Assembly: GCA_963695875.1 (NCBI GenBank)
Contig: CAVOID010000005.1
Coordinates: forward strand, 1 to 64,000
Direction: 5' to 3'
Source of the DNA: an uncultured delta proteobacterium
Lineage (GTDB): Bacteria > Desulfobacterota > Syntrophia > Syntrophales > UBA2185
DNA: 64,000 bases
The notes beneath the pieces are model-generated. The model ran no database searches. It was not told where the DNA came from and saw only the letters and a list, made by a program, of their open reading frames with translations. Below, in pieces: positions 1-64,000 of this stretch; within the stretch, counting starts at the first letter, position 1; each line of letters opens with the position of its first letter. The translations under genes and the position numbers were made by a program.

Positions 1-358
1 TAAAACCCGAGCCGATCTAGAAAAGATCCCATCTGATATTTCCTGTCAAGTGAAGTATAGCCTGATTAGTGTGAACATAGGTATGAACCACCTCGCAAAA
101 ATGCAATTTACGAGGAGGTATTGTCAGGAGAACTAGGGTAGAATTGGGGGAAGCTTTTATTGCCTGAATTGGTACATTACGAATGGATATATGTTGCAAG
201 TGTTACGAATCATTGAATCGTATTATCAATAAGAGTCCTTGTTGATGTGAAAAATGACTTGATGCGTGTCCATCTTTTCTTTATAAAAAAAGTTATTTAT
301 AGTATCCTATCAGCAAAAGAATTACAAAAGATGGTATCATTGGTTATGTTTTAGGGTA

Positions 359-1044
359 GTGGCTATGGATAAAAAAGACATCGTGAAAGCCAAAGAGTGG
401 GTTTCTGATTTATATAAACGCCACAAAAAGATCATAAACACTTCTGTTATCATTGTTCCCATTTTACTAGGTATTGCAATTTATCAAATAAACAAACATA
501 TCGACGAAATTAGACTTGAAAAAAACTTAGAAAGACAAGACGAAAAGCATTCAATAAAATTTATTGATGAGCTTATTAATAACATTAGAACGATACAATT
601 TTATTACTGGTCATTTAAAATGGAGTGGACACCTGAAGGCGATTTCACTAATTCTCAAAAAACATGTATACAGCTTTTCTACAAGATGCTTCATTCGTAT
701 CAGGGAAAATTGATTATATCGATAAACAATCAGAAATCGAAAAAGTCTATGACGCTTTCGGCAAAGTAGACGAAAAATTGAAAAAGGTAATATCTAAAAA
801 ACAAATAAATAAGAAAACATATTTGAAAACGATGGAATTGTTTAAAATGAGCATTAATAAAGGAATTAATCTGATTGAAAACATTAGCAGTAAAGATAGC
901 AAGAAGAATTATAGTGAGATAAGTTATCTCAATAAAGAGTGGGATAAAGATGATATCTTAGCTGCTAATTGTAAAGATTTTATAAATACAGAATTTGCTA
1001 AACTAAATAATATAGCTACTCGGACAATGAAAATCATAAAGTGA
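359..1044 (+). CDS. Hypothetical membrane-anchored protein, probably one gene split by a frameshift near 655-665
   Basis: Overlapping AT-rich ORFs 359-769 and 664-1044; N-terminal hydrophobic segment (VIIVPILLGIAIY); A-run at the junction. Confidence 0.5.
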
Positions 1045-1183
1045 TCCAAAAAGAATTAGAGACAATATCCTTTCCATTATGACAATTCTTACGTCAATAA
1101 TTGATTATGTTTTCTCTCGCCTGCTTTTAAATACATTACTAATCCATCTAATTAATATCATTTAACTATCTCAAACTTTTCGG

Positions 1184-1212
1184 TTGACATTCACAAATAT
1201 GATATTTATTAT
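1184..1212 (+). promoter_or_regulatory. Sigma70-type promoter upstream of the recombinase
   Basis: TTGACA (1184-1189), 17-nt spacer, TATTAT (1207-1212). Confidence 0.6.
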
Positions 1213-1378
1213 ATAGATAATCTCAATGCCTATAGATGGTGAAGATGATGTACTCAAAACATAATAAACATTTTCTATTGAGTTTCACATTTTCAGGAGC
1301 TCGAAGATGACCATTTTATCGTTCAAACGGTGGTGGAAACTCAATAGAAAACTTTGAGAATAAGAAAGGAGGCGCAAT

Positions 1379-2071
1379 ATGACAGAAGACAGAGCAGCAA
1401 AAATCATCACTTTTCCTTCAAAGCAGCGAGTGAAGGGAACAAAGAAGTCAGGCGGCAGGATCAAGAGCGTTGATGGTGTCAAATACTTCAACGAAAAACA
1501 GATTAAACTATTGAGAAGGACAGCAAGGGAACAGGCAGAGATTGACGAACAGAAGGGTAATGTTACAGGGATCAGGGAATGGATGGTCATCGATCTCTTG
1601 ACAAGTACAGGGGTCAGGGTATCAGAAGCAGCGAATTTGAGGTGTGGTGATCTGAAGATCGGCTACTCAGAAAGCAAAATATACGTGAGAGAGGGGAAAG
1701 GACGAGTATCGGGTCATGTTGTCATAAATGATTCGCTTAAAAAGCATTGTAGGGCGTTTCTAAGCTGGAAACGGGCACTGGGAGAGCCTCTTGGGGATGA
1801 TTATCATCTGTTTGCAGGGCAGAGAGGGGCTTGGACATCACAGGCTATACAGCAGATTGTCAAAAAGTATCTCAGGAAATGCGGATTTTATCAGCAGGGA
1901 AAGTCTGTTCACGCACTACGTCATTCATACGCTGTGGAGCTATATTCGAAAGAGAAAGACTTGCGGGTAGTACAGAAACAGCTTAGGCATGTCAGCATTC
2001 AGTCTACACTGGTATATGCAGACGTTACAAATGAAACGATCAGTGATCAGATAAAAGGGCTTTGGAACTGA
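1379..2071 (+). CDS. Tyrosine recombinase, short (essentially catalytic domain only)
   Basis: TGVRVSE (R), GKG (K), HALRH (HxxR), LRH...TLVY (H/Y); RBS AAGGAGG. Confidence 0.92.
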   Translation: MTEDRAAKIITFPSKQRVKGTKKSGGRIKSVDGVKYFNEKQIKLLRRTAREQAEIDEQKGNVTGIREWMVIDLLTSTGVRVSEAANLRCGDLKIGYSESKIYVREGKGRVSGHVVINDSLKKHCRAFLSWKRALGEPLGDDYHLFAGQRGAWTSQAIQQIVKKYLRKCGFYQQGKSVHALRHSYAVELYSKEKDLRVVQKQLRHVSIQSTLVYADVTNETISDQIKGLWN

Positions 2072-2086
2072 TACAAAGGGAGGGGT

Positions 2087-2278
2087 ATGACGATGGTACA
2101 AAAAAAGAAGACAGTAAAGCGGCAGAGTCAAGGAGCTATGGGACGATCAAAAATAGGTGTCACTATTGATACAGAGCTATGGCGCAGACTGCGTGCTATT
2201 GCAATAAGGCAGGGCAAGTTGACAAGCGTACTGCTGGATGCTGCGATTAAGGAGTATCTTGATAGTCACGAAAAATAA
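2087..2278 (+). CDS. Ribbon-helix-helix (CopG-like) DNA-binding protein
   Basis: KIGVTIDTELWRRLRAIA...LLDAAIKEYL beta-alpha-alpha pattern; RBS GGAGG. Confidence 0.75.
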   Translation: MTMVQKKKTVKRQSQGAMGRSKIGVTIDTELWRRLRAIAIRQGKLTSVLLDAAIKEYLDSHEK

Positions 2279-2720
2279 ACTCACTTAAATGAAGGTATAA
2301 CCCCCCTAGGTCTACTCAGAATTGGTTCATTCAGGAGTAAGAGTTAATGGCGCATGAATTATATCCAACAAACAGAACTTTTCGAGGTGGTTTAACAGTC
2401 AAACGCACTTCCTGAAAGAGAGCATCTGTCAACTTTGAAGAGCATCCACCCTTTCATATCGTAATCATTATTAAGGCAGATACAAAGTCAGAGCCACTTA
2501 TTCTGCCTTTGTCTTGAAGATCGAGCTTGATCTATTTCTCAAACTTGAGCCCAACCCCTTCAATTTCGGTCATAATAATTATGAAAAAAGTTGAATATAT
2601 TTTTTTAAAAAACAGATTCATTTTTTAATATACTAACCATTTTGTCTGGGTAATGCGTAGCACTTTGCAATAACAAAAATCTTGTCAAATTGACTTATCA
2701 AGTTAAAGGTATAAAAGAAT

Positions 2721-2747
2721 TAAAGAATTAAAGTTTTTTACCGATAG
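2721..2747 (+). promoter_or_regulatory. Candidate sigma28 (FliA) promoter
   Basis: TAAA-N15-ACCGATAG versus consensus TAAA-N15-GCCGATAA. Confidence 0.45.
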
Positions 2748-2759
2748 TAAAATAGGTAT

Positions 2760-4764
2760 ATGTTTATTAGTTGGTATTCGACATTAATTGAACACAATTC
2801 ATCTCTTAGGATTAAAATGAAAGTTCACAAAGATTTCATTATGCCAGCGAGCTCACCTGATTCAGATGAGATGGTGATTAATCCTATTAATCTATCATTT
2901 AGCGGGGAGCTTGAAACTTCATTCCTTAATGATTATTACAAAAGCTCTCTTAAGCTGGTTCGTTTATCCCTTTTGGCAGGGATTTTAATCTATGCATTCT
3001 TCGGCATTCTTGATGCCCATTTGATTCCCGACATGAAGGGAAAATTGTGGTTTATCCGGTTTGCCATTGTGTGTCCCTTTCTTTTTGGCGTAATAGTTTT
3101 CTCCTATTTCTCGGAGTTTAAAAAGTACTTCCAGCTATCTGTTGCTGCCGCAATGACTGTTGCCGGTACAGCTATCATAGCAATGATTTTAATCATCCCT
3201 CCCCCGACAAACTATTCTTATTACGTCGGGGTGATCCTTGTATTTATATGGGGATACACATTTACGAGAGTTAGATTCTTGTGGGCAACAATCTCAGGCT
3301 GGGTTATTGTCGCATTTTATGAATTTGTCGGCATATGGATTATCGATACACCATATACTATCCTGATGAGCAATAACTTCTTTTTCATAAGTGCAAATGT
3401 GGCAGGAATGATTGCATGTTATTCCATAGAGTACTATGCGAGAAGGGATTTTTATCTGGCATACCTGCTTAAGAATGAACAGAAAAATATCAAGTCTGCA
3501 AATGTTATTTTGGAAAAAATAGTCGAGGAACGGACATCTCAATTAACAGCAACGAACAGAAACTTAAGCAGGAAATAGAAGAGAGAAGCGGGCCGAACAG
3601 CAACGAATAGAGTTAGAAAACAAACTTCAACAAGTTCAAAAATTAGAAGCCATGGGTACGCTGGCCGGTGGTATAGCTCACGATTTTAATAATTTGCTGA
3701 TGGGTATCCAGGGATATACTTCTCTCATTCTTTTAGACATTGACTCCGGTTAATCGCATTACGAAAAATTGAAAAGCATTGAACAGTATGTCGTTAGAGG
3801 AGCTGAATTGACGCGACAGTTACTTGGTTTCGCGAGGGGCGGAAAATATGAGGTAAAACCAGCGAACCTTAATGAAATAGCGCAAAAGAGTTCACAGATG
3901 TTCGGTCGTACTCAAAAAGAGATTACAATTCATACAAATTTCCAAGAAGGAATCTGGACAGTAGAGGTAGATCAGGGGCAACTCGACCAAGTCCTCTTAA
4001 ATCTTTATGTGAATGCCTCGCAGGCTATGCCGGGAGGTGGTAATCTTTATATAGAAACACAGAATGTTACGCTAGACTATATGGATGTTGAGCCTTATCA
4101 AAATAAACCGGGAAGCTATGTGAAATTGTCTGTAAGAGACACAGGACTGGGAATGGATGAAAAAACGAGAGAGAGAATATTTGACCCCTTTTTCACCACA
4201 AAGGAGATGGGACGTGGAACAGGTTTGGGGCTCGCATCTGCTTATGGAATCATCAAGTCCCACGGAGGGATCATCAATGCAACGAGCAAAAAAGGAGAAG
4301 GGTCCACTTTTAATATTTATTTGCCCGCTTCTGAAAAAAAGATCGAGCAAGAAAAAAGTGTTCCTGATGCCATCATTAGTGGAACGGGAAGAGTTCTTCT
4401 TATAGATGATGAAGAAATGATTATTAACGTCGCTGATGACATGTTGCATCGATTGGGCTATGAAGTAATGGTAGCAAGAAGTGGTAAGCAGGCTGTTGAA
4501 ATATTTAAGGCTAATAAAAATAATATAGACGTTGTCATTCTTGATATGATCATGCCTGACATGGGTGGTAGTGAAACTTTTGATGCTCTTAAAGTGATTC
4601 GGCCTGATATTAAGGTTCTTTTATCAACTGGTTACAGTATTGCAGGTGAAGCTTCTGATATTATGGACCGTGGTTGTGATGGTTTTATTCAAAAGCCTTT
4701 CAACGTGAAGCAGATATCCCGCAAAATTAAAGAAGTAATGGACAGCTATAGATTAAATTCTTAG
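2760..4764 (+). pseudogene. Hybrid sensor histidine kinase (6-TM input, HisKA, HATPase, REC), interrupted as assembled
   Basis: Six hydrophobic segments; H-box LAGGIAHDFNN between the two ORFs; FDPFFTTK..GRGTGLGL; REC DMIMP..KPF. Indels at about 3565-3590 and in-frame TAA at 3751-3753. Confidence 0.8.
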
Positions 4765-4773
4765 TATAAGATT

Positions 4774-5895
4774 ATGCTGGAGGATAGTAAAGTGGAAATT
4801 GATAAGAGCTTCAGAGAAATCTTTTCCGAACTCGAACAAGGTCATATCAAAATCAGAGAAAGTTTGAATTCTCTGACTAAGAAAGGAAACGATCTGGAAG
4901 AGATTCTTATGCAGGAACATGATAAATTTGATTCCTGGCGATTGAACCTTATGGACCACTTGGGAGAAATTTCTTCTCAGTTTACTCAAGAACAAAAAGA
5001 AGCACATCAAAATTTCATCAGAGCCAGCACATATTATAGAATCGTCCAGGAAGCACCATTCTATTGGAGGATTATAAATAAACCAAATGGTTATGCCGGC
5101 GATGCCTTCATGATGAAATTCATTTATGATAATCGGTTTGAAGGAAACACGCCATTTGGAATGTTTCTGCATAAGCACGCCTTGTCTACGAAAGCATGTC
5201 AGTCAGTTCGGAACAGAAAAGAATATCTAAGAAAACAAATATTAGAAAAAGAGGGCGGGAAGATTCTCAGTTTGGCTGCTGGTCCCGCTCAAGAGATTAA
5301 GGAAGTTCTTGAAATATCCAATGGTAATAAATTTCAATTCCTTGCCCTTGATCATGACATGGACACTCTGGAGAAATTCAATATTACCACCGCAAATGGT
5401 CAATTCCAATATGCTCTTGCCAATGCATTTCAAATAATATCAAGTAATTACCTCACGGCAAGGCCAAGGAGGCACCTGCTAAAGTATTGTCATCCCCGAA
5501 AAGATTTTAAAGGAATGCATCGTTTATTAAGCGCAATAAAATACGAATTGAATATTCTAGAAAAGGAAGCGTTCAGCTTGGTTTATAGTGCAGGGTTATA
5601 TGATTATATAAAAACCTTCCTATTAGATGAAACCAAAGGTACCATATCTTTGACAAGAAATTTGTTTGATTTAGTTAAGCCCGGGGGTTCATTGATAGTA
5701 GGAAATTTCAATCACAACAATCCGAGGGACCTTAAATTCGTTATGGAATACATTTATGATTGGCAATTAATATACCGAGGAAAACATGATATGTTAGAGC
5801 TTGCGCGAGCTATACCTAGAGAAAAGATAGAGGATATTAAGATAATAGAGGAAGATTTAAGTATCAATTATTTTCTAAAAATTGACAAAAAATAA
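4774..5895 (+). CDS. Class I SAM-dependent methyltransferase, PhcB-like family
   Basis: KPNGYAGD..MM..IY, SVRNR, ILSLAAGPAQE, YSAGLYDY, KPGGSLIVGNF, MEYIYDWQLIYR. Confidence 0.75.
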   Translation: MLEDSKVEIDKSFREIFSELEQGHIKIRESLNSLTKKGNDLEEILMQEHDKFDSWRLNLMDHLGEISSQFTQEQKEAHQNFIRASTYYRIVQEAPFYWRIINKPNGYAGDAFMMKFIYDNRFEGNTPFGMFLHKHALSTKACQSVRNRKEYLRKQILEKEGGKILSLAAGPAQEIKEVLEISNGNKFQFLALDHDMDTLEKFNITTANGQFQYALANAFQIISSNYLTARPRRHLLKYCHPRKDFKGMHRLLSAIKYELNILEKEAFSLVYSAGLYDYIKTFLLDETKGTISLTRNLFDLVKPGGSLIVGNFNHNNPRDLKFVMEYIYDWQLIYRGKHDMLELARAIPREKIEDIKIIEEDLSINYFLKIDKK

Positions 5896-6308
5896 AATGG
5901 CATTATCTAATTACTATTTGCATCTCTGTTTTTTGGTTCAACTTCAGTCCAGTTAGATTTTCTAATAAATTGACTTCCTGCCGCGGTGGTAGCTACTTTG
6001 AGGGGCCATAGTATCGTTCTTCTTTTTATTAGAGTGTATTAGATTATCTTCAAGCTTTCCATATGTAATCCTCACTTTTCATTTCATGGTCAGTCTGACG
6101 ACAAGGTGAAACATATTTTCTAGACACACAAGATCCCAGCACCGACCTAGATCGACCTTGTAACGTAAATCCTCCTGCTAAATAAACGCCTCTTAGCAAA
6201 CTTGAATTCATAATCAGAGACAACTAAGATTATAAACAAGGGGTAGCAATAGGGTAGCAAATAATGTCTAAGAGGATTTAATGAAGATGATTAACTATTT
6301 GATATTAT

Positions 6309-6385
6309 TGGCGCGCCCACCAGGAGTCGAACCTGGGACCTTTGGATTCGTAGTCCAACGCTCTATCCATCTGAGCTATGGGCGC
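6309..6385 (-). tRNA. tRNA-Arg(ACG)
   Basis: Reverse complement GCGCCCATAGCTCAG...TTGGA-CTACGAA-TCCAA...GGTTCGACTCC...GCGCCA, 77 nt. Confidence 0.97.
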
Positions 6386-6397
6386 TCCATAAATGAA

Positions 6398-6492
<95 letters not shown>

Positions 6493-6566
6493 GTGGGCCG
6501 ATTTATCTTTTTTTCAATTTCCCCGGCTTTTCTTTTCAGAAAGAAGGCGGGGTCATTCTTTTATAC

Positions 6567-6652
6567 TGGCGGAGGGAACAGGATTCGAACCTGTGAACCT
6601 TTCGGTTAACGGTTTTCAAGACCGCCGCCATCGACCACTCGGCCACCCCTCC
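6567..6652 (-). tRNA. tRNA-Ser(TGA)
   Basis: GGAGGGGTGG...GCGGT-CTTGAAA-ACCGT, variable arm, GGTTCGAATCC, CCA end. Confidence 0.97.
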
Positions 6653-6686
6653 GTATTCACATTGATTTCAGAATTAGTGAGTTATA

Positions 6687-7967
6687 CTAAACTGGGGCAG
6701 ATATCCTGTCAATTCCTTTCATATAAGGTCTCAAGACATCAGGGATAACAACGCTGCCATCAGCTTGCTGGAGATTTTCCAGAACAGCCACGACGGTCCT
6801 TCCCACAGCCAACCCGGAGCCATTCAGGGTATGGACAAATTCCACTTTGCCGCTGCCCTCGCGGCGAAAGCGTATGGAGGCCCTGCGGGCCTGAAAATCC
6901 TCAAAATTGCTGCAAGAGGATATTTCTCTGTAGGTATCCTGACCGGGAAGCCATACCTCAATATCATAGGTCTTGGCGGAAGAAAACCCGAGATCCGCCG
7001 TGCAAAGACTTACCGTTCTAAAATGGATGTTCAGCCTTTTCAGAATCTCCTCGGCATTGATAGTCAATTTTTCCAGTTCGTCATAGGAAGTTTCAGGCGT
7101 CGTAAATTTGACCAGTTCCACCTTGTTGAACTGATGCTGTCTGATCAAGCCCCTTGTATCCTTTCCGTACGAACCCGCTTCAGCACGGAAACAGGGTGAA
7201 TAGGCCACATAATAGGTGGGTAGGTCTTTTTCATCCAAGATCTCATCACGGTGGATATTTGTTACAGGAACTTCTGCGGTGGGGATAAGGTAATAATCCA
7301 TCCCTTCGATCTTAAACAGGTCTTCGGCAAATTTCGGGAGCTGCCCGGTGCCCGTCATGCTTTCGCTGTTCACCATGAAGGGCGTCAATACTTCCATGTA
7401 ACCATGCTCCGATGTGTGCAGGTCAAGCATGAAATTCATTATTGCCCGCTCCAGCATAGCCCCGGCTCCCCGATACAAGGTAAAACGCGCCCCTGTAATC
7501 TTCGCACCTCTCGCAAAATCCAGGATATTCAGATCCTCGCCGATTTCCCAGTGCGGCTTTGGTGCAAAATCTAATTTCGGTTTCTCCCCCCACACACGGA
7601 TCACCGGATTATCCTGCGAACTTGTCCCGTGTGCGACAGATTCATGAGGCACATTGGGTATGACCATAAGTATATTGCGAAGATCATCCTCGATCTGCTT
7701 TAGAGACTCGTCCAGTCCCTTGATACGGTCAGAAACCTCGCTCATCCTGCCAATAAGCCCGGAGGCATCCTCCTTCTTTTTCTTTTTCTCACCGATCTCC
7801 TTGGAAGCAGTGTTGCGCTCATTCCGGAGAATCTCTACTTCCTGCAGAACGCTTCGCCTCTTTTCATCCAGAGCGGCAAAGGCATTTAGGTTAACGTCCT
7901 GACCTCTCTCAAGCATCTTTTTCCGGACAAAATCGATATTCTGCCTCAGAAATTTAATATCCAGCAT
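6687..7967 (-). CDS. serS: Seryl-tRNA synthetase
   Basis: [54 protein letters not shown]. Confidence 0.98.
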
Positions 7968-8077
7968 GATCTGACCTTCACTTTCAAATTATGGCCTAAA
8001 AAAAGAAATCCTCCGTACCACTTCAACTACTTGAAGTCAATGTTTTTTATCCTTTCATTAACCTGATATGTTTGTTT

Positions 8078-9682
8078 TCATTGGACTTTGGGTCTTCTCA
8101 TCTTCCTTTTAAGCGTCTCAATAATCATCGTCATTTCCGAACATTTAGTTAAGCCGGCGGCGATGAAATATGTCGCCGTCCCGGCAAGGATACACAGCAT
8201 GAGATACAAGATTCTTTCGTCTAAGGGCCCTTTATCTCTCCAAGGGATAATAATTCCTATGAGGATGATTACCACCCACATCGCCAGGGACGACAGGAGC
8301 ATCTTATAAACAGAACGGTAAAATTCCCGGTTTAAAAAAACACCTATTCTCTTTTTGAGAATGACCGACAGCATAATAACATTGACACTGGTGGCGATAG
8401 ATGTGGCCAGTGCAAGACCGCCATGCTTCAAGGGGAACATGAGAATAACACTAAAAACAGCATTTACAAGCAGTGCTACAATCGCCGCTTTCATGGGAGA
8501 TTTTGCATCCTGGAGGGAGTAAAAAGCTGACACAATCACCCTGATGACAGAAAAGGCCCACAAACCGATGGCATAATAGAAAAGGGCCCTGGCTGTGAGA
8601 AAGGTCGATTGGAGATCAAAAGCACCCCTCTGAAAAAGTACAGAGATTATAGGAATACGCAGTGCGATCAGGGCAATCGTTGCCGGTATGGTAACGAAAA
8701 GGATCAGCCTCAGGGAAAAGGAGATTGTTTTTTTTAATTCATCAAAATCCCCTTTCGCCACCTGTTCCGAAAAGCTGGGGAGAGTGGCAGTTCCTATCGC
8801 AATGGCAAATACACCAAGGGGAAGCTCCACGATCCTGTCGGCATAATAGAGGTAGGATACACTGCCGGTCGGCAGAAGTGATGCCAGAATCGTAGCTACA
8901 AAAATGTTGATCTGATAAATGGATGCCCCAAAAGCGGCGGGAAAAAAGAGGAACCCGATTTGCTTAAGGCCCGGATGCCGGAAGTTAAAATCAGGCTTCA
9001 GTTTTACCCCCAATTTAACAAGGAAAGGCCACTGCATGGCAAGCTGCAGAACGCCACCAATCATGACCCCCACAACAAGCGCAATGATCGGTTCCTGGAA
9101 AAAGTCTCTGAGGAGCAGCGTTGCTAAAATCATGCAGATGTTGAGGATCACCGGAGAAAGCGCCGGTGCGGCGAAATGACGGAGTGAATTCAGGATGCCC
9201 ATGCACAGCGCCACCAGCGACATGAAGAATATATAGGGGAACATCAGACGATTGAGAAAAACCGTCAGATGGTAGTGGGTGGGATTTTTAATGTACCATC
9301 CGGGTGCCATGACCGTGACGATGAGAGGCGAAAGGATGACACCGGCGATGGATACGACTACGAGGATAATAGAAAGAGTGGTAAAAACAACATTGGCCAG
9401 CTCAAGGGCCTCGTCTTTTGTCTTCTTGTTCAGGAATTCCGTGAAGACGGGGACAAAGGAGACAGTGAGCGATCCTTCACCTATCAGACGCCGCAGCATG
9501 TTCGGGATTCTGAAGGCAACAAAAAAAGCATCTGTCGTAAGCCCTGCACCGAAAAAAGCAGCGACTACCATGTCCCTCAGGAAGCCGAATACCCGGGATA
9601 GCAATGTAGCAAGACCGACCACGCCCGCTGCTTTGGCGACTTTCGAATTCTCCGTGCCTCGCAAGGTATTTTCTTCTTCCAT
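8078..9682 (-). CDS. murJ: Lipid II flippase MurJ/MviN
   Basis: SRVFGFLRD, AFRIPN.LRR..GEG, YYADRIVELPLG; many TM segments. Confidence 0.96.
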   Translation of the reverse strand: MEEENTLRGTENSKVAKAAGVVGLATLLSRVFGFLRDMVVAAFFGAGLTTDAFFVAFRIPNMLRRLIGEGSLTVSFVPVFTEFLNKKTKDEALELANVVFTTLSIILVVVSIAGVILSPLIVTVMAPGWYIKNPTHYHLTVFLNRLMFPYIFFMSLVALCMGILNSLRHFAAPALSPVILNICMILATLLLRDFFQEPIIALVVGVMIGGVLQLAMQWPFLVKLGVKLKPDFNFRHPGLKQIGFLFFPAAFGASIYQINIFVATILASLLPTGSVSYLYYADRIVELPLGVFAIAIGTATLPSFSEQVAKGDFDELKKTISFSLRLILFVTIPATIALIALRIPIISVLFQRGAFDLQSTFLTARALFYYAIGLWAFSVIRVIVSAFYSLQDAKSPMKAAIVALLVNAVFSVILMFPLKHGGLALATSIATSVNVIMLSVILKKRIGVFLNREFYRSVYKMLLSSLAMWVVIILIGIIIPWRDKGPLDERILYLMLCILAGTATYFIAAGLTKCSEMTMIIETLKRKMRRPKVQ

Positions 9683-9752
9683 TGTTTGTAAACGCTTGCT
9701 TCAAGATATAAGAATGACAGGACAGGCAGGAGACCTGTCCTATGGTCTGTCC

Positions 9753-10037
9753 TCAGGCAATAATATCCTCGATGTCCTTTTTCCCGATTCCTTCTATGGC
9801 AATCGTTTTTTTTCTCGACCTATGGCCGCTGACGATTTTTACATGAGTCTTTCGAACACCCAGGATATCAGACAGAAACTTTATGCATGCCTCATTCGCC
9901 TGTCCTTCCACCGGCGGTGATGTAATCTTAAGCTTCAGCGCGTCATCCTGAACGCCGGCAATCTCGCTCTTAGCCGATTTGGGCACGACATGGATACGGA
10001 GAATGACACCGTTTTCCGTTTCTTTAATATACTTCAT
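9753..10037 (-). CDS. yggU: DUF167/UPF0235 protein
   Basis: HVVPKSAKSEI...PPVEGQAN...VSGHRSRKK. Confidence 0.9.
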   Translation of the reverse strand: MKYIKETENGVILRIHVVPKSAKSEIAGVQDDALKLKITSPPVEGQANEACIKFLSDILGVRKTHVKIVSGHRSRKKTIAIEGIGKKDIEDIIA

Positions 10038-10101
10038 ACCTGATGAAAACCGATCCTGTAATTGATAATTTATGAATGACGGAAAGAAAAGATACCGCCT
10101 C

Positions 10102-10401
10102 TTACCTGAAGTAAACAGCCAATTCAATCATGCTCCTGACGAGAAATTCATCTATAAAATAAATTGCCAGAATGACGATAATCGGAGATATGTCAATACC
10201 CATGCCTCTGAAGGGGATCCATCTCCTCACGAGGGCCAGGACCGGCTCCGTGATCCGGTATAGAAATTGAACGATCCGGTTATATGGATCGGGGTTCACC
10301 CATGATATGAGGGCCCTGGCAATAACGACCCACATATAAATATTCAGTATGACATGGACGATTTTTGCTACTGCAGTGATAAAGTTCCCCAGCACGAACA
10401 T
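10102..10401 (-). CDS. yggT: YggT family membrane protein
   Basis: SWVNPDPYN.IVQFL..ITEP...DISP. Confidence 0.93.
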   Translation of the reverse strand: MFVLGNFITAVAKIVHVILNIYMWVVIARALISWVNPDPYNRIVQFLYRITEPVLALVRRWIPFRGMGIDISPIIVILAIYFIDEFLVRSMIELAVYFR

Positions 10402-10497
10402 ACTTTTACCCTCTCCGAAATGAAAAGTTAATTACTATACTTTTAACCATTTCCTATAATGTGTTTTTAGACACACTATCATATTCCCGTCGAACTG

Positions 10498-11391
10498 CTA
10501 CCCGATAAACAACCCCGCAGCAATCAGAAAGGGAGTTACGATGTTGATGACTACGTTCAGGCCCATATAAGGAATCAGTTTTTTTGCATCCCCAGAGTAA
10601 CGAAGTGCACCGATAAAGGCAGGCACTGCAATGACTGTCGTGAACAGCCCAATGAGGCTGACTTTGGGCAGATAGTCAAGTACGACACCGAACAGGATAG
10701 ACAGATAGGCAAATAAAAGAAATGCGCCATAGATAAAACTACTGGCATGATTGCCAATGACGATCGGGAAATGCTTTCTGCCGATGCTCCGGTCTGCTTC
10801 AACATCCGGAAACTGATTCAAGAGTAACAGATTGCTGACCAGAAAGAATGGCACAAGTGACGCAATAAAAGCAGTTAGTGAGTATTCACCGGTGAGAACA
10901 AAATCCGTCCCCATGACCATGAGCGGTCCAAAACCTAATCCGGGGACAATCAAGCACAATATTGGATTGCGGGTAAGCCATGGGGTATAGGCAAATAGCA
11001 GGAATAAACCGAGGAGACCTAAGGGCAGCAGATATGGTCCTCTTACATATAAAAAATATGCGCCGATCAACCCTGTAATGGCAAATGTAATCAATCCCGT
11101 GCTCAATGCTACATGAGCCATATCGGGATTTTCGGGCAAGGTTCCACTGCCGCCGCTGAAAGGGGTCCGCTCTGTCTTAAAATCCAGACCACTTTTAAAA
11201 TCAAAATATTCATTTAAGGCATTGACACTAATATGAGCACATATGGCTCCAGCAAGTATCAGAATAATGTGAAAAACATTTGCTGTTCCGGTTATCCATA
11301 CGGCCGTTCCAACTCCCACGGAAACGCAGGCAGGGGTCAAGATTAAGAAAGGAACCCGCATCGGACCCAGGAAGTATTTATATTTACTCAT
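10498..11391 (-). CDS. UbiA/MenA-family prenyltransferase
   Basis: NEYFD..SGLD, SGGSG, NQFPDVEAD..IGRK; multi-TM. Confidence 0.85.
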   Translation of the reverse strand: MSKYKYFLGPMRVPFLILTPACVSVGVGTAVWITGTANVFHIILILAGAICAHISVNALNEYFDFKSGLDFKTERTPFSGGSGTLPENPDMAHVALSTGLITFAITGLIGAYFLYVRGPYLLPLGLLGLFLLFAYTPWLTRNPILCLIVPGLGFGPLMVMGTDFVLTGEYSLTAFIASLVPFFLVSNLLLLNQFPDVEADRSIGRKHFPIVIGNHASSFIYGAFLLFAYLSILFGVVLDYLPKVSLIGLFTTVIAVPAFIGALRYSGDAKKLIPYMGLNVVINIVTPFLIAAGLFIG

Positions 11392-11414
11392 ATAGTTCCT
11401 GCATTTCTTACGGA

Positions 11415-12197
11415 TCAAACTGCCGGTAGCGATACGACAAAAGCTCTCAGCAACCTGTTGAAGGCCTCAGCATTCTCCAGCATCACCATATGCCCCGCAT
11501 TTTCAATCAGCGACAATTGCGCACCGGGAATATTATCACCTAAAAACTGTGACAGGACCGGCGGCGTCATCTTGTCATCGGTACCGCATAAAATGAGTGT
11601 TGGTATCGCGATCCGTGAAATCTGACCTGTGATATCGAGTCTGTCACAGGCAAGCAAATCACCATACAGGACATCAGGACTTGCACACGACAAACCCTCA
11701 ATCACAGTGCGCAACAGGCGTTCCCTATTTTCCCTGGAAACTGAAAACTTAGCTATCAGACCTATTACCGAATCGGGGTCCGTTTTCAGGCCTTGCAGAA
11801 TCATTTCATTGACAGGCATTGTTACCCCGCCGCCCACAGAGACAACGCCGGAAAGCATCTCCCCGTATTGAATAGCGAATACCAGACTTATGGCTGCCCC
11901 CAGGGAATGGCCGATCACCACGGGTTTTTTCAAGGCGAGCGACTCCAGAAGCCTTTTCACCCATTCGACATACAATGAAACATCCTGTTCGCCCTTGCCG
12001 CTGGATTGTCCGTGGCCGGGTAAATCAATGACAGCGATATTAAACTCATCTTTAAATTTTGTATACTGCTTTATCCAGAGACTGTGGTCTCCACCCGACC
12101 CATGCACAAAGACGAGGGTCTTTCTCCCATCGGCAAAGTTCTCGCCTCCTACCCAGCAGGCAATATTTGCACCGCTGATTTCACGAAAGACTATCAC
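11415..12197 (-). CDS. Alpha/beta hydrolase
   Basis: HGSGG, DLPGHG, GHSLG nucleophile elbow, D and H (AGHM) triad residues; GTG start inferred from the RBS. Confidence 0.9.
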   Translation of the reverse strand: MIVFREISGANIACWVGGENFADGRKTLVFVHGSGGDHSLWIKQYTKFKDEFNIAVIDLPGHGQSSGKGEQDVSLYVEWVKRLLESLALKKPVVIGHSLGAAISLVFAIQYGEMLSGVVSVGGGVTMPVNEMILQGLKTDPDSVIGLIAKFSVSRENRERLLRTVIEGLSCASPDVLYGDLLACDRLDITGQISRIAIPTLILCGTDDKMTPPVLSQFLGDNIPGAQLSLIENAGHMVMLENAEAFNRLLRAFVVSLPAV

Positions 12198-12349
12198 TTG
12201 GGCCTCCCAGCAATATTCATCTTGATTTCCAGTGCCTATCATATATTCCGCATAATGTGCAAATAAAGATTGATAATCTTATAAAAATTCGTAAACTGGA
12301 GCAGATCAGGAGACAGTTTTAAAGATATATACGCGGAAAATAGAGATCT

Positions 12350-12434
12350 TGTCATTTCGGCTCCTTAAGTTTACTGAAGGTTAATTTCGGGACAAATCTT
12401 AAGATCCTTCGCTGCTGCGCATCTCGGAATGACA
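12350..12434. repeat. Short REP/MITE-like element
   Basis: Ends TGTCATTTCG...CGGAATGACA form a 10-bp inverted repeat with 1 mismatch. Confidence 0.45.
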
Positions 12435-12490
12435 TGAATAAGGCACTTTATCAACAGTGTAAAAAAAAGAATAATGTACTGAGGTGAGGA

Positions 12491-13309
12491 ATGTTGAAGA
12501 AAAAGAAGATCGGCTTTATTGGCGGTGGTAAAATGGGGAGCGTTCTTATCAATGGTATTTTGTCTCACAATCTCATGCCCGCAGAAAATCTGTCTGTTTC
12601 CGATGTGGCTAAAGATCGCCTGGAAGATATCAAAAAGACGTACGGTGTCAATGGAACCGCAGATAATAAGAAAGTCGTAAGGGATGCTGATATCGTCATC
12701 CTGGCAGTTAAGCCTCAGATTATAGCAGAAGTACTGAAAGAAATAGCCGGGGTTATTGATAAGAGGAAGCTCATCATTTCCATTGCAGCGGGTATTTCGA
12801 CGCAATACATTGAAGGGTTACTCAAGAAAGAGGCTCGAGTTATCAGGGTCATGCCGAATACTCCCGCACTGATCGGTGAGGGAGCCGCAGCAATCACGAG
12901 AGGTTCATATGCAACTGATGAAGATTTTGCCTGCGCCCGTTATATCTTCGATGCCGTTGGGATAACTGTTTCAGTTAAAGAAGAACTCATGGATGCGGTA
13001 ACGGGCTTGAGCGGAAGCGGACCTGCATACGGATTCGTAATAATAGACGCACTTGCCGATGGCGGCGTCAACATGGGGCTCTCCAGGGACATCGCCCTGA
13101 AACTTGCAGCACAGACCCTCCTGGGTGCGGCTAAACTCTGTCTTAAGGGAGACAAACACCCCGCAGAGCTGAGAGACATGGTTACTTCTCCCGGGGGAAC
13201 GACTATAGCCGGATTGAAGGCCCTGGAAGATGGAAAGCTCAGGGCCACCCTGATGACGGCTGTCGAGGCGGCAACATTGCGAGCAAAGGAACTGGGAAAG
13301 AAGAAATAA
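12491..13309 (+). CDS. proC: Pyrroline-5-carboxylate reductase
   Basis: GFIGGGKMG, AVKPQ, RVMPNT, SGSGPAY, VTSPGGTT. Confidence 0.97.
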   Translation: MLKKKKIGFIGGGKMGSVLINGILSHNLMPAENLSVSDVAKDRLEDIKKTYGVNGTADNKKVVRDADIVILAVKPQIIAEVLKEIAGVIDKRKLIISIAAGISTQYIEGLLKKEARVIRVMPNTPALIGEGAAAITRGSYATDEDFACARYIFDAVGITVSVKEELMDAVTGLSGSGPAYGFVIIDALADGGVNMGLSRDIALKLAAQTLLGAAKLCLKGDKHPAELRDMVTSPGGTTIAGLKALEDGKLRATLMTAVEAATLRAKELGKKK

Positions 13310-13339
13310 CACTAAAAAGAGATCTAAAAGACAACGATT

Positions 13340-13561
13340 TGCTGCCCCACGGGGTAATCCTTAAACTCTACCCATGGTTCTGGATTTATTCAGGGTTTCG
13401 GAAACAATCAGATTTACTTCCATAAGAACAGTGTACTCGACGGGTTCGAAAACCTTAATATCGGGACAGAGGTACGTTACGAGGAGGAAGAAGGGGAAAA
13501 GGGTCCGCAGGCAAGCACGGTCAACGTAATCAGGAAGGAACACACCCATCACAGACATTAA
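13340..13561 (+). pseudogene. Cold-shock-domain fragment (not in the ORF track)
   Basis: Manual translation PHGVILKLYP / GFIQ....IYFHKNSVLDGFENLNIGTEVRYEEEEGEKGPQASTV with one frameshift. Confidence 0.65.
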
Positions 13562-13902
13562 TGAATTCAGACATGATGGCTAAGATATAATCAAGCTGCA
13601 AATAAATATACATATGCGGCAAAATAGGAAATGGTGGGAACGCTCCCCACTTTTTTGTCTTGGAGAACACTCATATCCCTTGTCCCCCGCTTTTCTTAAT
13701 GTCCGGGACCACCTGAATTTGGTATTTTCCTTATAAATCCGTCTCCATTTTTTACCCATTTGATACCTTACATCCATTCTGCAATGAATGGCATAATTGG
13801 CACATTTATCATTTGTATACAAATTATTTGCGTAATAAACAATTGACAAACGTATTTTTTGCCATTATAAAACATAAAACAAATAAACAGGGAGTGATGC
13901 AT

Positions 13903-14511
13903 ATGAAAAAATCGTTGATTATTTCAAGACTGATAGCTTTAAGTTTAGTGTTTTTGCTTATCTTGGTTTGCGGTTGTACGAAAAGGTCAATTGTAAGAGA
14001 CTACCCTCCGGTAAAAGAAAAAACAGCGGCTAAAGAGGCTGGTGCGGAGGGATGGAAAGAAGAAGGTAAAGCAACAAAAGGAAGTGCTGTGAAAGAAGAC
14101 TTTTTAACTGAAGGAAGTGCGAGAAGCGCGACTGAGTCAACAAAGGGACTGTCTGTTACAGGAAAGGAAGCAGGTATATTCGAAGATATTTATTTTGATT
14201 ACGATAAGTATTATCTTAAGCCGGAAGCTCGGGAAAGTCTAAAAAAGGACGCGGCTTGGCTTGCCAAACATAAAAATTACAATGTTGTCATAGAAGGGAA
14301 CTGTGACGAAAGGGGGACAGTGGAATATAATCTGGCCCTTGGCGAAAGAAGAGCTGCAGAGGCCATGAAATATTTCGTCGAACTTGGTATTGAAAAGAAA
14401 AGGATAAAAACGATCAGCTATGGCAAAGAAAGGCCATTAGATCCGGAACATAATGAAGAAGCCTGGGCGAAGAATAGGAGAGATAATTTTATCCCCACAC
14501 TTAAGAAATAA
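13903..14511 (+). CDS. pal: Peptidoglycan-associated lipoprotein (OmpA_C domain)
   Basis: Lipobox LVCGC; IYFDYD, IEGNCDERGT.EYNLALGERRA, SYGKERP, NRR. Confidence 0.92.
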   Translation: MKKSLIISRLIALSLVFLLILVCGCTKRSIVRDYPPVKEKTAAKEAGAEGWKEEGKATKGSAVKEDFLTEGSARSATESTKGLSVTGKEAGIFEDIYFDYDKYYLKPEARESLKKDAAWLAKHKNYNVVIEGNCDERGTVEYNLALGERRAAEAMKYFVELGIEKKRIKTISYGKERPLDPEHNEEAWAKNRRDNFIPTLKK

Positions 14512-14539
14512 AAGCACACCATAAAAAACGTGCGATGAT

Positions 14540-14578
14540 GCCCTTCACCCGTTAAACGAAATGTAACGGGCGAAGGGC
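14540..14578. terminator. Hairpin downstream of pal
   Basis: GCCCTTCACCCGTTA / TAACGGGCGAAGGGC 15-bp stem with one mismatch. Confidence 0.55.
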
Positions 14579-15199
14579 CATCCATGGCTTATTAGATTTA
14601 AAAGTTCAATTCTGAAATATTTTTCTCGTATATCATTATTTTACAATTACCCTGATTTTACAACTATCGCACTGATTATAGTTATGCTTTCACTGAGTCA
14701 TCGCTTTTTTAAGCCCTACCGAGATATTTGACATGATTAGTAAGGGTAACTGAAAAAGATATACTTTGAATTGTGCAGACTCAAAGCTGACAAGAAGATA
14801 CAAATTCTGATTGCTGTTCTTCAAATTTTGCCCACCCATAGTAAATTTCAATCGGGAATCTTGATAATTTCATTGCGACAAACATTGACAGCATCCGGTC
14901 GTCTATGGATTGAGTATTAAGAAGCAAAATTGGTTTTTCATGAGAAATGCATCTTTTTCTTGGCAATATTATCCTTTCCCCGATGCCAAAATCAGGTTAT
15001 TAGATATTTTGGCTTTATATTATCCCTATACTTAAATAATATGCAGCACGTTAGAATATCTTTGATATTTCGCTTTATTATAGAGGCAGTATGAAATCAA
15101 TGATGATGAACATTTTGCCGCCAAGTCCGGTTCATCTTGCCCGGGATCAGGCGCTTCTGATAAGATTATTTTATAAATTATTATGGGTGGGATGAATAC

Positions 15200-15898
15200 A
15201 TGATCGACGGCACGGAACAGCCGGCAAGCGCCGGAAGAAAAGCAATTATGAAAGCCGTCGCACTGGTCATATTCATCATTTTAGCTATCTGCATCATTCG
15301 TTTCACCCCTGTGAAGAATCTGCTCACACGGGAGGTCTTGGGTAGTTTTCTTGAGGCCGCAGGTTTTTGGGCCCCTTTGATATTTATGCTCATATATACG
15401 GCCGGTATCTGTCTGTTTGTGCCGGGTACATTACTCACCGCATTGGGGGCAGCCATCTTCGGCCCCTATTGGGGCTTTCTTTATGTATGGGTTGGGGCCA
15501 TGGCCGGAGCGAGCGCCGCCTTCTGGATCGGACGGACCCTCGGGCGGGACTTTGCCGCGTCCTTGATCGGTGATCGTCTTAGAAAATACGATGATACCAT
15601 AGAGCGTAACGGCTTTGCCACCGTCCTCTATCTTCGCCTGGTTTACTTCCCGTTTACGCCGATGAATTTCGGGATGGGATTAACGAAGGTCCGCTTCTGG
15701 GATTACTTTTTCGGGACCGGCCTCGGTATAATTGTCGGGACGTTCATTTTTACTTTTTTCTTCGGAACCCTTAAAGAAGTCTGGGCCGGCGGTGACTGGG
15801 GCCAGCTTTTCTCCTTCAAGGTCTTCTTCTCCATCGCGCTCTTTGTCTTTTCGTTCTTTATCCCGAAGATCGTAGAGAAGGTCAGGAAAGAGAAGTGA
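15200..15898 (+). CDS. TVP38/TMEM64 (VTT/DedA-like) membrane protein
   Basis: VPGTLLT..GAAIFG, GRTLGR, LRLVYFPF..MNFGMGLT. Confidence 0.9.
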   Translation: MIDGTEQPASAGRKAIMKAVALVIFIILAICIIRFTPVKNLLTREVLGSFLEAAGFWAPLIFMLIYTAGICLFVPGTLLTALGAAIFGPYWGFLYVWVGAMAGASAAFWIGRTLGRDFAASLIGDRLRKYDDTIERNGFATVLYLRLVYFPFTPMNFGMGLTKVRFWDYFFGTGLGIIVGTFIFTFFFGTLKEVWAGGDWGQLFSFKVFFSIALFVFSFFIPKIVEKVRKEK

Positions 15899-15934
15899 TT
15901 TTCACGGCACATCGTTTTTACAGGAGGTACGAGT

Positions 15935-17398
15935 ATGGGAAGCTTTGATTATGATCTCGGAATCATCGGTGGCGGTGCGGCGGGACTGACGGCAGCCGCC
16001 GGGGGCGCCCAGTTTGGCGCCAAGACGATCCTGATTGAGAAGTCTGGCAGACTCGGCGGTGACTGCCTGCATTACGGCTGTGTACCTTCAAAGACACTCA
16101 TCAGAACCGCCGGCGTGTGGGCGCTTGCAAAACGGTCTGCTGAATTCGGCCTGCCCATATTGTCCATGCCCGCCGTAAATATGAGAGCAGTCATGAACCA
16201 TGTGAAAGAAGTCATCGACCGGATTCAGAAGCAAGACTCCGTGGAGAGATTCTGTGGCTTGGGCGCCGAGGTCCGTTTCGGCGCTCCGGTCTTTACGGAT
16301 GATCACGCAGTTAACTTGGAGGGAAAGCAGATCTCCGCGAAGAACTGGATTATTGCCACGGGGTCAGGTCCGGTCGTCCCTCCCGTGGACGGCCTTGCCG
16401 GGGTTCCCTTCTGGACGAATGAAACGGTTTTTTCTCAGGAAACACTCCCTTCCCGGCTGATTGTCCTTGGAGGCGGCCCCATCGGCCTGGAAATCGCCCA
16501 GGCCTTTGTGCGTCTGGGGTCTCGGGTAATCATCATCGAATTCATGGATCAGATTTTGGGGCCCGAAGATGCCGATATGGCCGAGATTCTGAAGACTCGC
16601 CTGGAAATGGAGGGAATAGAGATACGGGCGAAGACAAAGGCCGTCCGGGCGGAGTCCAGTGGGTCATCGATCCTGTTGACCGTTGCTCCTGCGGTCGGTG
16701 AAGGAGAGGCCACAATCATTGAAGGGGACGCAATTTTCGTGGCTACAGGCAGGGCACCCGGCATAAAAGGCTTAGGGCTTGATGCAGCAGGTGTATCGTC
16801 TACACCCAAGGGTATCCCGACAGATGCAAGAATGAGAACCAATGTTCCCCATGTGTATGCCTGCGGCGACGTAAATGGCCAATTGCTTTTCACGCACGTA
16901 GCGGGATATGAAGCGGGCATTGCCCTGACCAACGCAGTCCTCCACCTTCCCCGAAAAGCGGACTACAGGCGAATCGGCTGGTGTACCTATACGGACCCGG
17001 AAGTGGCCAGCATCGGCCTCAACGAAAAACGGGCCCGGAAGGAAGGGATAGACTATCAGATCATCGAGGAACTCTTCGTGGATAACGATCGTGCCCTTGC
17101 CGAAGGGGAAACACTGGGCAAGATCAAGATCCTCCTGAGTCCTAAGGGAAAGATCCTGGGCTGCCAGATCATCGGCGCCCATGCTGGTGACCTTATTCAT
17201 GAATGGATAATTGCAATGACCGGCGGGGTGAAGCTGTCCGCAATGGCCGGTGCCGTCCATGTCTATCCGACCATGTCGGAAATTTCGAAGCGTGCCGCCG
17301 GCAAGTACTTTTCCGGCAAGATCTTCAGTGATACGACGAAAAATATCCTTCGTCTTCTCTTTAACCTCAAAGGAAGAGCCTGCACATTAAAACCCTGA
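15935..17398 (+). CDS. Class I flavoprotein disulfide reductase (dihydrolipoamide dehydrogenase/MerA-like family)
   Basis: GGGAAG, GGDCLHYGCVPSK redox disulfide, GGGPIG, HVYPT; no C-terminal CC pair. Confidence 0.88.
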   Translation: MGSFDYDLGIIGGGAAGLTAAAGGAQFGAKTILIEKSGRLGGDCLHYGCVPSKTLIRTAGVWALAKRSAEFGLPILSMPAVNMRAVMNHVKEVIDRIQKQDSVERFCGLGAEVRFGAPVFTDDHAVNLEGKQISAKNWIIATGSGPVVPPVDGLAGVPFWTNETVFSQETLPSRLIVLGGGPIGLEIAQAFVRLGSRVIIIEFMDQILGPEDADMAEILKTRLEMEGIEIRAKTKAVRAESSGSSILLTVAPAVGEGEATIIEGDAIFVATGRAPGIKGLGLDAAGVSSTPKGIPTDARMRTNVPHVYACGDVNGQLLFTHVAGYEAGIALTNAVLHLPRKADYRRIGWCTYTDPEVASIGLNEKRARKEGIDYQIIEELFVDNDRALAEGETLGKIKILLSPKGKILGCQIIGAHAGDLIHEWIIAMTGGVKLSAMAGAVHVYPTMSEISKRAAGKYFSGKIFSDTTKNILRLLFNLKGRACTLKP

Positions 17399-17411
17399 CT
17401 CGCCCTCCCGT

Positions 17412-17993
17412 TTATCCAGGGGGCACTGGCGGAGCGTGGATAAGCTCCGTTATATTTTGTTTGTGATTATAGAAGATGAAGAGGGCGGTTGCAACTGCTC
17501 CCGTCATCGCCGCCGCCTGGTATCCGCACGCAATAATCGTCCCGGCCATAAGAACGAAGGTCATGAAGAATGAGGCGATAAAGGGAATGCGGACGATCCC
17601 GTATACCCCCACCCAGACGAGGGCGGAAAAAGCCGCCGCAAGGGGTGAAATCAGGATGGTAAAGCCGAGATAGCCTGCCACCCCTTTCCCGCCGCGGAAC
17701 TGATGAAAGCAGGGGAAGCGATTGCCGAAAATTAGTGCCAGTCCCACCCAGGGGACGTTGTTCATCGAAATTAGATGCAGCGCTGCCCAGGAAACGGCAA
17801 CAGCCCTGGCTAAATCAAGAAGAAATACGACCCCGGCCCAAAGCATCCCGGCCTGCCGATAGACATTCGTAGTCCCGGCAGTCCCGCTGAAATAATATCT
17901 TGGATCATCTTTCCCTAACAGTCTGAAGAGCAGGATGGAGAAATTGACAGAGCCCGCTATGTAGGCTGCCACAAGCAGTATCGATAGCATCAT
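17412..17993 (-). CDS. plsY: Glycerol-3-phosphate acyltransferase, PlsY family
   Basis: YIAGSVNF, SGTAGTTNVYR, FRGGKGVA, HKQNI. Confidence 0.85.
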   Translation of the reverse strand: MMLSILLVAAYIAGSVNFSILLFRLLGKDDPRYYFSGTAGTTNVYRQAGMLWAGVVFLLDLARAVAVSWAALHLISMNNVPWVGLALIFGNRFPCFHQFRGGKGVAGYLGFTILISPLAAAFSALVWVGVYGIVRIPFIASFFMTFVLMAGTIIACGYQAAAMTGAVATALFIFYNHKQNITELIHAPPVPPG

Positions 17994-18064
17994 GACTCTG
18001 TGTTTCCCCTGTGCGTTAACATAAAATCCTCCCTACCCCCTTTGTTTAAGATGGGAACTGGAGG

Positions 18065-18919
18065 TTAATACAAGACCCAACCGGGAGGCTTGATACGGCC
18101 ACCGGAGACGTCCCTCATAATGACTCCTCTGATCTCCTCATGAAGATCACCAGTCAAATCACGAATCCATATATCGAAGAGAAGGTATTCTCCGGTCATT
18201 GACACGGGCGATATCCGGCAATGATAGGTGTCTCCGGGTATCGTTGGTTTGACGATGATGCGTTCCTCAAAACCGACGGGAAAGGCCACGATATGAGAAT
18301 ACCGCTGTCCCCAGGCGCAGGCGACATGAAGAGCTCCGTCGAAGGGAAAGGGAGAACCGAGGGGCTCTGATGGCGCCTGATTATCCTCAGCGTATACCTG
18401 GGCCACGGCACCGCTTTCAGAAAGAAGGACATCACCCCTGACATTCTGATAAGACGGCCCGAAGGGCACCAGGTCGCCGTATAATTTTTGCGCGGATATA
18501 TTATAGCAAATGTCCTCCGATAACGATATCGTATCCATAGGCACATCCGTGGCTCGATCCCCTGCAGACGTGAAACTGACAGCGGCATGGACTTTCGTCC
18601 TCGTCATGGTTCCTCTTATCCTGTCAATGGTGATCAATTTGGATAATATGCGGCCGCCTTCATAGACTTCTAGTTCGTTGCAGGCCTCGATGACCCGGGA
18701 TTTTTTTTCGATATACAGAAAACGGTCAAACGTGGCTGCATGCATGTGTTTGACATACGCAGTAGGCAGGTAAGCCTGAACCGATCCGGCCAGCCGCTGG
18801 AGGGCTTCAACGGCGGGCAGAATGATTTTACCATCAAAATGGTGGTCCTTGAGGTAGGGATGAACAGGGATCACAAGAGGTAGACGGATATGTTCCGCCA
18901 TCCGGGAAGGGTTCCCCAT
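18065..18919 (-). CDS. Stand-alone PKS-type double-hotdog dehydratase
   Basis: YLKDHHFDGKIILPA (HxxxGxxxxP), LY...VPFGPSYQ, PFPFDGALH (catalytic Asp region). Confidence 0.8.
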   Translation of the reverse strand: MGNPSRMAEHIRLPLVIPVHPYLKDHHFDGKIILPAVEALQRLAGSVQAYLPTAYVKHMHAATFDRFLYIEKKSRVIEACNELEVYEGGRILSKLITIDRIRGTMTRTKVHAAVSFTSAGDRATDVPMDTISLSEDICYNISAQKLYGDLVPFGPSYQNVRGDVLLSESGAVAQVYAEDNQAPSEPLGSPFPFDGALHVACAWGQRYSHIVAFPVGFEERIIVKPTIPGDTYHCRISPVSMTGEYLLFDIWIRDLTGDLHEEIRGVIMRDVSGGRIKPPGWVLY

Positions 18920-18922
18920 ATT

Positions 18923-20424
18923 TTAATATCCTCTGAATCTTTCCAGATCAGGAAATCGATTCATCATTTCCAATCGATGAATATATCTTTGATACCTTTT
19001 CTCCCAGCCTATTCTGCGGATCTGCCTGTCGATAAAGTATTTCATGACCGGCTTGACCACATGCGTCCAGAAGGACGTCCATATCCTGCCCTGCTTGTCC
19101 GCAAATGCCGATGGTTTCCACCAGCCCAGAGCAGTTTGCCTGTAATACCAGAAGGCATATTGCAGCTGATCGGATTCCAGATGCCTGGTTTTCACATTTG
19201 CCCAGAAGCCGTTGTAACGCTCATAGCGATCATGATTCGTGACCAATCCCTCATCGATCAGATATTCTCTGAGCTTGGTCTTGGGATAGGGTGTCAGTAT
19301 CTGACAGTAGGATGCGTCCGCCTCCAGATCAGTTGAGAAACTGATAGTTTTTCTTGATGGCCTCTTCATCATCATCGGGCAGTCCAAAGATCAGGCCGCC
19401 GATCACCATGATGCCGTACCGGTGACAATTCTCTACGGCCTGCTTCGCTTCTTTGACGATGTCGGCCTTCTCCATGGTCCTGAGATTATGACTCGATACA
19501 TTTTCAATCCCCAGGAAAACGATCCGGAATCCCGCCTCGGACATTTTTTTCACCATCGCTTCATTTCGGGCCACGGATATGCAGTCGGCCTGTACGACCA
19601 GTTTCAAATTTCGATATTGTTTTTGTATGATGGCATCACACAGGCTTATGACCCATTTCGGATTCAAAACCATATTGTCATCGGCGATAAAGATCAGCCT
19701 CGTTTTCTTGTTGAAGTAGATGTCGTCAAGATCGGCAAGGATGCGCTCAATGGGATATGTCCTGTAAGAGCGTCCGTACATATGACTGATGCTGCAGAAA
19801 TTACAGTTGCGGGTGCAGCCGCGGGAGGTTTCCATGACCTCGATTCTGGAATACATGAAATGGTATCCGCCCGTCAGGCGTCTATGATCCCGGATCGGCA
19901 GTTTCAGGCGGGACAGATCGCAGAGCGCTCCCCGTTCGTTGTGAACCCACTCACCGTCCTGTTTGTAGGAGAGGGATGGTATGGCTTCCAGTCTGTCTGT
20001 CCCTGCCAGGGCGTTCACCAGCCGGCGGAAGGTCTCTTCCCCTTCCCCCCTGATGATGAAATCGATCTCTTTCGATTCGGGGGATGCGGCCATTTCTCCG
20101 CTCATCAATGTGGCATGATAACCGCCGACGGCGATCTTCACATCGGGAAGGATACTTTTGATGAGCCCGATCACGGCCAGAGCAGGTCGGATACTGCCAT
20201 GTCATGGCAGACAGGCCGATCAGGTCGGGGTTGATTCTTTTTAAGGTTTTCGTCAGATAGGTCGAGATGCTGCTCCGTTTTCGCACCAGGTCAATGAGAT
20301 AGACTTCATGCCCCTCATCGATATTTCCGCCGATGCAGGCGATGCCGTGATTGGGCATATGGATCGCCATTTCATGGATAACGATGGGTATAACATCCGG
20401 CATGGAGATGAGGACAACTTTCAT
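18923..20424 (-). CDS. B12-binding radical SAM protein (2 frameshifts as assembled)
   Basis: Three ORF pieces; GLSAMTWQ/GGYHAT cobalamin domain; ETSRGCTRNCNFC; GLIFGLP. Confidence 0.88.
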
Positions 20425-21190
20425 AAATCCACTTTTCTTTCCATGAGGGAACGCGCCTCCGCCATGAGACCGGAGAGCGAAAAAGCATCGCTTTCATAAT
20501 CCGGTTCAAGGCTTCCGGCCAGTTCCACCTCAATGACATTTTCGTCACAGGTATTAAATAAAAACTTCCCCGGAGGAAAGAGTTTATGGGTATTCCGGAT
20601 CAATACCACCTTGATCGGCGCATTACAGAGCCTGGCAATTCTGAATGCGCCTTTGTCAAACGGACCTATCCGGCCGTTGCGGCTTCTTGTCCCTTCGGGA
20701 AATATAAAGAGATTCCCTCCTTCCGACAGATAATCCTTCATATTCTTTATCTGGTCAATCATGTCTTCCGTAAACAGACCTTCCGTCATGGAAGGGATAT
20801 AGCCGGATGTCTTCAAAATCCAGCCGAAAACGGGAAATCTGAAATAGTCACTTCTGACGATGGTCTTTTGTTTTTCAAACAGAGACACAAAAAGAATGGG
20901 ATCAAGGAAGGAGAGATGGTTGGCAATAATGATGGAAGAGCGAATGCGCGGACACCTCTTCCGATATATGCCATTTCACTCTGGGAACTATGGTTCGTAA
21001 AAGAGAGAAAAAAAGCCGGTGGAGCCGATGATTCAGTTTTTGAAAGGCCTCTTCACGCCTGGGATGAAAAGAAGAAGGCATACAGATAAAAGGGAGAAAA
21101 GAACACGAAGAATCCCATAATGTAGTATACCCAGAGGGTGACGGTGATGATGAAATCTTTCAGGGATTGTCAATACCGAGAACATGGGTC
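20421..21190 (-). CDS. 1-acyl-sn-glycerol-3-phosphate acyltransferase (PlsC-like), frameshifted; start approximate
   Basis: IIANHLSFLDP read manually at about 20930-20900; FPEGTRS; FDKGAF. Confidence 0.85.
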
Positions 21191-22442
21191 ATATCGTCAA
21201 TTGTCATGCACATCTTTTTTATGATGAGGCTGGTGTTCACGCCGCCGAAGGCAAAATTCTGGATGGTGGCAATCCGGATCGGATGTTCCCTGAGTGTGCG
21301 CGACGTGATTGATCATGGCGCACCGTTCGTCTACCTCGTCCAGGTTGAGGGTCGGCGCGATAAATCCTTCCTCCATCAGATACATCGCAATGATGGTCTC
21401 AATGGCGCCGCAGGAACCCATGGTGTGCCCCATATAGCTTTTCAACCCGACAACGGCAGGGCAGATTCCCATAGACATCATAAATAGCCTGTGCTTCGAT
21501 CACATCGCCCATCTTGGTTCCCGTCGCGTGGGCGCTGATGAAATCCACCTCATCCGCATTGATCTTTGCATCCTTCAGACCGATCCGGATGGTCTCTCTG
21601 ATGCCGTTCAGGTTCGGCAGGATCAGGTCGCCGCCGTTGTTGTTGCAGGCAAATCCTATTACCTCGGCGAGAATGGGGGCGCCTCTCTTCCGGGCAAATT
21701 CATACTCCTCCAGCATGACGGCTCCCGCCCCCTCTCCCACGACCAGTCCGTCCCTCTTCGCATCGAAGGGACGCGGGGTCAGATGGGGCGTATCATTAAA
21801 GGCCGTGGAACAGGCGAGCAGATTGTCGAAGACGGCGACGGTGGTCGTATCGTATTCGTCAGCCCCGCCGCAAAGCATGGCGTCCTGCATCCCGTATTTG
21901 ATCGCTTCATAGCCGTAGCCGATGGACTGGCTGCTCGTCGTGCATGCCGTGGATGATGAAATGACACGGCCCGTAATGCCGAACATCTTGGTGATATTGA
22001 CGGCTGTCGTGTGCACCATGGATTTCAGGTAATCGACGGCGCCGATGGCAGAAAATTCGCTTCGGGATGCGCCGAAAAAAGTTCTGTAGATATCCCGCTG
22101 AACGGTGGGACTCCCATGGGTCGAACCGAAGGCGACGCCCAAACGGCCGGAGGTGACAAAGGCCTGATCCAGACCGGCGCTCTCAATCACTTCCTTCGCC
22201 ACCTGGCACGCATAATAGGCGACGGGCCCCATGGTTTTCCGGTGTTGACGCTTGAAATCGTAGACAATTGGATAATCGACAGTCCCAAAAACCTTGGAGT
22301 GGATGTAGGGAGTCAACAGGCCGTCCTCCCGCAGAGGCTTGACTCCGGAAATCCCATGAACCAGATTGTGAAGAATCTCCTCTTTGGTGCGGCCAATGGG
22401 GGTGATGGCTGAACATGCTGTAATGACGACCCTTCTTTCCAT
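21160..22442 (-). CDS. Beta-ketoacyl-ACP synthase (FabB/F-like) KS-A, frameshifted
   Basis: TACTTS, HATGT, KSYMGHTMG, NFAFGG. Confidence 0.92.
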
Positions 22443-22453
22443 AAGGCTCCCGT

Positions 22454-22744
22454 TTATGTGAAGACTCGGACTTCACCGCTTCGACAGTGCCGGCTCTTGT
22501 CTCTGGCCAGCGACTCTATATAATCACAGATCTGATTGATTGTCCTGATGTCCATGGCCTGTTTCTTTTCCTCCTGGGTCAGTTCGGAACCGAGCATTTT
22601 TTCAATCTTAAGAAGCAGCTCAATGGCATCTATGCTGTCAAACCCGTGCTTTTCTCTCAGGTTATCATCCAGTCCCGGATTTTCAATCTCAAATTCCTTT
22701 CGGAAAAAGTGGAGTATTTGCGTTATGATTTCATCACGTGTCAT
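22454..22744 (-). CDS. Acyl carrier protein (ACP-4)
   Basis: GFDSIDAIELL phosphopantetheine motif; small acidic protein. Confidence 0.88.
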   Translation of the reverse strand: MTRDEIITQILHFFRKEFEIENPGLDDNLREKHGFDSIDAIELLLKIEKMLGSELTQEEKKQAMDIRTINQICDYIESLARDKSRHCRSGEVRVFT

Positions 22745-22794
22745 ATGTGTATTCCGAACACTCCTGAAAGTCATTTTCTGCCTTTCCTGACTGG

Positions 22795-23274
22795 TCACTG
22801 CGGGAAAGTTTTCCACAGATGAACCGTCTTCGGATCAACGGCCACAGGCTTTCCCGATGAATTAAGGGCGCAATGCCTCGTAAATCCTTTGCAGATGATC
22901 CCCCCGGTTTCAGGATGGGTGATCACATAATCAAAACGGAGCTTCACCCGTTCCAGCTCCGCCGGCCGTGTATAAACTAACATGGGATCGTCATAATAGA
23001 GGGGTTCATGGAAACATATGCCCAGTTCGATGATCGGATATACATAGCCGCTCTCTTCTATTTCCCGGTAGGGATATGCCGCATGCCGCATCAGCGAGGT
23101 GCGGCCGAATTCAAAGTAACGGAGATAATTTGCGTGATAGACCACCGAGGAACGGTCCGTATCGGCGTACAGCGTCCGCATCTCGCATCGGTGCCAGACA
23201 AGGCCGGTTTCCTGATCACGGACATAGCAGTCATCATGTCCCGATGCTTCCGGTCTGAATGGTTTCGGTTTCAT
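22795..23274 (-). CDS. YbgC/4HBT-family hotdog thioesterase
   Basis: YADTD...VVYHANYLRYFE.GR. Confidence 0.9.
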   Translation of the reverse strand: MKPKPFRPEASGHDDCYVRDQETGLVWHRCEMRTLYADTDRSSVVYHANYLRYFEFGRTSLMRHAAYPYREIEESGYVYPIIELGICFHEPLYYDDPMLVYTRPAELERVKLRFDYVITHPETGGIICKGFTRHCALNSSGKPVAVDPKTVHLWKTFPQ

Positions 23275-23275
23275 G

Positions 23276-24544
23276 CTATACTCCCCTGAATATAACGCAA
23301 CAGTTTGTGCCGCCGAAACCGAAGGCATTTGACAGGGCAATTTCATGCTGCTGCCTCCGTGCCTTATTGGGAACGAAATCCAAGCCGTCAAACTGCGGAT
23401 CGGGGATATAATTTATTGTAGGCAGGAGCACTCCTCTCTGCATTCCCTCGATGGTCAGTGCATTTTCAATGGCGGCAGTGGCGCCAAGGGAATGGCCGAT
23501 CTGGGATTTGTTCGATGATATGGGAATATGTTTCAATCTGTCTCCGAAAACGGCGCGCAGACATTCTACTTCCATGCTGTCTCCCGTGGTCGTGGATGTC
23601 CCGTGGGCATTTATATACTCCACATCATTCGGCTTTAAGTCCCGCATCGTCAATGGTTTCCAGGATCGCCCGGATGGCAGTAGACTTGTTCGGTCTCGTA
23701 AAATGATAGGCATCAGACGTCCAACCTATACCCATGACCTCAGCCTTTGCCTTGAGTCCATAAGCTCAAGAGGGTCTCATCTGCAGCCAGAACAATCACC
23801 CCTCCCCCTTCAGAAACGACAAAACCTTTCCGGTCGATGCTGAAAGGCCGGGACGCCTGGGAAGGATCATCATAGGCGCGATCATTGGGATGTATCTTTA
23901 TCGTGGCATTCATATTGGCAAAGCCATGGATAATCTCCGGTATAATAGGCATCTCCACACCGCCGGCGAGAACAAAGTCGCAGTCCCCGTCCCGTATCAT
24001 TCGTGAACCGATGGCAATGGCATGATTCCCCGAGGCGCATGCCCCCTGGGGAGAGAATATCGGACCGGTAAAGCCCAGAAGCATCCCGGCCTTGCCCGAC
24101 GGCAGGTTGGCGCAGAGATTGGGAAGCAGGTAGGGACTCACTTTCAACGGCCCTTTGTCCCTCAAATTTTCCATGGCGATGCGGAAGGAGTCGGTTCCGT
24201 TTATGGCAGAGCCGATCAGACAGGCTGTTCTCGGCCCCGTTTCTTTGTTCATTTGCAGCCCGGAATTTTCCAGGGCTTCTTTACAGACTGCCATGGTAAG
24301 AATGACAAAGGCCGCATTCCAGTTGTAAACTTCCTTTTCACTCGAAAAATCGTAAGTCCTGGGATCCCAGTCCGGTATCTCTCCCACAACATTGCTGAGG
24401 GATTTCACGTGGCATCGGGTCACTCTTGCGGAAACCGGCCTCGCCCTTAACCGCCCGTTCCCAGGTCTTCTTAAAGGTCTTTCCCAGCGGCGTCGCCGCG
24501 CCATATCCGATGACAAAAACCCGTCTGTTCTTTGGTGCCTTCAT
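23276..24544 (-). CDS. Beta-ketoacyl-ACP synthase (FabF-like) KS-B, frameshifted
   Basis: RVFVIGYGAATPLG, GACASG, NAHGTST, KSQIGHSLGA, NAFGFGG. Confidence 0.92.
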
Positions 24545-24571
24545 ATGTTTACATTCTGATGTTCACAGTGT

Positions 24572-25825
24572 TCATCCGATCCTGCGAAGGACAATGCAGG
24601 AATTACAGCCGCCGAATCCAAATGCATTTTTTAACACATGCTCCTGAGCAACCCTTCTCGCTCCTTCCGGTACGCAATCGATAGCAATATCCGGATCAGG
24701 CATATAATTAATCGTGGGAAGGACCGTATCATGAATCATCCCTTCCATGGCAAGGATTATCTCAATGGCGGAGGACGCCCCCATGGCATGGCCTGTCTGG
24801 GACTTGTTGGCCGATACCGGCGGTATGTCGTTGCCGAAAATGTCCTTCAAGGCATCCCCTTCAACCTTGTCACCGATCTTCGTCGATGTCCCATGGGCAT
24901 TGACGGCATCAATATCTCCCGGCTTCAAGCCGGAATGAGCGATGCTCTCCGCGATGCACCTTCTCACCGTTTCCAGGTTCGGGGCAACAAAATGATGGGC
25001 ATCTGATGTCATGGCCCATCCCGCCATTTCAATTTTGGGGGTAAGCCCATGGGCCTTCGCGAAATCCTGACTCGCCAGTGATAATACAGCCGGCGCCTTC
25101 CGATACGACGAAGCCCCGTCTGTTGATGGAGAAGGGACGGCTTGCCTTTTCCGGAGGTTCTTCCGGTTGCCCCTCCTTCGGCCTGTACGCGCCGTTCATC
25201 GTGAAAAAACCGCCCAGAATGGTTTCAACAAGAGGGAAATCCACAGCGCCGCAGATGACCACATCCGCCATACCCTGTTCTATGAACATGGCCCCGATGA
25301 TCATGGAGGTAGAACCCGTGGCACAGGCGGTAATGGTCGAGGTTATGGGACCTGTCGCCCCGGTCATGATGGATATCTTTCCTCCGACCATATTGATGCA
25401 GGAGTTCGCATTGGTAAACGGATGGGGAAGTTTCCCTCCTGAAACCCACATCCTGTCGGCACGGATCACGGCATCGAGACCGCCGATGGCGGAACTGAAG
25501 GTAATGGCCACTCTGGGCGCGATGTCATCCGTTATTTCGATCCCGCTTTTTTTCAGCGCCCGGTGGACAACGAGCATGGCATGTCTGAAAACCGGCGATG
25601 TCCACAGCGCCATGTCGCGGGATTTCAGAAAAGGATAGGCGTTCGGTGTCGATATCCTCAACCTGACCGGCTATTCTTACGGGAAACCCTTCGCGAAGGG
25701 GAAAGCGGGTCAGGACACCAATGCCGCTTGCGCCGCGTGACTGCACGATCCCACTGGGTTTCCATATCGATACCCAGGGGTGATACCGCATCATAACCCA
25801 ATATTACCGGTCGATTTCTTTCCAT
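24572..25825 (-). CDS. Beta-ketoacyl-ACP synthase (FabF-like) KS-C, frameshifted
   Basis: PVILGYDAVSPLG, TACATG, NAHGTST, KSQTGHAMGA, NAFGFGG. Confidence 0.92.
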
Positions 25826-25869
25826 CCTGGTCTGTCTTGGTTTCGGGCGCAAGGGGATGTCCAGTGACG

Positions 25870-26871
25870 CTACCATGGTATGAACCGGTAGAGTTTGGCG
25901 AACATTTCATACACTTCAATCCAGTTCTGGAGATCCTTCGTTGAATTGCAGATGTTCTCTCTTGTTGACCATGACCCAGCTCATATGCGCAGCGCCGTCC
26001 TTGCAGGTCGAACAATCCCTTGTTGCAGAGGTGCAGCATCGGTGCATGGTTTGAAGATCCGAAGCCCATCGGATAAACCGGATGAGCCTTTTCGGCTGAG
26101 GATTCCTGTTATCCAGCGGTTCCGTAACGGACGGGCATTCTGCCCATCCGAATGTACGATTCATCATCTTCCCCGTGGTGATGATCTCATGATAATACTT
26201 GCAGGAAATAACGGTCTTCGGGTATCTGTCAAGCATATCGTCCATTTCGGCCCGAACGTCTTTCAGCTTTCTCTTCCGTCCAGAAAAAGCCATCCACATT
26301 TTCATCATTCGTCAGCAACTGCAAATGAACCTTCAGTCCGACATCGGCGATCTTTCTGATTACGTGTTCTATCCGTCCGACCTGTTTCGGCGTAATCGTA
26401 TAGAGATAATAGGTATACGGATCCCCTTCATAATTTTTGCTGGATACGGCGAACGTATCTTTCCCCCTGAGTATTTTTTCGTCTTCCTCATCACCCCATA
26501 GCGAGATGCCCACCATCATATCGGGAAAACGGTCTCTGGGAATCTTGATCAGTCCGTTGGTTGCGCAATACGTCGGCAGTTGTGTATAAAAGGCCTCGAC
26601 CCGGTCAAGGTACAGCGTCGGTTCCCCGCCGATCAATATGGCGAGATTGACGCCCCGTTCCTTTTCCTTTTGAACAAACCGGTACCATTTTCCAACATCC
26701 ATTTCCTCGGCGGCAGCCTGATGTTCGTTGGAAGAAAAGAAAAAACAGCCCTTGCAGCGCAAATTGCATTGATTGGTTACATCATAGATGGAACTGCGGA
26801 TATTCAGAGCTGGATATCTTTTTGTAACGCTCATGCCATGCTTTATCCAGTAAGGAACTGACGGTTTTCAT
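25870..26871 (-). CDS. Radical SAM protein with Cys-rich C-terminus (rSAM-2), frameshifted
   Basis: YDVTNQCNLRCKGCFF, GGEP, ATNG; C-terminal ECPS...RCCTSATRDCSTC. Confidence 0.85.
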
Positions 26872-26942
26872 AGATACCTATTTCATCGTATCATGTCAAT
26901 CAGACTGATGAAAATCGGAATAGGTGATCATCCACTTTCTGA

Positions 26943-28034
26943 TCATCTACCTCTTTCAGGTGGCGCAATCATCCCGCGGCAGAGGTTATCACCTTTTTCA
27001 TAACCCATAACCCAGACGGCAAGGTATGTATCCACATAGTCAAGCCATGATTTGAACGTATCCGGGTCAGTCACATGACGGTACAGGCGTGCCGTAACAA
27101 CGGCGCTGCCGGCGGCATAATGCCTGCATTCTTCACAATCCGTGTCGGGAACACAGCAGGCCACATCCCGGTCCCAGGACAGATCCGCCCGATATTGCCT
27201 GAAAGACCGTCCTAGACCGATGTCTGTCGAAGGATTCCTTCTCGGATAGGAACATCCATAAAGCGCATGCAGGCCGTATTGATGGGTATGTGCAACGACA
27301 TTGTAGGGGGAAAAAAGTACATGTTCCGGGATATCGGGACAGAAGATCCAGCATGACTTCCGTGTCCGATCAAGGGAATCCTTGTTATGCCGGAGCGAAC
27401 CGGCATAGCCGACGGGAGATGAAAAAACATTGAAGGTGATCTTGCAATCATGTGCGGCAATGGTGTCCATCACTTCATAGACTTCATCTATATTGTCCCG
27501 CGTAAAGGTATAGACGAACACGGCCCTGGGGTCACCCCGGTAATTGTCGATCTGTTTCGACAGCAGATTTTTTGCCCTTCTCACGCGCAGGCTCGTTTCA
27601 TCATTTCCCCAGACGGAGATATGAATCTTGTAGCCGACCGATTCGGGAATGCGTTTAAAGCCATTCGTGGCAATACACCCCAGGGGCATTTCCTCGTAGC
27701 AGACCTCAAGAAGCTGCGGAACCATGGACGGCTCGGCACCGGCCAGAACGACATAGGTGATGCCCCTTGCCTTTTCCTCTTTCATCAGCTTCCGCCATGC
27801 CTCCGGATCCTCGTTTCCCTGTGCAAACTGTTTTTCCCCTTCATAATAATAGCAACCGTCGCATCGGATGTTGCAGCGGTTTGTCATATCATAGGTCGAT
27901 TCCCGAAGGAAAAAAAACTTTCTCACCTTTTCCCAGCGCTGGCGAACCTCAGGCTCGGCCAGCAGCTCGGAAAATTTCCATTTTTTTGTCCCTTTATCGC
28001 ATTGAGGAATTGTTATGATGTCCGTGGTATTCAT
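26943..28034 (-). CDS. Radical SAM protein with Cys-rich C-terminus (rSAM-1), paralog of its neighbour
   Basis: YDMTNRCNIRCDGCYY, GAEP, ATNG; C-terminal GCSY...ACCVPDTDCEEC. Confidence 0.88.
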   Translation of the reverse strand: MNTTDIITIPQCDKGTKKWKFSELLAEPEVRQRWEKVRKFFFLRESTYDMTNRCNIRCDGCYYYEGEKQFAQGNEDPEAWRKLMKEEKARGITYVVLAGAEPSMVPQLLEVCYEEMPLGCIATNGFKRIPESVGYKIHISVWGNDETSLRVRRAKNLLSKQIDNYRGDPRAVFVYTFTRDNIDEVYEVMDTIAAHDCKITFNVFSSPVGYAGSLRHNKDSLDRTRKSCWIFCPDIPEHVLFSPYNVVAHTHQYGLHALYGCSYPRRNPSTDIGLGRSFRQYRADLSWDRDVACCVPDTDCEECRHYAAGSAVVTARLYRHVTDPDTFKSWLDYVDTYLAVWVMGYEKGDNLCRGMIAPPERGR

Positions 28035-28063
28035 GAATCTTTCAAGAAGGGTTCTCATTTGGT

Positions 28064-28325
28064 TCATGCTGCCTGTTTCTGCTCTATATATTCGGCAATC
28101 ATGCGAATGTTTCTGAGTTTGGGATAATCATCCTCATCGATGGTGATACCATATTCGTCCTGAAGCACAAGAACAACCGTGGCCAGATCCATACTGTCAA
28201 CGCCAAGTTCATCCACCAGATCAAGATCGGGATCGAATGTTTCCGGCGTAATATCTTCCAGTTTCAGTTCGAAGATGATAATTTCGGCAATGCGAAGTAT
28301 CAGTGCCTTGTTTATTCGTACTCAT
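28064..28325 (-). CDS. Acyl carrier protein (ACP-3), absent from the ORF track because of a 5' frameshift
   Basis: Manual translation LILRIAEIIIFELKLEDITPETFDPDLDLVDELGVDSMDLATVVLVLQDEYGITID. Confidence 0.88.
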
Positions 28326-28365
28326 GAGCATTCACAATCCTCCCCGCGTAAATAAATCGTCAAAG

Positions 28366-28810
28366 TCATACTTTTTCTTGAACATTATTTTTACAGAAAA
28401 CTGCGGTGATCGTCAATTCAACCATGCTTTCACTTTCCTTCGGCAGCAACTCAGCCACAATTATACCCGTGCATGCCGTTTTTCCTTTCACCGCAACATC
28501 AAAATGATAGGAAAGTCCACCATCCTGATGTGAGGAAGACAGGGATATTTTCAACAACTCGTCCGGTCTGACCGGTAGCCTGAATCTGACCCTCCTGATC
28601 CCCGCTATCCTTATCTTTTTCCCCTTTTCGGATTCATGATGCCTGATGGCATCCGTCACCATGGACAGGATGGCAATGCCGGGCAGAATCGGGTCATCGG
28701 GAAAATGACCGGAAAACCAGGGTGATCCGCATCTCTGCGCGAGCTTCTGCAAGAATCTCACTGCCTGACGGCTCCTCCTTATACGATATGCTGTGCCATG
28801 TCTCATCCAT
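28366..28810 (-). CDS. FabA/FabZ-like single-hotdog dehydratase, frameshifted
   Basis: SPWFSGHFPDDPILPGIA, VRFRLPVRP. Confidence 0.85.
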
Positions 28811-28995
28811 GATTATTAGCCGTATATTTAAGCTTTTTTATCTATCATTGATCTATCAGCATGTCAAAAATATTTTTAATGTCTCGTAGGATTATAAACA
28901 TAGTATATTGTTAAATAATATTACAACTTTCTACAAAAATACCCTCTTCCCCATGTCTCTCAGCCTCGATTGGGGCGGGATGGGTAGGAGTGATT

Positions 28996-29864
28996 TTAAT
29001 GCTTTGAAGCGTCTCTTGGTACATGAATGTTATTCACAAAATCAACACCATTGATCCGGACCATAATCGGTCTTCCCAAAAGTTCGGCAAGAGGAACTAT
29101 CTGCAATCCTTTGTTTTTCAAACCGGACAGTATCAGATCAATCTCTCGCAAAAAGCATTCCGTGTCATCGCCACTTTCGGTTGGATATCGTGAAGAAGAA
29201 TGATATCATCCGGTTTTACCTTGTTCAGTATTTTTCCGGACAATCCTTGAATATACCTGTTTCCGAAGTCAATGGCCCGACAGGTAAAAGTCACGCAGTA
29301 GAGCCCCTGTTGAAGCAGAACATTGGCCAGTCTCGGGTTGGTGATACCGACAGGCGGCCGGAAAGCGCCAGGGGAAATGCCGAAGCGTCTCAACAAGTCT
29401 GTGCGTTGATTCAATTTCCCGATACAGCGTTTCCGGACAGCGCAGCATTAAAAAGGGATCATGGCTGGTATGAATGATTGCCGATGTCATGACCATGCGC
29501 AAGTATCTCCGAAATGAGGTCGCCGTATTTGGCAGCCTTTTCCCCGGTGACGAAGAAAGCGGCCTTTGCGGCGTGCCGGTCCAGCAATTGCAAAAGCGGC
29601 CGGGTCGTTTCGGGATCGGGTCCGTCATCAAATGTCAGGGACACGCAGGTTTTGCCCGTATGCCCTCGGCTGATGACAGGCAAAAAGAAACCCCTGGAAG
29701 GGAAAAACGGGGCCGCCACACAGAGAATAATAAAAACAGCAAGGGGAATAGACGACCAGAGCGAACAGAAAGAGAAGGATAGCATTACCGCAAGGCAATG
29801 AGCGACAGAAGCCGGTTATCACCGCCGGAGATACATATCCCGCCCTTTCCACGTCATGCTTCAT
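28996..29864 (-). CDS. Membrane-anchored polysaccharide deacetylase family protein, frameshifted
   Basis: LTFDDGP, GNHS, FRPPVG, ILLHD spread over several ORF pieces. Confidence 0.88.
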
Positions 29865-31211
29865 TGGATCAATCGCTCCCACAGGGGACCACATGAGCCC
29901 CGTGCATGCAGCCTTGCAATTGTTTTGAACATCTGCTGAGATCCGGAACCGAAAACCCAGTTGGTCCGGCTGCCGGCATGATTTTTCACAAGTTCCATAA
30001 CTGTCTCCCGGTGCAAGGCCGGCGACCAGTAAAACCTCGGTTCCAGTGAGATTCCAGTTCGGTTCGATCTGTCCTTCCTCAAGGGCCAGATCATACAGGG
30101 CAGTGTGAGGATAAATTCTGATTCCGTTGAAAACGAAGAAAACGGCTTTTCCCAGCCTGTCGGCATTGGCCAGGGTCTCCTTCAGCGTATCTTCATTTTC
30201 TCCCGGCCCGCCCAGCATGAGATAATGAGCGACATGCAGACCGGCAGCGAGAGCTTCCCTGTGTGAGGAAAAGACATCATCAATGTGAAAAGGTTTTCCG
30301 TATGAGTCAAGGACCGATTTGAGAGAGATTCCGTGCCGAATTCCACATGCATCAATCCCGCGTCGGCAAGAATGCTGATAATAGTCCGGCGGGGGAGCCG
30401 TAGGGGTGAAAAAGCCGCCCCAGGGAATGGAAATGCCCGCTTTTTTAAACGCCGCCGCAACTTCCAGGCTGTGTTCATAGCTGCCGTTGAATGTCGAATC
30501 CGTCATATAGAGGTACCTGGCGCCGGCATCCTGAAGCATTCTGGCCGTGTCGGCGACTTCCTCCGGCTCTGTAAAGCGGAACCGCCTTCCCTCTATATGG
30601 GGATAGGTACAATAGATACACTTGAAAGGACAGCCCCTTTTCGTCTGCATATTGAGCATGCCGCCTCTTTTCAGGTAAAAAGAGGTATAGGAATGATCCG
30701 GGAAAGGCCGCGCTGGAATGACTGTGACCAGGGCTCCGGAAACCAATAGGACTGTTTTTTGTTACAATGCCGGGAATGACCGGAAACGCTTTCATTCCGT
30801 TCCAGTGCCTCCAGAAGGAGCTGGAGCCGTTCTCCCTCGCCGATGATGCCAAAATCGGCATCAAGCAGGGTCATCAATTCACCGGGCAGGATGGTAAACC
30901 CGCTGCCTCCCAGGACGATCAGTCCCTTCGAATGCTGCCGGATAATACCGATTAATTCCCGAATTTCGCCTATAAAGGTCTTCACATTGGCATCATCGAC
31001 ATTATCGATGTTTCTGATGGATAACCCGATGATATCAGGGACAAATTGAGAAAGAACGCCGGCCAGGACACTACCGTCTCTTAGTTCATTCATGTCGACC
31101 GTTTTCACCTGATGCGGCGGTGATATGGCATTGCATCACATAATCAAGGCCGATCGGGTACGACGGATAAGGTTCGGTAACGGTGTTTGTCGATACGAGC
31201 AATACCTTCAC
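29861..31211 (-). CDS. B12-binding radical SAM protein, lipid-biosynthesis type, frameshifted
   Basis: VLLVSTN..EPYP, GLSIRNIDN, GGSGF, QTKRGCPFKCIYCTYP, GGPGE. Confidence 0.87.
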
Positions 31212-32692
31212 AGAAAATCCCCCATCACTTCCCGGGTGAATCTTTCATGACCGATGATGTGTCTGACCGTCTGGAAAGATCCCAGCATTGTCCCCATAAT
31301 CCCCGGCGCCAGGCTGTTCTGACCGGCAAGAAACAAGCCCTCGATGGACGTGCGTTTCAAAGATGCCGTCTTCATCAATTGTCTTGTCGACCGAAGAATC
31401 CCATAGGCTGAACCGTCCGGAGAGTTCACCCGGTCTCTGATGGTCAACGGGGTATAGATATCAAGTATCTTCATCTCCCCTGAGATGTCCGAATAACTTT
31501 GATGCCTCATCGATGAACTGACGGGCTTTATCTTCCTTTGCCTCCACATAATCCCTGCCGCGCCGCCCTGACGTTGTTCCTTCCCATTTCCGCCATTCCT
31601 CAATGCTGCTCGTCGTCATCATGGATAGGATGTTTATTCCCGGCTGCCCGCTGCTTCGCAATTGATGGAATATTCCGCGGGACAGGGTTACGTCTTCTTC
31701 CGGGTAGAGCCGGTAGATGTTGTAGGATAGCGACTCATGCGCATCAGCATCGACGGCAAGGTTGACGCAAAAGAGTCCTTTCGTATTTTCGAGTTGTGTG
31801 ACTCTCTCTGCATAGGCGGGCCGGAGAGCATCACCGGGCAGCATGGCAACGAGAGTCCCGGGATGAACGGCGGCGATGACAGCTGCCGCCTCAAGGATGC
31901 GGCCGGATTGCAAAACGACGCCTTTCACCTTTCCCGATTCGACCAGGATTCTTTCGACACCGTCACCGGTAACGACATCACCGCCCAGTGATTTAAGACG
32001 GGATACAAACGCATCCGCCATCTGTGAGCTGCTGCAGGCCAGTCGCCAGGAGGACAGAAGATAGGAGGCAAGGGTCATATGATAATAAAAAGCGGGACAT
32101 TCCCGTAAAGGAACTCCGATCAGGGTGGAAGGAACACCCAGGACAGAGAACAAACGGGTGGAACAACCCATGCGCAGGAGGAGTTCCCCCATGGATTCAA
32201 AGTTCTCCGGCGAAAGAAAAGTCATCTCCGGGGACATCAGCATGTCGAGCGAAAACAGGGAGCGGGATATTTGCCTCAGATCGCCCATGATCGTTGTAAT
32301 CTGGCTGTGCTCCTGGGGAAAGGCCCATCTCAAGTTGTCTTCGAAGGCATCGATGCCTTCAGGAAGGTCGAAGGTAAAATCATCAAAAATATAGCGGTCT
32401 ATGACACCATCTAACGCCCATGCGCTCGACAGGGATCAACGGGGTGACGCCGAGATAATCCCACAATCTGCGGAGAGGCTGCCCCTTGTCGAGGGAGCCC
32501 ATGTAATGCACGCCCACAGGACATTCAATGCCGGACCGGATATAGCTCCGCATCAATCCCCCCGGCAGCGGATTTTTTTCCACGACCGTGACCCGGTGGT
32601 TAAGTTTCGACAGAATTATACCGGCCGTCAGACCACCGACACCGGAACCGATGATCAGGACTTTTCCATGTACGCGTCTTTCCCTGCATCAT
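31208..32692 (-). CDS. Phytoene desaturase-like FAD oxidoreductase, frameshifted; start approximate
   Basis: LIIGSGVGGL, GVHYMG, TPLT..D....PDGSAYG, LFLAGQN...PGIMG. Confidence 0.85.
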
Positions 32693-34870
32693 GGCCTTAT
32701 CTCCACCGCCGTTATGTAATTACCGAATCCCATGACAAGAACACCCCTCCCCCGCAATGGCACCGGGCCTTGATGGCAGACGTTTTCTGGTATTTCACCG
32801 GCTTTCACAAACGAGACCGCCAGAACCGCCGCGACGGCCGACGCCGATGCAAATTCACCGACGAACCTCCGATAATCGATAACGGGATGAGGGTATCCCG
32901 TGAGAGACAGGAAGTCATTTAGTTGCCCCTCTCCCTTTTCTCTTTGTGCGGCGGGAATTCCCGCCAGGATGGCCCCGAATTCGTCTTTGATTCTTTCCCT
33001 TCCACCGAGCGCATTGATGAGTTCCGCGATACATTTCCTGTTGGTTCCGGCGTAAGAGAAAAACGAAGGATATATCTGCAATGAGCGATGTCGACGTCGC
33101 CGGCATGAGGTAGAGAGCGCCGCCTCCGTCTGCCGGGACTCCCGCCTGCGCCACGGAGGCATCAAACAGAGGAGATAATTTTTCGTGATATTCGTCCGCG
33201 CCGATTACGAGAAGAGGATCATCGCTGTTCCGGGTGAGAAGGCTCGCGCTCAGCAGTGCCTGCTCGAAGGAACAATCGCCGCCTGTCATGGTCACGTTCG
33301 GACCGGTTGCCTTGAAGTGGATCGCGACATGACCTGCGGCCGCGTTGTGCACGGAGCCGACAAAATCCGTCGGGCTGGTAAATCTCTCATTCGATGCAAA
33401 GAGTTTTGTCAGGAAATCATGGGTCTCAGAAAGCCCGCCCCAACCGGTTCCGAAAAAAACCGAGGCCGGTGGTTTCGTCATCGTCGTATCTGCACAGGCA
33501 GAAACCGCGAGCGACAGGCCCATGCGGCAAAGACGCTTCATACGTCGGACGTATTTCTCGGAGAGAAACCTCAGTATTTCGGCAGATGGAACGATTCCGC
33601 CGGCTCCTTCACCACGACTGATATGTTCCATTGTTCGTACGGCATCCCCGGCCCCTGTAAAGCAGGAGCTTCCCAATATGGCAAATGCTCTGGGTTTTAC
33701 CTCGGAAACCGGAGCCTTGAAATCTTCTTGACCCCCCGGACGGCCGATAACGAGGACAGCGTTATTTCCGCCGAAACCGAAGGCATTTACAAGAACCGTG
33801 TTTATCTTCGCCTCCAAAGGCTCTCTCACCGGCATCAAACTCAAGCCGGGATCGGGATCATGAAAGCCCGTATTCGCAGGTATGATGCCATGGGTAATGC
33901 TTAATGTGGAAACAACAGCGCCAATCGCCCCTGCTGCCGCCAGAGAATGACCGACAGACCCTTTGATGGAAGAGAGCGGCGGCAAAGGATGATCTCCGAA
34001 AAGGGCGTGTACCGCCCTTGCCTCAGCAAGATCGTTATCTACGGTGCCCGTTCCGTGGAGATGGATATAATCGATATCCGCAGGTGAAATGCAGGCATCG
34101 GAAAGAGCTTCTTTCATGGCATGCAGCGCTCCAACGCCTTCCGGATGAGGCGAAGCGGGATGATAGGCGTCGCAGGATAAGCCGGCCCCGACCAATTCTG
34201 CAAGGATATCGTCCGGTGGGATTTCCGCAGCGGTCAGAAGCAGCATGGCAGCACCCTCACCGACGGACATACCGCGTCTCCCTTTGTCGAAAGGATGAGC
34301 GCCTGTAACATCTACAAGCTGAAGAGAATGAAAACCATAGTAGGTCAACCGGCAGAGCGCATCAACGCCTCCTGCAAGGACCCTTTTCACCCTGCCTGAC
34401 CGCAGCATTTCAAGAGCGATTTTCAGGGCAACAGATCCTGATGAGCACGCTGTCGAAACAGTGAGGACGGGACCTTCACATCCCACGCGGCGGGCTATAT
34501 TCTCGGCAATGGAACCGGTGGAGTGATTTCTGTATCTTTCAGGATCAACGACGCCTTGTTTTAAAAGTTCCTCTGTAACAGGCATTCCTCCCGTGGTGAC
34601 GCCGATGACAATTGCATCCGGCGGGCCGCCCCCATTTTCCATAGCCTCTTCGGCAGCAGCAAGCGCCAGCGCATGGGTCCGGGGCAGATCCTCCGTGGAA
34701 GAAAACGAGATGATTTCACCGACGGGTAGCGGTGTTTCGGAAGTTGGGAAAAGATGAAGAGGTTTAATTTCTCGTGCAGCTGTTTTGATGGAGTCTATTG
34801 TATCGAATATGCCTTGTCCGAAAGGGCTTATGATTCCCATTGATGAAATAAAAACACGTGTGCCATTCAA
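32689..34870 (-). CDS. Ketosynthase fused to a chain-length-factor-like domain (KS-D), frameshift near 33090
   Basis: STACSSG, HGTGT, GHSL, FGFGGNN followed in the same ORF by RRMKR..RMG, GTGWG, SPTDFVGSVHN. Confidence 0.88.
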
Positions 34871-35133
34871 TTCTTTTTCTCCGACCGGTAATGATGGACA
34901 TAATCCGCCAAAGCCGCAACGGATGCGAAAACCTTAACGCCGAGCTCTTTGCTGTCGATTTTTACACCGTAATCTTTTTCAAGCATCATGACCAGTTCCA
35001 GCACATCGATGGAATCCAGTCCGAGATCGCCTCCGATGAGCTGAGCATTCTCATTGATGTCCCCCGGAGAAATATCGATAAGATTCAAGGTCTCGATGAT
35101 TTTAACTTTCAGTTCTTGAATTAATTCATTCAT
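34867..35133 (-). CDS. Acyl carrier protein (ACP-2)
   Basis: LGLDSIDVLELV. Confidence 0.93.
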   Translation of the reverse strand: MNELIQELKVKIIETLNLIDISPGDINENAQLIGGDLGLDSIDVLELVMMLEKDYGVKIDSKELGVKVFASVAALADYVHHYRSEKKN

Positions 35134-35190
35134 TTCAGTTCCTTTAGGTGGTTATAAACGATGTGATAAGCAGGTACCATCACTGTTGTT

Positions 35191-35213
35191 GGTTCAGGTC
35201 TCTGACCCGAACC
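35191..35213. repeat. REP-like hairpin
   Basis: GGTTCAGGTC-TCT-GACCCGAACC. Confidence 0.4.
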
Positions 35214-35729
35214 GAACTGCCCTAGGCTGCCCAGTACCGTAAAACCAGCCATCATTCACGCCGTCAGCCGTTTCGTTATACACGAAGATCAACCCATTCC
35301 GCAATGATTTTTCTGATTAGGTTCCGGCAGGTAAAAATCAAGTATGGCATTCATGGAATTCCATTGCCGTCAATGGTCTTGCTCCGGAAAAATATAGAGA
35401 GCGTGTCTCTATCTCCCAAAGGGTTGTATGAAGTCAGCTGAAAATGGCAAATATGAAATGGCGATTCCAATACCCGCTGCTCGTTGAACCAGACAGGGAA
35501 TCACTTCGATGATAATCGTTTGAAACATTCAGCTTAATTCGCTGAGTGAAAGGTCATATTCTTCGTCTATGAGTTTTCTTTTTACCATATCAAATATGGC
35601 CAGAAACCCTTACGATAAGCTTTCAATTCCGGGTTAGGCTCAAGGAGAAAAAAGATAAGATCGCAAGCATAATCTGTTTGCCCCGTCCTTCTGCAGATTG
35701 CCAGATAGGATACTTGACAAAGGAACTTA

Positions 35730-36638
35730 TTATGCTTTCTGGTTTCGTCGAGCCTGCTTTGGTTTCTCCATCCAGTGTTTGATACGGTTGGCGTCGCCGA
35801 AGCGGGTAAGCTTCCCTTGAGCATCTAGCAGTACAATCAACACGGGACGCTGCGCCACATGGGCCTGCATCACCAGGCATCGGCCTGCCTCATTGATGAA
35901 GCCGGTTTTGGAGAGGCCGATCTGCCAACTACGGCTCCTGATCAAGAGGTTGCTGTTACGGAATTTAAGTGTGCGGCGGCCCGAATGGATCGTGACCTCT
36001 TTGCGGGTTGTGAATTCCCGGACAAGACTATATTGATAGGCAGCGTCCACCATGCGCACCAACTCCCGAGCGGAGGAGACATTGCCGCTGGAGATTCCGG
36101 TAGGATCCTCGAAGTGTGTCTCGGCGAGTCCCAGTGACTTGCTCTTGGCGTTCATGGCAATAACAAATATGTCGATACCGCCTGGATAGGTCCGCCCCAA
36201 GGCGTGAGCAGCACGGTTTTCGGAAGCCATCAAAGCCAGTAACAAGGCCTCTCCGCGCGTGAGGCGGGTACCCACCGGTAGGCGGGAGCGGCTGAATCGC
36301 AGTCTGTCTACATCTTCGGGTTCGATGGTAATCGATTCCTGGAGGTCTACTTGCGCATCCAGCACCACCATGGCGGTCATAAGCTTGGTGATCGAGGCAA
36401 TGGGCAATACCATCTCCGCTTGCTTCTGAACCAGGCACTCACCTGTCTGCTGATCCTCCACAAATGCGGAGGCGGAGCGCAGAATGAGCTTCTGAGGAAC
36501 CCTGATAGCTGCAACGCGCGAATAGGTTCTATAGTCAAGGGATCTCGACGATTTTGAGAATCCTATGGCCCCTTGGACTTCCAACATGCCCCAAGTCAGA
36601 AGGATCCCCAGGATTACCATGCCATTTCTGCGCGTCAT
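35730..36638 (-). CDS. pbpG: D-alanyl-D-alanine endopeptidase (PBP7, peptidase S11)
   Basis: ASITK (SxxK), SEN (SxN), KTG; N-terminal signal. Confidence 0.9.
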   Translation of the reverse strand: MTRRNGMVILGILLTWGMLEVQGAIGFSKSSRSLDYRTYSRVAAIRVPQKLILRSASAFVEDQQTGECLVQKQAEMVLPIASITKLMTAMVVLDAQVDLQESITIEPEDVDRLRFSRSRLPVGTRLTRGEALLLALMASENRAAHALGRTYPGGIDIFVIAMNAKSKSLGLAETHFEDPTGISSGNVSSARELVRMVDAAYQYSLVREFTTRKEVTIHSGRRTLKFRNSNLLIRSRSWQIGLSKTGFINEAGRCLVMQAHVAQRPVLIVLLDAQGKLTRFGDANRIKHWMEKPKQARRNQKA

Positions 36639-36973
36639 GTTTTCACCGTTACTTGAAGATGCCGGAGTCTCTACTTTACAGTAACCAATGACCACATGGT
36701 CATTCACAATTGGTTGTTATCATTGTCATGAAGTCATTGAATATTTAATATAACCTATAAATTATTTGAGTCTAGTAACCTGGACTCTTTGATACAGAAC
36801 GCTATAGTTATTTTCTCTGTCTGGCGCTTGGTTTTTCTGGTGGTGCTGCACTATTGCAACTTTCTAATTCATTTTTCAAATGTATCTGCTTCCCTTTAAT
36901 TTTTTCTGTGCTGTGCTATACGCTGCCTTCAACTTATTCCGTGAATGTTTATTTAAGACTGTGCTGACTGGTG

Positions 36974-37023
36974 TAAAGCTCCCCGCCTACAAGGCGGGGC
37001 TTGCGGGATGTGCTCCCGGTCAA
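36974..37023. repeat. Double-hairpin short repeat element
   Basis: CCCCGCCT-ACA-AGGCGGGG followed by CGGGA-TGTGC-TCCCG, within AT-rich DNA. Confidence 0.45.
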
Positions 37024-37363
37024 AATCAGATTCATTTTCTTCGTCAAAGGTGACTAAATCCCTACTTTTTTGAATTCTTGAGACTTCCTTTTTACTTATC
37101 CGGCAAAGAGTCCAGATAAATAGCATAAAGAGAATGGTCAGAATTGCAATCACGCCTTCATTACTCTAAAATAGAGAAGCTTGTACTATCAGAGTGATAT
37201 GACGCCGCCATTGCCTCACATTCTATGGATTCGAAGTTTCTTGTTTTCTTCTGATTCTCCTTTACTATATATTGATACAGTAATATATTTGATATACCTT
37301 ATGCTGAGCATTGTCAATATATTTTTTATTGCATATTAATCCTGGATATATTATATATTCCTT

Positions 37364-37531
37364 ATGCCAACCGGTAAGCCTAAAATAATTTTAGTCCTCG
37401 ATCAAGACATTCGCGACCGGATCGATGACTACCGCTATGGTAATCGTATCCCTTCACGCTCCGAGGCCATCCGTCGATTAATTCTTGAAGCCCTTCAGAA
37501 TTATGAAAAAATGAAATCGCACGAGAGTTAG
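37364..37531 (+). CDS. Small ribbon-helix-helix regulator, 55 aa (below the ORF track cutoff)
   Basis: MPTGKPKIILVLDQDIRDRIDDYRYGNRIPSRSEAIRRLILEAL. Confidence 0.8.
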   Translation: MPTGKPKIILVLDQDIRDRIDDYRYGNRIPSRSEAIRRLILEALQNYEKMKSHES

Positions 37532-38073
37532 GCCTTTTTTCAAGTTAAGCACTAATAATCTCCATCATAATTTTTTCACAGTTCCTATCGAATATGGAAT
37601 TCCCGAATGTTCGTGAATTTGGCGGTGATACATGCCAAACATAAAATATGGCATCTATAAATAATTTATGAGCGGAATAATCGAAAGGTGTGCTGGTCTT
37701 GACCGGGCCCTGCCGACGTATCCGAATCAGCCACTATGCTGCTTCTTGGCCACGGATTTATTGGGTCAGCGGGAGTCAGGAGAATGTTTAAAGAATAAGA
37801 TGGGGTCTAACTCTTATCTGAAAGGCAGTGTCAGATAGGCTATTTTTTTTATCCATCGATTTTATTGATTGTTAAAGCCAATCTACTGGCAAAGATGATT
37901 AATCCACCGCCATTTGAAGTGTCGTTTCATTTCTGGTTGATGTAAAAATCAGCCGACGCTACAAGCGATCGGCTGGGTTGTCTTATCAGGCAATCATTTT
38001 TTTAAAATATTCAATGTGACAGACCTAACCATTTTTTTTAGCATGTAATCAATCATATTTTCCAATCTGCAAT

Positions 38074-39222
38074 TCATGCAAGCAACGCTGCCATCTCTTC
38101 TTTTCGGGCGTTCGCATCCGCTGCACCGATTTCCATAAGATTTTTTATATAGCTTGGAACAAACATGACCATGCTGAGCCAATCAAAACTTCCCATTTCA
38201 TGAGTGCCGAGTCCGCGCATAAGAAAACGAAACAGACGGGGCAAATCGGATTCAAATTCGCCGGCTATTTTTCCCAGGTGTACGGAAGGACGCAAAACAA
38301 ATTCCCGAACTAATCGGAGCTTATTATATTCATTTAATGTGTTACTATCAAGAACACGGTTGACTCGCTCAAGCTCAAGTGCATCCTGATCCAGGAAATC
38401 AAGAAAAATAGCATTCATCAATATACCCATTATATGAGCAACGGAGGGATAGCCGCGATGGGTCTCATAACTTGCCTCTTGCATGGAGGGCTTGCAGCGA
38501 GTCGAAATTGCCAGGATACGTCCTGCGCCAAGATGCAGAGAGGGTGAAAGCGGTGCGGATTGACGAATAACGCCATCACCATACCAAGAATTTTCAACTT
38601 TAACGGCTGGAAAGAAAATAGGCAGCGCCGTGGAAGCCATGATTTGGTCAACCGTAATTTCTGTCATAACACTGTGTCTATCGGGCCTTTCCCACATTTC
38701 GATATTCTTTCCCTGAACCCATGTAACAGTTTGGCCCGTTGTATAGTTTGTGGCTGTGATGGCAAGGGCTTTTAGTTTTTGCCTTCTTATATTCTCGCGG
38801 ATTCCTATTATTCCGCCGCCCGATGATTTAAAGCCATTTTCCAACATTTTTCTGAGCGGCGTAGTATCCACCAATCCTTTCGGGGATATTGTCGTAGCAA
38901 CACCTCCCGAAAGAAGGGAGAACCCCCAATGCAAAACATTTTTTAATAGGCTCCCGGCATCTACTTTAAAAACATTATCGATTTTAAGTTTAAGCCAGAA
39001 TTCGCTTAGTGCATTAACAGCTTCTGCAAAGGTACCTTGATGATTGGCAATAAACGTTGCGTTGATGGCACCGGCGGAAACGCCTGTTAATATCGGGATG
39101 TTGAGGTGAGGGAAATGATCTGCAAGGGAACGCAGAAAGCCTACTTGATAAGCGGCATGCGCCCCTCCTCCACTTAGTACGAGAGCTAAATCATTATTGT
39201 CGCTACTCAATGACCACACCAA
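38074..39222 (-). CDS. Patatin-like phospholipase
   Basis: LSGGGAHA, GVSAG, DGV (variant of DGG). Confidence 0.9.
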   Translation of the reverse strand: MVWSLSSDNNDLALVLSGGGAHAAYQVGFLRSLADHFPHLNIPILTGVSAGAINATFIANHQGTFAEAVNALSEFWLKLKIDNVFKVDAGSLLKNVLHWGFSLLSGGVATTISPKGLVDTTPLRKMLENGFKSSGGGIIGIRENIRRQKLKALAITATNYTTGQTVTWVQGKNIEMWERPDRHSVMTEITVDQIMASTALPIFFPAVKVENSWYGDGVIRQSAPLSPSLHLGAGRILAISTRCKPSMQEASYETHRGYPSVAHIMGILMNAIFLDFLDQDALELERVNRVLDSNTLNEYNKLRLVREFVLRPSVHLGKIAGEFESDLPRLFRFLMRGLGTHEMGSFDWLSMVMFVPSYIKNLMEIGAADANARKEEMAALLA

Positions 39223-39303
39223 TCTTGAGGTTTAATATGTACTAATTTCCTCTTTAACCCTTATAATTTTGCAAATTTATCAAAAAGCGTCAACAGCGGA
39301 AAA

Positions 39304-39411
39304 AATGGGGATGGATTTATTTTATTACTGTATCATGATATTTATGGCTTATTTGCGTCTTCAACAACAGAAAGGTTAGTGCTCGACATTTTAAAAAAAT
39401 CCATCCCCATT
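39304..39411. repeat. 108-bp MITE/REP-like element with perfect 15-bp inverted ends
   Basis: AATGGGGATGGATTT (39304-39318) and AAATCCATCCCCATT (39397-39411). Confidence 0.7.
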
Positions 39412-41061
39412 CTACTCAAGGTCATGCAAAACAGCGGCACCGAATTTCTCCTTTTTTGTGTCGAATGTCCTCTTACTGCTGCATCTCGCCTCTTTTGCTT
39501 CTTCGAGGAAGTATCTCAAGAGATTGAGATCACTGTTGTTGCGGACGCCAGCTTTAAGATCCTTTGAAATCTTTGCCACAACGGACAGGATACCAAAGGT
39601 GTAAAGGCTCAATGTCGTCACTCGTCTCAGGAAGAATTCCTTCTCTCCCACCTTTTTTCCATATAAGAGGATTCCCAGCAGCAGCATTCGTTTGATCACT
39701 CGTGCATTGGCCATTGCCATTTTTACTGCCTCCCGCATGGTTTTGTCGCCGACATCCAGGTACAAGGGCATCGCCGTAAAACTGGAGAAGAATGCTTTCG
39801 GAATGAAGGACAAGCGGGCAAACCATCGGTGTGAGCGGAGCTGTCTCTTCAGCCGTCCGAGAAGGAAGAGGGCGGGATAGACGGAATGGATTTCCGTCGT
39901 TCCTTCGAATATAGGAACGACCCGGAAATCGCGCATTCGCTTTTCGTAAGGCTGGGTCATGAGATAGCCGGCCCCTCCGGCTACCTGAAGGGCATCGTAA
40001 AGGACATCCCAGGCGCGTGTCGATCCGAAAAGCTTGCAGTGTGATGTCTCAATTACTGGATCCTCAGTCGGTGCAGTTTCGAGAAGATTCGCAGTAAAAT
40101 AATTCATGCATGACATCACAAATCCGTGGGTCCTGGCATTGATAATTTTCTCCTGGACGAGAGGAAAATTTCGGATGGGGACACCGAACTGGACCCTGGT
40201 GCGGGCGCGCTTGAGCATGTCCTTCAAGGATACGTCCATGAGGCCGACGGACACGGCGCCAAGGGCGAGTCTCCCATAGTTGAGAATGGCCAGGGCGATC
40301 TTGTACCCTTCTCCCGACTTTCCCAGCATGTTCGCTACAGGGACGTGAACGTTGTCAAATTGAATGGTGGCCGTGGAGCTGGCCTTGATCCCCATCTTAG
40401 GCATGTCCTTCCCGATCTTCACACCTTCCCATGCCGTCTCCGCAATGAAGGCGCCCATGAAGCCGGGATGGGCCGGGTCCATCTGGGCGAAGACAGTGAG
40501 GCCGCGCGCGTAGTTTGCGTTGGTGATGTAGGTTTTCATGCCGTTGAGGATGTAGTACTTTCCATCTCCGGAGAGTTCGGCCTTCGTCTCAATATGTCTC
40601 GCATCGGAGCCGAAATTGGGTTCCGTGAGGGCGTAGGAAAAGATCATTTCCCCCGAGGCAGCAAGAGGGAGGTATTGGCGCTTTTGCTCTTCCGTCCCGA
40701 ATAGTTCGATGCCCTTGATGCCGATGAAGAGGTGGGCAAGGAAAACGATTGCAACGGCTACGTCCAGGGCCGATATTTCTTCGACTAGTCGGATGCAGTT
40801 GAAAAGGTCAACGCCCAACCCGCTATAGGTTTCGGCAACGGTGATACCGAAGAAGCCCTTCCTTCCCATCTCTCGCAGCATCTCCTCGGGGATGCGTCCC
40901 TCCTCTTCGATCTTCTGCGGGGAATAGTTTTTGAGCATCTCCCGATAGGTCTTCAAGAGGGACTGAACCTTTTCCGAATCGCCCGGCATGTGGAAGGCGT
41001 TAAAGACCGTTTGGTCCAGAACACCGTCTAATATCTTTTCCATGAAACTACCCGATGCCAT
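39412..41061 (-). CDS. Acyl-CoA dehydrogenase with C-terminal extension (VLCAD/ACAD9-like)
   Basis: ALTEP..GSDA, NGMKTYITN, KMGIKAS, RVQFG, GGAGY, IFEGTTEI. Confidence 0.92.
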   Translation of the reverse strand: MASGSFMEKILDGVLDQTVFNAFHMPGDSEKVQSLLKTYREMLKNYSPQKIEEEGRIPEEMLREMGRKGFFGITVAETYSGLGVDLFNCIRLVEEISALDVAVAIVFLAHLFIGIKGIELFGTEEQKRQYLPLAASGEMIFSYALTEPNFGSDARHIETKAELSGDGKYYILNGMKTYITNANYARGLTVFAQMDPAHPGFMGAFIAETAWEGVKIGKDMPKMGIKASSTATIQFDNVHVPVANMLGKSGEGYKIALAILNYGRLALGAVSVGLMDVSLKDMLKRARTRVQFGVPIRNFPLVQEKIINARTHGFVMSCMNYFTANLLETAPTEDPVIETSHCKLFGSTRAWDVLYDALQVAGGAGYLMTQPYEKRMRDFRVVPIFEGTTEIHSVYPALFLLGRLKRQLRSHRWFARLSFIPKAFFSSFTAMPLYLDVGDKTMREAVKMAMANARVIKRMLLLGILLYGKKVGEKEFFLRRVTTLSLYTFGILSVVAKISKDLKAGVRNNSDLNLLRYFLEEAKEARCSSKRTFDTKKEKFGAAVLHDLE

Positions 41062-41147
41062 CAGTCTCCTCCTTTCTCTTGAATCCGCGTCCGTTACATC
41101 TCTTCGCAAAAAGCATCCTATCGAACATATAGAAATTCCGTAATTTT

Positions 41148-42062
41148 TTATAATTTGTTGGCATCCCCCTCCAGTTTCCGTCCGAGAAAAGGCTCGAAGT
41201 GGAACCATTCAAAGGGATGCTGCCGCACTTGTTCCTCAAGGCGGTCGGCATAGGTTTGCGCCGCCCTGCTGATGGCCTCCTGCCTATCGTCCCGGTTTTT
41301 TGCATGGACGTACTCCGGCGGCAATGTTTGAAAGTGATATCTCTGTTTACCTGTGCGAAACGCAAAAAAAATGTACAGAGGGGTGCCGGATAGCAGGGCA
41401 AAGACAAAGGGAGTTTCCGGGAGATATGCCTCATGCCCCAGGAATCGAACCGTTATGGAACGCTGGTCTTTGCGCCATATGCGGTCGCCGGTCAGAGAAA
41501 CCAGGCCGCCAGCCTTCAGAAAGTTGATGCCTTCGACGATATCAGTGGGGGTTCCCCCTTCCTCTTCCACAACTATAATCTTCACACCGCTCTGGACGAG
41601 GCTCTCCTTCTGCGTATGCTCAATCTGGTCCTTGTGCTTCTGGCCCAGGTAGAGAAGCAGTTTCATCTGCGGATTATTGCGGCCCTGAACCTTGAGCATA
41701 TGAGCCGCAATTTCCCAGTTCCCCACATGGGACATGAGAATAATGCCGCCCAATTTCCTGTTTACAGCCTCCTCAAGATAGTTCCACCCCTCATGTGTGA
41801 TGGCAAGCTTATGCTCATCGAAGAGGAGAAACCTGTCCATGTATACATAGGTGAAATCGTGAAATTGCTTCCACGCACACCAAAGATGATACAATCGCCC
41901 CCTTGACAGAAAGAGGGCTCCGTAAAAGCGTACGCTTACGGCCACCCTTCCCGGGAAAAGGAGAAAATATCCGGTGGCAACGAACCAGGCCATCACCCGG
42001 AACACCCATAGTCCCATTCGCTTTGACAGGGCAATCAGGATCCGGTAGAAAATATCCTTCAT
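41148..42062 (-). CDS. LpxL-like (lipid A lauroyltransferase family) acyltransferase
   Basis: SHVGNWE, GDR, HPFEWFHF. Confidence 0.85.
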   Translation of the reverse strand: MKDIFYRILIALSKRMGLWVFRVMAWFVATGYFLLFPGRVAVSVRFYGALFLSRGRLYHLWCAWKQFHDFTYVYMDRFLLFDEHKLAITHEGWNYLEEAVNRKLGGIILMSHVGNWEIAAHMLKVQGRNNPQMKLLLYLGQKHKDQIEHTQKESLVQSGVKIIVVEEEGGTPTDIVEGINFLKAGGLVSLTGDRIWRKDQRSITVRFLGHEAYLPETPFVFALLSGTPLYIFFAFRTGKQRYHFQTLPPEYVHAKNRDDRQEAISRAAQTYADRLEEQVRQHPFEWFHFEPFLGRKLEGDANKL

Positions 42063-42083
42063 TCCATCCTCATTTCCTCATGC

Positions 42084-45000
42084 CTATGCAACCATTTCCT
42101 GGATGCTCACCCTGGCGGTAAACCACCACTCTTCCTCACCCGGTGCGCTGATTTCCATGCTCGCGATCTTAAAACCCGCTTCCGATATGATGGTCAGGAT
42201 GTCCTCCTTTGAGCGGAAGTGCGGCATACTTTTTTGAAGCGTGATCCTTGTCGTTTCTATCCATCGTGTCCAGGGAATGCGTTTTCCCGAAGGCACCGTC
42301 GCCCTGATTATCAAAGAACCGTCTGTACGCATTTTTCCGCGAAGACGCTTTAAAGTCAACCTGAATTCGTCATCGGTTATCAGATGGATCATATCCAAGA
42401 GAAGCGCCGTGTCGGCCATCCCGGAAACGTCGGGTATATCGGGAGCGCCTCCGATCTCGACGGTACCCCTTTTGCCTATCGCCCGCGATGCGAAACGCAC
42501 ACGCTTACGATCTGGCTCGATGCCGTATACCTGCGCACGGGGAAACAGCTCGAGAAGCCAGACAGCGGGCACACCATAGCCTGTTCCCACATCTATGATG
42601 ATTACCGGCTGTTTGACAAAATCGGCAAGCCGCGGGAACATGGGATCGAGGATGATTTTGAAACGGGCAAAAAGCCTCGGATATGCCTCCATATGCCGGT
42701 ACCGCTCTAACGCACGCTGCCGGTGCCTTTTCGAACCGGGTACAATTACCTCATCCGACGGTTGTACAGGTGTAAACATCCGTTTCAGGATGGGCGGTGT
42801 AATCATCACAGCACCCAGGAAAGAATAACCAATTCCCAGGGCAAGGCCCAGCCCCGCACTTTTCAGCATGGCATTGTCTGCGAGCGCCAGAATACCGAAC
42901 CCCAGAAATGTTGTAGCGAAGGAAAGAAAAACGGAGAGGCGGATAAGCCCCAAAGAAGGATCATATTCATCGAAATAACGCTGATAGGAGCGTACGAGAT
43001 AAAGGGCATAGTCCGTTCCCATCCCTATGACAACGACAGATACCATGAGGGTCGGTATGGTGAGAGGCTGCCCCGTGATATTCAATGTGCCGAGGGTGCA
43101 TATCAGGGCAAATAGTGTCGGCGCTATGCCGAGCAGGGTAAGCTGCCAGTCGAAAAAATAGAAGAAGGCCGTCAATATCGTGATGATGCCCACGATGACA
43201 GCCATCTTGATGAAGGCGGAAAGCAAGGTTGCTTCAAACCGTTTACCGAAGAGGGCCGGATCAAACACCCTTGCCAGCCCTGTTGCCGTGAAACGCCCGT
43301 AAAAATCCTCTCCATCATATGATGGCCCCGGTGTCAGGGTCGCAACCTCTACCCAGGAAGACCGATCCTGATTCATCGATATGCCGAGAAGGCCGGAAAA
43401 TTTTTCGGGCATATCTGTCCCCTGCACGTCCCGTTTATTTAGCAGTATGAAAAAAGGATTAAAAGCGGAAGGTGAAAAACCCAATGGCCGTGACTCTTCT
43501 CCCATAATCTTTCGAAGCCCGGCAACCCGATCCGGATTCCAGAAGCTCTGCCAGGCCGCAAGATTCTTTCGTGCCATCTCCTCGCCCGGGAAAAGCATGG
43601 AAGGGACAAATGCCTGGGAAAGCCGGCCGGCTGCAACTTCCTGAGAAAGCATATCGGCAAGACGATCGCTTTTCCGCTGCAGATCATGCCGATCGCATCC
43701 CTCCACCATAAGATACAGCCTGCTCATGATATCGCCCCATACATCGCGGACGAGTTTCTCGGCGCTTAGCGTCTCCTGGCTGACGGCGTTCATGGTATTC
43801 AGATCGACACGAAATTCCGGCCTGGCGAAAAACAGCATTACAATCGCAAAAGCCAATGCGGCATACGCCTTCCACATACCGCCGGAAGACGCGATTCTGT
43901 TGACTATGCGCTGCAGCGGCAGATAGGGCGGGTGTTTTGCGGGGGTCATCACGGGAAATAACAGCGGGAAGAAAGTGTGAACAAAGATATAGGTAAATAC
44001 AACTCCCAGAGCGGCAAACTGGCCTATCTCCATCAGGGCGGGAAACCCGCTCACGGACAGAAATGCAAAGCTGACGGCAGTCGTCAGCATGGCAAGGAGA
44101 CCCAGGGACCAGACCTCCCTGGTAGTTTCCAGGCCGCGTGTTTCGTATGGACGGTCAAGAAAAAGAAGATAGGTGATACCGTAATCAACGGTAAAGGAAA
44201 TAATCGCCCCGCCAAAACCGACGGCCAGCATGGAAATGGTAGGGTGAAAAAGGGAATACACAAAGATCGCCATCATGGTTCCGGCAAAGGCCGGCAGCAG
44301 GGACAAGAGTCCGATCAGGGGTCTGGGAAAGCCTACGAAGAGCAGGAGGGCGATGGCAACAGTTGAAAACAGGACTGCCCTCTTGACATTCCTTTTTGCG
44401 CTAAGCTCATTATCAAGAGCGGCACGATAGGCGCCGACCGGTGTCAGCGTGAATCCGTTCTGCCGGCCATATTTCCCATGCAGCTCCTCAGAGATATTAT
44501 CCAACAGCGTCGTGGCATGTCTTGAAAACCTCGTATCCATGCCGGAACTTAAAGGCTCGGCGATGATCAAGATATGCTTTCCGTCCGATGAGACGAGATG
44601 ACCTTTATATATCCGGGCACCTTTTGCGGGTGAAAGAAACGATAAACGTGAAAGGACCAGATTTCGCAATGCGAGGGGATCATCGGAGATAAGCCCGGTC
44701 TGGCCGATCCCTTCAAGAAGATGCAGGGAAGAGTAATAGGCCCCCATGGTCTGCCGCACCTTTTCGGGCGCCAGCAGTGGTTTGACGTTCTCTTCAAGCT
44801 CCTTCTTATCGAAGAGGATCGGGAAGATGATCGACAATATGCCGGATCAGCTCCGGCATCAATTGACCGATGTGACTGAATCCCACCTCTTTGAAGAGGC
44901 CGCTCTGCCCGCATTTCAGCTTCAACCAGGTTCGCCCCTTCAATAAGGACATCAATGTCCCCGCCGGGATATCCCACGTCGACGACCACCCGGTCATGAA

Positions 45001-45181
45001 TCGGATGATGCATGATAACATAGCGAGCATCGGCTAAAACGGGATCGCTCTGGGGAAGAGAGGCCAAGATATCGGTATCAAATTGGAGACGGTATATCCC
45101 TGCTGTGAATAGCCCTACGACAGCTAAGATCACGACGATCACAAGGGACCATCTCAAAAGGTATCTGTGCGCATTCATCAT
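42084..45181 (-). CDS. MMPL/RND-family exporter fused to a C-terminal class I methyltransferase, frameshifted near 44830-44920
   Basis: Two TM bundles (TVDYG, GMGTDY); C-terminal IIDVGTGYG, LLDMIH. Confidence 0.85.
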
Positions 45182-45198
45182 GAAAGGTTATCAAAAGG

Positions 45199-45916
45199 CT
45201 ATTTTCTTCGTATAAAGGGCAATACACATAATCTCATGAAAATCAGACGGCTGAAGGTGCCGGTATTCCGGCAGAAATCGACAAAGCCGCGATAATGGGA
45301 GACCCTCTCATTTTCGGTTTCATACGTCACGTCGACGGGCGTCTCCAGAACAGGTATGCCATGCCATTTAGCCCTGACCAGAATTTCAACCTCAAATTGG
45401 AAACGCTGCGCCCTCACACCGAGATGCATGGCCTCCGGAAGGGGATACAGTCTGAATCCGCTTTGCGTGTCACGGATGTCCGGACCTCCTGACGTTCGAA
45501 CCCAGAAGTTTGAAAACGCCCTGCCAAAACGGCTCGTCCACGGCACATGGCGGTGATTCATTCCCTCCCTGTGACCGACAACGATGGGTCTTTGGCCAAG
45601 TGGAACAGCCATGATCAGATTCCGGGCATCTTCAGGATGATGTTGTCCATCGGCATCCATGGTGACTACCCAGTCCGCCAGGGGGGCAGCCGCTGCAAAA
45701 CCGGTCAGAATGGCAGCGCCCTTTCCTCTGTTGGTTCCATGACGGATGATGGTGACAGGCAATATATCCTTTATACGGTCGTAAGTGGAATCCGTCGAGC
45801 CGTCATCGATAACAAACAGGGGCAAGTGAAGCTTCAGGGCTTCCCTGACCACCTGCGTAACCTTCTCCCTCATGATTGTAAACGGGAATCACGACAGCAA
45901 TGCGGTCTTTGTTCAT
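45199..45916 (-). CDS. Glycosyltransferase family 2, 5' frameshift
   Basis: VVIPVYNH, IDDGSTD, NRGKGAA, MDADGQH, DTQSGFRLYP. Confidence 0.92.
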
Positions 45917-45988
45917 CAGTCCGCTTTCTCACTCCAAATGATTATCCCTGATCGAATCCACAGGGAACTAGGTATGTCGTCTCAAATC

Positions 45989-46264
45989 TTAATTCCTCTC
46001 CCTGAACTTCTTCATCGCTGCGGGGATCTTGTCCGGCTGTTCCATAAGCATGACCAGATCATTAAATATTGTATCTTCATGCAGAAGTTCCAGCGGGAGA
46101 TCCACATGGAAGGTATCGTGTAAAAGGATCTGTAAATTCACAGCCACCATTGAATCCCAGTCGGGGATTTCACCCAGTTTAGTCTCCGGGGTGATAGATC
46201 CGTCGCCGATTTCAAAAAAATTATCCAAGAGAACTTGTTTCATCGTTTGCCAAATATCATTCAT
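45989..46264 (-). CDS. Acyl carrier protein (ACP-1)
   Basis: PDWDSMVAV motif; small acidic protein. Confidence 0.8.
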   Translation of the reverse strand: MNDIWQTMKQVLLDNFFEIGDGSITPETKLGEIPDWDSMVAVNLQILLHDTFHVDLPLELLHEDTIFNDLVMLMEQPDKIPAAMKKFRERN

Positions 46265-46279
46265 GCCATGTTCCTCACG

Positions 46280-47260
46280 TCAGATACGTATCAGGTTCGC
46301 TCCCCAGGACAGCCCACCACCAAAAGATACTGTTACGACAAGATCGCCTTTCGCAACGACGCTCGTGGAAATCGCTTCATCGAGGGCTATCAGAACGGAC
46401 GCGGCAGCGGTATTGCCGTAGGAAGAGAGGTTCATAAAAAACCGGTCCGCGGATACAGCGAGAATGCCTGCGATTTTGTGAATGATATTCGCATTCGCCT
46501 GATGACAGACAAAGCACTTGATGTCGTTTATTTCCACGTCAGCATCCTTGAGGATCTGAAGAATGATCTCGGAACCTTTGTCCACGGCAAAGTTAAATAC
46601 ATCGATCCCTTTCATCTTGAAAAACGCCGACCTGGTATTGGTCATTTTTGCAAAAGGCAGCATCGTCCCCCCTGCGGGAACACTGATGGTATCGCTGCCG
46701 CTTCCGTCTGTTCTCAGACAGGAATGCAGAACTCCTTCGGCAGAGGTGCCGCCTGCTTGAAAAAGGACGGCCCCGGCACCGTCTCCGAAAAAGGGATATG
46801 AGGAAAAATCCTTTCGATTCATTATTTTTGAATAGACTTCCGATGCGACCAAAAGGACATTGTCGCAATATCCCGATTTAATGAGGGCGTCCGCAATGGC
46901 AATGCCGAAGGTGCTTCCCGAACAGACTGAATTGATGTCGAAGGCAAAGGCCTTCTTCGCACCTATAATATGCTGCACCCGCGCCGCTGTCGCTGGCTGC
47001 ATACGATCCGGAGAAGAGGTGGCAAGAAGAATCGCTTCCAACATTTCCGGTGAATAAGCAATCTTATCAAGACACTTAATCGCCGCCTGCACAGCCAGAT
47101 CCGACGTGCATTCCTTATCGGAGGCCATCCTTCGGAAAAACACACCGGTCTTCTCGCCGATAAGATGAATCGCCTCCTGTGGAAATTGTTTCAGGTCTTC
47201 ATTGCTGACGACTGTTTCCGGCAGGTAGCTGCCCGTTGATGCTATAACCGCATTGCGCAT
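46280..47260 (-). CDS. fabH: 3-oxoacyl-ACP synthase III
   Basis: SVCSGS, FGDGAGA, HQAN, GNT, FGGG. Confidence 0.93.
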   Translation of the reverse strand: MRNAVIASTGSYLPETVVSNEDLKQFPQEAIHLIGEKTGVFFRRMASDKECTSDLAVQAAIKCLDKIAYSPEMLEAILLATSSPDRMQPATAARVQHIIGAKKAFAFDINSVCSGSTFGIAIADALIKSGYCDNVLLVASEVYSKIMNRKDFSSYPFFGDGAGAVLFQAGGTSAEGVLHSCLRTDGSGSDTISVPAGGTMLPFAKMTNTRSAFFKMKGIDVFNFAVDKGSEIILQILKDADVEINDIKCFVCHQANANIIHKIAGILAVSADRFFMNLSSYGNTAAASVLIALDEAISTSVVAKGDLVVTVSFGGGLSWGANLIRI

Positions 47261-47288
47261 TTAATAACTTATCCGCCTCAAATTATAA

Positions 47289-47708
47289 TCAAAACCCCAG
47301 GGCCTGTCTGATTTCATCGGGGATGGTGAACATGATTTCCATCTCCGGCGCCTTTACGGCAACCTGCTCGGTTCTCCCGCGGGTACAAACTCTGCCGTCA
47401 GCTTTAAGCCTGATTTCAAAATCCACGATGATTTTTGTCTTTCCCTCAACCACAGTGGCCTTGCAGATAAATTCATCGCCGTGCCTCAGGGGATAGATGT
47501 GTTTTGTGGTCGTCTTGATGATGGGAAACAGATACTGTGTCCTCAGATAAAACTCATAGAGGTCTATGCCCACCTGTGCGAAAAGGGCCACTCTGGCATC
47601 CTCAAAGTAAAGAAAATAATTCCCGTGCCATACGATCTGCATGGGGTCAAGATCGTAAAACGGCACCTTGTGCGTAATCTCGCAGCTCGGCTGATGTTTT
47701 CCGGTCAT
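47289..47708 (-). CDS. Hotdog acyl-CoA/ACP thioesterase (aryl-polyene/flexirubin cluster type)
   Basis: VPFYDLDPMQIVWHGNY..YFEDAR, TEQVAV. Confidence 0.88.
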   Translation of the reverse strand: MTGKHQPSCEITHKVPFYDLDPMQIVWHGNYFLYFEDARVALFAQVGIDLYEFYLRTQYLFPIIKTTTKHIYPLRHGDEFICKATVVEGKTKIIVDFEIRLKADGRVCTRGRTEQVAVKAPEMEIMFTIPDEIRQALGF

Positions 47709-47910
47709 TATGATTTCCCTTTTTTAATTGGGGAAGTATAGGAAGAAGGTTGGTAACTGTCAAGAGGAAACGACCAAGTGCTGTTTCTTCTTTATGCCAT
47801 ATGCGGCTTCCGTTAAAACATAAAACTCCGAAGTCCGCCAGTATGAGCAGGATAAGGCATTTTATCATAATTCTTTTGACACACAGGGACATTTTACTTA
47901 CACTTAACCA

Positions 47911-49362
47911 ATGAAAAAGGGTATTTCTGTCAAAAAACGTATTGCCCTTGTCCATCCGCGTGGATTTAACTGGTTTCCCGGTCAGCGCGATATCACGGAT
48001 ATCGCCAATCGCATGGTCCCTCAGGGATTGCTTTCCATCGCCTCTTATCTATTAAACCAGGGACATGACGTTTCTGTTTACGACTGCCTCGGTCCGGACA
48101 TTCCCTTTGACCTAAATGAGCAGGCTAAAGCAATCCTGGATTATCAACCGCAGATTGTCGGATTTTCGGCCACAACATCTTCGTTCTTGGATGCTGCGGA
48201 GATCGCACAAAAAATCAAGGAACACTCTCGGCATATTACAACTGTCTGCGGAGGCGTCCATGTTTCTGCATTGGAGGGCAAGCTGCTTCACTCTTACGGT
48301 GCCTTTGATTTTCTTTGCGCCGGCGAGGGTGAAATGACAATGGCAGAGATTGCCCAGGGCATGGATCCCGCTGAAATCAAGGGTTTGATATGGCGTCAAG
48401 GCTCCCATGCAGCTACAAATCAGCCGCGCCCCCAGATAGCCGATCTGGACAGTCTTCCTTTTCCCGCTTATGAAAAACTCAGAGGCTTCCCTTCCGATTA
48501 CCATCTGCCTTTGTTCAGCTATGTAAATACGCCCGGGGCGACGATGATTACCTCAAGGGGATGCGTGCATCAATGTTCTTACTGTGACCGTTCCGTGTTC
48601 AAGAAGGGATTCCGCTATAACTCGGCATCTTACATTTACGAACACATGAAATATCTGCGGACAAGATTCAATGTGCGGCATATCAATATTTATGATGACC
48701 TGTTTACGGCAGACCGTGTGCGGATTGTTGAGCTTTGCGAGAAACTCGCCCGTCATCCGTTGGGGATAAATTTCAACTGTGCTGTGAGGGTAGGTTACAC
48801 GGACGATGAATTGCTCAAGATGCTGAAAGATGCGGGCTGCCTCATGGTTTCCCTCGGCATAGAATCAGCAGACCCGCACATATTAGCCAGGCACAAATCG
48901 GGGGTTTCGCTCGACGATGTGCGTGATACCGTAAGGCGTATCCAGGCTGCGGGGCTGCGGGCAAAAGGGCTGTTTATGATGGGGCTGCCGGGCGAAACGG
49001 AAGAATCTATTCGACGGACATCTGATTTTATTATATCATTGGGAGTGGATGATATGAATATGTCCAAGTTTACCCCCTTCCCCGGCGCACCTCTCTGGTC
49101 GACTATCAGGGAAGAAGGGGCCTTTAATGAAGATTGGCGGCTTATGAATTGTCTGAATTTTGTTTTTGTCCCGAAAGGAATTGCATCAAAAGAGAAAATG
49201 GATCTACTTTACAATGAGCACGTGAAGCGCTTTTATTCAGATCCTGATTGGCGCGGAAAATTCCGGCGTCGTCTATGGCAGCACCGTAGAAGTCTGATGT
49301 ATTTAATTCGTCATCTACCGTCTTTCTGGTCGGCGAAGCGCCAGTTTGAGCCTGGCAAATGA
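47911..49362 (+). CDS. B12-binding radical SAM protein, divergent from the cluster
   Basis: PQGLLSIA, GFSATT, GGVHVS, TSRGCVHQCSYC, MMGLPGET. Confidence 0.92.
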   Translation: MKKGISVKKRIALVHPRGFNWFPGQRDITDIANRMVPQGLLSIASYLLNQGHDVSVYDCLGPDIPFDLNEQAKAILDYQPQIVGFSATTSSFLDAAEIAQKIKEHSRHITTVCGGVHVSALEGKLLHSYGAFDFLCAGEGEMTMAEIAQGMDPAEIKGLIWRQGSHAATNQPRPQIADLDSLPFPAYEKLRGFPSDYHLPLFSYVNTPGATMITSRGCVHQCSYCDRSVFKKGFRYNSASYIYEHMKYLRTRFNVRHINIYDDLFTADRVRIVELCEKLARHPLGINFNCAVRVGYTDDELLKMLKDAGCLMVSLGIESADPHILARHKSGVSLDDVRDTVRRIQAAGLRAKGLFMMGLPGETEESIRRTSDFIISLGVDDMNMSKFTPFPGAPLWSTIREEGAFNEDWRLMNCLNFVFVPKGIASKEKMDLLYNEHVKRFYSDPDWRGKFRRRLWQHRRSLMYLIRHLPSFWSAKRQFEPGK

Positions 49363-49395
49363 AGTATATAGTGGGATTCCAATTGTGAGGTAAAT

Positions 49396-50238
49396 ATGCG
49401 TATTCATCGTTGGCTGGTGGCAGCTTTAATAATCTGTGGCTTTTTACTACCCCAGAGCGCTATTTGTGAGGAAAAGCCTCTTTGGGAATTGGGTGCGGGG
49501 TTAGCACTTCTCCGGCTTCCTGATTATCGGGGTTCTGACGAAAACAGATACTACTTACTGCCTTTTCCCTACATAATCTATCGCGGCGATATTTTAAGAG
49601 TAGACAGGGAGCGTATTTCGGGACGCATATTTAAAACTGACAGACTCTTATTAGACGTCAGTCTTTACGGTAGTGTGCCTGTCGATAGTTCCAGAAACAG
49701 CGCCCGCAGCGGCATGCCGGATCTGGATCCGACTTTTGAAATAGGCCCATCGCTGGAAGTTAAGCTTCTGGATAACAAACAGGATCGTTATAAATTAGGT
49801 GTCAACCTGCCTGTGCGCGCCGTTTTTGCGATAAATTCTTCATCGTTGTATCGTGAAGGCTTTGTATTCAGTCCAAGGCTGAATTTCGAAAAAAACGATT
49901 TAATTCCCGAGACCGGTTTAAATCTGGGAATTTCAGCCGGTCCGATGTTCGCTACCAGTGATTATCATAGTTATTATTATTCGGTGGATCCGGCTTTTGC
50001 CACTCCATCACGCCCTTCTTATTCCGCCGGCAGTGGCTATAGCGGTTCCAGGCTTACCGCCGGTTTAAATAAAGGTTATAAACAACTTATCTTTAATGCT
50101 TTTGTCAGTCTGGATTTCCTCCAGGGCGCCGTTTTTGAGGACTCTCCATTGGTAAAAACCAAATATTCCGTCATGTGGGGTTTTGCCGTATCCTGGATTT
50201 TTCTCAAATCGGAAAGGTTAGTCTCGACAGATAGATAA
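49396..50238 (+). CDS. MipA/OmpV-family outer membrane protein
   Basis: Signal peptide; PLWELGAG...PDYRGS, MPDLD.TFEIGP, DSPLV. Confidence 0.82.
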   Translation: MRIHRWLVAALIICGFLLPQSAICEEKPLWELGAGLALLRLPDYRGSDENRYYLLPFPYIIYRGDILRVDRERISGRIFKTDRLLLDVSLYGSVPVDSSRNSARSGMPDLDPTFEIGPSLEVKLLDNKQDRYKLGVNLPVRAVFAINSSSLYREGFVFSPRLNFEKNDLIPETGLNLGISAGPMFATSDYHSYYYSVDPAFATPSRPSYSAGSGYSGSRLTAGLNKGYKQLIFNAFVSLDFLQGAVFEDSPLVKTKYSVMWGFAVSWIFLKSERLVSTDR

Positions 50239-50342
50239 CGCTGATTGTGCAATATCTCATTTCCCAAAAATCATTTGACAACATGTTGACTTTTCATTAG
50301 ATTAAATTGCAATCAAATCCATGTCAGCCGGAAGAGCCTTTC

Positions 50343-52484
50343 ATGTTAAAACTTAGGATACCTCTCATTGTCATCTTCATCCTTCTCCTGCCTCTTCATG
50401 GATATTCCGCCCCACCTCTCCTGAGCCGCTGGGTAACACTCCGTTCAGACTCGAGGGAACAGGTCAAAGAGATCATCCGCTCCGAGGTGGACAGCCGCGA
50501 AGGTTACTCTACCTCTCAGGAGGAAAAGGCGAATCTGAACGCCGTGGACGATGAAAAGGAGACAGAGGACACGGGATACAAAAAAGCCATCGCTTCCGCA
50601 AACAGGGAGTTCGGTCGGGCCAAGAAAAGGCGTGATGATGTGACGACCCAGTTCCAGGTAATTTCAACAGAACTGGAAGAACAGCAGAAAAATATCAAAA
50701 CAATCAAGACCGGCATCGAGAATCTGGACAGCCAGATCACCCGCTTCAACCAGGACATCAATACCCAGCAAGCCGCTCTCAAAAAATGGCTTCAGACCGA
50801 AAAACAAGGGGAGGCTCTCGCGGCTGTGATCTATACCCGGGGGTTCAAGGATAAAGCCCACGCTCTGGAAAGCTTAGCCGATCAGGCCTCGGCTCCGCTG
50901 ATGGCCCAGTATATGGGCACCTACATACAATCTTTCACAAAAGTCATCAATGCTGTCCTTTCCGTCGATTTTATCCGTGCTATCGAGGAAGGAACAGCCA
51001 AGTGGAACAACGAGGAACCTTTGCGGATCGAACTTGAAAAGGGGAATAAGGGCACCGCCTATCTGCGCCTGAAGCGCTATGAGTTGTACCCCTTCCAGCC
51101 TCCAAAAGGGGGGCGGGTAAAACCGATGCCGGCTTCAAAAAACATCCAGGCTGTTGTTGCCACTTCGAAAAAGGAACTGGATGCATTTCTTGCTCAAAAT
51201 GGCTATTCCCCGGCCAATTATGACTTGACACGTGCCTACAACGCGGTCAAGGAGACTGCACAGATGAATGCCGCTGCCGAAGAAGGTCTCCAGGAGCAGG
51301 TCCGTTCGTTCCAGGATAGGATTAATTCCCTACAGGAAAGGATCTCCTCTGCACGATCGGAAAAGGAATCACAGTTGTCACTCCTGAAGAGGAAGGAGGA
51401 ACAGGTCAAGAAGACATCGCAGGATACTGCCTCAGTGCAGTCGAATAAGGAAGAGGCAGACCACGCCTTCCAGGGGACACAGAAAGCCCTCCACGATATC
51501 CGGCGTGTCCGGGAATCCATCATCATCAAAACCGCCCTTGCCACTGCGCGGGGTTCCCAGAGCCCTGCTGAGGCGTCAGCGGAAGCCATCAACGATAAGC
51601 TGGCCGAGGTGAAGAACGATGCGAAGACACAGCACTCAAGTTCCACTACGGAAGTGACCAATTTCCAGGTCACGGCGGAAGCTTCAATCCAGGCCGTCAC
51701 GGAAGCCCGCATCACCTCCGTTCGTTTGATCTCTTTTATCAATGAGGGGGATAGTGTCCGAGTAAAAATGGCTTTCCGGGTAAGAACAGTGCTGGGGGAG
51801 ACAGGAGAGGAAGGGACCAGGGAAACACCGCAGCCAGCCGCGAAGACTACACCCAAAAAGAAGATTGCCCGTGTGGTACCTCCACCTACTAGGCCATCGG
51901 GCGAGGAGGAAAGGAAAACGGTAACAGCACCGGAACCTGAAAAGGTTCCACCTGCTAGGCCATCGGGCGAGGAGGAAAGGAGAACGGTAACAGCACTGGA
52001 ACCTGAAAAGGCTCCACCTGCTAGGCCGCCCGTAAAGAGGAATCACAAGGCCCTGGGGTCCGGTGAAATCAAGGATATTTTATTTGAGTTAATCAGAGTC
52101 AAGATGTCGGGTGGAGAGATCTCCGTCTTTGTGGATGTGACGAACGTTTCCGAAGACTCCAACCGTCACGTGGCCATCTACGATGAGAACTATCGCTGGG
52201 GGAAATCGAAACTCACAGACACCGCGGGTAAGGACTATGAAGTCTCGCAGGTTGTTTTCTGGAAAGGAGATCAGAAGACATCCATGTACTCGGCAGGGAT
52301 GCGGGGGGTACAGGCAGATGCGGGATCAACACAAACGGCGCAGCTCATCTTCAAAAAAGTACCTTCCAACTTGAAAACGATCAAAAAACTTACGCTTCAT
52401 CCCTTCGTCTATTGGCGCGTGGTTTTCGTCTGGAAATGGCAGGATCAGGATCTGGCATTCGAGAATATCCGCTTGAGCCGATAG
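50343..52484 (+). CDS. Exported coiled-coil protein with Pro/Glu repeat linker and beta-rich C-terminal domain
   Basis: Long ORF, signal-like N-terminus, heptad-rich segments. Confidence 0.75.
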   Translation: MLKLRIPLIVIFILLLPLHGYSAPPLLSRWVTLRSDSREQVKEIIRSEVDSREGYSTSQEEKANLNAVDDEKETEDTGYKKAIASANREFGRAKKRRDDVTTQFQVISTELEEQQKNIKTIKTGIENLDSQITRFNQDINTQQAALKKWLQTEKQGEALAAVIYTRGFKDKAHALESLADQASAPLMAQYMGTYIQSFTKVINAVLSVDFIRAIEEGTAKWNNEEPLRIELEKGNKGTAYLRLKRYELYPFQPPKGGRVKPMPASKNIQAVVATSKKELDAFLAQNGYSPANYDLTRAYNAVKETAQMNAAAEEGLQEQVRSFQDRINSLQERISSARSEKESQLSLLKRKEEQVKKTSQDTASVQSNKEEADHAFQGTQKALHDIRRVRESIIIKTALATARGSQSPAEASAEAINDKLAEVKNDAKTQHSSSTTEVTNFQVTAEASIQAVTEARITSVRLISFINEGDSVRVKMAFRVRTVLGETGEEGTRETPQPAAKTTPKKKIARVVPPPTRPSGEEERKTVTAPEPEKVPPARPSGEEERRTVTALEPEKAPPARPPVKRNHKALGSGEIKDILFELIRVKMSGGEISVFVDVTNVSEDSNRHVAIYDENYRWGKSKLTDTAGKDYEVSQVVFWKGDQKTSMYSAGMRGVQADAGSTQTAQLIFKKVPSNLKTIKKLTLHPFVYWRVVFVWKWQDQDLAFENIRLSR
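51882..52027 (+). repeat. 66-bp in-frame tandem repeat, about 2.2 copies
   Basis: Units start at 51882, 51948 and 52014 and encode PPxRPSGEEERxTVTAxEPEKx. Confidence 0.92.
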
Positions 52485-52518
52485 ATACCCCGCATTCAGG
52501 AAAGAAAAGCCTGTCTCT

Positions 52519-52887
52519 ATGATTCGAAAAATCGCTGAACGCCTTGCCAAAACGAAATATGTCCGTGACGCCATGGAGGATCCGACGGAACTTAAGGACA
52601 TCCGAAGGGAGCGTTCAACCCGGATGATCGTGGGACTTGTCCTCGTGGGCTTCAGTTACATCATCGGATGGCCGGCTGTGACAGCCCTGGGCATCCTGGC
52701 AGTTTACTTTCGTGAACCCTTGATTGCCTTAGTTGGGGGACCGGTCATCTATGGCTTTTCCCACCTGGTCTTTCTTGCCGGCGCCTGGCTGGCCGGGGCA
52801 CGACATGCACGGATACTGATGAGATACGCCACAAAAGTCCTGTTCAAAAAAATCCTTCACCACAACGCAAGAACATTTCCGGTGTGA
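52519..52887 (+). CDS. Small membrane protein
   Basis: Two to three hydrophobic segments. Confidence 0.65.
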   Translation: MIRKIAERLAKTKYVRDAMEDPTELKDIRRERSTRMIVGLVLVGFSYIIGWPAVTALGILAVYFREPLIALVGGPVIYGFSHLVFLAGAWLAGARHARILMRYATKVLFKKILHHNARTFPV

Positions 52888-52959
52888 AGCTTCATCGGAG
52901 GCTGTCCCTGATGCCGGGTAGCGACCAGTTTTGCCCCTTTAATTTATGGGGACTTTCAT

Positions 52960-53814
52960 CTAAAAAGTAAATATTGCTCCGACATTCAGTCCATACTGGT
53001 TTGTTCTACTTGAGGGCTCATAAAAATAACCGCTCACTGCTCCGTAATATGTACGAGATACTATATCACTTTGGCCAATCGCACTGTATTCATACCAAGG
53101 CTTGACGATAACCGACCAATATTGAGAGAGCTTAAACCGTAAAGGCATTTCAGCGTACCATCCGGTTTTGTTCCCCAATTTGAACTCAGGATCGTTGTAG
53201 CCAGGGTCTAATTCAGAGAAGTAGGCCGTCATCTTGCCATAAAACATTATACGAAGACCAACATTTGGTTCAATGACCAGTCTGTCACCGATGTTAAAAT
53301 CGGCCGAGATACCAACAGGAATATAATGCCAGTAATACCTCTCCTTATAAGAGATGTAGGTTTCCGTTACTTTTGCGTACCCTCGGTCCCACTGACGGTA
53401 ACCATACCCTGTATAGGGCTTGATGGAAATATTATTAGTAACGGCGAAATTGTATCCTATGTTCCATTCTCCGCGAAAAAGAAATTGATGATTATCATCT
53501 GAGAATTTTATCGGCGTTCCGGCTTGTGTGGTACCGTCGAATTCGGTATCACCGTAAGAAAATTCAAAAAAAACCTTCGAATAAACGGCATTTTTTTTAT
53601 TGTAATTCCATCCCAGATAGACACCCGGCAGCCACCCGCTTTCAGTGCTCTTGAAGGGGGCCGGCAGATCTTCTTTATAGTCAAATTTATAATACATAAA
53701 GCTGATTTCAAAATTCTGATTAGCTGAGAGCTTTTGTGCTTCAGCCGCCACGGTAAAAACGGGTAATGCTAAAAAGAACAAACCGATTAAGGTACAAGTG
53801 AACTTAGCCTTCAT
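52960..53814 (-). CDS. Outer membrane beta-barrel protein
   Basis: Signal peptide; Tyr/Trp-rich alternating strands; C-terminal Phe. Confidence 0.8.
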   Translation of the reverse strand: MKAKFTCTLIGLFFLALPVFTVAAEAQKLSANQNFEISFMYYKFDYKEDLPAPFKSTESGWLPGVYLGWNYNKKNAVYSKVFFEFSYGDTEFDGTTQAGTPIKFSDDNHQFLFRGEWNIGYNFAVTNNISIKPYTGYGYRQWDRGYAKVTETYISYKERYYWHYIPVGISADFNIGDRLVIEPNVGLRIMFYGKMTAYFSELDPGYNDPEFKLGNKTGWYAEMPLRFKLSQYWSVIVKPWYEYSAIGQSDIVSRTYYGAVSGYFYEPSSRTNQYGLNVGAIFTF

Positions 53815-54106
53815 AAATCAAATATCCTTTTTCTTGTTTATAATAATGACTGAAATCTTCATCCCCTCGATGTCCGTTTGTCAGGTTGGCTTCGTAGCAT
53901 ATTCAACTATTTTATGCAATTGTTTCGTGTTAGAAATTTCACATGGCGGCTGGAGCATCGAGAATAAACAATTATTTCATAACATATTGTTATCCATATA
54001 TGGATACGTTTATCTCAGCATTTGTTTAATCAATTCTTTTATGATAGTAAAAAGACATTACGTATGCCTGATATTTCCTTCTTAATAAAACAGGTACATC
54101 GTTCCC

Positions 54107-55081
<975 letters not shown>

Positions 55082-55305
55082 TACAAGACCCAAGATGCCT
55101 GGGCTGTAAGCGACAATGATTAACGACTCACCGCATCAAATGGCCTACATATAGTACCAGGGTAATGGCCAGGATATGCAGTATCCACCAGCCTGGTTGC
55201 CATAATAAAAAACGATGCATGAAATCCTCCTCCCGCAACTTTCGGCGCAAACCATTAATGTGTTCACCTAATCATAATTTTGCCATAATCTAGCAGTTAC
55301 TAACT

Positions 55306-55803
55306 TCATTTCCATATCATATAGCCTAAAGTATACACAACACTCAGGGCAACCAGGTGTACCCACCACCAGCCCATATTCGGATAGCGGAAGAACCGGC
55401 CCTTGCGAACGGCATTCTCGGGCTGTTTGAGCAGCTCCAGTTCGAACAGTGCCTTGCCTACGACAAATTTCCCCCACAATATTATGATATCCGCAAGCAG
55501 AGTTTTAAACAGTACCGATTGCGGTGTCCAAACCGCCGGTGCATTTTTCAGAGAGAAATGTGCCATGGCAATAGTCCCGATAATCACTGTCATGCCATTG
55601 AGTACATATCCGAATGCCACGGTCCGGTGGAAGCAAAATAAAACAGTGATGACAACCACACTAAGCATCCCCGATACAGCAGGGATGACATCCCAGGGAT
55701 CTTCACCTAGGGGATGAACGCGGCTATGCAGCAAAAATCCACCTAATGCCAGAAAAAAAAGGGAACAAATCAATAAGACACGCAGATTTTGTTTTTGAGT
55801 CAT
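55306..55803 (-). CDS. Multi-pass membrane protein of unknown function
   Basis: About 5 hydrophobic segments with intramembrane His residues. Confidence 0.7.
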   Translation of the reverse strand: MTQKQNLRVLLICSLFFLALGGFLLHSRVHPLGEDPWDVIPAVSGMLSVVVITVLFCFHRTVAFGYVLNGMTVIIGTIAMAHFSLKNAPAVWTPQSVLFKTLLADIIILWGKFVVGKALFELELLKQPENAVRKGRFFRYPNMGWWWVHLVALSVVYTLGYMIWK

Positions 55804-55980
55804 GCTTCACCCCCTTCGGATTTATAAAAAATCAGCCGGAATACCCCATCCTGTGAAAAGGCAAGAATGGCAACCAGCAACTTTGCGAATGTAATACCAT
55901 CCGATGTTTTACAGATGCTCCGCCCTCCTGGCGGGGAAATTCGCTTTCAGAGGTCAGGTCAATCAGAAGCTGGTCTTCTT

Positions 55981-57090
55981 CTATCTGCACAAAGGCTGAG
56001 GAGTGCCGTATTTAGTCAGGACAATCTGCCAGAGTTGATTGCACCTGGCACGGAACGCTCCGGCAGAAGATAGCAGATAGTATTCCCACATACGTTTGAA
56101 CCTGTCATCGTATCTGCTTTTCAGTTTCGCCCACGCCTTCTGAAAATTTTCGTGCCAGGCCATCAGAGTCTTTTCATAGTGAGGGCTCAGGTTGTGCAGA
56201 TCCTCCATGACGAATAACCCTTCCACGGCTTCACCGATTTGAGCAATACTTGGCAGCATGCCATTGGGAAAGATGTATTTATCTATCCAGGGATCGCAAT
56301 GCATTAGAGATTCATTGCCGCCAATGGTTTGCAGAAGGAAGATACCGTTATCTTTTAGGCAGCGATGGACTGTCTTCATAAAGGTTTTGTAGTTTTTCTG
56401 GCCGACATGTTCAAACATACCGATGGATACGATTTTATCGAATGAACCCTGGAGATCACGGTAATCGCATCTAAGTATCTGAACCGGCAAGTCTTTGCAA
56501 GATTCTCTGGCGTAGCTGATTTGCTTTTCGGATATATTGATGGCGGTCACCTCGCAACTGTAATGTTCCGCAATATACTTTGCAAATCCTCCCCAGCCAC
56601 AGCCCACATCCAGTAGATGATCTTCTTTGCCGAGACTGATTTTTTTGCAGATCAGGTCGATTTTTCTCTGCTGGGCTTCATTCAAGTCTTCTGTTCCATC
56701 GAAATATGCACAACTATATTGATTGTACGGGTCGAGAAATGACATGAACAGTTCATTATCAAGATCATAGTGTCGCTCAGCAACAATGGCGGAGCGTATC
56801 TTCGACTGTAGATTGAATATAACAGCAGACAGGATTGGCATAAGGGATTTAAAGCCACCTTTGATTTTTGTATCAAGTCCGGCTGTCAGGATCTTACATA
56901 TGAATTCATCCAGTTGCTGGCAATCCCACCACCCCTCCATGTATGATTCACCGAGACCAAGATTCTTGTTCTGCAACATCTGCAGGAAAGTACGGTCATC
57001 TCTGACCCGTATATCCCATGGACTGTTACCATTGATAGTAATACCGATGGGAGCAAGCATTTTTTCAATCATATATTTTTGTCTGAGCAT
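55981..57090 (-). CDS. cfa: Cyclopropane-fatty-acyl-phospholipid synthase
   Basis: GLGESYM.GWW, HYDL, YSCAY, LDVGCGWGG, GMFEHVG, KYIFPNG. Confidence 0.95.
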   Translation of the reverse strand: MLRQKYMIEKMLAPIGITINGNSPWDIRVRDDRTFLQMLQNKNLGLGESYMEGWWDCQQLDEFICKILTAGLDTKIKGGFKSLMPILSAVIFNLQSKIRSAIVAERHYDLDNELFMSFLDPYNQYSCAYFDGTEDLNEAQQRKIDLICKKISLGKEDHLLDVGCGWGGFAKYIAEHYSCEVTAINISEKQISYARESCKDLPVQILRCDYRDLQGSFDKIVSIGMFEHVGQKNYKTFMKTVHRCLKDNGIFLLQTIGGNESLMHCDPWIDKYIFPNGMLPSIAQIGEAVEGLFVMEDLHNLSPHYEKTLMAWHENFQKAWAKLKSRYDDRFKRMWEYYLLSSAGAFRARCNQLWQIVLTKYGTPQPLCR

Positions 57091-57403
57091 CGCGCGCCTC
57101 CTCTATATGCGGCTAATTATATTGCCTGCTATTTTGAAGACGTTGTTGAAATAGTGAGTAAATGATCCGCCTCTGCCAATCATTAAAAAAAGATAATGTA
57201 AAGTATGGACGGTTACAATAGTAGTTGAATGAATGCAAAATGGCAGGCTAATATTACCACGCTGAGGATATTTGCTATTGTAGTATTTACCTACCACTAT
57301 ACTTGCATTAAACCATCCTTGTATTTTATTAAGCGACAATCTATAAAAAATGCAAATTATAGAAATAACCATCTAAATTAACAATTTTGGAAAGGATGGT
57401 AAT

Positions 57404-57745
57404 ATGATTTATCTACCAATAATATTATTTGCTATTGCGGCGCTCGGCGGTTTGGCGCTAATTTATCTAAAGTTCAGTGGACAAGTAATTCCAATGTATC
57501 TGGCTATCGTCCATGGACTTTTCGCAGCAGCAGGGCTTGTTGCATTAATAGTCAATGTTTACATGAACACGGCAATCACCCTGATGAACATATCTCTGGC
57601 GTTATTTGTTATCGTGGCCATAGGCGGCTTTATCCTTTTCTCATTCTACTTGAGGAAGAAAGAACTTCCTGATGCATTGATTGCGATACATGGCTCAGGT
57701 GCGGTTATCTCCTTTGTATTGCTTTTGATTGCGGTATTTGCATAG
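57404..57745 (+). CDS. Small 4-TM membrane protein
   Basis: Hydrophobic, with repeated xxHG motifs (AIVHG, AIHG). Confidence 0.7.
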   Translation: MIYLPIILFAIAALGGLALIYLKFSGQVIPMYLAIVHGLFAAAGLVALIVNVYMNTAITLMNISLALFVIVAIGGFILFSFYLRKKELPDALIAIHGSGAVISFVLLLIAVFA

Positions 57746-57828
57746 CGTCATCGGTGGACATATATTTTGGTTCCCTTAGATAATGGCAATTCAGGTTGGT
57801 GAAGTGGATTAAATTCAAGGAGGAAGCA

Positions 57829-58350
57829 ATGAGAAAAATAATTTTTGTCTTTTTCATTGTAATATTCATTACCAGTTATGCCCTGGCTGACGAAACAGTC
57901 ATACAGATCTATCTGGTAAATGATCAGGGAATCGGTAAAAATATTGGTGTGGTCACTGCTACTGACAGCCAGTATGGTCTCATCCTCGTTCCGCAATTAA
58001 GGGATCTTGCGCCCGGCATACATGGATTTCATGTACATCAGAACCCTGATTGCGGTCATGCCATGAAAGATGGCAAGCATGTCGCGGGACTGGCTGCAGG
58101 AGGACACCTCGACCCGCTTAAGACAGGCAAACATGAAGGACCATACGGAAAAGGACACCTGGGAGATCTCCCGGTCCTTTATGTGGATGCGGACGGCAGG
58201 GCGACGTTGCCCGTGCTTGCGCCCAGGCTGAAAGTTGCGGACCTGAAGGGGAAATCACTGATGATACACGCCGGCGGCGATAATTATTCAGATACCCCTG
58301 AGGGGCTTGGCGGTGGCGGTGCAAGGATTGGCTGCGGCGCGATCAAATAA
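57829..58350 (+). CDS. sodC: Periplasmic Cu,Zn superoxide dismutase
   Basis: [34 protein letters not shown]; signal peptide. Confidence 0.96.
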
Positions 58351-58472
58351 AGTAAATGTTGAGCCGCCCTGAATATTTCATATCATAGGCGGCCGCTTTG
58401 GTTTATTTATCAGGACAAAGAAAATAGCCTGTTTACGGAGATAGTAAAACTCTATCTTTTTCCCCTTCTGTA

Positions 58473-58510
58473 CAAAGGCCATCAACGGATGATCCCGGAG
58501 ATGGCCTTTG
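58473..58510. terminator. Hairpin between convergent genes
   Basis: CAAAGGCCATC / GATGGCCTTTG 11-bp stem. Confidence 0.55.
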
Positions 58511-58535
58511 CATTTTAAATTCTATTGCCGTTGAC

Positions 58536-59168
58536 TTAAAATACCTTTTGAAAATCCCTGTCTCTGAAAATGGTGGCTATCATCTGATCTACAAGCTTGT
58601 AGGCCCCTTTTTCAAGTTCCTTGGTATCCTGGCTGGATACCGGCTTGACGGTTACGGTATAATCTTTCTGTAATTTGCTCTCACCATTTTTTAACAGCAA
58701 AACCTGAAACTTTGCCTCCTGGTCCGTCATCGATGTCAGAATGAGTTGGAATTCGGTGGCTCCCTTAACCGCCGCTGGTGCTCGCGGCGGCGGTGCTGCA
58801 CCCCACCAGTAGGGGTGATATGGATTCCAGTAACCGCCATAGGACTGGTCATAGACCTTCATACCCATTTGCTGAAAGGCTTTCTGGAAGCAGTACCATA
58901 GATAGGACTCGAGGTGCGTGGTTGCTTCATAGTATGTTTTGTTATCAGCGCTGTTATAACCCCATTGCTTCGTGTTGGCTGCCTGATTGATGAAGTTGTC
59001 AAGAATCACCGCCTTGCCCTTAAAATGACCGAACTCCGCTGACCGGATACCGGGTGTATAGCTTTCCTGTTTCACGGTGACCTTCGTACCTGCCGCGCAT
59101 CCGAACATCAAAAAAGCTGCTGCAATGCATGTCAGATATCGAATCTGAATGAATTTCCTTTTCATCAC
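58536..59168 (-). CDS. Lipoprotein of unknown function
   Basis: Lipobox LMFGC; RBS GGAGG. Confidence 0.75.
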   Translation of the reverse strand: MMKRKFIQIRYLTCIAAAFLMFGCAAGTKVTVKQESYTPGIRSAEFGHFKGKAVILDNFINQAANTKQWGYNSADNKTYYEATTHLESYLWYCFQKAFQQMGMKVYDQSYGGYWNPYHPYWWGAAPPPRAPAAVKGATEFQLILTSMTDQEAKFQVLLLKNGESKLQKDYTVTVKPVSSQDTKELEKGAYKLVDQMIATIFRDRDFQKVF

Positions 59169-59483
59169 CTTCCTCCTCTCTTTTTAAATAACATGTCTCG
59201 ATCCAAGATCATTCATTCAAGATGAATGACTCATATGCTGCATGTTGGGAAGCTTTACCGGAAATTTGTCGCCCTCTATGAATCTCTTTTGTTTGTGTAA
59301 ATATAAGTATAGGAAACGGATAGTCATGAGTCAAGAAGAAAATGGCCACAATATGGCAAGACTATATTGATGCTGATATCCGGCAGCCAAGAATATTCTC
59401 AAGTTGCTTTATCAAATGTCTTTTGGTATCGTACCGGCGCGCTGATATTCATTATCACGGCAGGAAAAAGGTCTTGGCAAAAA

Positions 59484-62469
59484 ATGGCAGACAGGATTGA
59501 AATAGGATTCAAAGAAGGGATAAGAGACGCCCTCGGGGAAAAGATTAAGAGAAGAATCGTCGAACATCTACACATCGATGTTGATTGCGTGAAAACCATT
59601 GAAGTCCATACCATCGATGGAAAGCTGACCCGTGAGGATCTGAAAATGGCCGCTGCCGGCCCTCTGTCAGATCCGATCATCCAGAATTTCGCCATCAACA
59701 GCGGCCTGGCTGACAGGTTCGACTGGATGATTGAGGTGGGATTCAGACCGGGTGTTACAGATAATGTTGGAAAGACTGCCAGAGAGGCTATTGAGTTGCT
59801 CCTGGGGAAAACATCGGACCGGCTTTCCGGGGTTCATACATCAAGACAGTATGTGATTGAGGGGCCGATACGCCGTAAAGATGCAGAGAGAATCGCCTCG
59901 AGCCTTCTCGCCAATGATCTCATTGAGACGGTACACAATCGTTGATGGAAAATCCTGGGACAAGCGTAAGGGCATGCCTGCCTATGTGCCGCGTGTCATC
60001 GGTGAAGACCGCCTCAGTGTTGAAGAAATCAATCTCAATGTCAGCGACGAGACGCTTCTTAAAATCAGCAACGAACGCGTCCTTGCTTTGAATTTGGATG
60101 AGATGAAAGCCCTGCGGAATTATCTGAGAAATGAGGCGATACTGGGGGAGAGGAAAAAGGTAGGTCTAGGTGAAAAAATGACCGATGCCGAGCTGGAATG
60201 TCTGGCCCAGACATGGTCCGAACACTGCAAGCACAAGATATTCAATGCACTGATTGTTTATGAAGACGAACGCGGCAAAAGGGAGGAGATAAATTCAATA
60301 TTCGACAGCTATATCAGGAGATCCACAAAGGAGATCAGAGAGCGCTTGGGTAAGGATGACTGGTGCCTGTCCGTGTTTGTCGACAATGCCGGAATTATTA
60401 AATTCAATGACGAGTACAATCTTGTATTCAAAGTGGAGACGCACAATTCTCCTTCAGCCCTCGATCCCTATGGCGGCGCCCTGACGGGGATTGTCGGAGT
60501 CAACAGAGACCCCTTCGGAACCGGAAAAGGGGCCAAGCTGATTTTCAACACGGATGTCTTCTGTTTCGCACCACCCGCGTATGATAAGCCACTCCCGAAG
60601 CGGATCCTCCATCCGAGAAGAATCTATGAAGGTGTTCGGGAAGGCGTCGAGCACGGCGGGAATAAGAGCGGCATCCCGACGGTTAACGGGTGCATCGTAT
60701 TTGACGAGCGATTCCTGGGGAAACCGCTTGTGTACTGTGGAACAGGCGGCATCATGCCGTCTCGCATCCGGGGAGAGCCTACGCATACGAAAGAGATACT
60801 GCCCGGTGATGCGGCTGTCATGGCCGGAGGCAGAATCGGAAAAGACGGGATTCACGGTGCCACGTTTTCTTCTGAGGAGCTTCATGAGGGTTCCCCCGTG
60901 ACAGCTGTCCAGATCGGTGATCCCATCACTCAGAAAAAGATGACTGATTTTCTCCTGATTGCCAGAGACCGCGGCCTCTATCGGTGCATTACGGATAACG
61001 GCGCAGGCGGTCTTTCTTCCTCTGTCGGTGAGACAGCCCGCTTATCCGGCGGCTGTGAAATCGACCTGAAAAAAGCTCCCCTGAAGTATCCCGGGTTGAA
61101 CCCCTGGGAAATTCTCATCTCTGAATCGCAGGAGAGGATGACACTGGCGGTCGCCCCGGAGAAGGTCGGAGAATTCCTTGACCTCGCGCAGAAGATGGAT
61201 GTGGAGGCGACCGTTGTCGGCAGATATACGGATTCGGGAAGGTTCCATGTTCTTTATGGAGACCAAACGGTTGCCTATCTGGAGATGGATTTCCTCCACG
61301 GCGGGGTTCCACAGATGCGGCTCTCGGCAAAATGGACACCGCCCAGGCATCCGGAGCCTGATTTTCCCGAGCCCGCCGACTATGGGGCAGGCCCTGAAAG
61401 AAATGCTCTCCCGACTGAATATCTGCAGCAAGGAGTCTGTCGTCAGGCGGTATGACCATGAGGTTCAGGGAGGCAGTGTTATCAAACCGCTGGTTGGTGT
61501 TTATAATGACGGGCCGGGCGACGCCGCCGTGATCCGGCCTGTTCTTGACTTCCTTCGAGGGTGTGGTGGTGGCCAGTGGCATCTGCCCCCGCTACAGTGA
61601 TATTGATACCTACCATATGGCCGCATGCGCAATTGATGAGGCTGTCAGGAACGCTATTGCCGTGGGCGGAAGCCTGGAGCAGATGGCCGGACTGGATAAC
61701 TTCTGCTGGTGTGATCCGGTCCAGTCGGAAAAAACGCCCGACGGCGAGTATAAACTGGCCCAACTCGTCCGTGCAAACGAGGCTCTGTATGATTACACAA
61801 CGGCTTATGGTGTTCCCTGCATTTCGGGAAAAGACAGTATGAAGAATGACTACCATATCGGGAATGTAAAAATATCGATCCCTCCGACGCTTCTGTTTTC
61901 TACCATAGGAAATATCAGAGGATGTACGGAAAGCAATCACCATGGACGCGAAGCGCCCGGGTGATCTGGTCTATATCGTCGGTGAGACTTATGCTGAATT
62001 GGGCGGTTCCGAGTGGTATGCCATGCATGGCTGCATAGGGAATGGAGTCCCAAGGGTCAATGCAGAAAAGGCGAAGGCATTGTACAACGCACTGAGCGGG
62101 GCCATTCAGGAAGGGGCTCGTCGCTTCCTGTCACGATTGTTCTGACGGGGGCCTGGGTATTGCCCTTGCCGAGTCGGCTTTTGCCGGCGGTTTGGGCATG
62201 TCGATCGATCTTGCTCTTGTTCCTTCTTCCGGTATTGACCGGGATGACGCGCTTCTTTTCTCAGAGTCCCAGAGCAGATTTGTCGTTACAATTCCCCCCG
62301 CTGTGAAAGAAGTCTTTCGAGGAAATGATGAAGGGAGTTATCTTCAGTCAGGTGGGAACAATCCTTGCCGAAGGGTCTATTAAAGATGGATGGAATCAGA
62401 GGAAACAGGATCATTGAGGAAGATATAAGCGAGTTAAAAGCAGCATGGCAAAAGCCGCTGGACTTTTAG
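59484..62469 (+). CDS. purL: Phosphoribosylformylglycinamidine synthase subunit PurL, several frameshifts as assembled
   Basis: PGVTDNVG, QTWSEHCKH, KVETHNSPS, DGIHGA, DNGAGG, SESQER, YDHEVQ, SGKDS. Confidence 0.95.
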
Positions 62470-62496
62470 CGTTCGACAAGGGGTTGTTTACAGGGT

Positions 62497-63324
62497 ATGC
62501 CGAAAAAAGTTAAATCAATCGTCATTACGGGAAACGGAACTAACTGTGAGATGGAGATGGCCCACGCTTGCAGACTCGCAGGCTTCGATGAGGTGGATAT
62601 CGTCCACATCAGCGAATTACTCTACGGTGAAAAAAGCCTCGATGATTACCATTTTCTTAACCTGCCCGGCGGTTTTCTGGACGGCGACGATTTGGGATCG
62701 GCGAAAGCGGGAGCAAACCGTATCCTGCATGCGAAGGTCAAAGGGAAACAGGAGATACTATACGATCAGTTTGCGAGGTTTATCGAACAGGGTAAGCTGA
62801 TCCTGGGCGTCTGTAACGGCTTCCAGCTGCTTGTTAAACTGGGCATGCTTCCCGGCTTTGACGGAGATTACCGGACGCAGACCGTAACCTTGACTTTCAA
62901 CGATTCGGGCCGCTTTGAAGATCGATGGGTCTATCTCTGGGTGAACCGTGATTCCCCCTGCATCTTCACAAGAAATATAGGGGGGCTGTATCTACCCGTA
63001 CGACACGGGGAGGGAAAGTTCATTACGAAAGATGAGGATATTCTCGAAAGGTTACACGATGATCGCCAGGTCGCTGTTCAGTACAGTCATCATGATTATG
63101 CGGATATCGCCATGGACTATCCCGCCAATCCTAACGGTGCTATAGACGGCATCGCCGGTATCTGCAATGAGACGGGAAGGATCTTCGGCCTTATGCCCCA
63201 TCCGGAGGCCTATCTCCACTACACCAACCATCCCCGCTGGACCCGGGAAAAACTTCCAGAGGAAGGGATGGGTCTTGCTATTTTCAAGAATGCTGTCGAT
63301 TTTATCAGGAAGGCCTCATTTTAA
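62497..63324 (+). CDS. purQ: FGAM synthase glutaminase subunit
   Basis: GTNC, PGGF..GD, GVCNGFQ, HGEG, MPHPE. Confidence 0.96.
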   Translation: MPKKVKSIVITGNGTNCEMEMAHACRLAGFDEVDIVHISELLYGEKSLDDYHFLNLPGGFLDGDDLGSAKAGANRILHAKVKGKQEILYDQFARFIEQGKLILGVCNGFQLLVKLGMLPGFDGDYRTQTVTLTFNDSGRFEDRWVYLWVNRDSPCIFTRNIGGLYLPVRHGEGKFITKDEDILERLHDDRQVAVQYSHHDYADIAMDYPANPNGAIDGIAGICNETGRIFGLMPHPEAYLHYTNHPRWTREKLPEEGMGLAIFKNAVDFIRKASF

Positions 63325-63554
63325 TGACTTCTTTCTGTGGCGGCTTATAATATAATTCCCTTATTTCTTGCTTCTTCCGTTTTTTTCATATTACATTTCA
63401 TAAATAGCGCGATTTGAGGTAAGACGTTTTGGAAGCTATCGCTAAGATATTTGGAGATTTAGAATCATGCATCCCCTTATAGCCGGCTCCTTGAATCGTA
63501 ATATAATATTATCCTAATTATAGGAGAAATTTTCGGCGGATCAACGCGGGGAAT

Positions 63555-63827
63555 ATGATGGAAAATTTTAAAAAGCCGGCAGCCTTTCTTTTTGCGAGCT
63601 GTCTATTGCTTCTCGTCTCTTGTTCAGGAGACAGACTGTATTATTCTAACAAACAAAATCCTGTCGACGATATAAGGAAAAGCTTTGGGGAGCCTCTGGC
63701 AGTTGAGAGTTTGGCCGACGGATCTGAAAGGATCATGTACCTTGTTCATGATCCTATGGGTTCGGGCTATAGTGTAAGGTATTTCATCATCCGAGACGGC
63801 AAAGTTGTTGGCGGCGGCGTTCGATAA
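63555..63827 (+). CDS. Small lipoprotein
   Basis: Lipobox LLVSC; SmpA/OmlA-like short domain. Confidence 0.6.
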   Translation: MMENFKKPAAFLFASCLLLLVSCSGDRLYYSNKQNPVDDIRKSFGEPLAVESLADGSERIMYLVHDPMGSGYSVRYFIIRDGKVVGGGVR

Positions 63828-64000
63828 AGGAGACGGGATTTCACAACTTGGTGTTTCTTTAATCGGAATTTTAGAAGGATGCGACCACAAAACGCTCTGG
63901 GATTTCGGCTCGCCGGGATGACGGCGTTGCAACCATATTAAAAAAGCTATACTATTTTATTCCTCCGGATATGATCAGGGTCTGATAATTCTGGAGGTGG

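Follow-up and report, generated by a model that had tools for sequence, protein, structure and literature searches.

A ladderane-type lipid gene cluster of an uncultured Syntrophales bacterium ends in an accessory, Asn92-type PlsY that may place its product in membrane phospholipid

Extended FASII clusters regarded as candidates for ladderane synthesis have been described in the anammox bacterium Kuenenia (kuste3335-3352 and Cluster I, kuste3603-3608; Rattray 2009, PMC2649909), and syntenic counterparts are reported from Desulfotalea psychrophila, Geobacter and Pelobacter (PMC2649909; bioRxiv 10.64898/2026.05.19.726425). Ladderanes were not found in D. psychrophila in the first of these reports (Rattray 2009, PMC2649909), and a later paper, which records clusters of the kind flagged ‘ladderane’ in many genomes and metagenomes, describes the product of the non-anammox clusters as still unknown (PMC9902471). 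Ladderane-type clusters outside anammox bacteria have been without a known product since 2009.

Two other systems share parts with the locus described here. In the Firmicutes Fak-PlsY route, FakA and FakB convert free fatty acid to acyl-phosphate and PlsY acylates glycerol-3-phosphate; PlsY enzymes use acyl-phosphate, not acyl-ACP, as their substrate. Aryl polyene (APE) clusters, of the type II polyketide synthase (PKS) class, encode an ApeI-type dehydratase (DH), a ketosynthase (KS) with a KS-like partner, acyl carrier proteins (ACPs), a 4HBT thioesterase (TE) and an LPLAT acyltransferase, and we know of no APE cluster that contains four radical SAM (rSAM) enzymes or PlsY.

The window analyzed here is a stretch of 64,000 nucleotides (positions 1 to 64,000 of contig CAVOID010000005.1, assembly GCA_963695875.1) from an uncultured delta proteobacterium of the order Syntrophales, a syntrophic anaerobe. 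The best overall explanation, which taken as a whole we consider probable, is that positions 17,412-34,870 of its minus strand form a single ‘ladderane-type’ lipid gene cluster of two adjacent units with an AT-rich gap between them (Table 1), and that the product is loaded at sn-1 via TE, kinase and PlsY. This kind of cluster is already known since 2009, and the combination by which it is recognized, a KS and an inactive KS-like partner, a CrtI-like flavoprotein, an ACP and a hotdog DH, is present in one locus. The initial annotation had proposed a self-contained operon on the minus strand from 28,810 to 17,412, in the order DH-ACP-rSAM-rSAM-KS-KS-TE-ACP-KS-LPLAT-B12-rSAM-PKS-DH-PlsY. Pfam domains bear out this order; the operon is not self-contained, as four conserved upstream genes, reaching to about 34,870 and encoding a deacetylase, a TIGR04072-type B12-rSAM, a CrtI-like oxidoreductase and a fusion of KS and chain-length-factor-like (CLF) domains, are part of the cluster. 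No ketoreductase (KR), ER, malonyl transferase or PPTase domain was found in the genes scanned at 17.4-34.9 kb.

Table 1. Features of the cluster, by position in the window
Feature	Coordinates	Strand	Remarks
PlsY-family glycerol-3-phosphate acyltransferase, Asn92 subfamily	17412..17993	-	last operon gene; intact
PKS-type double-hotdog dehydratase-like protein	18065..18919	-	intact
B12-binding radical SAM enzyme (BchE/HpnR-like)	18923..20424	-	PF02310 + PF04055; 2 frameshifts
LPLAT-family (PlsC-like) acyltransferase	20424..21200	-	PF01553 77.9 bits; frameshifted; N-terminal boundary approximate
Ketosynthase KS3 (PRK09116-like)	21197..22442	-	PF00109 + PF02801; 2 frameshifts
Acyl carrier protein ACP2	22454..22816	-	PP-binding 35 bits; PRK05350-like
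YbgC/FadM-family hotdog thioesterase	22795..23391	-	4HBT_2 + 4HBT; intact
Ketosynthase KS2	23276..24559	-	3 frameshifts
Ketosynthase KS1	24572..25876	-	at least 3 frameshifts
Radical SAM enzyme rSAM2, sister of rSAM1	25862..26834	-	PF04055; frameshifted
Radical SAM enzyme rSAM1 (SPASM/twitch-like fold)	26943..28067	-	PF04055; intact
Acyl carrier protein ACP1	28067..28331	-	1 frameshift
ApeI/FabZ-like single-hotdog dehydratase DH1	28366..28810	-	1 frameshift
AT-rich intergenic gap, possible internal promoter	28811..29058	.	
Polysaccharide-deacetylase-like protein	29059..29960	-	tblastn with L009 ortholog; frameshifted
B12-binding radical SAM, ‘lipid biosynthesis’ TIGR04072 type	29867..31211	-	PF04055; about 3 frameshifts
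CrtI/phytoene-desaturase-like flavin oxidoreductase	31220..32779	-	PF01593; 3 frameshifts
Ketosynthase fused to KS-like (chain-length-factor-like) domain	32692..34870	-	PF00109, PF02801, PF13723; 1 frameshift

As far as the published descriptions go, the locus shares its parts with the anammox clusters and their syntenic counterparts: several divergent FabF-type KSs that include a KS/CLF-like pair, dedicated ACPs, a FabZ-like DH, a phytoene-desaturase-like flavoprotein, a polysaccharide-deacetylase-like protein, a B12-type rSAM and two further rSAMs; the twin rSAMs are putative counterparts of Kuste3343/Kuste3342 and DP1855/DP1853, going by the description in PMC2649909. It differs in that the parts of the two anammox clusters are combined in one locus, the KS is joined to its CLF-like half in a single protein, DH1 has ApeI (36.7 bits) as its nearest PDB entry, followed by FabZ-type dehydratases, and the locus ends in PlsY. 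The term ‘plsY’ is absent from the accessible portion of Rattray 2009 (PMC2649909), and a full-text literature search for plsY together with ladderane returned a single review, on an unrelated matter.

The likeness to APE clusters extends to the ApeI-like DH, the KS with a KS-like partner, two ACPs of the PRK05350 and PRK09184 kinds, the 4HBT thioesterase and the LPLAT acyltransferase. In contrast to APE clusters, the genes scanned at 17.4-34.9 kb encode no adenylating starter enzyme, ketoreductase, or LolA- or MMPL-type exporter domain, and four rSAM enzymes and PlsY are present. Genes for APE-like export and anchoring do occur elsewhere in the window, at 39-47 kb.

Individual assignments often rest on intact orthologs in L009, the closest relative, in which all genes are intact and in identical order. 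DH1 matches PF22818 (36.8 bits, cut-off 28.5; best PDB match 6qsr_A), and ACP1, 95% identical to its L009 counterpart over residues 7-88, was missing from the list of open reading frames solely because of a one-base insertion. There are 432 relatives of rSAM1 at about 70-91% identity; its structural model (pLDDT 74.7) has SuiB, SkfB, BlsE and anSME as best folds (TM 0.4-0.5), and rSAM2 aligns to it at 26% identity. The L009 orthologs of KS2 and KS3 are FabF-like (379.6 bits) and match NF006587 (395 bits), respectively, the TE exceeds the TIGR00051 cut-off (78.5 against 68.7 bits), and the L009 ortholog of the BchE/HpnR-like enzyme scores 156.9 bits for BchE, under the family cut-off. The PKS-type DH, which in most loci separates TE from PlsY, falls just below the PS-DH cut-off (23.4 against 23.7 bits) with a weak PKS_DH_N match; its homologues reach up to 39.7 bits, and of the eight long forms scanned, six carry a fused Sfp-type PPTase. 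In the upstream unit, the L009 deacetylase ortholog matches PdaB/NodB-type families, the CrtI-like ortholog has CrtD/CrtI-family matches, and the KS-CLF fusion has 9s5h_B as its best PDB match (210 bits). The intact L009 TIGR04072-type enzyme scores 382.2 bits against a cut-off of 360, and the frameshifted window copy is 76.6% identical to it over residues 166-387.

Conservation of the gene order, which the initial annotation had offered as a check, was examined in 43 informative loci, defined as related loci that contain the thioesterase and extend at least 2.5 kb beyond it downstream, from a set that includes Smithella, Syntrophus, Leptospirales and Desulfosarcinaceae metagenome-assembled genomes. 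PlsY lies downstream of the TE on the same strand in 37 of them (order TE, PKS-DH, PlsY; median distance from TE end to PlsY 979 bp), an arrangement far beyond chance; in four others PlsY was not found within the further sequence of at least 2.6 kb. Only 10 of the 43 loci contain the ACP2-KS3-LPLAT-B12-rSAM module, a clade-specific addition that may load a second chain onto a putative lyso-lipid acceptor. PlsC itself acylates lysophosphatidic acid (it is a 1-acylglycerol-3-phosphate acyltransferase). The proposal of dedicated transferases at both sn-1 and sn-2 is supported as regards a dedicated PlsY and is not supported for the second enzyme: the LPLAT domain and a readable H-x4-D motif are there, and the TIGR00530 score (66.1 bits) lies below the PlsC cut-off (102.95), whereas a better PlsC (G000:C7:152700-153422) scores 123 bits elsewhere in the genome.

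Counts across the order show PlsY to be accessory: it accompanies the cluster and a DegV-containing kinase in a lineage without PlsX, whose bulk lipid is made through a PlsB-like enzyme. In a sample of 121 genomes (112 of them high-quality), which are related so that counts overstate independence, PlsY occurs in 50, rSAM1 in 51 and the kinase in 51; 46 have all three and 68 have none. PlsY and rSAM1 are found together in 48 genomes, with three having only the rSAM, two only PlsY and 68 neither. Where both are on one contig, 29 of 31 genomes have no more than 12 kb between PlsY and the rSAM, and one complete genome has them 594 kb apart. In genera g13, g17 and g23 a genome has either all of PlsY, rSAM1 and the kinase or none of them, PlsY was missed in one of two carriers in genus g2, and three cluster-bearing genomes of other lineages each have a single PlsY, no PlsX and a fused kinase.

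The window PlsY is a clear family member (PF02660, 116.8 bits; gathering cut-off 24.1) that falls short of the PlsY equivalog cut-off (TIGR00023, 89.4 bits against 137.2), as does its L009 ortholog (90.7). Aligned to A. aeolicus PlsY (5xj5, E 9.8e-22), it retains S35, T41, R45, K104, H177 and N180, with H92 changed to Asn and N37 to Thr. According to the study from which residue roles are taken, His92 is one of two side chains that bind acyl-phosphate, the other being Thr41, position 92 is occupied by His in 97.8% of 7,288 homologues and by Asn in 0.5% (Table 2 therein), and H92N leaves A. aeolicus PlsY with 6.9% of its activity (PMC5700162). Asn92 occurs in 37/37 cluster-linked PlsYs and 115/120 of the closest homologues. 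By sequence pattern, the window protein is a member of a distinct PlsY subfamily that has Asn in place of the acyl-phosphate-binding His. Within the five residues compared, the glycerol-3-phosphate pocket of Ser35, Arg45, Lys104, Asn180 and His177 is kept in all 37 cluster-linked proteins. Thr41 and the Gly-Gly-Lys-Gly-Val-Ala loop of the backbone phosphate hole are also kept; at position 37, the oxyanion helper, the window PlsY and two close relatives have Thr instead of Asn. Given the low activity of H92N, the subfamily may use another donor or be slow.

A single-chain fatty-acid kinase is encoded at G000:C5:80,554-82,279 (one frameshift), outside the window and 63 kb away; the G072 ortholog is a fusion of Dak2, FakA_M and DegV without a FakA_C domain. 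Of 20 genomes with both genes on one contig, 15 have the kinase no more than 30 kb from PlsY; it was found inside the cluster in none of 80 loci, within roughly 10 kb on each side. Installation of the chain ‘directly’ into glycerophospholipids, as the initial annotation had it, is unlikely: PlsY takes acyl-phosphate rather than acyl-ACP, which implies thioesterase and kinase steps. We infer a thioesterase-kinase-PlsY relay in which the acyl group is the cluster product. The chain would be assembled on the dedicated ACPs by type II fatty-acid/polyketide parts (the KS-CLF fusion, three further KSs, two ACPs, the ApeI/FabZ-like DH and the PKS-type DH) and tailored, in putative roles, by the two sister SPASM/twitch-type rSAMs, two B12-type rSAMs and the CrtI-like oxidoreductase. 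The YbgC/FadM-type thioesterase would then release the completed chain as free acid, the Dak2-FakA_M-DegV kinase, a likely supplier, would convert it to acyl-phosphate, and the cluster's PlsY would transfer the acyl group to sn-1 of glycerol-3-phosphate.

Precedent for such a relay exists in S. aureus without plsX, whose growth is rescued by FadM-dependent fatty acid release (PMC13245860). That bypass and the Fak-PlsY route share with the present system the YbgC/FadM-type TE, Dak2, DegV and PlsY families and the logic of making acyl-phosphate without PlsX. Unlike in Firmicutes, the kinase is one polypeptide with DegV in place of the FakA C-terminal domain, PlsX was not found in the order sample (0/121), PlsY carries Asn92, and the route, linked to a biosynthetic cluster, supplements a main enzyme of the PlsB-like kind. 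More tentatively, the Asn92 PlsY and the single-chain kinase could constitute a PlsX-independent, product-dedicated sn-1 acylation line from an rSAM fatty-acid cluster to membrane phospholipid.

Much of the cluster is broken into fragments, a point absent from the initial annotation: 10 of the 13 genes from DH to PlsY are split by frameshifts, and about 20 frame changes across 17.5 kb might indicate genuine decay into pseudogenes. We consider decay exceedingly improbable, because rpoB (three pieces) and rpoC (at least four) are broken in the same assembly, which marks the frameshifts as assembly error; splits also affect the genes for the PlsB-like enzyme, the kinase and HAL, the internal gaps relative to L009 are almost all single-base insertions at non-homopolymer sites (base-by-base alignment of six genes), and the pieces retain 75-95% amino-acid identity to intact orthologs. 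It is almost as improbable that PlsY is the housekeeping glycerol-3-phosphate acyltransferase of the cell and lies beside the cluster by accident. It is the single PF02660 match in the genome, which is 82.6% complete, as such a role would have it; against this, PlsY is missing from 69 of the 112 high-quality genomes, a PlsB-like GPAT is present in 107/121, this genome included, PlsX (PF02504) had no match in this genome or in any of the 121 (control positive in 9/14), and the TIGR00023 score is below the equivalog cut-off. The search for housekeeping copies found neither a second PlsY nor PlsX in the genome, and both a separate, better PlsC and a PlsB-like gene elsewhere; PlsY is the only copy, as the annotation's refuting case supposed, and is neither housekeeping nor unlinked in relatives, in keeping with its proposed dedicated role. 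Seven of the 121 genomes had no match to PlsB-like, PlsY or PlsX families, which means that the group has an acyltransferase as yet unseen.

The donor and the destination of the product leave room for two further readings. The binding role and near invariance of His92, the low activity of H92N, the uniformity of Asn92 among cluster-linked proteins and the lack of PlsX matches in the order would all suit an enzyme that takes acyl-ACP, acyl-CoA or acyl-adenylate, with the kinase unrelated; we judge this unlikely, since Thr41 and the phosphate-hole loop are kept, the kinase is present in 48 of the 50 PlsY-bearing genomes, and a canonical fakA-plsY-fakB operon occurs in one cluster-free genome of the same order. 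A somewhat better, although still low, chance attaches to PlsY and the fused kinase being a general salvage system for free (e.g. exogenous) fatty acids that merely adjoins the cluster, while the cluster product goes elsewhere, for example into an outer-membrane lipid via the LPLAT, as in aryl-polyene-type pathways. Two genomes (G055 and G075) carry PlsY and kinase without the rSAM, so the two can serve as a module for free fatty acids in general; the distance from kinase to PlsY is mostly 5-30 kb or greater, DH1 is ApeI-like, and the export and anchor genes at 39-47 kb are APE-like. However, PlsY stands last in the operon, right after TE and PKS-DH, in 37/43 loci from several phyla, it is present or absent along with the rSAM in g13, g17 and g23, and the LPLAT is missing from most clusters (33/43 loci).

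We therefore favor loading of the cluster product at sn-1, and the position of a PlsY of its own at the end of the cluster suggests that this product is built into membrane phospholipid. What is new is that the single PlsY of the genome is not a housekeeping enzyme and tracks the cluster and the kinase across the order: the cluster brings its own glycerol-3-phosphate acyltransferase together with a kinase able to supply acyl-phosphate, and since bulk lipid synthesis uses neither, an unusual chain is predicted at sn-1 of glycerophospholipids. If so, the product of the widespread non-anammox ‘ladderane-type’ clusters would be a membrane phospholipid acyl chain, which could occur at sn-1 in Smithella- and Syntrophus-type anaerobes, spirochaetes and others. 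Natural controls are available, as g13, g17 and g23 each include genomes that carry the full set of three features and others that lack every one, and the donor specificity of the pattern-defined Asn92 subfamily is a clean biochemical question.

The gap between the two units had been taken for an AT-rich promoter region. Its AT-richness stands (GC 0.42-0.44 against about 0.52), and a promoter scan returned no site within it; by eye, the sequence upstream of DH contains TTGACA-17-TAGATA.

Read along the minus strand (28,810 to 17,412), the Pfam domains have the set and order that the initial annotation had listed, and the ACP placed there between the dehydratase and the first radical SAM enzyme (rSAM1) is real. 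The description of this stretch as a self-contained operon did not hold, because the cluster is part of a larger unit with four more conserved genes upstream, because the scan of genes from 17.4 to 34.9 kb found no ketoreductase, enoyl reductase, malonyl transferase or phosphopantetheinyl transferase (PPTase) domain, and because six related loci (L015, L017, L018, L049, L075 and L087) encode a fusion protein of about 505-515 aa that joins the PKS-type dehydratase to an Sfp-type 4'-phosphopantetheinyl transferase, a domain that is missing from the copy in the window. The AT-rich gap that precedes the cluster (28,811-29,058, roughly 250 bp) has a GC content of 0.42-0.44, and a promoter scan of it listed no site.

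Genes of the cluster and of the region upstream of the AT-rich gap, in the order discussed
Feature	Coordinates	Strand	Position or basis
ApeI/FabA-like dehydratase (DH1)		minus	first gene from 28,810; Pfam
ACP (ACP1)	28,067-28,331	minus	between dehydratase and rSAM1; one-base insertion hides the ORF
Radical SAM enzyme (rSAM1), intact	26,943-28,067	minus	Pfam
Second radical SAM enzyme (rSAM2)		minus	after rSAM1; Pfam
Two ketosynthases (KS1, KS2)		minus	after rSAM2; Pfam
4HBT thioesterase (TE)		minus	after the two ketosynthases; Pfam
ACP (ACP2)		minus	after the thioesterase; Pfam
Third ketosynthase (KS3)		minus	after ACP2; Pfam
PF01553 acyltransferase (LPLAT)		minus	after KS3; Pfam
B12-binding radical SAM enzyme (B12-rSAM)		minus	after LPLAT; Pfam
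PKS-type dehydratase-like protein (PKS-DH)		minus	after B12-rSAM; Pfam
PlsY		minus	last gene, ends at 17,412; Pfam
Polysaccharide-deacetylase-like protein		minus	upstream of gap; kept beside core in most related loci
B12-rSAM, upstream		minus	upstream of gap; intact ortholog passes NCBIfam TIGR04072
CrtI-like flavoprotein		minus	upstream of gap; kept beside core in most related loci
Ketosynthase fused to KS-like domain (KS-CLF)		minus	upstream of gap; kept beside core in most related loci

The intact ortholog of the upstream B12-rSAM scores 382 bits (cut-off 360) against TIGR04072, the family named 'lipid biosynthesis B12-binding/radical SAM protein', and the KS-CLF protein has 9s5h as its top match in the PDB. 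A fold search with the rSAM1 model (pLDDT 74.7) returned only generic SPASM/twitch radical SAM neighbours (TM 0.4-0.5), so no reaction can be assigned to this enzyme; the single-sequence fold of PKS-DH had a pLDDT of 32.6. Some homologous ORFs of about 500 aa had raised the possibility of a fusion between PKS-DH and PlsY, but six of the eight long forms scanned consist of the dehydratase plus an Sfp-type PPTase, which leaves a role of the dehydratase as a substitute for PlsX unsupported.

Ten of the 13 genes are broken into two to four frames, and these breaks are read as assembly error, not gene decay. The nearest relative, L009, is a Syntrophales MAG with 91% identity in rSAM1; when six genes were compared with it base by base, the internal gaps were almost all single-base insertions in the window, located outside homopolymers. 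L009 carries all the genes of the cluster intact and in identical order, and genes outside the cluster are split in the assembly of this genome (G000) too. There, rpoB is broken into three parts and rpoC into no fewer than four (e.g. C7:169299-173366, C16:58223-60865), and breaks occur also in a PlsB-like gene (C3:405705-407626), the fused kinase described below and a lyase next to it. A pseudogene reading was rejected on the strength of the insertions and of the split rpoB and rpoC. This assembly (2.86 Mb, 16 contigs, 82.6% complete) seems to be unpolished, and its gene calls and completeness are probably underestimated. A 105-aa ORF lies between KS1 and KS2 in L009 (L009:13535-13852) and not in the window, and similar ORFs occupy other positions in L036, L041 and L071. 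The L009 ORF is possibly a small mobile insert.

Species-representative genomes contain 432 relatives of rSAM1, mostly from Syntrophales (Smithella, Syntrophus), with others in Desulfobacterales, Spirochaetota and Leptospirales and in individual bins of Planctomycetota and Bacteroidales. Across the 80 loci retained (about 70-91% identity in rSAM1), the core order is DH1-ACP1-rSAM1-rSAM2-KS1-KS2-TE-PKS-DH-PlsY, and the layout after KS1 differs in four loci (three spirochaete, one Syntrophus). When analysis was limited to the 43 informative loci, in which the thioesterase is followed by 2.5 kb or more of sequence, PlsY was found downstream on the same strand in 37, at a median of 979 bp past the thioesterase; two of the six remaining loci reach the end of the sequence, and four continue for at least 2.6 kb with PlsY absent. 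Only 10 of these 43 loci contain the ACP2-KS3-LPLAT-B12-rSAM block.

PlsY is the sole PF02660 match in G000, and PlsX was not found in this genome. Whether PlsY is a housekeeping enzyme or one dedicated to the cluster was settled by a sample of 121 genomes of the order, including G000, of which 112 are of high quality (completeness of 90% or more, contamination of 5% or less). A housekeeping role was rejected because PlsY (PF02660) is present in only 50/121 genomes (43/112 of high quality) and PlsX (PF02504) in 0/121 (0/112; the control gave matches in 9/14), and a PlsB-like protein of about 880 aa is found in 107/121 (101/112). This PlsB-like protein, encoded in G000 at C3:405,705-407,626, covers most of the model at 380-486 bits, under the 618-bit equivalog cut-off. 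Homologs of rSAM1 are present in 51/121 genomes (43/112), and their distribution follows that of PlsY: both are found in 48 genomes, rSAM1 alone in three (in one of these, G096, the match is truncated at a contig end), PlsY alone in two and neither in 68. The two genes are jointly present or absent within genera g13, g17 and g23 of the sample, and no PlsY was detected in one of the two carriers in genus g2. They lie less than 12 kb apart in 29 of the 31 genomes with both on one contig, the exceptions being at 19 kb and 594 kb. The earlier proposal of a dedicated acyltransferase is therefore sustained and sharpened for PlsY; the counter-possibility of an only, housekeeping and unlinked copy is correct as to the sole copy, but this copy is not housekeeping, and relatives have it linked to the cluster. 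The PlsC of the same proposal is not upheld as stated, since the cluster LPLAT scores 66.1 bits, below the PlsC family cut-off of 102.95, and an acyltransferase at C7:152,700-153,422 in G000 passes it with 123 bits. Seven genomes of the sample that are at least 92% complete (G009, G028, G036, G068, G090, G102 and G117) had no PlsB-like gene, PlsY or PlsX that was found.

The window PlsY aligns to A. aeolicus PlsY (5xj5) with an E-value of 9.8e-22, and it retains the glycerol-3-phosphate clamp (Ser35, Arg45, Lys104, Asn180, His177), Thr41 and the phosphate-hole loop, so the acceptor is very probably glycerol-3-phosphate. Two residues are substituted, His92 by Asn and Asn37 by Thr. Clamp residues and Asn92 are present in 37/37 cluster-linked PlsYs, and Thr37 in only three; among the 120 closest database homologues, site 92 is Asn in 115 and His in none. 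In 120 full-length representatives at 50% identity, this site is almost always Asn, Thr or Val above about 98 bits, and His below. In a published set of 7,288 homologues, His92 was present in 97.8% and Asn in 0.5%, and the H92N variant had 6.9% activity (PMC5700162 Table 2). By these patterns, the window PlsY belongs to a distinct subfamily with an altered donor site.

The substrate of PlsY enzymes is acyl-phosphate (PMC5700162), and a candidate source is a single chain of about 570 aa with a Dak2 kinase domain, a FakA middle domain and DegV, the fatty-acid-binding partner, in place of the FakA C-terminal domain. DegV (PF02645) is found in 51/121 genomes (43/112 of high quality), coincides with PlsY in 48 and with both PlsY and rSAM1 in 46. 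The G000 fused kinase (C5:80,554-82,279) is 63 kb from PlsY, that of G072, from the same family, is 1.6 kb away, and the two genes are within 30 kb of each other in 15 of the 20 genomes with both on one contig; none of the 80 retained loci has the kinase in the roughly 10 kb on either side of the rSAM gene. Two PlsY-bearing genomes lack the cluster: G055, from the same PlsX-free order, has a classical three-gene fakA-plsY-fakB operon (L096, G055:C100:572-3845), and a second has PlsY and the kinase fusion 8 kb apart. Cluster-bearing genomes from Leptospirales, Desulfosarcinaceae and Spirochaetota (n=3) each have one PlsY, no PlsX and a fused kinase; two bins that cannot be judged, with cluster contigs of only 3-6 kb, carry PlsX as well as a PlsY that scores high against PF02660 (172 and 182 bits). 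The cluster thioesterase is above the YbgC/FadM family cut-off, and growth of S. aureus without plsX is reported to be rescued by FadM-dependent fatty acid release (PMC13245860), so the best model that we infer from these sequences is a relay in which the chain would pass from thioesterase to kinase to PlsY. The direct installation of the chain proposed in the initial annotation is not upheld as stated, since PlsY enzymes take acyl-phosphate and a release step and a kinase step would come first. An aromatic amino-acid ammonia-lyase gene (PF00221) is directly upstream of the fused kinase in G000 (C5:82340-83888) and G072 (L095:6785-8329), and a GDSL lipase gene is also close to this pair.

This cluster belongs, as a variant, to a kind that is known but uncharacterised. 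Clusters of like composition were described in 2009 in Kuenenia, together with strikingly syntenic ones in Desulfotalea psychrophila, Geobacter and Pelobacter, and that account states that ladderanes were not found in Desulfotalea (PMC2649909). 'Ladderane' clusters of unknown function have been reported from Desulfobacterota and other phyla (PMC9902471), and the anammox 'Cluster I' is described as containing an ACP, FabZ, a KS/CLF-like FabF pair, a phytoene-dehydrogenase homologue and a B12-rSAM (bioRxiv 10.64898/2026.05.19.726425). A 2026 review presents the best-known proposed route as being without experimental support and other routes as hypotheses (PMC13459092). In the PDB, DH1 of the window matches ApeI of the aryl-polyene (APE) system best (6qsr_A, 36.7 bits), ahead of FabZ-type dehydratases as the next entries. 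KS3 is similar to the PRK09116 kind and ACP2 to the PRK05350 kind, so the locus mixes ladderane-type and APE-type parts. In the literature searched there was no paper tying PlsY to ladderane-type clusters (plsY with ladderane gave only an unrelated review), nothing on TIGR04072, no 'ladderane' paper for Syntrophus, Smithella, Syntrophales or Desulfobacterota, and, on fatty acid kinase, PlsY or PlsX in Deltaproteobacteria, only work in Firmicutes besides the A. aeolicus PlsY paper. The part worth following is the accessory Asn92 PlsY with the fused kinase in PlsX-free lineages.

Upstream of the cluster, the minus strand carries another group of lipid-type genes (38077-47260). Their products are a patatin-like phospholipase, an acyl-CoA dehydrogenase, a lipid-A-type (LpxL-like) acyltransferase, a 920-aa MMPL-like protein with a C-terminal methyltransferase domain, a GT2 glycosyltransferase and a FabH-type KSIII. 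The group resembles an APE-like set for anchoring and export and might be linked in function to the cluster.
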